DNA of 24,377 nt from Myxococcota bacterium (GTDB taxonomy: Bacteria; Myxococcota; JACRCW01). Positions 1 to 24,377 of this stretch are shown here, in pieces. The notes beneath the pieces were generated by a model, which made no database searches, was not told where the DNA came from, and saw nothing but the letters and a program-made list of their open reading frames with translations. Within the stretch, counting starts at the first letter, position 1; every line of letters begins with the position of its first letter. Position numbers and translations under genes: made by a program. Location of the stretch: NCBI GenBank assembly GCA_040752415.1, contig JBFMGU010000164.1, forward strand, positions 1 through 24,377. The letters are read 5' to 3'.

Positions 1-2683
1 GCAGCCGCTCAGTGAGCACCTGGGGCGTGAACGGCTTGGCCAGGAAGGCCACCTCCGGGTCCAGCGCCTCCTCGGTATGACCGCTCATCACCAGCACCTT
101 GAGGCGCCCGTTGCGCTCCACCAGGCGACGCGCCAGCTCCACGCCGCCCATGCCCGGCATCACCGCGTCGGTGAGCAGCACGTGGAACTGGGACCGCTCG
201 GCAAGCTGCAGCGCCTCCTCGGGACGGGCCGCGGCGAGCACCCGGTAGCCGGCGCGCTCCAGGATGCGGTGGGTCAACGCCCGCACCTCCGGCTCATCCT
301 CGACGAGCAGCACGGTCTCCCCGCGCGCCCGGGTGGCGCCGGGGGTGCGCGCGTCGACGACCGGGGCGGCCTGGTCCGCCGCGAGCGGGAGGCGGATGCG
401 GAAGGTGGTGCCAGCCCCGGGCGCGCTCTGGGCGTCAATGAAGCCGCCGCACTGGTGGATGATGCCGTAGACGGTGGCCAGGCCCAGGCCGGTGCCCTTG
501 CCGCGCTCCTTGGTGGTGAAGAACGGCTCGAAGAGGTGGGCCATGGTCTCCGGGGTCATGCCCTCGCCGGTGTCGGTCACGGTGAGCTGGACGTAGGTGC
601 CGGGCGGGATGGTGAGCGACGCGCTGGGCGCCGGTCCGGTGTACCGCACGCGGGAGGTGCGCAGCGTGAGGGTGCCGCCGCGCGGCATGGCGTCGCGCGC
701 GTTCACCGCCAGGTTCATCAGCACCTGCTGCATCTGGCCCGCGTCGGCCATCACCGCGCCCAGCTCCGGGGCCAGCTCCGTCACCACCGCCACCTGGCTG
801 CCAATGAGCCGCTGCAGCATCTGCTGCATGTCCACCACCACGTCATTGAGCGAGAGCGGCCGCCGCTGCACCACCTGCCGACGGGAGAACGCGAGCAGCT
901 GCGCGGTGAGCGTGCTGGCGCGCGTGGCGGCCTCCCGGATGGCGCGCAGCTCCTCCACCGCGGTGGGCTCCAGCCCGGGACGCTCCAGGACGAGCTCACA
1001 GCCGCCCAGGATGGTGGTGAGCATGTTGTTGAAGTCATGGGCAATGCCGCCCGCCAGGCGTCCCACCGCCTCCATCTTCTGCGCCTGGCGCAGCTGCTCC
1101 TCGCTGCGGCGCAGCGCGTCCTCGGCGTCCTTGCGCTCGGTGATGTCGCGGCAGTTGACCACCACGGTGAGCTCACCGTCGTCGGGGACGCCCTTGCCCA
1201 CGCACTCCAGCCAGCGCCAGCTCCCATCCAGGTGGCGCAGGCGCATCACCGCCACGCGCCCCACCTCGTCGGGACGACACCAGGGAGCAAAGGCCTCCTC
1301 CGCGCCGGCCAGGTCGTCGGGATGCACGGCGTTGCGGACCTGGCAGCCCACCATGTCCTCCGGCGCGCGGCCCAGCACCCGCCGCACCGAGGGGCTGGCG
1401 TAGCGGAGCGTGCCGTCCAGGCCCAGGATGGCCATGATGTCGGTGGCGTTCTCGGTCAGGGAGCGGAAGTGCTCCTCGCTGCGACGCAGCGCCTGTTCCA
1501 TGCGCCGCTGCTCGGTGACGTCGCGCGCCACGCCGTAGAGCACCGGGTCATCCGGGGTGAGGCCGTGACAGCGCCAGGAGAGCCAGCGGTAGGAGCCGTC
1601 CTTGTGCCGGTAGCGGTTCTCGAAGGCCACCACGTCCTCCCCGGCCTGCAGCCGCTCCCCCGCGGCGAGCGTGGCGGGCAGATCCTCGGGGTGGACCAGG
1701 GAAAGGAACGGCACGGAGAGCAGCTCCTCCATGCTGCGGCCCAGCGTGGTGACCCAGGCGGGGCTGAGGCGCTTGAAGTGGCCGTCGCGACCGCAGATGG
1801 CGAGGAGGTCCAGCGAGAGATTGAAGAAGCGGTCGCGCTGCGCGTCGGCCCGCATGCGCGCGGTGAGCCGGGTCAGCTCCTCGGCCGAGACGCGCAGCTG
1901 GTCGACGAGCGCGGGGTCGGGCGTGGCGGGCTCGGCCTGCAGCAGCTCCAGCACGCACCCCAGCCGGCCGTCCAGCACCATGGGCACCGCCATCCAGCCG
2001 CGCAGCCCCGCGTCCGTGGCGATTTCCCGACGGGTGAAACGCGGCTCCCGTTGCACGTCCTCCACCCACGACGGCTCGCGCGTGCGCAGCGTCTGGCCCA
2101 GCAGCCCGTCGCCGGTGCCCAGCAGGAGCTCCTTGCTGGCGGTGAAGAAGCGCTCGTGCTCGGGGGCCGCGGTCCAGCGGTCGGCGGAGCGCAGCGTCTT
2201 TCCGTCGTCACTGACGTGCCAGCAGATGACCACCCGGTAGCCCAGCGTCCTGCCCAACGCCGCCAGGGCCCGGCCAGTGACCTCCTCCGGCGAGGACGAG
2301 TGCGCCACCGCCTCCATGATGCCGAGCTGGAGGCGCAGGATGCGGTATTCACCGAACTCCCGGGTGAAGTCCCGCCCCACCACGCGCACCCGCGCACCGT
2401 CCGGCTCGCCGTGCAGCGCCCACTGGATGTGACGGATTCTCCCGTTGTGGGTGATGGCGCGGAGGACGGCGCGACGTGGCTCCTGGCTGCGCGCGCCGGT
2501 GAGCGCCTGGTGCAGCGCGTCCCGGTCGAAGGGATGGATAAACTCGTGCAGCGCCTTCCCGCGGAGGCCCGCGCACGGGAACCCCAGGGAGTGCTCCCAT
2601 CCACCGTGTGCCTCGAGGAGAACGCCCTGAGCATCCAGCAGACCGAGAAGGTCCGGACACACCGCAAGAAGCTGTTGAGACAT
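1..2683 (-). CDS. Hybrid sensor histidine kinase/response regulator (PAS-GAF-PAS-PAS-HisKA-HATPase-REC, CckA-like); 3' end runs off the window
   Basis: Translated by hand from ATG 2683 ([14 protein letters not shown]...; in-frame GTG alternatives at 2692 and 2704). PAS/PAC motifs 'LVHPEDL...[17 protein letters not shown]...YGVARDVTE' and 'AVHPDDL...[11 protein letters not shown]...NCRDITERK'; GAF-like 'GDGLLGQ...[11 protein letters not shown]'; H-box '[21 protein letters not shown]'; '[19 protein letters not shown]'; receiver 'VLLVEDE...LLTDAVMP...FLAKPF'. It has no stop inside the window. The + ORF 77..2836 is its antisense shadow. Confidence 0.95.
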
Positions 2684-2832
2684 CGTCGCCACCCCGGCGC
2701 GCACCCTAGTCCAGTCCCGCCGGCAGTGTCCCGCGGTTTTGTCGGGTTGGCGCGGGCGGCGCGGGAGCGCAGCAAAAGGCCACACGCGCGGGTTAGGCTG
2801 GAGCGCACCGTCTCCCGCGGAAGGACCGTGTC

Positions 2833-5235
<2,403 letters not shown>

Positions 5236-5287
5236 CGGATGGAACCCGGGCCCGCGCCGTGCCACAACCCGTCGGCGAGGGCCTGCC

Positions 5288-7687
5288 ATGCCTGCTTTCC
5301 GTCGATCCCTTCACCCGGGCGCGCTGTCCGTGCTTCTGCTCGTGAGCGCGTGCGGGGAATCCTGCGTCTGGGTGCAGCCCGCGCCATGCTCCGGAAGCCG
5401 CACGCCGTGCCACACCGCCGCGGGAGACGTGTGCTGCGACGAGGGAACACGCTGCTGCGCCGCCGCGCAGTCCGGATTGGCCGCGGACCAGTGCGTTCCC
5501 GACGAGGACGCGTGCCCGGTGGCGTGCAGCGGAGCACAGGTGGGGTGCGGCGGGGAGCAGTTGTGCCTGCGCGGCGCGTCCGGTGAGCCCACGTGCACCA
5601 CGTCGTGTGAGGTGGCGCAGCGCTGTGGGGAACGGGACTGCTGCGCCGACGGGCTCTCCTGCCAGGACGGGGTGTGCCAGGCCGCGGACCTCGTCGTCGA
5701 CGCGGCGTCGTTGGCGGGGACCCTGCGCTTCCACGAGCGCCACTATCCGCCCGAGAGCTGCGAGGCGCAGGCGGGCTGCATGGGCACCGGCTGGCGCAAC
5801 ACGCTGCGCTTCATTGCCGGCGTGCGCAACGCGGGGCCCGGCCCGCTGCGTCTCCCGGAAGGCTCGCCGCTCCTCGACGACGGACGCTGTGGGGAAGGGC
5901 CGGTGCTCCGCGGCCTCCTGCGCTGGCGCGCGCTGGACACGCTGGGCACGGTGAAGGCGGAAGGCACCCTGGATGCGCACTGCTTCCAGCGCAGCACCGG
6001 CGACGGCGGCACGGTCTGTTCGCTGGTGGAGCTGGCCGCGGGGGCCACCACGTTCCAGCCCTCGTCGGAGACGTGCGGTTTCGCGGACATCACGGACCTC
6101 CCGCCGGGCGGCTATGAGCTGGAGCTGACCGTGGACCCCGAGGGGCGCATCCCGGAATCCGACGAGACCAACAACACCGTGCGCGTCCCGCTCGAGGTGC
6201 CGCGGTGCATGCCGCCCAACAGCAACTGCGGCGGCGGTTGCTGCCAGAGCGCGGACGCCTGCGTCGAGGGCGTCTGCTACCTGCCCGACCTCAGCGTCGA
6301 CCAGCACGCGTTGGAGGTGTCGGTGCAGACGCAGTACGCCAACTTCCCCGCGGATGACTGCGCCATCGCCGAGGAGTGCGTGCGCGGTCGTGGGGCACGT
6401 CGGCTCCTGCGGTTCAAGACCACCACGCCCAACCTGGGCAACGCGGACCTGGTGATGGGCGACCCGGAGGGAAACGCGCGCTTCGAGTACTCCAGTTGTC
6501 ATGAGCACTATCATTTCCGTGGCTACGCGAACTACCGGCTGCTCGACCTCGACGGGAACGACGTGGTGACGGGTCGCAAGCAGGCCTTCTGCCTGGAGGA
6601 CGTGGACCAGCTCTCTCCCGACGCGGGGCCCGCGCGCTTCACCTGCGACAACCAGGGCATCTCCGCGGGCTGGGCCGACACGTATCACCAGGCGCTGGAT
6701 TGCCAGTGGGTGGACATCACCGGCGTGCCCGGCGGGAACTACCAGCTGGAGGTGTCCGTCAATCCCGAGCGCATCATCCCGGAGCTGAGCCACGCCAACA
6801 ACGTCACCACCATTCCACTCACCATCTCCTCCGACCCGGCCAGCTGCGTGGTGCACGACGAGACCTGTGGCGACGGAGAGGACCAGGACTGCGACGGTCT
6901 CATCGACGAGGACTGCGCGCCCATCACCGGGAATGACACCTGCGCCAACGCGCATCCCGTGGCGGGCGGCGGCATCTTCACGGCGGAGCTGGGCGCGTCC
7001 ACCGCGCTGCGGCCTTCCTGTGGCGGCGAGGGACGTACCGCCGTGTTCTCCATGCAGCTGCTGCGCAGTGAGCTGGTGTACCTCTCGACGTACGGTTCCA
7101 CCGTCGACACCGTGCTCGCCGTCTACCGTGGTGATTGCGCCGGCACCGACGTGCAGTGCGCGGATGATGCCTGTGCTTCCGGGCAGGCCCACCTGGCGGC
7201 GGAGCTTGCGGCGGGGCAGTACTTCGTGGTGGTGAAGGCCAAGGACGCAATGGCGGCGGGGACGGTGCGACTCAAGGTGGTGCGCTCGGCGTGCAGTGGT
7301 GCGCTGCCCATCACGGGACCGGGCGAATACAGCGGCGACACCACGAACCTGCAGAACAACACACTCAACAGTTGTGGTGAGGGTCGTGGGCCGGACCAGC
7401 TCTGGTACATGACCACGTGCCCGGGCACCACCCACGTCGAGATGGACACCTGCGCGGCGGAGGGTTTTGACAGCGTGGTGGAGATCCGCGGGGAGAGCTG
7501 TCGCGGGGAGAGTGTCCCGGGCTCCTGCAACGACGACACACCCACGGAGTGCAGCCACCGACGCAACGCCAGCCTGGTGACCGCGGACCTGCACGGGCCC
7601 GGTGAGGGCGACGGATTGTGGTTCGTGGTTGTCGACGGATTCGCCGGCAACGCGCGCGGTCCCTACGTGCTGCGCGTCACGTACTGA
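5288..7687 (+). CDS. Lysyl oxidase family lipoprotein: Cys-rich N-terminus, degenerate LOX domain, intact LOX domain, MopE-like DxDCDG motif, two PPC-like domains
   Basis: ATG 5288 gives a clean lipoprotein signal (MPAFRRSLHPGALSVLLLVSA-C); the track start 5198 overlaps the previous gene. Domain 2 has LLRF.T...N.G..D, Cu motif SCHEHYH (HEHYH at 6500-6514), RKQAFCLED (LTQ Lys 6578), GISAGWADTY (LTQ Tyr 6683), DCQWVDITGVP.G.Y.L.V.VNP...I.E....NN. Then 'ETCGDGEDQDCDGLIDEDC' and the PPC-like 'STYGSTVDTVLAVY' and 'FDSVVEIR...WFVVVDGF...GPYVLRV'. Confidence 0.9.
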   Translation: MPAFRRSLHPGALSVLLLVSACGESCVWVQPAPCSGSRTPCHTAAGDVCCDEGTRCCAAAQSGLAADQCVPDEDACPVACSGAQVGCGGEQLCLRGASGEPTCTTSCEVAQRCGERDCCADGLSCQDGVCQAADLVVDAASLAGTLRFHERHYPPESCEAQAGCMGTGWRNTLRFIAGVRNAGPGPLRLPEGSPLLDDGRCGEGPVLRGLLRWRALDTLGTVKAEGTLDAHCFQRSTGDGGTVCSLVELAAGATTFQPSSETCGFADITDLPPGGYELELTVDPEGRIPESDETNNTVRVPLEVPRCMPPNSNCGGGCCQSADACVEGVCYLPDLSVDQHALEVSVQTQYANFPADDCAIAEECVRGRGARRLLRFKTTTPNLGNADLVMGDPEGNARFEYSSCHEHYHFRGYANYRLLDLDGNDVVTGRKQAFCLEDVDQLSPDAGPARFTCDNQGISAGWADTYHQALDCQWVDITGVPGGNYQLEVSVNPERIIPELSHANNVTTIPLTISSDPASCVVHDETCGDGEDQDCDGLIDEDCAPITGNDTCANAHPVAGGGIFTAELGASTALRPSCGGEGRTAVFSMQLLRSELVYLSTYGSTVDTVLAVYRGDCAGTDVQCADDACASGQAHLAAELAAGQYFVVVKAKDAMAAGTVRLKVVRSACSGALPITGPGEYSGDTTNLQNNTLNSCGEGRGPDQLWYMTTCPGTTHVEMDTCAAEGFDSVVEIRGESCRGESVPGSCNDDTPTECSHRRNASLVTADLHGPGEGDGLWFVVVDGFAGNARGPYVLRVTY

Positions 7688-7703
7688 AAGCGTGTCCCCA
7701 GAA

Positions 7704-7739
7704 CCCCTGCCCCTGCCCGTGCCTCTGCCCCTGCACTTG
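7704..7739. repeat. Degenerate hexamer tandem (consensus CCCCTG) x6 between convergent genes
   Basis: cccctg cccctg cccgtg cctctg cccctg cacttg read directly. Confidence 0.8.
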
Positions 7740-7752
7740 CTGAGCCGAGTGC

Positions 7753-10650
7753 TCACGGAGGGCACGGAGGCTCCACCACGCTCACCACGCTGCTGCCGTT
7801 GAAGAACATCTTCCCACCCACCGCCACGGCGGAGAGCGGCGGTTGCGCCAAGGGCACGTGCGCCAGCAGCGTGGGCGATTGTGCCGCTGCGTTCACCACC
7901 GCCACGCCGGTGCGCGTGCTGACAAACGCGGTCTGCCCGTCGAACGCGAGGACGCCGTGGGACTGCTCGGGCAGCACCAGGGGCCCATGCGCGACGAGGG
8001 AGCCTTCCGGGGAACCGTCGACGACGTCGAAGGCAAGCAACTCCTGCCCCGACCACGTGGCCACGCCCCACGGGTCGACCTGACCCACCACCGCCACCAC
8101 GCGACTTCCCGAGACCGCGAGCCCGGTGGTCTGTCCCGCCACGTCGCCTCGCGCGCGCACGCGGGGAATGAGCGGCGCGGTCACGTCGACGACGATAAGC
8201 CGGTAGGGAACGCCATTGCCCGCACCGCAGCCTTCGTCGATGAAGAGCGCGTTGATGGCGAGGTCGCGTCCGTCGTCGGAGAGCGCCAGGGTGGGGCGGT
8301 TGTTGGAGTTGCAGAGCGGAAGGGGGAAGGTGGCAACGGGAGGGGAGGGTTGGTCGAAGCCGGGCGCCAGCGTGGCCAGGTCGCGGACCTCCAGCGTGCC
8401 TTCACCCAGGCGGTAGAGCCAGCGCCCATCTCCGTCGACAACGCCGGGCACGGGGGAAAGCTGCACCGACGCATGGGGTTGCGGTTGCTGCGCCTGCGAA
8501 ACATCCATCACCAGCAGCGGACTGGACAGCGGCCCAAAACGCGCGCCGCGTTCAGTCAGTGAAAGGATGACGGGCGTCGTCGTCGTGGTACCCAGCTTGA
8601 ACAGGCCCGCCGCGCTGGGAAGCATGGCCCCCGCGAGCCACTGCGGCTCGTCGGGATTGCCCAGGTCCACCACGTGCACGCCGTGCGCATCCAGTGCCAC
8701 CACGCCGGTGGGCTGGAGCACCAACGTCTGCAACGCGCCATGCGCCGGCCCCGTCAGCGCGCGCAGCGGCGGGTCGCGGGTGGGTGTGAAGTCGTAGAAC
8801 CGCGCCGGGGAATCCCCCGTGCCGCCCACCGCCAGCGTGCTGCCGTTGACGTTGAGCAGGTCCCGCAGGTCTCCCACGTGATCCCGCGGAAGCGGCACGG
8901 TCTGACGGACGACGGGCGAGGTGGGGTCGCGCAGGTCGGTCACCCGCAGGACGCGCTGCGATCCCGCGACGCCAGACGTGTCTTCGATGTGGATGAGATG
9001 TCCCGCGAAGGCCGCGAAGCGCCCCATGTCCGGGCGCACGTTGAGGACGGCGCGGTTGCTGAAGTCGTCGGGATCCAGCACCGCGAGGAACTCGAAGGGA
9101 CAGCAATTGGAACGTGCGGCCACCAGGAGGTCCCCGTCGGCAAAGGCGCGGAAGCCCAGCGTGACTCCCGGCTGATCCACCAGCGGACCCGGCTCCAGCG
9201 GGTTGGTGATGTCCACGGTGGCCACGCCGTTGGCGTTGAAGATGAGGCGCGAGCGCTCCTCGTCGAGGGTCAGGCTGCTGACGGTGCTGATGCTGGTGAT
9301 GGGGGGCAGCTCCACGGGTGCGTCGGGGTTGCTCCAGTCCACCCTCCGCACGCCGTCGTTGCTGGTGGTGAAGAAGATGGGTGGCGCGGCGGCGCTGCTG
9401 CGGTCGAGGAACTCGTCCAGCGCGATGGTCCCGCGCCGGGTCAGCGTTCCGTCGGCGGCCCACTGCACATAGGTGAGCCCGAAGAAGGTCCACACCACGG
9501 CCGCGTCGGCGCTGAAGGGGTGCAGCGTGACGTCGTTCCCGTCCGGAAGTCGCAGGTGGCCCAGCGGCCGCAGCTCGCCGGCAATCCGCCCCACCAGCGT
9601 GAGGTCCGCGCTGCCCAACTCGGCAAAATGCACACTGGAGCTGCTGCTGGGGAACCCCGCCGGGTCCACCACGAGGATGCGGTCATCCGGCAGCACCAGC
9701 GCGCGTGACACCCGCGAGCCGAAACTCCGCAGCTCCGACACCACCGCCGGCTCCCGCTCCGTTCTCTCTCCGACGCACACGCCACCCACGCACTGGTCGT
9801 CCGCGGTGCACAGGTTCCCGTCGCTGCAGGGCGAACCGTCGGGCACGGGGAAGTCCGTGCACACGCCGTCCACGCACAGCGGGAAGCGCACGCATCCCTC
9901 CAACGTGCCGCACGGCGTCCCGTTCACCACCCAGTCATGGCTGCAGCCGCCAGTGGGGTCGCAGGCGTCGGCGGTGCAGGGGTTGTCGTCGTCACAGGCC
10001 AGCGGGTCGGTCACCGCGGTGCAGCCGGTGGCGGGGTTGCACAGGTCGCGCGTGCATGGGTCGCCGTCGTCGCAGGTGATGAAGCGGCCGTGGCACCCGC
10101 CTTCCACGCACGCATCGTCGACGGTGCACACGCTCCCGTCGTCGCAGGGATGCGTGTTGTGGTCATGCACGCATTGCTCGCGGGACAGGTTCCAGGAGTC
10201 GTCGGTGCAGGGGTTCCCGTCGTCACAGGGGGGAAGCGCGGTGCCGGTTCCGTCGAGGGCGACGCGGATGGATGACGCGTTGTCCGAGTTGTTCTCCACC
10301 ACCAGCGTGGCGGCCTCCGTGCTCTCGACGAGGGGCGCGAAGCGCAACGTCAGGGTCTCGGCCTCGCCGGCGGGAAGCTCACGTGCCTGCCCGGAGACCA
10401 CCGAGAACGCGGCGCTTCCCTCGAGGCGGATGACGCGGATGGTGACGGCGTCGGTGCCGGAGCTGCGCAGGGTGACCTGGCGTTCCCGCGTGCTGCCCGC
10501 GTAGGTGTCCCCGAACTCCACGCGTTCCTGGCTGGGCGTGAGCAGGCGCGTGGTGCGGGAGAGCGTGGGGTCCTCACAGCCGCACCCCGGCGCCAGCCAC
10601 GACGTCAACGCGGCCGCGACGAGCCAAGGGAACGTGGAAGGTGCGCGCAC
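7753..10650 (-). CDS. Large lipoprotein: ASH/choice-of-anchor-D Ig-like domain, CDDGNPCT.D.C Cys repeats, LVIVD-like beta-propeller
   Basis: GTG 10650 gives signal VRAPSTFPWLVAAALTSWLAPG-C-GC (alternative GTG 10698). 'VEFGDTYAGST...VTLRSSGT...LRFAP...LVVENN' is ASH-like. 5-6 Dictyostelium-type CTDC repeats at ~9770-10227. Repeated 'VDWSNPDAP / VDITNPLEP / TDLRDPTSP / VDLGNPDEP / VDVTAPLIP' blades. Confidence 0.82.
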   Translation of the reverse strand: MRAPSTFPWLVAAALTSWLAPGCGCEDPTLSRTTRLLTPSQERVEFGDTYAGSTRERQVTLRSSGTDAVTIRVIRLEGSAAFSVVSGQARELPAGEAETLTLRFAPLVESTEAATLVVENNSDNASSIRVALDGTGTALPPCDDGNPCTDDSWNLSREQCVHDHNTHPCDDGSVCTVDDACVEGGCHGRFITCDDGDPCTRDLCNPATGCTAVTDPLACDDDNPCTADACDPTGGCSHDWVVNGTPCGTLEGCVRFPLCVDGVCTDFPVPDGSPCSDGNLCTADDQCVGGVCVGERTEREPAVVSELRSFGSRVSRALVLPDDRILVVDPAGFPSSSSSVHFAELGSADLTLVGRIAGELRPLGHLRLPDGNDVTLHPFSADAAVVWTFFGLTYVQWAADGTLTRRGTIALDEFLDRSSAAAPPIFFTTSNDGVRRVDWSNPDAPVELPPITSISTVSSLTLDEERSRLIFNANGVATVDITNPLEPGPLVDQPGVTLGFRAFADGDLLVAARSNCCPFEFLAVLDPDDFSNRAVLNVRPDMGRFAAFAGHLIHIEDTSGVAGSQRVLRVTDLRDPTSPVVRQTVPLPRDHVGDLRDLLNVNGSTLAVGGTGDSPARFYDFTPTRDPPLRALTGPAHGALQTLVLQPTGVVALDAHGVHVVDLGNPDEPQWLAGAMLPSAAGLFKLGTTTTTPVILSLTERGARFGPLSSPLLVMDVSQAQQPQPHASVQLSPVPGVVDGDGRWLYRLGEGTLEVRDLATLAPGFDQPSPPVATFPLPLCNSNNRPTLALSDDGRDLAINALFIDEGCGAGNGVPYRLIVVDVTAPLIPRVRARGDVAGQTTGLAVSGSRVVAVVGQVDPWGVATWSGQELLAFDVVDGSPEGSLVAHGPLVLPEQSHGVLAFDGQTAFVSTRTGVAVVNAAAQSPTLLAHVPLAQPPLSAVAVGGKMFFNGSSVVSVVEPPCPP

Positions 10651-10743
10651 GCCGGGAATGGTGGCCGGCCACCAACCCGCGGGCAAGGTTTGCAGCACAC
10701 CCGTGACACGTTCTCCGGTTTGAGCGGTACCCGCGCGCCCGAT

Positions 10744-11055
10744 TCAGGGGTGGCCTCCAACGTCCGCCACGCGCACCAGGCGAACGCCGTCGGGTGTGCG
10801 CAGCAGGGTGTCGCACCAGGCGCGCGCGTCGTGTCGGTAGCGCACCTGCAGACCCACAACCTCGCCACGCTGGAACATTCCCTGGGCGCGCTCGAGCGTC
10901 ACCGGGTGGGTCAGGGCGTACTGCTGGGGGCCACCCTTGAGCACCACTTCGAGCACCTCCGTCAACGCCAGGAGGTCGACGAACAGCGCGGTGACCGCGT
11001 GGCCATCCAACAGCGCCATGTGCAGCGCGGGAAGGGGTTCACTGGGACTGGTCAC
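10744..11055 (-). CDS. Small hypothetical protein (~103 aa), last gene of the nap operon
   Basis: Protein-like 3' part of ORF 10744..11271 (TSPSEPLPALHMALLD...GLQVRYRHDARAWCDTLLRTPDGVRLVRV). GTG 11055 overlaps the upstream stop; alternative ATG 11019. GC3-rich codons. Confidence 0.7.
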   Translation of the reverse strand: MTSPSEPLPALHMALLDGHAVTALFVDLLALTEVLEVVLKGGPQQYALTHPVTLERAQGMFQRGEVVGLQVRYRHDARAWCDTLLRTPDGVRLVRVADVGGHP

Positions 11056-11632
11056 GGCCACCTCGCAACGAGCGATCAAGCGGGAGGATGAGGACGGCGT
11101 TGACGGGCGCGGGACAGGAAGCCTGACACTGCCCACACCCGGTGCAGAGCTCGTCGACCACCTGCGGCCGTTGCCCCGCGAGCGTGATGGCTCCCGGCAC
11201 CGGACAGCGCTCCCGGCACACCGAGCAGAACGAGTGCGCGGCCAGGCAATCCGACGCCTGGATGACCGCACGGCCCACCTTCATTCCCACGTCACGACGC
11301 AGCGCGCCCGTGGTGCAGGCAGTCACGCAGGGCGCATCCGGGCACATGCGACATCCGCTCTCGTGGAAGTCCAGCGTGGGAGTTCCCGCGGCCTGGCGCA
11401 GGCGCGCATCTGCCGGGACCACGCATCCCGTCGGGCACGCCGTGACGCACGCGTTGCACCGGTTGCAGCGCGAGAGGAATTCTGCCTCCGCCACGGCGCC
11501 GGGCGGCCGGAGGATCGGGAATGGGGGGGGACGCGCGGCCGGAGCGGGTGTGGCCGCGGGTTGCCAGTGCGCGAACAGCCGGCCGCGCAGCAGGTCCCGT
11601 CGGGACAGACGCGTCCCACCCGTCGTGGTCAT
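11039..11632 (-). CDS. NapF/NapG (MauM family) ferredoxin with four [4Fe-4S] motifs
   Basis: ATG 11632 in ATGA overlap with the upstream stop. SRRDLLRG; LRPPGA..E.EFLSRCNRCNACVTACP; CRMCPDAPCVTAC; C.....FCSVCRERCP; CTGCGQCQASCP. Confidence 0.88.
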   Translation of the reverse strand: MTTTGGTRLSRRDLLRGRLFAHWQPAATPAPAARPPPFPILRPPGAVAEAEFLSRCNRCNACVTACPTGCVVPADARLRQAAGTPTLDFHESGCRMCPDAPCVTACTTGALRRDVGMKVGRAVIQASDCLAAHSFCSVCRERCPVPGAITLAGQRPQVVDELCTGCGQCQASCPAPVNAVLILPLDRSLRGGRDQSQ

Positions 11633-12408
11633 GGACCGCCTCCGACGGGCGGCACATCCATCATCGGCCGGTGATCCAGCGCAGCCCCCGGTGCATGACA
11701 CTGCGTGCAGCTCTGCCGCGACGGGTGGCTGCTCTTGAGCCCGTCGGTACCACCCGGGCCGTGGCAGGACGTGCAGTTGGTGCGCATGAGGGTGGGATGG
11801 GGAATGGTGGGAGGAGCGCGGGGATGCGCGCGCGCGCCGAACGCGGGTGGCGGCACCGGCGCAAAGGCGTTCTCGGTGGCCACGGTGTCAACGGGAGGCG
11901 GGCCAAACTCGGCGGTGACGTCGGCGGGGACGTGGCACTGCGTGCAGTTGGTGTAGCTGGCGTGGCTCATCACCGGCGCGCGCGCGTTGCGGATGCGGGC
12001 ACCCCGGGCGTGGCAGTCAACGCAGGCCAGCACCCCGCGCGGCTCCACCGGGTGCGGAATGACCGGCGGTGCGCCGTCAAAGGCCCGTCGCTGCGCGCGC
12101 TCCGCCACGGCCTTCTCCCGCCCGCGGACCGGGTCCGGGATCTCCGCCAGGCGGTCCACCTCGGGCGCCAGTGCCGCCACGCTGTCCCGCCAGTGTGCAT
12201 TCCGGTTCATGGGGGTGACCGCCAGCGACGCATAGGTGGGCGCGGCGGCGGCCCCCACCTCGCTGCGCACGGACTCATGACGGGCAACGGGCGCGGGGTT
12301 GTCGCGCGTACCGCTCACGAACCCCACCAGCACCACGGTCATCACCACCGCCATGAAGATGTGCAGCGCGCGACCGCTCTCCGCCCCGCCCGGCACCGCG
12401 GCGCTCAT
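11629..12408 (-). CDS. Tetraheme cytochrome c made of two NapB-like diheme units, with N-terminal membrane anchor/signal
   Basis: ATG 12408 in ATGA overlap with the napA stop. Hydrophobic ALHIFMAVVMTVVLVGFV; motifs CVDCH, CTQCH, CTSCH, CTQCH; NapB-type APPVIPH and APPTIPH. Confidence 0.88.
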   Translation of the reverse strand: MSAAVPGGAESGRALHIFMAVVMTVVLVGFVSGTRDNPAPVARHESVRSEVGAAAAPTYASLAVTPMNRNAHWRDSVAALAPEVDRLAEIPDPVRGREKAVAERAQRRAFDGAPPVIPHPVEPRGVLACVDCHARGARIRNARAPVMSHASYTNCTQCHVPADVTAEFGPPPVDTVATENAFAPVPPPAFGARAHPRAPPTIPHPTLMRTNCTSCHGPGGTDGLKSSHPSRQSCTQCHAPGAALDHRPMMDVPPVGGGP

Positions 12409-14813
12409 GGCTTGGCGCTCCCCGTCTTCCGCTGCACGCGCACCGCGCACTTCTTGTAGTCGGGCTGCTTGGAGATGGGGTCATGGGCTTCCAGCGTGAC
12501 CAGGTTCACCAGCATCCGCTCGTCGAAGAACGGTACGAACAGCGACCCGGGTGGCGGCTGCCCCCGCCCCTCCATCCACACCGGCACGTCCACGCTCCCG
12601 CGGCGCGAGACCAGCGTGACGACGTCACCGTTCTGCACGCCGAGCCGGTGCGCGTCCTCCCGGTTCATCTCCACGTAGGCCTGCGGCATGGCGCGCCGGA
12701 GCTGCGGGACGCGCATGGTCATGGTGCCGGTGTGCCAGTGCTCCAGCACGCGGCCGGTGCACAACCAGAAGGGGAATTCCTCGTCGGGAACCTCGGGGGG
12801 CGGCTCGTAGGGGTGGAACCAGATGAGCGCGCGGTCGTCCTTGGTCACGGAGTGGTAGAACTGGAACTTCCGCCCCTTCTCCACGAAGGGGTCGTCGAAT
12901 TCCGCAAAGCGGTACTGCGTCTCCCGCCAGGAGCCGTCCGCCTGCTGCACCACCGGCCAGCGCAGGCCGCGGGCCTTCACGTATTCCTGGTAGGGCGCCA
13001 GGTTCTTGTGCTTCTTCGTCGTGAACCGGCGGTACTCCTCGAACAGCCGCTCGTCGACGTTGATGTCGTAGTAGCGCTCCCATTGCCAGGTGGGCACTTC
13101 GCGCCCGTTGGCGTCGGCCATGTGGAACAGGAACTTCCCGTCCTTGTCCTTCATGCCTTCAAAACCCAGCTCCAGGAGGCGGTGCGCCACGGCCACCGTC
13201 TGCCAACAGTCATCCCGCGCCTCTCCCGGCGGCTGCACCATGCGGAACCACTGCTGCGTCCGCCGCTCCGAGTTCCCGAACATCCCGTTCTTCTCCACCC
13301 ACAGCGCACTCGGCAGGATCAGGTCCGCATGCCGCGTGGTGGCGGTGGGATACACGTCGGAGACGATGAGGAACTTGTCCTCCAGCTTGCGGCTGGCCAG
13401 GAACAGCGCGTTGGTGTTGGGCAGCGACTGGCCCGGGTTGCTGACCTGCACCCAGATGGTGTGGATGTCGCCGCCCTCACCGCTGGGCGTGGAGAAGCGC
13501 TTCCACATCTCCACGGTGTGATGACCCGGCTTCGGCGCGACCCGACCGGCCGGCACGTTCCAGATCTCCTCGGCGTGCTGCCGGTCCTTCTCGTTGGCCA
13601 CGTTGCCGCCGCCGGGCAGCCCATGGGCCAGCGTTCCCACCTCGCGCACCGTGCCGCACGCCGAGGGCTGGCCGGTGAGGCTGGTGGGGTTGTCGCCCGG
13701 CCTCCCGAAGTGACCGCTCAGCAGGTGGATGCCGTGCACCAGCCGATTGATCGCCGTGCCGCGCGTGTGCTGGTTCATGCCCATGCACCACAGGCTGGTG
13801 ATGCGCAGCTCCCGTCGACCGAAGAGGTCGGCGAGCATGCGGATGTCGTTGGCGCGCACGCCCGAGATCCGCTCCACGTGCTCCGGGGTGTAGACGGAGA
13901 GCTCACGACGGTACTCGTCAAAGCCCATCTCCTGGCCATTCAGCGAGGGCGTCTCGGTGTCCTTGCGGAAGTTGCAGAACGACTTCACGAACTGTGCGTC
14001 ATGGGTCCCGCGCTCCAGCAACAGGTGGGCAATCCCGTTGGCCACGGCCACGTCGGTGTGGGGACGGAACTGCAGGTAGTGCTGGCAGTGGTCGGTGGTG
14101 CGCGTGCGCCGTGTGCCAATGTCGACGAGCGTGACCTGCTCCCCGCGGGAACGGCGGTCGATGACGCGGGAGAAGAGCACCGGGTGCATCTCCGCCGGGT
14201 TGTTGCCCCACATGATGAGCACGTCGCACTTGTCCAGGTCGGTGAACGTGCCGGCCGGCTCGTCGACACCGTAGGTGCTCATGAAACCGGTGACCGCGCT
14301 GGCCATGCACAGGCGCGCGTTGGGATCGATCTGGTTGCTGCCCAGGCCGCCCTTCATGAACTTCTGCGCGGCATAGCCTTCCGGGATGGTCCACTGGCCG
14401 CTGCCGTACATGGCAAAGCCCTTGGGGTCCTTCAGCACGCGCTTGGCCACCACGTCCAACGCCTCGCTCCACGAGATGGGGACGTGTGTGCCACCACGCT
14501 TGAGCAGCGGCGTCCGCAAGCGGTCCTTGCCGTAGAGGATGAGGCCCACGTGATAGCCCTTCACGCAGCACAGGCCCTTGTTGACCTCCGCCAGCGGGTC
14601 GCCCGCCACCGCCACCACGCGCCCGTGCTGCACGCCCACCTGCACGTGGCACCCGGTCCCGCAGAAGCGGCACGGCGCCTTCTGCCACCGCGTGTCCCCC
14701 TCAAGGGGCTGGGCCTGGGCCAGGCGGGAGGCAGCGGCGGTGGCGGTGGCCATGGCCGAAAGCTTGAGGAATGTCCGACGGTCGGTCTCCAAGGTCTCTC
14801 CCATGCGTTCCAT
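12405..14813 (-). CDS. napA: Periplasmic nitrate reductase catalytic subunit (Mo-bisPGD, [4Fe-4S])
   Basis: Tat motif DRRTFLK; KAPCRFCGTGC...NKGLCCVKGY; Mo-ligand region DPNARLCMASA; WGNNPAEMHP; MGMNQHTRG; SLTGQPSACGT.REVG; LCTGRVLEHWHTGTMT; DPISKQPDYKKCAV. Confidence 0.97.
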   Translation of the reverse strand: MERMGETLETDRRTFLKLSAMATATAAASRLAQAQPLEGDTRWQKAPCRFCGTGCHVQVGVQHGRVVAVAGDPLAEVNKGLCCVKGYHVGLILYGKDRLRTPLLKRGGTHVPISWSEALDVVAKRVLKDPKGFAMYGSGQWTIPEGYAAQKFMKGGLGSNQIDPNARLCMASAVTGFMSTYGVDEPAGTFTDLDKCDVLIMWGNNPAEMHPVLFSRVIDRRSRGEQVTLVDIGTRRTRTTDHCQHYLQFRPHTDVAVANGIAHLLLERGTHDAQFVKSFCNFRKDTETPSLNGQEMGFDEYRRELSVYTPEHVERISGVRANDIRMLADLFGRRELRITSLWCMGMNQHTRGTAINRLVHGIHLLSGHFGRPGDNPTSLTGQPSACGTVREVGTLAHGLPGGGNVANEKDRQHAEEIWNVPAGRVAPKPGHHTVEMWKRFSTPSGEGGDIHTIWVQVSNPGQSLPNTNALFLASRKLEDKFLIVSDVYPTATTRHADLILPSALWVEKNGMFGNSERRTQQWFRMVQPPGEARDDCWQTVAVAHRLLELGFEGMKDKDGKFLFHMADANGREVPTWQWERYYDINVDERLFEEYRRFTTKKHKNLAPYQEYVKARGLRWPVVQQADGSWRETQYRFAEFDDPFVEKGRKFQFYHSVTKDDRALIWFHPYEPPPEVPDEEFPFWLCTGRVLEHWHTGTMTMRVPQLRRAMPQAYVEMNREDAHRLGVQNGDVVTLVSRRGSVDVPVWMEGRGQPPPGSLFVPFFDERMLVNLVTLEAHDPISKQPDYKKCAVRVQRKTGSAKP

Positions 14814-15115
14814 CAGGCGTCGACCTCCCGGTCCCGTCGTCGACGACGCACCGGCGCCGCCTCGGACCCGGGGTCCACGTCCGAGAAGTCCACGCTCACC
14901 ACGTCAATGAACCGCACGCCGCGCACGAGGGGCAGCTCCTCTTCCAGCCGGCGGATGCCCTCGCCCAGCGTTGCGGTCTCCAGCACGGCGGGAACGCGCC
15001 GGCCTGCCTGCTCCGGCCCCAGCACCAGTCCCGCGTGCGCGCCCAACACGCTCAGGGCGTGCTCGCGCTCGTCGACATCGTCGCTCAAGGTGATCACCAG
15101 CGCGCTGACCGGCAT
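14813..15115 (-). CDS. napD: NapD-like Tat signal-peptide chaperone (100 aa)
   Basis: MPVSALVITL...GRRVPAVLET...LPLVRGVRFIDVVSVDF fits the NapD ferredoxin-like pattern. GGAG RBS before ATG 15115; TGATG overlap with napA; canonical position upstream of napA. Confidence 0.8.
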   Translation of the reverse strand: MPVSALVITLSDDVDEREHALSVLGAHAGLVLGPEQAGRRVPAVLETATLGEGIRRLEEELPLVRGVRFIDVVSVDFSDVDPGSEAAPVRRRRRDREVDA

Positions 15116-15142
15116 CCGCGGCTCCCGTGCTCCGCGCACCGG

Positions 15143-15158
15143 TCCAAGGGACGTGCCA
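15143..15158 (-). promoter_or_regulatory. Sigma-54 (-24/-12)-type promoter for the napDA operon, variant -12
   Basis: Minus strand reads TGGCACGTCCCTTGGA: perfect TGGCACG, correct 10-nt spacing, TTGG instead of TTGC; 27 nt upstream of the napD ATG. Confidence 0.6.
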
Positions 15159-15228
15159 ACCCCGCGGCGCCCGGTGGCGTGCGGCCAGTGCGCGAGATTT
15201 TCGCCGGGCACCCGGGCAGCGCTCCTGC

Positions 15229-15268
15229 GGTGGCGCAAGAAGTGCGGGGACGCATGACGTTCGCCACC
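15229..15268. promoter_or_regulatory. Dyad GGTGGCG-N7-TGCG-ggga-CGCA-N7-CGCCACC, candidate activator (bEBP) binding site
   Basis: Inverted repeat read directly between the two divergent promoters; a third half-site CGCG-AGATTTT-CGCC at 15191-15205. Confidence 0.5.
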
Positions 15269-15290
15269 TGGCGGTGAGCCGGGACCTGGC

Positions 15291-15306
15291 TGGTATGCGC
15301 GTTGCT
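15291..15306 (+). promoter_or_regulatory. Sigma-54 (-24/-12) promoter for the cytochrome-NrfC-NrfD operon
   Basis: TGGTATGCGCGTTGCT matches TGGYAY-N5-TTGCW with exact GG-N10-GC spacing, 52 nt before ATG 15359. Confidence 0.7.
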
Positions 15307-15358
15307 CCGGCGCTCGCCGGCCTGGTGCATCTCCGTGGATGGCCGGGGAGGACGAGGA

Positions 15359-15979
15359 ATGGTGGACCGCCGTTGGAGTCGCCACGTGCTTGCGCTGCTG
15401 CTGGTGGGCGTGGGCGGAGCCTGTGGTGGCGCAGCGGCAACACCCGCGGCGCCGTCGACCTCGACGTCGCGGGGAGCGCTTCACGCGGTGGAGATCCGCG
15501 CGCACCCCGGTCTGGGACGCCTGGACGGCACCGTGGAGGACGTCCGCGGCGCGCCCGCGGGGGTCCGCTGCAACACGTGTCACACGTCGTGGGTGACGGG
15601 CGCGCCCGCGCGGAGGCCCCAGGAGCTCGACGAGTTCCACGAGGACATGATCTTCCGTCACGGCAACCTGGCGTGCGCCTCCTGCCACGACCCCGACAAC
15701 CACGAGCGGGTGCGCCTGGCCAGCGGCGAGACCTTCCCGCTTTCCGAGACCATGGCCCTGTGCGCGCAGTGTCATGGCCCGCAGCACCGCGACTACCGCA
15801 ACGGCTCGCACGGGGGCATGAGCGGGTACTGGGACCTCACGCGCGGCCCGCGGGTGCGCAACCACTGCGTCAACTGTCACGACCCCCACGCGCCGGCGTG
15901 GGACCAGGTCCTGCCCGCGCCGCCGCCGCGTGACCGCTTCTTGACGTCGTCACACCGGGAGGGTGCGCATCATGAGTGA
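15359..15979 (+). CDS. Tetraheme cytochrome c lipoprotein
   Basis: GGAGGACGAGGA RBS then ATG 15359; signal RRWSRHVLALLLVGVGGA-C; CNTCH, CASCH, CAQCH, CVNCH. Confidence 0.9.
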   Translation: MVDRRWSRHVLALLLVGVGGACGGAAATPAAPSTSTSRGALHAVEIRAHPGLGRLDGTVEDVRGAPAGVRCNTCHTSWVTGAPARRPQELDEFHEDMIFRHGNLACASCHDPDNHERVRLASGETFPLSETMALCAQCHGPQHRDYRNGSHGGMSGYWDLTRGPRVRNHCVNCHDPHAPAWDQVLPAPPPRDRFLTSSHREGAHHE

Positions 15980-16898
15980 CGCCGCGGGAAAGCGGCCGGC
16001 GGACCCGGCGCGTCGCACCACGCTCAAGGTCCTGGGCGCTTCGCTGGGAGCGGCGGCGTTTGCGCGGGCGGCGGCGCCGCTCACGGAGTGGAGCGGTGAG
16101 CTCTCGGTGGCGGAGTTCCTCCAGAAGCACTACCGGGAGCTGACGCCCGACGAGATGAAGGCCGTGCTCGCGCGGATTGAGGAGGAGACGCAGCGCAAGA
16201 CCGGCGTGGCGGTCAGCGTGAGCGACCTGCGCCCCCAGCCCGGCGTGAAGTTCGGCTATGCGCTGAACCTGAGCATCTGCATCGGGTGTCGACGGTGCGC
16301 GGAGGCCTGCCACCAGGAGAACAACCACGACCGCGCCTCGCACAACTCGTACATCCGCGTCCTGGAGATGACCCAGGGCAGCCTGGACATGGAGAAGGGC
16401 AACGCCACCTACCAGCATCCCGTGCCACAGCCCGGCCACTACTACATGCCGGTGCAGTGCCAGCAGTGCGACAACGCTCCGTGCGTGAAGGTCTGCCCGG
16501 TGGAGGCCACCTGGAAGGAGAAGGATGGCGTCGTGGTGGTGGACTACAACTGGTGCATTGGCTGTCGTTATTGTGAGGCGGCCTGTCCCTATCATGCGCG
16601 ACGTTTCAACTGGCACGCGCCGCAGGTCCCGGCGGAGGAGATCAATCCCAACCAGGGCTACCTGAGCAACCGGCTGCGGCCCAAGGGTGTCGTTGAGAAA
16701 TGCCACTTCTGCCTCCACCGCACGCGGGCGGGGCGGCTGCCGGCGTGCCTGGAGGCGTGTCCCACCGGGGCGCGCGTGTTCGGGAACCTGCTGGACCCCA
16801 ACAGCGAAATCCGCTGGGTGCTGCAGAACAAGCGCGTGTTCGTCCTCAAGGAAGAGCTCGGGACACAGCCCAGCTTCTTCTACTTCTTTGATGAGTAG
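15972..16898 (+). CDS. Tat-exported 4x[4Fe-4S] protein, NrfC/DsrO/PsrB family
   Basis: RRTTLK plus h-region; CIGCRRCAEAC; PVQCQQCDNAPCVKVCP; CIGCRYCEAACPY; VEKCHFC..R....PACLEACP. ATG 15972 overlaps the upstream stop. Confidence 0.92.
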   Translation: MSDAAGKRPADPARRTTLKVLGASLGAAAFARAAAPLTEWSGELSVAEFLQKHYRELTPDEMKAVLARIEEETQRKTGVAVSVSDLRPQPGVKFGYALNLSICIGCRRCAEACHQENNHDRASHNSYIRVLEMTQGSLDMEKGNATYQHPVPQPGHYYMPVQCQQCDNAPCVKVCPVEATWKEKDGVVVVDYNWCIGCRYCEAACPYHARRFNWHAPQVPAEEINPNQGYLSNRLRPKGVVEKCHFCLHRTRAGRLPACLEACPTGARVFGNLLDPNSEIRWVLQNKRVFVLKEELGTQPSFFYFFDE

Positions 16899-16901
16899 GC
16901 C

Positions 16902-18161
16902 ATGTCCGCCACCGTTCCCGAGCCGTCCGTGCGACACCTGCAGAGCTATCCCCGCTTCCTCTGGCGTTCGCTGGTGCTCGCGTTCGACGGGAGCTGGGCC
17001 TTCTACCTGTGGATGGCCACGCTGACGGCGCTGGCGTTGGTGGGGTTCAACGCGTGGGCGCAGCAGGTGGTGGGGGGCATGGCGCTCACGGGAATGAGCG
17101 ACCACGTCTCGTGGGGACTCTACATCGCCAACTTCACCTTCCTGGTGGGCCTGGCCGCGGGCGCGGTGATGATGGTGATTCCCGCCTACCTCTACGACGA
17201 CCACGAGATGCACGACGTGGTGATCATCGGCGAGCTGCTGGCGGTGGCAGCGCTGGTGATGTGCCTGGCTTTTGTGACGGTGGACCTGGGCCGCCCGGAC
17301 CGCTTCTGGCACCTCATCCCCGGGCTTGGGCGCTTCCACTGGCCGGTGTCGATGTTGACCTGGGACGTGGTGGTGCTGAACGGCTACCTGCTGCTGAACC
17401 TGCACATCTGCGGGTACATCATCTACACGCGCTACACCGGTCGCCAGCCGGACAAGCGCTGGTACCTGCCGTTCGTCTTCATCTCCATTGTCTGGGCCAT
17501 CTCCATCCACACCGTGACGGCGTTCCTCTACAGCGGCCTGGGCGGTCGGCCGTTCTGGAACAGCGCCATCCTGGCCCCGCGTTTCCTGGCCTCGGCGTTC
17601 GTTTCCGGACCCGCATTCGTGATCGTCACGCTGCAGCTCATCCGAAGGGTCACGGGCTTCCACGTCGGCAACGGGCCCATCCGCACGCTGTTCGGCATTG
17701 TGCGGGTCACCTGCCTGCTGAACCTGTTCCTGCTGTTGGCCGAGGTGTTCACGGAGTTCTACACGGGCGGGTCGCACGTGAGCGCGGCGCGTTACCTGTA
17801 CTTCGGGCTGCACGGAAAGAACGGTCTGGTGCCGTGGATCTGGACCGCCATCACGCTGAACTCCGTGGCGGCGGTGCTGTTCCTGCTGCCGGCCACGCGG
17901 GAGCGCCTCTGGCTGCTGGACCTCGCCTGCGTGATGACGTTCGTGGGGGTGTGGATTGAGAAGGGGATGGGCCTCATCATCCCGGCGTTCATTCCCAGCA
18001 CGCTGCACGAGATCGTGGAGTATTCGCCAAGCATCGTGGAGTGGAAGGTGGCGGTGGGCATCTGGGCGCTGGGCCTGATGACCTTCACCATTGCGTTGAA
18101 GGTTGCGCTCCCCATCCTGATGCAACGGGTGACACTGCAGCGTGACGAAGGGACCGAATGA
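16902..18161 (+). CDS. nrfD: NrfD/PsrC/DsrP-family integral membrane quinol-interacting subunit
   Basis: About 10 hydrophobic segments; TGMSDHVSWGLYIANFTFLVGLAAG; VDLGRPDRFWH; PRFLASAF.SGPA; starts 3 nt after the Fe-S gene. The symbol denotes the family; it looks DsrP-like. Confidence 0.9.
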   Translation: MSATVPEPSVRHLQSYPRFLWRSLVLAFDGSWAFYLWMATLTALALVGFNAWAQQVVGGMALTGMSDHVSWGLYIANFTFLVGLAAGAVMMVIPAYLYDDHEMHDVVIIGELLAVAALVMCLAFVTVDLGRPDRFWHLIPGLGRFHWPVSMLTWDVVVLNGYLLLNLHICGYIIYTRYTGRQPDKRWYLPFVFISIVWAISIHTVTAFLYSGLGGRPFWNSAILAPRFLASAFVSGPAFVIVTLQLIRRVTGFHVGNGPIRTLFGIVRVTCLLNLFLLLAEVFTEFYTGGSHVSAARYLYFGLHGKNGLVPWIWTAITLNSVAAVLFLLPATRERLWLLDLACVMTFVGVWIEKGMGLIIPAFIPSTLHEIVEYSPSIVEWKVAVGIWALGLMTFTIALKVALPILMQRVTLQRDEGTE

Positions 18162-18221
18162 ACGGCGCGGTGGGGCGCTCACGGTCTGGGACTGAGCAGG
18201 GCTGACATTGCTGGAGACGTG

Positions 18222-19334
18222 ATGACATCCCTTCCCATTGTTTGCCCGGCGGGCGCCGCGAACCAGCCTGCCACCTGTCCCATCAGCAAGGAGGCCTGCC
18301 CGGGGTTCTGCATCTTCTCCGATGTGATGGAGAGTGTTCGGCTCGGCGTTGCCCTGTTCAACCTGGAGCAACGCACCCTGACGTTCCTGAACACCTCAGC
18401 ACGCGAGATCTTCAAAGACGCCCCGGAGCCAATCACGTTCGACTCGCTGTGCCGGCTGTTGGTTCCCAGGGACGTCGACATCCGCACCTTCACACCACCC
18501 CTGACGCCGGAACCGCTGCGGCTCAAGAACCGGATTGTTGGCTACACGCTCTACCAATCCCGGGGGTACGCCTGGGCCTTTCTGCGTGACGTGACGGAGA
18601 AGGCCCGCCTTGAGTCCATTGCGGAGGCGGTCGAGCTCATGAACAGCCTCGGCTTCGTCTTCTCGGCGGTCCGCCATGAATTGGGCAATCCCATCAATTC
18701 GGTCAAGGCCGCGTTGACGGTCCTCCGAGCCAACTTCGACCGCTTTTCTCGCGAGCAGCACGCCGACTACCTGGACCGCATGCTGTTGGAGATCGGGCGG
18801 GTGGAACACCTCCTGCACTCGATGAAGAGCTTCTCGATGTACGAACGCATGCAACCCCAGCCCGTCGACATTGAGACATTCCTCAAGGACTACCAGCGGC
18901 TAATCCGAGACGAAGCCGAGCGCAGGAACCTTGCGCTGCGGATTCAGTGCGCCCCCGACGTCCGGGCACACTGTGATCCACGGGCGCTGCAGCAGGTGTT
19001 TCTGAACCTCTTCGCCAATGCCGCCGACGCGCTGGAGGGTCAGGCGGACGCCGAGGTGCGGATCGAGGTGGACCGGTTGGACAACCTGGTGCGCATTTGC
19101 TTCAGCGACAACGGGCCGGGTCTCTCCGAGGAGCAGAAGGAGGCGCTGTTCAAGCCTTTCCACACGTCAAAGGAGAAGGGCACCGGCCTGGGCCTGGTCA
19201 TCACCAGGAAGCTGCTGGCTCAGATGCAGGGCACCATCACCGTCGAGTCCTCTGAGGGGCGCGGCCTCTCGGCGATCATTACCCTTCTGCGTGCGGGCGA
19301 ACCGCCCTCGCGGGCCGCCGGGGAGCGGGCGTGA
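18222..19334 (+). CDS. Soluble sensor histidine kinase with N-terminal 4-Cys cluster and PAS-like domain
   Basis: GGAG RBS, GTG 18219/ATG 18222; H-box AVRHELGNPINS; QQVFLNLFANAADA; SDNGPGL; LFKPFHTSKEKGTGLGL; no transmembrane segment. Confidence 0.93.
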   Translation: MTSLPIVCPAGAANQPATCPISKEACPGFCIFSDVMESVRLGVALFNLEQRTLTFLNTSAREIFKDAPEPITFDSLCRLLVPRDVDIRTFTPPLTPEPLRLKNRIVGYTLYQSRGYAWAFLRDVTEKARLESIAEAVELMNSLGFVFSAVRHELGNPINSVKAALTVLRANFDRFSREQHADYLDRMLLEIGRVEHLLHSMKSFSMYERMQPQPVDIETFLKDYQRLIRDEAERRNLALRIQCAPDVRAHCDPRALQQVFLNLFANAADALEGQADAEVRIEVDRLDNLVRICFSDNGPGLSEEQKEALFKPFHTSKEKGTGLGLVITRKLLAQMQGTITVESSEGRGLSAIITLLRAGEPPSRAAGERA

Positions 19335-19337
19335 CAG

Positions 19338-20795
19338 ATGAAGAAGCGCAACGTCCTCATGGTGGACGACGACACCTTGCTCACCCGCGCGGTGGTGGAT
19401 CACCTCTCGTCGGGAGAAACCGACGTTCTCACCGCGCACAGCGCGTCGGACGCCATGCGCATCTGCGCGGAGCGGGCGGTCGATGTTGTCATCCTTGATC
19501 AGCGGCTCCCTGACGGGCCGGGCCACGCGTTATGCCAGCCCATCCTGCAGATGCAGCCCACGGCCAAGATCATCTTCATCACGGCGTTCCCGTCATTCGA
19601 CAACGCGGTGAAGGCGCTCAAGGCCGGCGCCCACGACTACCTGAGCAAGCCCTTTGACCTCGGTGAGCTCCACCACGCGGTCAGTCGCTGTCTCAAGGTG
19701 CTTGAGCTGGAAAAGGTGGAGCGCGTCCACGCATACCGGACCACGCGCGACGGGCAGGAGGTGAGCCTGATTGCCGGACCGGGGATGGACGCCGTGCGCG
19801 CGATGATCGATGTGGCGGCGCGGGTTGACGCTCCCGTCCTTGTCACCGGGGAGACGGGCACCGGCAAGAACCTTGTTGCCAAGGCGATCCACCACGGCGG
19901 GGCGCGCCGGAGTCGCCCGTTCATCAGCCTGAACCTGGCGTCCGTGCCCGAGAACCTCATTGAGGCGGAGCTCTTTGGTTGGGAGCGGGGTGCGTTTACC
20001 GGCGCGGACCGGGGCCGCGACGGCCTCGTCGAGATGGCCGAGGGCGGGACGCTGTTCCTCGACGAGGTGGGCGAGATGCCCCTCCACCTGCAGGCCAAGC
20101 TGCTCACGGTCCTGGAGGAGAAGGAGATCCGCCGGCTGGGAGGAAGGAGCACCCGCGTGGCCGACGTGCGCATCCTGGCGGCGACCAAGGCGGACCTCGA
20201 CGAGCTCGTCAAGGCACGGCGCTTCCGCAGCGACCTCTACTACCGCCTCAACGTCATCCGCGTGCATCTCCCTCCGCTCAGGGAACGAACCTCGGACCTG
20301 CCGCGCCTGTGCATCCACCTTCTTGAGCGGATGACCGGCCCGGGACGCGCACCCCAGCTTGCGCCGGGGGAGCTCGAGGTGCTCATGGCCTACCCGTGGC
20401 CGGGCAACGTGCGGGAGCTGCGCAACGTGCTGGAGCGCTCCCATCTCCTGCACCACGCGCCACTCCGCCCCTCGGAGCTTCTCGCAACCGAGCCACGCGC
20501 GCCTGCCACGGAGCCGTTTCGCTCGGGGGTAGCGCGCGCCGCGGAACAGGACGGGAAGGCGCGCCCACCGGCAGGTCAGGAGAACGTCACGCCACTCACC
20601 AGCGAGGAGCTCTCCCTCGAGCAGGTCGAGCGCGGGCACATCGAGCGGGTATTCCACCGGCATGGCCGCAACCTCGCACGCACCGCACGAGCGCTCGCGA
20701 TCTCCCTCTCCACGCTGAAGCGCAAGGTGAAGCGGTACGGCCTGCGCGACGATACCGAGGCCTCCGGGGACGCGGTGGCGGCCGGTCCAGGATGA
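19338..20795 (+). CDS. Sigma-54-dependent NtrC-family response regulator (REC-AAA+-Fis HTH)
   Basis: VLMVDDD...ILDQRLPD...DYLSKPF; GETGTGKNLVA; ELFGWERGAFTGA; LFLDEVGEM; FRSDLYYRLNV; WPGNVRELRN; NLARTARALAISLSTLKRK. Confidence 0.96.
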   Translation: MKKRNVLMVDDDTLLTRAVVDHLSSGETDVLTAHSASDAMRICAERAVDVVILDQRLPDGPGHALCQPILQMQPTAKIIFITAFPSFDNAVKALKAGAHDYLSKPFDLGELHHAVSRCLKVLELEKVERVHAYRTTRDGQEVSLIAGPGMDAVRAMIDVAARVDAPVLVTGETGTGKNLVAKAIHHGGARRSRPFISLNLASVPENLIEAELFGWERGAFTGADRGRDGLVEMAEGGTLFLDEVGEMPLHLQAKLLTVLEEKEIRRLGGRSTRVADVRILAATKADLDELVKARRFRSDLYYRLNVIRVHLPPLRERTSDLPRLCIHLLERMTGPGRAPQLAPGELEVLMAYPWPGNVRELRNVLERSHLLHHAPLRPSELLATEPRAPATEPFRSGVARAAEQDGKARPPAGQENVTPLTSEELSLEQVERGHIERVFHRHGRNLARTARALAISLSTLKRKVKRYGLRDDTEASGDAVAAGPG

Positions 20796-20813
20796 CCGGT
20801 TCATCTTGGACCG
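20783..20813. promoter_or_regulatory. 13-bp-arm inverted repeat over the activator stop codon (enhancer site or RNA hairpin)
   Basis: CGGTCCAGGATGA-ccggt-TCATCTTGGACCG, one mismatch; ~100-125 bp upstream of the sigma-54 site. Second inverted repeat CCGTCAGTCCG-ccct-CGGGTTGACGG at 20841-20866. Confidence 0.55.
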
Positions 20814-20908
20814 ATTGAGCGGCGCCCGGGTCAGAAACGTCCGTCAGTCCGCCCTCGGGTTGACGGTACCTCGGCGTGCGCGTGGGCGGCGTGGTGCGCG
20901 CGACAACG

Positions 20909-20924
20909 TGGCCCGCCCGTTGCT
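20909..20924 (+). promoter_or_regulatory. Sigma-54 (-24/-12) promoter
   Basis: TGGCCCGCCCGTTGCT, exact GG-N10-GC with TTGCT; followed by RBS AAAGGAGG and GTG 20979. Confidence 0.7.
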
Positions 20925-20978
20925 TGGGGTGGGGACGCCGGGACCGCGGCGGGGCGCGGAAGGTGAAAGGAGGTCGCC

Positions 20979-22220
20979 GTGCCTGTGGGTGGAAAAAAGA
21001 CGGTACTCGTCGTTGATGACGAAGACCTCTTTCTGAAGACAGTTGCGGACGGCTTCTCCGCGTATGCGGACAAGGTCCATCTCTTGACCGCGTCCAACGG
21101 CAAAGTGGCTGTCGACATCCTTGGCCGAACCCGCGTCGACCTCGTTGTCACGGACCTCAAGATGCCTGAGATGGACGGATTCGGCCTGCTCGCCCACATG
21201 AGCCGCTTCCACCCTGATGTGCCGGTCATCGTGATGACCGCGTTTGGCACACCCGAGATCGAGCTGGACCTTCACGACCGCGGGATCATGCTGGTCATGG
21301 ACAAGCCGATCGACTTCCCCGCGCTCGCGACGAACGTCATGAACACCCTTGTCGTGGGAGCCGCCGGGCACCTTGCGGGGATCGCACTCCCAACGTTCCT
21401 GCAGATGGTCGAGATGGATCGCAAGACCTGCACGCTTCGCGTGCGCTCCGGGGACAATGCTGGGCTGCTCTACTTCAAGCACGGCACACTCACCGGCGCG
21501 GAAATGGGAGCGCTCGAGGGCGCCGAAGCAGCCATGGAAATCGCCGTCTGGGAGCGGCCGGAGCTGGACATTCTCTCCGGGCCCATGCCCAAGAAGAGCA
21601 ACCTGAACCTCTCCGTCAGTGAGGTCCTCCTGGAGGCTTTCCGCCTGCACGACGAGCGCGGGCGCCAGCGGCTCAGGGGCGGAAGTACGCAGGCCGAACC
21701 AGTCCCTCCCAATGCGCAACAAGACGTCGCCGCGGCATCCGCACCGGCCGCGACGACTCCCTCCGCAGGTGCCGCACGGAGCGGGGTCCTTGGCCCCTCC
21801 TCCGAGCTCAACAGAAAGGAGTCCCTCATGTCCGCCAATGAGAAGCTGAAGGAACTTGCCACCCTTGATGGATTCGCCGGTGTCGCCCTCTACACGCCCC
21901 AGGGGGAGCTGCTTGCCATGCAGAGCAGTGACGTTGCCAGCCTCGGTGACGTCGGTGTGCTCGCCAACAACGTGTTGATGAACGCCCAGAAAGCCTCCCT
22001 GGACATGGGGACGGGACGCGGCCAGCAGGTGCACGTGGAGGCCGAGAACGCCAACATCGTTGTGCGCTGCCTCAACGAGGGCACCGATCCACTTCATTCG
22101 CAACCAGGCAAGGCGCACATCCACATGGTCCTCGTGCTCAAGAAGGACGCACCCATCGGAATGGCGAAGCTGAAGGTCAACTCGACGATCCAGAAGCTCG
22201 CTGAAGACTTCCGGTTCTGA
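20979..22220 (+). CDS. Response regulator: REC - DUF4388/PATAN - Ala/Pro linker - roadblock/LC7-like domain
   Basis: VLVVDDED...VVTDLKMPEMDGF...VIVMTAFG...MDKP; DUF4388-like 'GHLAGIALPTFLQMVEMDRKTCTLRV...GLLYFKHG...EGAEAAMEIAVW...VLLEAFRLHDE'; C-terminal 'LKELATLDGFAGVALYTPQGELLA...VLVLKKDAPIGMAKL'. Confidence 0.88.
   Translation: MPVGGKKTVLVVDDEDLFLKTVADGFSAYADKVHLLTASNGKVAVDILGRTRVDLVVTDLKMPEMDGFGLLAHMSRFHPDVPVIVMTAFGTPEIELDLHDRGIMLVMDKPIDFPALATNVMNTLVVGAAGHLAGIALPTFLQMVEMDRKTCTLRVRSGDNAGLLYFKHGTLTGAEMGALEGAEAAMEIAVWERPELDILSGPMPKKSNLNLSVSEVLLEAFRLHDERGRQRLRGGSTQAEPVPPNAQQDVAAASAPAATTPSAGAARSGVLGPSSELNRKESLMSANEKLKELATLDGFAGVALYTPQGELLAMQSSDVASLGDVGVLANNVLMNAQKASLDMGTGRGQQVHVEAENANIVVRCLNEGTDPLHSQPGKAHIHMVLVLKKDAPIGMAKLKVNSTIQKLAEDFRF
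21828..22220 (+). CDS. Possible separately translated 130-aa roadblock/LC7 (MglB-like) isoform from an in-frame internal start
   Basis: AGAAAGGAG (21813-21821), 6 nt, then ATG 21828 exactly at the linker/domain boundary, same frame as 20979. Confidence 0.55.
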   Translation: MSANEKLKELATLDGFAGVALYTPQGELLAMQSSDVASLGDVGVLANNVLMNAQKASLDMGTGRGQQVHVEAENANIVVRCLNEGTDPLHSQPGKAHIHMVLVLKKDAPIGMAKLKVNSTIQKLAEDFRF

Positions 22221-22499
22221 AGACACCGGTTGGGTGCGGGGATGAGAAGATCCCACAGCGCGCTCCTGGCAGGATTTCTTGTCGCGCCGACGACAGCGGA
22301 CTGCGACAACCGCGTGAAGGTGTCGACGTCGAGGACAGCGGCGCCGCGGTGGTTGCGCTCTCTCAGGATCCTTCCGACGTGTTCTGCGTGTTGGTCAGCG
22401 TGGAGCGCTGCGTTCGAATGTGGTGCGTTTACAGTACGTGGCCGCGCGCGCAGGCGCGTTCTCAGGGTGGCGGACACGACCTCGCCGCCAGGTACACGC

Positions 22500-22528
22500 T
22501 GCCCTGGGCGTGCCCCCAGCGCAGGGCA
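22500..22528 (-). terminator. GC-rich hairpin just downstream of the minus-strand gene
   Basis: TGCCCTG...CAGGGCA arms 20 nt past the stop at 22549; no clear U-tract. Confidence 0.3.
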
Positions 22529-22548
22529 ACGTCATGGTTCCGCGCCCA

Positions 22549-24377
22549 CTACATGGAGAAGTTGTAGCTGTTGCTGGTGTGCAGCTCATAGATGGTGAGC
22601 GCAATGCTGTTCACCATCATCATGATGTGGTCGCGGTTGTCCGGGTGCCAGGCAAAGCGCTGCCGTGACCACGTCCCGGGATTCAGCGGGCCGCGTGGAG
22701 CGTGCTCAACGGGGTACCCCCCGGGCACCAGGGGGCTGAGTGAGGACAACTGCAGGAGGTTCTGCCGGTTCCCAGTGGCCAGGTCCACGGCAACAAAGTT
22801 GTCCGCGGCACCGCCGCTGGTCCACAGGAGCTGGGTGTTGTCGTCCCAGAGGAACCAGTTCTCTCCAATGGCGGTATGCCCCGTGCCAACCTGATCCTCC
22901 ACGCTGCTCACCAGCGTGCGGTATCCGGTCAGGGGGTCCACCGCGTACAGGTTCTTGCCCAGTGGCGTGTAGATGTAGAGCGTGTTGTTCACCCAGCCCA
23001 TGCCACGGATGTTCTGACTCTGGATGCTGGCTCCACCGCCAATGGTCGGATACTGGGCCTGGGCCTCCACGGTTCCGTTGATGCGCATGACAGGGGTACA
23101 GGTCGATCCATCCAGCGGAATCCGAACGATTCCGTCGCCAACCGCGGAATCGTGGAAGCTCAGATAGAAGTCACCGGTGAGCGGGTCCATGGCAAAGGAT
23201 CTTTCCGTGTACTGCACGGACAAGGCGTTCACGCGTGATGTGGTGCACTGGCCCATGGTGTGCCCCTGCCCGGCAACGTCAATGTGCCAGACCAGCGCGC
23301 GGTCCCCCGTCAGCGGGTCAATGCGGACGATCTCCACGTTGTCCTGCGTGTCGGAGGCGTAGGTGTACCAGGCGCCGTCTGGACCGGGCTGCACGTCCCA
23401 GAGATACGGCAGCGTCGCCGTGTGGCGCAGCACGCCGCCAACAGTGACGTTGGATTCATAACCCGCGCCGTGGGTCTGGTAGCCGGTGGGGGTGTCCAGG
23501 GTGCCGGAGACCACCCGCCGGGCCCCGGTGTCGATGTTGATGGCCCAAATCACGCCTACCGACTGCGTGTAGTTGTCGTCCTTCCAGTTCATGGCCACAA
23601 CGAGCTCGCGGTTGGCCTCGTCGAGGAAGCCGCCTCCGACCTCGCGGCCCACGCTGTTGACCTGCGCAGGCCGCGGACCACTGCCCCACCCATGGCCGTC
23701 GGCGAACGACTCACCGGGCGCCCAGCAGATGGGCAGGCCCCCGGTCAGTGCCTCGTTGCAGCGGCAGTCCACCGGGAGATCCGTGCGGTTGTTCTCAAAC
23801 TGCTCCGTGGTGCAATTGCGGTGGTAATACTCGGAGCTCTCCACCGTGGTGCTGCTGATGAAGCGCAGGTTGAGCGCACGCGCCATGGGCTGACCGTCGC
23901 GGTCCAGCAGCAGCGCGTCCGTGGCGGGATCCCAGGCGCCACGCACACCGTCGTCACCGTAGACCGCGAGGTGCAGCAACTGGTTGGGCTGCCAGTGGGC
24001 GCCCGTGTTGTTCTGGGGATCAAGCCTCAGCAGGATGCGGTTCTGGCTGAGCTGGCTGACCCGCTCATGCAACAGTTCAGCGCCCGGCGCGCCGTTGTCA
24101 TCCGCGTAGACCACCACCCAGGACTGGCGGGTTGTGTACACGCGGGCGATCTCCGCAGTGTCGCGCCGCTGCGTCACCCACTCTCCGTCGTCAAAAGTCC
24201 AGAAGTGCCCGGTTGGAGGCACCACCGGACCAGCATCCGCCTCCGCGCCGGCGTCGCCCGTACCGGAGTCCGCGCTTCCCGCGTCGCTGCTGCCGGCATC
24301 CGCCTCCTGGCCTGCGTCGCTGCCGCCGGCATCCGCCTCCTGGCCTGCGTCGCTGCTGCCGGCATCCGCCTCCTGGC
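22549..24377 (-). CDS. Hypothetical secreted protein, 5' end outside the window; DAG-repeat linker then a probable beta-propeller body
   Basis: The frame stays open from the track start 24225 to the window edge (QEADAGSSDAG x3...AEADAGPVVPPTG). Repeated blades 'INIDTGARRVVS / IDPLTGDRALVW / VDPLTGYRTLVS / VDLATGNRQNL'. Confidence 0.85.
   Translation of the reverse strand, partial: QEADAGSSDAGQEADAGGSDAGQEADAGSSDAGSADSGTGDAGAEADAGPVVPPTGHFWTFDDGEWVTQRRDTAEIARVYTTRQSWVVVYADDNGAPGAELLHERVSQLSQNRILLRLDPQNNTGAHWQPNQLLHLAVYGDDGVRGAWDPATDALLLDRDGQPMARALNLRFISSTTVESSEYYHRNCTTEQFENNRTDLPVDCRCNEALTGGLPICWAPGESFADGHGWGSGPRPAQVNSVGREVGGGFLDEANRELVVAMNWKDDNYTQSVGVIWAINIDTGARRVVSGTLDTPTGYQTHGAGYESNVTVGGVLRHTATLPYLWDVQPGPDGAWYTYASDTQDNVEIVRIDPLTGDRALVWHIDVAGQGHTMGQCTTSRVNALSVQYTERSFAMDPLTGDFYLSFHDSAVGDGIVRIPLDGSTCTPVMRINGTVEAQAQYPTIGGGASIQSQNIRGMGWVNNTLYIYTPLGKNLYAVDPLTGYRTLVSSVEDQVGTGHTAIGENWFLWDDNTQLLWTSGGAADNFVAVDLATGNRQNLLQLSSLSPLVPGGYPVEHAPRGPLNPGTWSRQRFAWHPDNRDHIMMMVNSIALTIYELHTSNSYNFSM
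24277..24377 (-). repeat. 33-bp coding tandem repeat, at least 3 copies (QEADAG[S/G]SDAG)
   Basis: caggaggcggatgccggc(a/g)gcagcgacgc(a/g)gg repeated head to tail to the window edge, no spacers. Confidence 0.9.

Follow-up and report, generated by a model that had tools for sequence, protein, structure and literature searches.

Divergent operons of a Myxococcota bacterium probably encode a NapC- and NapGH-independent periplasmic nitrate reductase fed through an NrfD-type module

NapC and NapGH are the established quinol dehydrogenases of the periplasmic nitrate reductase (Nap). Other solutions have been described: the available part of one paper reports a NapC-free nap cluster with a Rieske/cytochrome b module in Caldithrix abyssi (PMC5317091) and, among the complexes built around NrfD-type subunits, Qrc is electrogenic according to the accessible part of another (PMC6303296), and the NrfD of E. 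coli has been predicted in a review to have 8 helices (PMC8076601). Closest to the present case, a 2023 paper shows a similar cluster beside nap in two Planctomycetota metagenome-assembled genomes (MAGs); its available text devotes one sentence and a figure to it and neither surveys such clusters, nor connects them with a tandem NapB, nor proposes a wiring for Nap (PMC10732223). Those clusters are likely identical in kind with the one analysed here, and beyond that paper no description of such a cluster was found in the literature.

The cluster lies in a 24,377-nucleotide contig of a Myxococcota bacterium (JBFMGU010000164.1; hereafter the window) and consists of two divergent operons (Table 1), which we consider, with a probability of about three in four, to form one respiratory unit, namely a periplasmic nitrate reductase independent of NapC and NapGH. 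The arrangement, which is conserved in at least three bacterial phyla, is probably a little-described electron feed to nitrate reduction. Menaquinol would be oxidised at a 10-helix NrfD of the DsrP/ActC type, from which electrons would pass to the four [4Fe-4S] clusters of a Tat-exported NrfC, to a membrane-tethered, NrfB-like tetrahaem cytochrome (cyt4), to a membrane-anchored tandem NapB (NapB2) and finally to the Mo-bisPGD site of NapA, where nitrate would become nitrite, to be reduced in turn by NrfHA, whose genes lie elsewhere in the genome. This direction and order of transfer is what we infer, together with a physical complex that the partners may form and any proton translocation that the unit might perform; NapD, a NapF/NapG-like ferredoxin and orfX would be cytoplasmic maturation or accessory factors.

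Gene content, cofactor motifs and export signals are read directly from the window. The original prediction had described a tightly coupled napD-napA-tetrahaem cytochrome-ferredoxin-ORF series lying head-to-head with a tetrahaem lipoprotein, a 4x[4Fe-4S] protein and NrfD, and gene calls and motifs agree with it, giving napD, napA, napB2, ferredoxin and orfX on the reverse strand and the trio of cyt4, nrfC and nrfD on the forward one. The coupling holds where napD and napA have one base in common (TGATG) and where napA/napB2 and napB2/ferredoxin overlap by ATGA, whereas the 17-nt overlap between ferredoxin and orfX exists only if GTG 11055 is the start, ATG 11019 leaving instead a gap of 19 nt. 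On the opposite side, cyt4, whose start is likely ATG 15359 rather than TTG 15302, overlaps nrfC by 17 nt with the GTG start of the latter, or by 8 nt with the ATG start.

Table 1. Features of the two divergent operons and of the genes that follow nrfD.
Feature	Position	Strand	Evidence or remark
orfX, conserved ~100-aa cytoplasmic protein	10744..11055	-	start GTG 11055 or ATG 11019
NapF/NapG-like ferredoxin	11039..11632	-	four Cys clusters, N-terminal SRRDLLRG motif
NapB2, membrane-anchored tandem NapB (tetrahaem)	11629..12408	-	4x CXXCH, PF03892
NapA catalytic subunit, 802 aa, Tat signal	12405..14813	-	NF010055, TIGR01706, Pfam
Divergent NapD chaperone (napD-like)	14813..15112	-	orthologues match PF03927
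Sigma-54-type -24/-12 element toward napD, TGGCACGTCCCTTGG	15144..15158	-	1 mismatch to consensus
Sigma-54-type -24/-12 element toward cyt4, TGGTATGCGCGTTGC	15291..15305	+	aligned in relatives
cyt4, tetrahaem c-type cytochrome, lipoprotein or membrane-anchored, NrfB-like	15359..15979	+	4x CXXCH
NrfC/DsrO-like periplasmic 4x[4Fe-4S] protein, Tat signal	15972..16898	+	alternative GTG start 15963
NrfD-family membrane quinol-interacting subunit, DsrP-like, 10 helices	16902..18161	+	PF03916, DsrP HMM
Candidate histidine kinase, cytoplasmic	18219-19334	+	Pfam HisKA/HATPase_c
Candidate sigma-54 NtrC-type response regulator	19338-20795	+	Pfam Response_reg/Sigma54_activat/HTH_8

NapA is the only one in the whole genome and contains the Pfam domains Molybdopterin, Molydop_binding, Molybdop_Fe4S4 and TAT_signal. 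The cytochrome that follows had been taken for a double NapB, and rightly so: besides its four CXXCH motifs and one N-terminal transmembrane (TM) segment (residues 14-32), it matches PF03892 NapB (28.7 bits, cut-off 25.1), and its halves align each to canonical NapB (E 2e-6 and 8e-4) and to one another (39% identity, E 6e-8). This family has at least 491 proteins, with the conserved motifs APPxxPH and CxxCH. The napD-like protein of the window (GC3 0.88) has no Pfam match of its own; its orthologues, found in 37 loci at 31-59% identity, have PF03927 NapD as top family over the full length in 9 of the 17 scanned, one of them above the cut-off. The ferredoxin, with 17 Cys and an RR motif, scores 88.3 bits as NapG (cut-off 269) and 67.9 bits as NapF (cut-off 102) in NCBIfam, and tblastn matches to it (at least 35% of the window's protein) occur in part of the related loci, with none, for example, in Sorangium L055. 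As for orfX, the stretch 10744-11040 has a coding-like GC3 of 0.85, and in related loci 67 homologues are encoded downstream of napB2 or napF; no credible Pfam family was found in the 35 members scanned (one weak Phage_Gp84 match, E 0.0064), and its AF2 model (pLDDT 88.4, with the order beta-alpha-beta-alpha-beta3) has no clear relative by fold (best E 0.09 with Foldseek; best Z 6.5 with VIA).

Within the trio, cyt4 has a Cys in a lipobox-like position and is weakly similar to NrfB (PDB 2ozy, E 0.006; NF008659, 23.5 bits); in 33 homologues the four CXXCH motifs are invariant and the N-terminus bears either a lipobox Cys or a TM helix. The NrfC-like protein, with 16 Cys and RR at residue 14, is conserved at 63-79% identity across phyla and matches PsrB (PDB 2vpw, E 1e-36). 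By HMM score, DsrO and DsrP are the closest families of NrfC and NrfD, respectively: in NCBIfam, NrfC reaches 191.9 bits for DsrO (cut-off 200), 163.6 for QrcC and 128.9 for NrfC (cut-off 377.6), and NrfD reaches 433.7 bits for DsrP (cut-off 350), 53.9 for QrcD and 32.5 for NrfD (cut-off 347.6), in addition to 136.7 bits against PF03916. ActC is the closest solved structure to the AF2 model of NrfD (pLDDT 81; full-length TM 0.75, E 3e-11; PsrC, TM 0.35), among whose residues D128, D155 and K354 are invariant and S150 almost so. Homologues 67-75% identical to it, from Polyangiales, Bradymonadaceae, Phycisphaerales and Poriferisphaera, carry the NCBI label "DsrMKJOP subunit DsrP", a naming that we regard as misleading because DsrM and DsrK are absent beside NrfD, the genome yielded no DsrA, the cytochrome is tetrahaem rather than trihaem and the neighbour is Nap.

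The usual quinol modules are missing. It had been noted that the window lacks napC and napH, and neither is in the cluster; in the whole genome (11.0 Mb, 96.8% complete), searched in six frames with PF03264, the only NapC/NirT-family matches are the nrfH that stands beside nrfA on contig C101 and, on C157, an ImcH-like gene among 10-12-haem cytochromes. Genome-wide, neither NapH (TIGR02163; best 56.8 bits versus a cut-off of 213) nor NarG was found over cut-off. NapH is likewise below cut-off in all 14 carrier genomes searched (the window's and 13 further ones), in which NapC/NirT-family matches lie at least 250 kb from nap or on other contigs; no match to that family exists at all in Haloferula rosea and in one Verrucomicrobiaceae MAG. 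In other Nap clusters of the phylum, the position of the trio is taken by NapGH, nrfH or Rieske/cytochrome b.

A synteny survey of napA with NrfCD, as had been suggested originally, covered the 80 loci from named genomes (Myxococcota, Planctomycetota and Verrucomicrobiota) that rank best among 491 by similarity to the window's NapB2, a choice that biases the sample; 4-haem NapB-like proteins further removed from it have Rieske/cytochrome b as partner (L041). The trio stands beside napA in all 65 loci with readable DNA upstream of napA: it is complete in 61 (50 divergent, 10 upstream on the same strand and one downstream on the same strand) and interrupted by a contig end in four; in the remaining 15, the contig stops within 704 nt upstream of napA. 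Carriers that can be cultivated include Sorangium cellulosum So ce56, Myxococcus sp. RHSTA-1-4, Haloferula rosea KCTC 22201 and Pelagicoccus mobilis KCTC 13126. Anaeromyxobacter, named in the original prediction as a possible source of similar clusters, has no record among the 80 titled loci; in family f15 the module is far from nap. In a sample of 401 genomes of the phylum, 18 besides the window's encode an NrfD at least 66% identical, with NapA within ~2 kb of it in 17; the eighteenth, G211, retains a deleted remnant of both operons. In one genome, nrfD, napD, napA, napB2, napF and orfX even follow each other in a single direction. The 63 NrfDs linked to Nap all fall into a single clade (SH-aLRT 99), and pairwise distances of NapA and NrfD are correlated (Mantel r 0.76; 0 of 999 permutations as high), which is weak evidence because linked genes co-vary with or without interaction. 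The wire proposed originally, with the same order of carriers, has strong support from synteny as a prediction, since the trio is beside napA wherever it could be read, the NrfDs are one clade and no NapH reaches its cut-off in any carrier examined.

The region between the operons offers hints about their regulation. With TGGCAC-N5-TTGC as the sigma-54 consensus, one element faces each operon, and the pair is conserved in the window and three Myxococcota relatives. The napD-side TGGCACGTCCCTTGG, in which G replaces the conserved C at -12, lies in a conserved intergenic island where G368, G346 and G322 carry TGGTCCGCCTCTTGC, and the cyt4-side TGGTATGCGCGTTGC lines up with elements of the TGGCACGGACACTGC type in three relatives. 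Among the 50 divergent loci, 23 have a sigma-54-type site toward cyt4 and 18 have sites in both directions; -24/-12 sites have a density of 1.67 per kb, compared with 0.43 per kb in the rest of those loci, and the motif is not enriched across the whole window (35 matches versus 34.3 expected). Such sites are missing from most loci of Planctomycetota and Verrucomicrobiota. In the window's organism, back-to-back sigma-54 promoters probably drive the two operons, which would imply their co-induction, perhaps via the neighbouring kinase and NtrC-type activator; among the 80 loci, L086 has a similar pair after nrfD and L094 has one beside it, with none seen in the other 78.

Is the trio really dedicated to Nap? 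It could be a general quinol:cytochrome c oxidoreductase for another periplasmic acceptor (NrfA, eHao-like or multihaem cytochromes), its adjacency to nap reflecting shared regulation and Nap being fed by NrfH, ACIII or another route. The module type is indeed not intrinsically Nap-specific: copies at 44-60% identity adjoin eHao-like octahaem proteins, Rieske/cytochrome b, Big_2 multihaem proteins or a 97-aa cytochrome c, and in two f6 genomes the module sits between napA-napB and an eHao-like octahaem gene. In L025, one of these two, it comes after napDAGHB and before the eHao-like gene, and since NapGH is present there, the module may serve nitrite rather than nitrate reduction. The window's genome, moreover, holds nrfHA, an ACIII-cox cluster and a PF13447 multihaem protein. 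Nonetheless, co-occurrence mainly with another reductase, which would have spoken against the wire, applies to those diverged copies and not to the Nap-linked clade, whose neighbour is nap in every readable locus, 11 of them with the trio on the same strand; eHao, NrfA, NrfH and Rieske gave no matches in the 80 loci, two carriers lack any NapC/NrfH-family gene, and in G211, whose cluster is degraded, both operons have lost parts together. We thus regard a general oxidoreductase as unlikely.

NapB2 itself might instead be the quinol dehydrogenase, as an analogue of NapC, NrfH or CymA, with the trio as an auxiliary or parallel input. Its N-terminal TM helix and four haems reproduce the overall layout of NapC/NrfH, and it is weakly similar to NrfH (PDB 2j7a, E 0.012; TIGR03153, 24 bits); however, each half is a NapB-type unit, the PF03264 search missed it, its TM helix lies ~95 residues away from the first haem motif, and nothing would explain why it occurs so strictly together with a complete quinol-oxidising trio, which makes this very improbable. 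Slightly less credible still is that the molybdoenzyme is a NapA-like enzyme for another oxyanion and the cluster a different respiratory system. NapA does fall below the equivalog cut-offs (NF010055, 871.3 bits versus 904; TIGR01706, 839.7 versus 931), but the next-best family, Fdh-alpha (424 bits), has about half the score of the NapA models over the full length, NapD and NapB-type partners are present, and NrfHA is available to consume the nitrite.

A nitrate reductase fed through the trio, the reading we prefer, combines features of several known systems. As in NrfABCD of the E. coli type, a multihaem cytochrome, a Tat-exported four-cluster ferredoxin and a cofactor-free NrfD would serve a periplasmic N-oxide reductase, but the terminal enzyme is NapA, via NapB2, and not NrfA; NrfB has five haems and cyt4 four, scores against the equivalog HMMs for NrfC and NrfD fall far short of the cut-offs, and NrfD has 10 helices, like ActC and DsrP, against the 8 predicted in E. 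coli. DsrJOP of the DsrMKJOP complex (sulfate reducers and sulfur oxidisers) provides the best-scoring family for NrfD and NrfC and also 10 helices, and the Asp, Asp, Lys and near-invariant Ser of NrfD match DsrP1 residues (PMC8076601) by spacing rather than by direct alignment; unlike the trihaem DsrJ, cyt4 is tetrahaem and NrfB-like. ACIII (ActABC and further subunits) and QrcABCD share the layout of cytochrome, Fe-S protein and NrfD, whereas the window's cluster has neither a molybdopterin-like ActB/QrcB domain nor ActD, ActE or ActF, its proteins stay below the QrcC and QrcD cut-offs, and the bona fide ACIII-cox cluster occupies a separate site in the genome. The Caldithrix abyssi cluster sets a precedent for an alternative quinol module inside a nap cluster, although, in the available text, it has Rieske/cytochrome b plus NapM and NapGH (PMC5317091). 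NapC and NapGH belong to protein families unrelated to the trio, yet they share with it the presumed job of passing electrons from quinol to NapB/NapA and an equivalent position near napA in the clusters of the phylum.

Whether nitrate reduction yields energy through Nap, one of the two principal respiratory nitrate reductases, is decided by the electron input of the enzyme, for which the only established routes are, to our knowledge, NapC (or CymA) and NapGH. The cluster described here points to another one: with a probability of roughly three in four, it encodes a Nap that is independent of both, in which a dedicated quinol dehydrogenase, composed of an NrfB-like cytochrome, a DsrO-like NrfC and a DsrP-like NrfD, passes electrons from menaquinol to NapA. 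The genome (11.0 Mb, about 70% G+C, 520 contigs, estimated completeness of 96.8%) carries it as two divergent operons, according to ORF listing, codon-position G+C and family scans. The leftward operon runs from napD to orfX, its last ORF, and the rightward one holds the trio of the tetrahaem cytochrome (cyt4), NrfC-like and NrfD genes. The gene overlaps read in the original prediction (TGATG, ATGA, ATGA and 17 nt) agree with the coordinates, the 17-nt one if the GTG at 11055 is the start, and the lack of napC and napH in the window that it had reported was borne out, with neither a match to PF03264 (the NapC/NirT/NrfH family) nor an over-cut-off NapH there.

Features of the window and of the related loci discussed in the text
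Sequence	Feature	Coordinates	Strand	Remarks
Window	Lysyl oxidase-domain protein	5198-7687		secreted, 800-830 aa; PF01186 (150 bits) and CARDB; unrelated to the nap locus
Window	Cys-rich repeat protein	7753-10698		981 aa; Dictyostelium-type Cys-rich repeats and ASH domain; unrelated to the nap locus
Window	orfX	10744-11055	-	about 100 aa
Window	NapF/G-like ferredoxin	11039-11632	-	197 aa, 17 Cys, SRRDLLRG motif
Window	NapB2	11629-12408	-	259 aa, one N-terminal transmembrane segment, four CXXCH
Window	NapA	12405-14813	-	802 aa, Tat motif
Window	NapD-like	14813-15112	-	99 aa
Window	Candidate sigma-54-type element	15144-15158	-	TGGCACGTCCCTTGG; faces napD; single mismatch, at the -12 C
Window	Candidate sigma-54-type element	15291-15305	+	TGGTATGCGCGTTGC; faces cyt4
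Window	cyt4	15359-15979	+	206 aa, tetrahaem, lipobox-like Cys; ATG at 15359 the likely start
Window	NrfC-like	15972-16898	+	308 aa, Tat signal, 16 Cys
Window	NrfD family	16902-18161	+	419-aa membrane protein
Window	Histidine kinase	18219-19334		no transmembrane segment by eye; four N-terminal Cys (CPAGAANQPATCPISKEACPGFC) before a PAS-like stretch
Window	Long ORF	20844-22256	-	470 aa, no Pfam match; overlaps a long ORF on the opposite strand; dropped by the codon-position G+C caller
Window	Long ORF	21084-22220	+	starts like a response-regulator receiver domain; kept by the codon-position G+C caller
L133 (G211:C108)	Cluster remnant	7670-11354		internally deleted
L025 (G107:C550)	nap-module-eHao-like cluster	471-10428		napD-napA(913 aa)-napG-napH-napB, then cytochrome-nrfC-nrfD, 483-aa PF13447 (eHao-like) multihaem gene, 150-aa ORF
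L024 (G067:C110)	nap-module-eHao-like cluster	1-8859		contig begins inside napA; otherwise L025-type, NnrS after it
L041 (G082:C1)	bc-type nap cluster	7674-13803		Rieske-cytochrome b-PF13447 (eHao-like) multihaem-NapA-195-aa 4-haem NapB-like
L046 (G061:C191)	bc-type nap cluster			same gene order as L041
L022 (G322:C1)	Split NapA	12011-14376		over two frames; frameshift or sequencing error

NapA matches its two families over the full length but under their cut-offs (871.3 bits against 904 for NF010055, and 839.7 against 930.55 for TIGR01706, the next family scoring 424). It displays a Tat signal, the N-terminal 4Fe-4S Cys motif and the Mo-bisPGD domains (Pfam TAT_signal, Molybdop_Fe4S4, Molybdopterin and Molydop_binding), next to NapD and NapB-type partners. 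Selenocysteine in the NapA of relatives was considered and rejected, the '1 TGA' flagged there being the stop codon of napD just 5' of the napA start and not an in-frame Sec codon. As for the four-haem leftward protein, its sequence says that it really is a tandem NapB, that is, a fused double form with a transmembrane anchor (NapB2), as had been proposed: it exceeds the cut-off of PF03892 (28.7 against 25.1 bits), a canonical 171-aa NapB from a related genome is matched by each half (E 2e-6 and 8e-4), the two halves are 39% identical where they align (E 6e-8), and the motif set APPxIPH...CxxCH...CTQCH.P appears twice, with two CXXCH per unit. At least 491 proteins of a 5.8-billion-protein collection belong to this family, under the source names NapB or 'diheme cytochrome c precursor'.

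The window NapD has no Pfam match, and its BLASTP alignment to the canonical NapD of L025, a related locus, is in the wrong register (E 0.055); because of this, its identity rests on the HMM matches of its orthologues, PF03927 being the top, full-length match in 9 of the 17 scanned, one of them over the cut-off. The ferredoxin, under the cut-offs of both NapG (88.3 bits against 269) and NapF (68 bits) and matched by tblastn in only some related clusters, is treated as a putative accessory NapF/G-like protein. The product of orfX is conserved (67 homologues) and has a confident small alpha/beta predicted structure (pLDDT 88). It lacks a signal peptide, and a scan of 35 members yielded no credible Pfam family; there was no clear structural relative by Foldseek against the PDB (best E 0.09), and in VIA wide the best Z, 6.5, lay among generic alpha/beta sandwiches and PAS-like domains.

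In the trio, cyt4 is weakly NrfB-like (23.5 bits against an equivalog cut-off of 184), and its 33 homologues keep all four haem motifs invariant and are anchored through either a lipobox Cys or a transmembrane helix. The NrfC-like protein has DsrO as its closest family (NF045797, 191.9 bits, marginally under the cut-off of 200), ahead of QrcC (163.6 against 400) and the NrfC equivalog (128.9 against 377.6), and no molybdopterin domain was found by Pfam in its 308 residues. NrfD is well over the cut-off of PF03916 (136.7 against 25.8 bits) and closest to DsrP (NF045798, 433.7 against 350), in contrast to its scores for QrcD (53.9 against 570) and the NrfD equivalog (32.5 against 347.6). Its model (pLDDT 81) superposes over the full length on ActC of alternative complex III (TM 0.75) and only partially on the 8-helix PsrC (TM 0.35). 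The PF03916 score and this model place it in the NrfD/PsrC membrane-subunit family, with its fold of two four-helix bundles. Residues D128, D155 and K354 are invariant, and S150 nearly so; in spacing, and not by direct alignment, they agree with the residues listed for DsrP1 in a review of the NrfD family (PMC8076601), namely Asp/Ser/Asp at the quinone site and a Lys in mid-membrane.

Six-frame searches of all contigs bear on what else could feed this Nap. PF03264 is matched in only two places: on contig C101, where a 171-aa, four-haem nrfH lies directly 5' of a 477-aa nrfA, and on contig C157, where a 482-aa, five-haem protein stands among cytochromes of 10-12 haems. The best NapH match genome-wide (TIGR02163) reaches 56.8 bits against a cut-off of 213. 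There is one NapA in the genome and no NarG over the cut-off (best 79.8 bits against 1084), and therefore Nap is its only recognisable respiratory nitrate reductase; NrfHA, encoded elsewhere, can carry nitrite onward. The only other NrfD-family gene found is the ActC of an ACIII-cytochrome oxidase cluster (contig C94).

The linkage between the trio and this type of Nap extends far beyond the window. The tandem-NapB alignment was scanned against one genome per species (185,579 species), and the best 80 loci of 491 relatives were kept and searched by tblastn with the window proteins; being the most similar ones, they describe this clade and not all tandem NapBs. The full trio lies divergently upstream of napA in 50 of the 80, upstream on the nap strand in 10 and downstream on the nap strand in one; it is interrupted by a contig end in four, and in the 15 where none was seen the contig ends within 704 nt upstream of napA. 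Thus, among these best 80, the trio stands beside napA in 65 of the 65 loci with readable upstream DNA, as expected from the proposed coupling of napA to NrfCD, with identities to the window proteins of 62-77% (NrfD), 63-79% (NrfC) and 59-73% (NapA). NapG, Rieske, cytochrome b, NrfH, NrfA and eHao had no tblastn match in the 80 loci, and NapH-like a single, weak one (L056). By their titles, of which those of some MAGs look unreliable, the loci include ones from Sorangium cellulosum So ce56, four other Sorangium strains, Archangium MAGs, Myxococcus sp. RHSTA-1-4, Labilithrix, Polyangiales and Bradymonadales; from Phycisphaerales, Pirellulaceae, Gemmataceae and Fuerstiella; and from Pelagicoccus mobilis, Haloferula rosea, Luteolibacter, Akkermansiaceae, Chthoniobacterales and Limisphaerales. 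In 13 further carrier genomes, NapH never exceeded the cut-off. NapC/NirT-family genes, one or two per genome, occur in 11 of them, either at a large distance from nap or on a different contig, and are wholly absent from Haloferula rosea and one Verrucomicrobiaceae MAG.

A maximum-likelihood tree of 79 NrfD proteins, obtained by a quick search and rooted on one long-branch row, gathers all 63 Nap-linked ones in a single clade (SH-aLRT 99), sister to two modules found in a context of canonical NapB and eHao (SH-aLRT 87); the remaining 14, none beside nap, fall outside. The distances of NapA and NrfD co-vary (Mantel r 0.76, a value reached by 0 of 999 permutations), which shows co-inheritance and not interaction, and is expected for linked genes.

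Within the phylum, a sample of 401 genomes contains an NrfD homologue (E <= 1e-40) in 117 and a NapA-like protein (E <= 1e-120) in 51. Besides the window's own, 18 genomes have an NrfD at 66-72% identity, and 17 of them carry a NapA of 68-75% identity no more than about 2 kb away. The 18th, G211, holds a remnant with nrfD intact, only the last 84 residues of nrfC, only residues 234-445 of NapA and a truncated cyt4, and keeps napB2, napF (the ferredoxin gene) and orfX. The full divergent layout was found by tblastn in the three close-relative loci checked; in genome G060, nrfD-napD-napA-napB2-napF-orfX all run in one direction. The three genes of the trio always go together, being intact in all of 20 loci but the one in G060, where a contig end cuts the trio. 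The window's own family is represented in the sample by one genome, where the module is only 45% identical and a NapA-like gene, 48% identical, is carried by another contig; the distribution is therefore patchy.

Modules at 44-60% identity to the window's have varied neighbours. Two genomes of family f6 (L025 and L024) carry it, at 58-60% identity, between napA-napB and an eHao-like octahaem gene; these are the modules sister to the Nap-linked clade, and their context is possibly the ancestral one, with the module serving nitrite reduction. In a third f6 genome (L028), where no nap gene was seen, the module comes after an eHao-like gene and ScdA, and other distant ones adjoin Rieske/cytochrome b, large Big_2 multihaem proteins or a 97-aa cytochrome c. 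In family f15, a 44-50%-identical module is present in 65 of 67 genomes, and in the three loci checked a gene for a monohaem cytochrome c of 97-100 aa lies just past nrfD (same strand in L031 and L032, opposite in L035), so that this module may be a second quinol:cytochrome c oxidoreductase; the nap genes of f15 form nrfH-nrfA-napA-napD(-napGH) clusters elsewhere in the genome. Other napA contexts of the phylum are nrfH-nrfA-...-napA-napD followed by napG-napH (L051) or a multihaem gene (L048), and, in L041 and L046, a Caldithrix-like, NapC-free Nap wired via a bc-type module. An adjoining quinol module is thus the rule beside napA, and its identity varies.

The 246-nt region between napD and cyt4 contains two candidate sigma-54-type -24/-12 elements, one facing each operon, both of them conserved islands in an alignment with three relatives. 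Because the motif is not enriched over the whole window (35 matches against 34.3 expected), it is their position and conservation that argue for them. When GG and GC were kept invariant and up to two mismatches tolerated elsewhere, a site facing nap was found in 19 of the 50 divergent loci and one facing the cytochrome in 23; 18 loci have both, and these are almost all Myxococcota-type by record title. The density is 1.67/kb against 0.43/kb in the remaining 801 kb of the same loci. Next after nrfD, the window encodes a cytoplasmic histidine kinase, whose four-Cys start could form a redox- or O2-sensing Fe-S or metal site, and then an NtrC-type sigma-54 activator (19338-20795); this pair was rejected as part of the core cluster, since just two of the 80 loci have a similar one adjoining nrfD. 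That the two operons are co-regulated may therefore reasonably be inferred for Myxococcota, and does not hold for the cluster in general.

In the route that we infer, menaquinol electrons would traverse four Fe-S clusters and eight haems to NapA. What the sequences show are the components with their cofactor motifs and export signals, the lack of the customary modules and a linkage that spans the clade; the direction and sequence of electron transfer, the assembly of a complex and the regulation are proposed. Would the same parts admit another reading? The trio might be a general quinol:cytochrome c module for another acceptor, a role of the sort considered for its distant f15 relatives; next to the consistent pairing with nap in the window's clade, this appears improbable. 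That NapB2, with its four haems and membrane anchor, is its own NapC-like quinol dehydrogenase is much harder to reconcile with two halves that each align to NapB, and we give it very little weight. Least credible of all, if narrowly, is a molybdoenzyme acting on a substrate other than nitrate, with the sub-threshold family scores of NapA on one side, and its full-length matches and NapD and NapB-type neighbours on the other.

The dedicated menaquinol:NapA input could be taken further, in a tentative and rather doubtful extension: the trio, the membrane-anchored tandem NapB and NapA might form one stable membrane-bound supercomplex, whose 10-helix DsrP/ActC-type subunit, with the invariant mid-membrane Lys354, would couple menaquinol oxidation to charge translocation. 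Nap with NapC is viewed as non-electrogenic; if the extension were true, a widespread Nap type would conserve energy, and 'napA' in Myxococcota, Planctomycetota and Verrucomicrobiota would mark true nitrate respiration and not redox balancing. The dedicated input itself would represent a third module, NrfBCD/DsrOP-like, whose strict linkage to a separate Nap type, one with a membrane-anchored tandem NapB, holds in at least three phyla that abound in soil, sediment and water. Its NrfD homologues in metagenomes number thousands, and marker-gene surveys scoring napAB alone overlook the module. Several carriers are cultured, by record title Sorangium cellulosum So ce56, Myxococcus sp. RHSTA-1-4, Haloferula rosea KCTC 22201 and Pelagicoccus mobilis KCTC 13126, with Bradymonas sediminis a further candidate going by a protein name only; this makes the hypothesis testable and offers a simple quinol:nitrate system for the question of proton translocation by NrfD-type proteins.

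In the literature, a NapC-free nap cluster with Rieske/cytochrome b is described for Caldithrix abyssi (PMC5317091), and the term 'Nap' does not occur in the NrfD-family review (PMC8076601). For two Planctomycetota MAGs, PMC10732223 notes a cluster of the form MHC-4Fe4S-NrfD(-actD) located downstream of the Nap genes, and suggests for it a part in respiratory electron transfer. Beyond that one sentence, full-text searches, whose scope excluded subscription Nap reviews, returned no description of this Nap type, which is therefore rated as noticed in passing before, but not analysed, named or tested. Homologues 67-75% identical to the window NrfD (P0141, P0155, P0174, P0183, P0212 and P0214, from Polyangiales, Bradymonadaceae, Phycisphaerales, Planctomycetota and Poriferisphaera) bear the NCBI name 'sulfate reduction electron transfer complex DsrMKJOP subunit DsrP'. 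Evidently, the equivalog NF045798 captures the Nap-linked clade, and the name therefore misleads and could falsely point to sulfur metabolism; with no DsrA over the cut-off in the window's genome (TIGR02064, best 29.7 bits against 392.85), the label has no sulfur-metabolism context there.

NrfC and NrfD are thus nearest to DsrO and DsrP by HMM score, and NrfD to ActC by structure, but the cluster lacks the defining context of DsrMKJOP, NrfABCD, ACIII and Qrc. With respect to DsrMKJOP, the DsrP equivalog is exceeded whereas DsrO falls marginally short, and the genes alongside at the locus encode an NrfB-like tetrahaem cytochrome and a histidine kinase instead of DsrM, DsrK and the trihaem DsrJ. 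From NrfABCD it differs in that NrfB, NrfC and NrfD all score under their equivalog cut-offs and nrfA lies on another contig with nrfH; from alternative complex III and Qrc, in the scores for QrcC and QrcD and in an NrfC without a molybdopterin domain. No protein of the cluster matches PF03264, as a NapC/NirT/NrfH tetrahaem quinol dehydrogenase would, and NapH and NapG are under their equivalog cut-offs, unlike in NapGH. In its manner of working, the system would resemble both the supply of NrfA by NrfBCD and that of Nap by NapC or NapGH.
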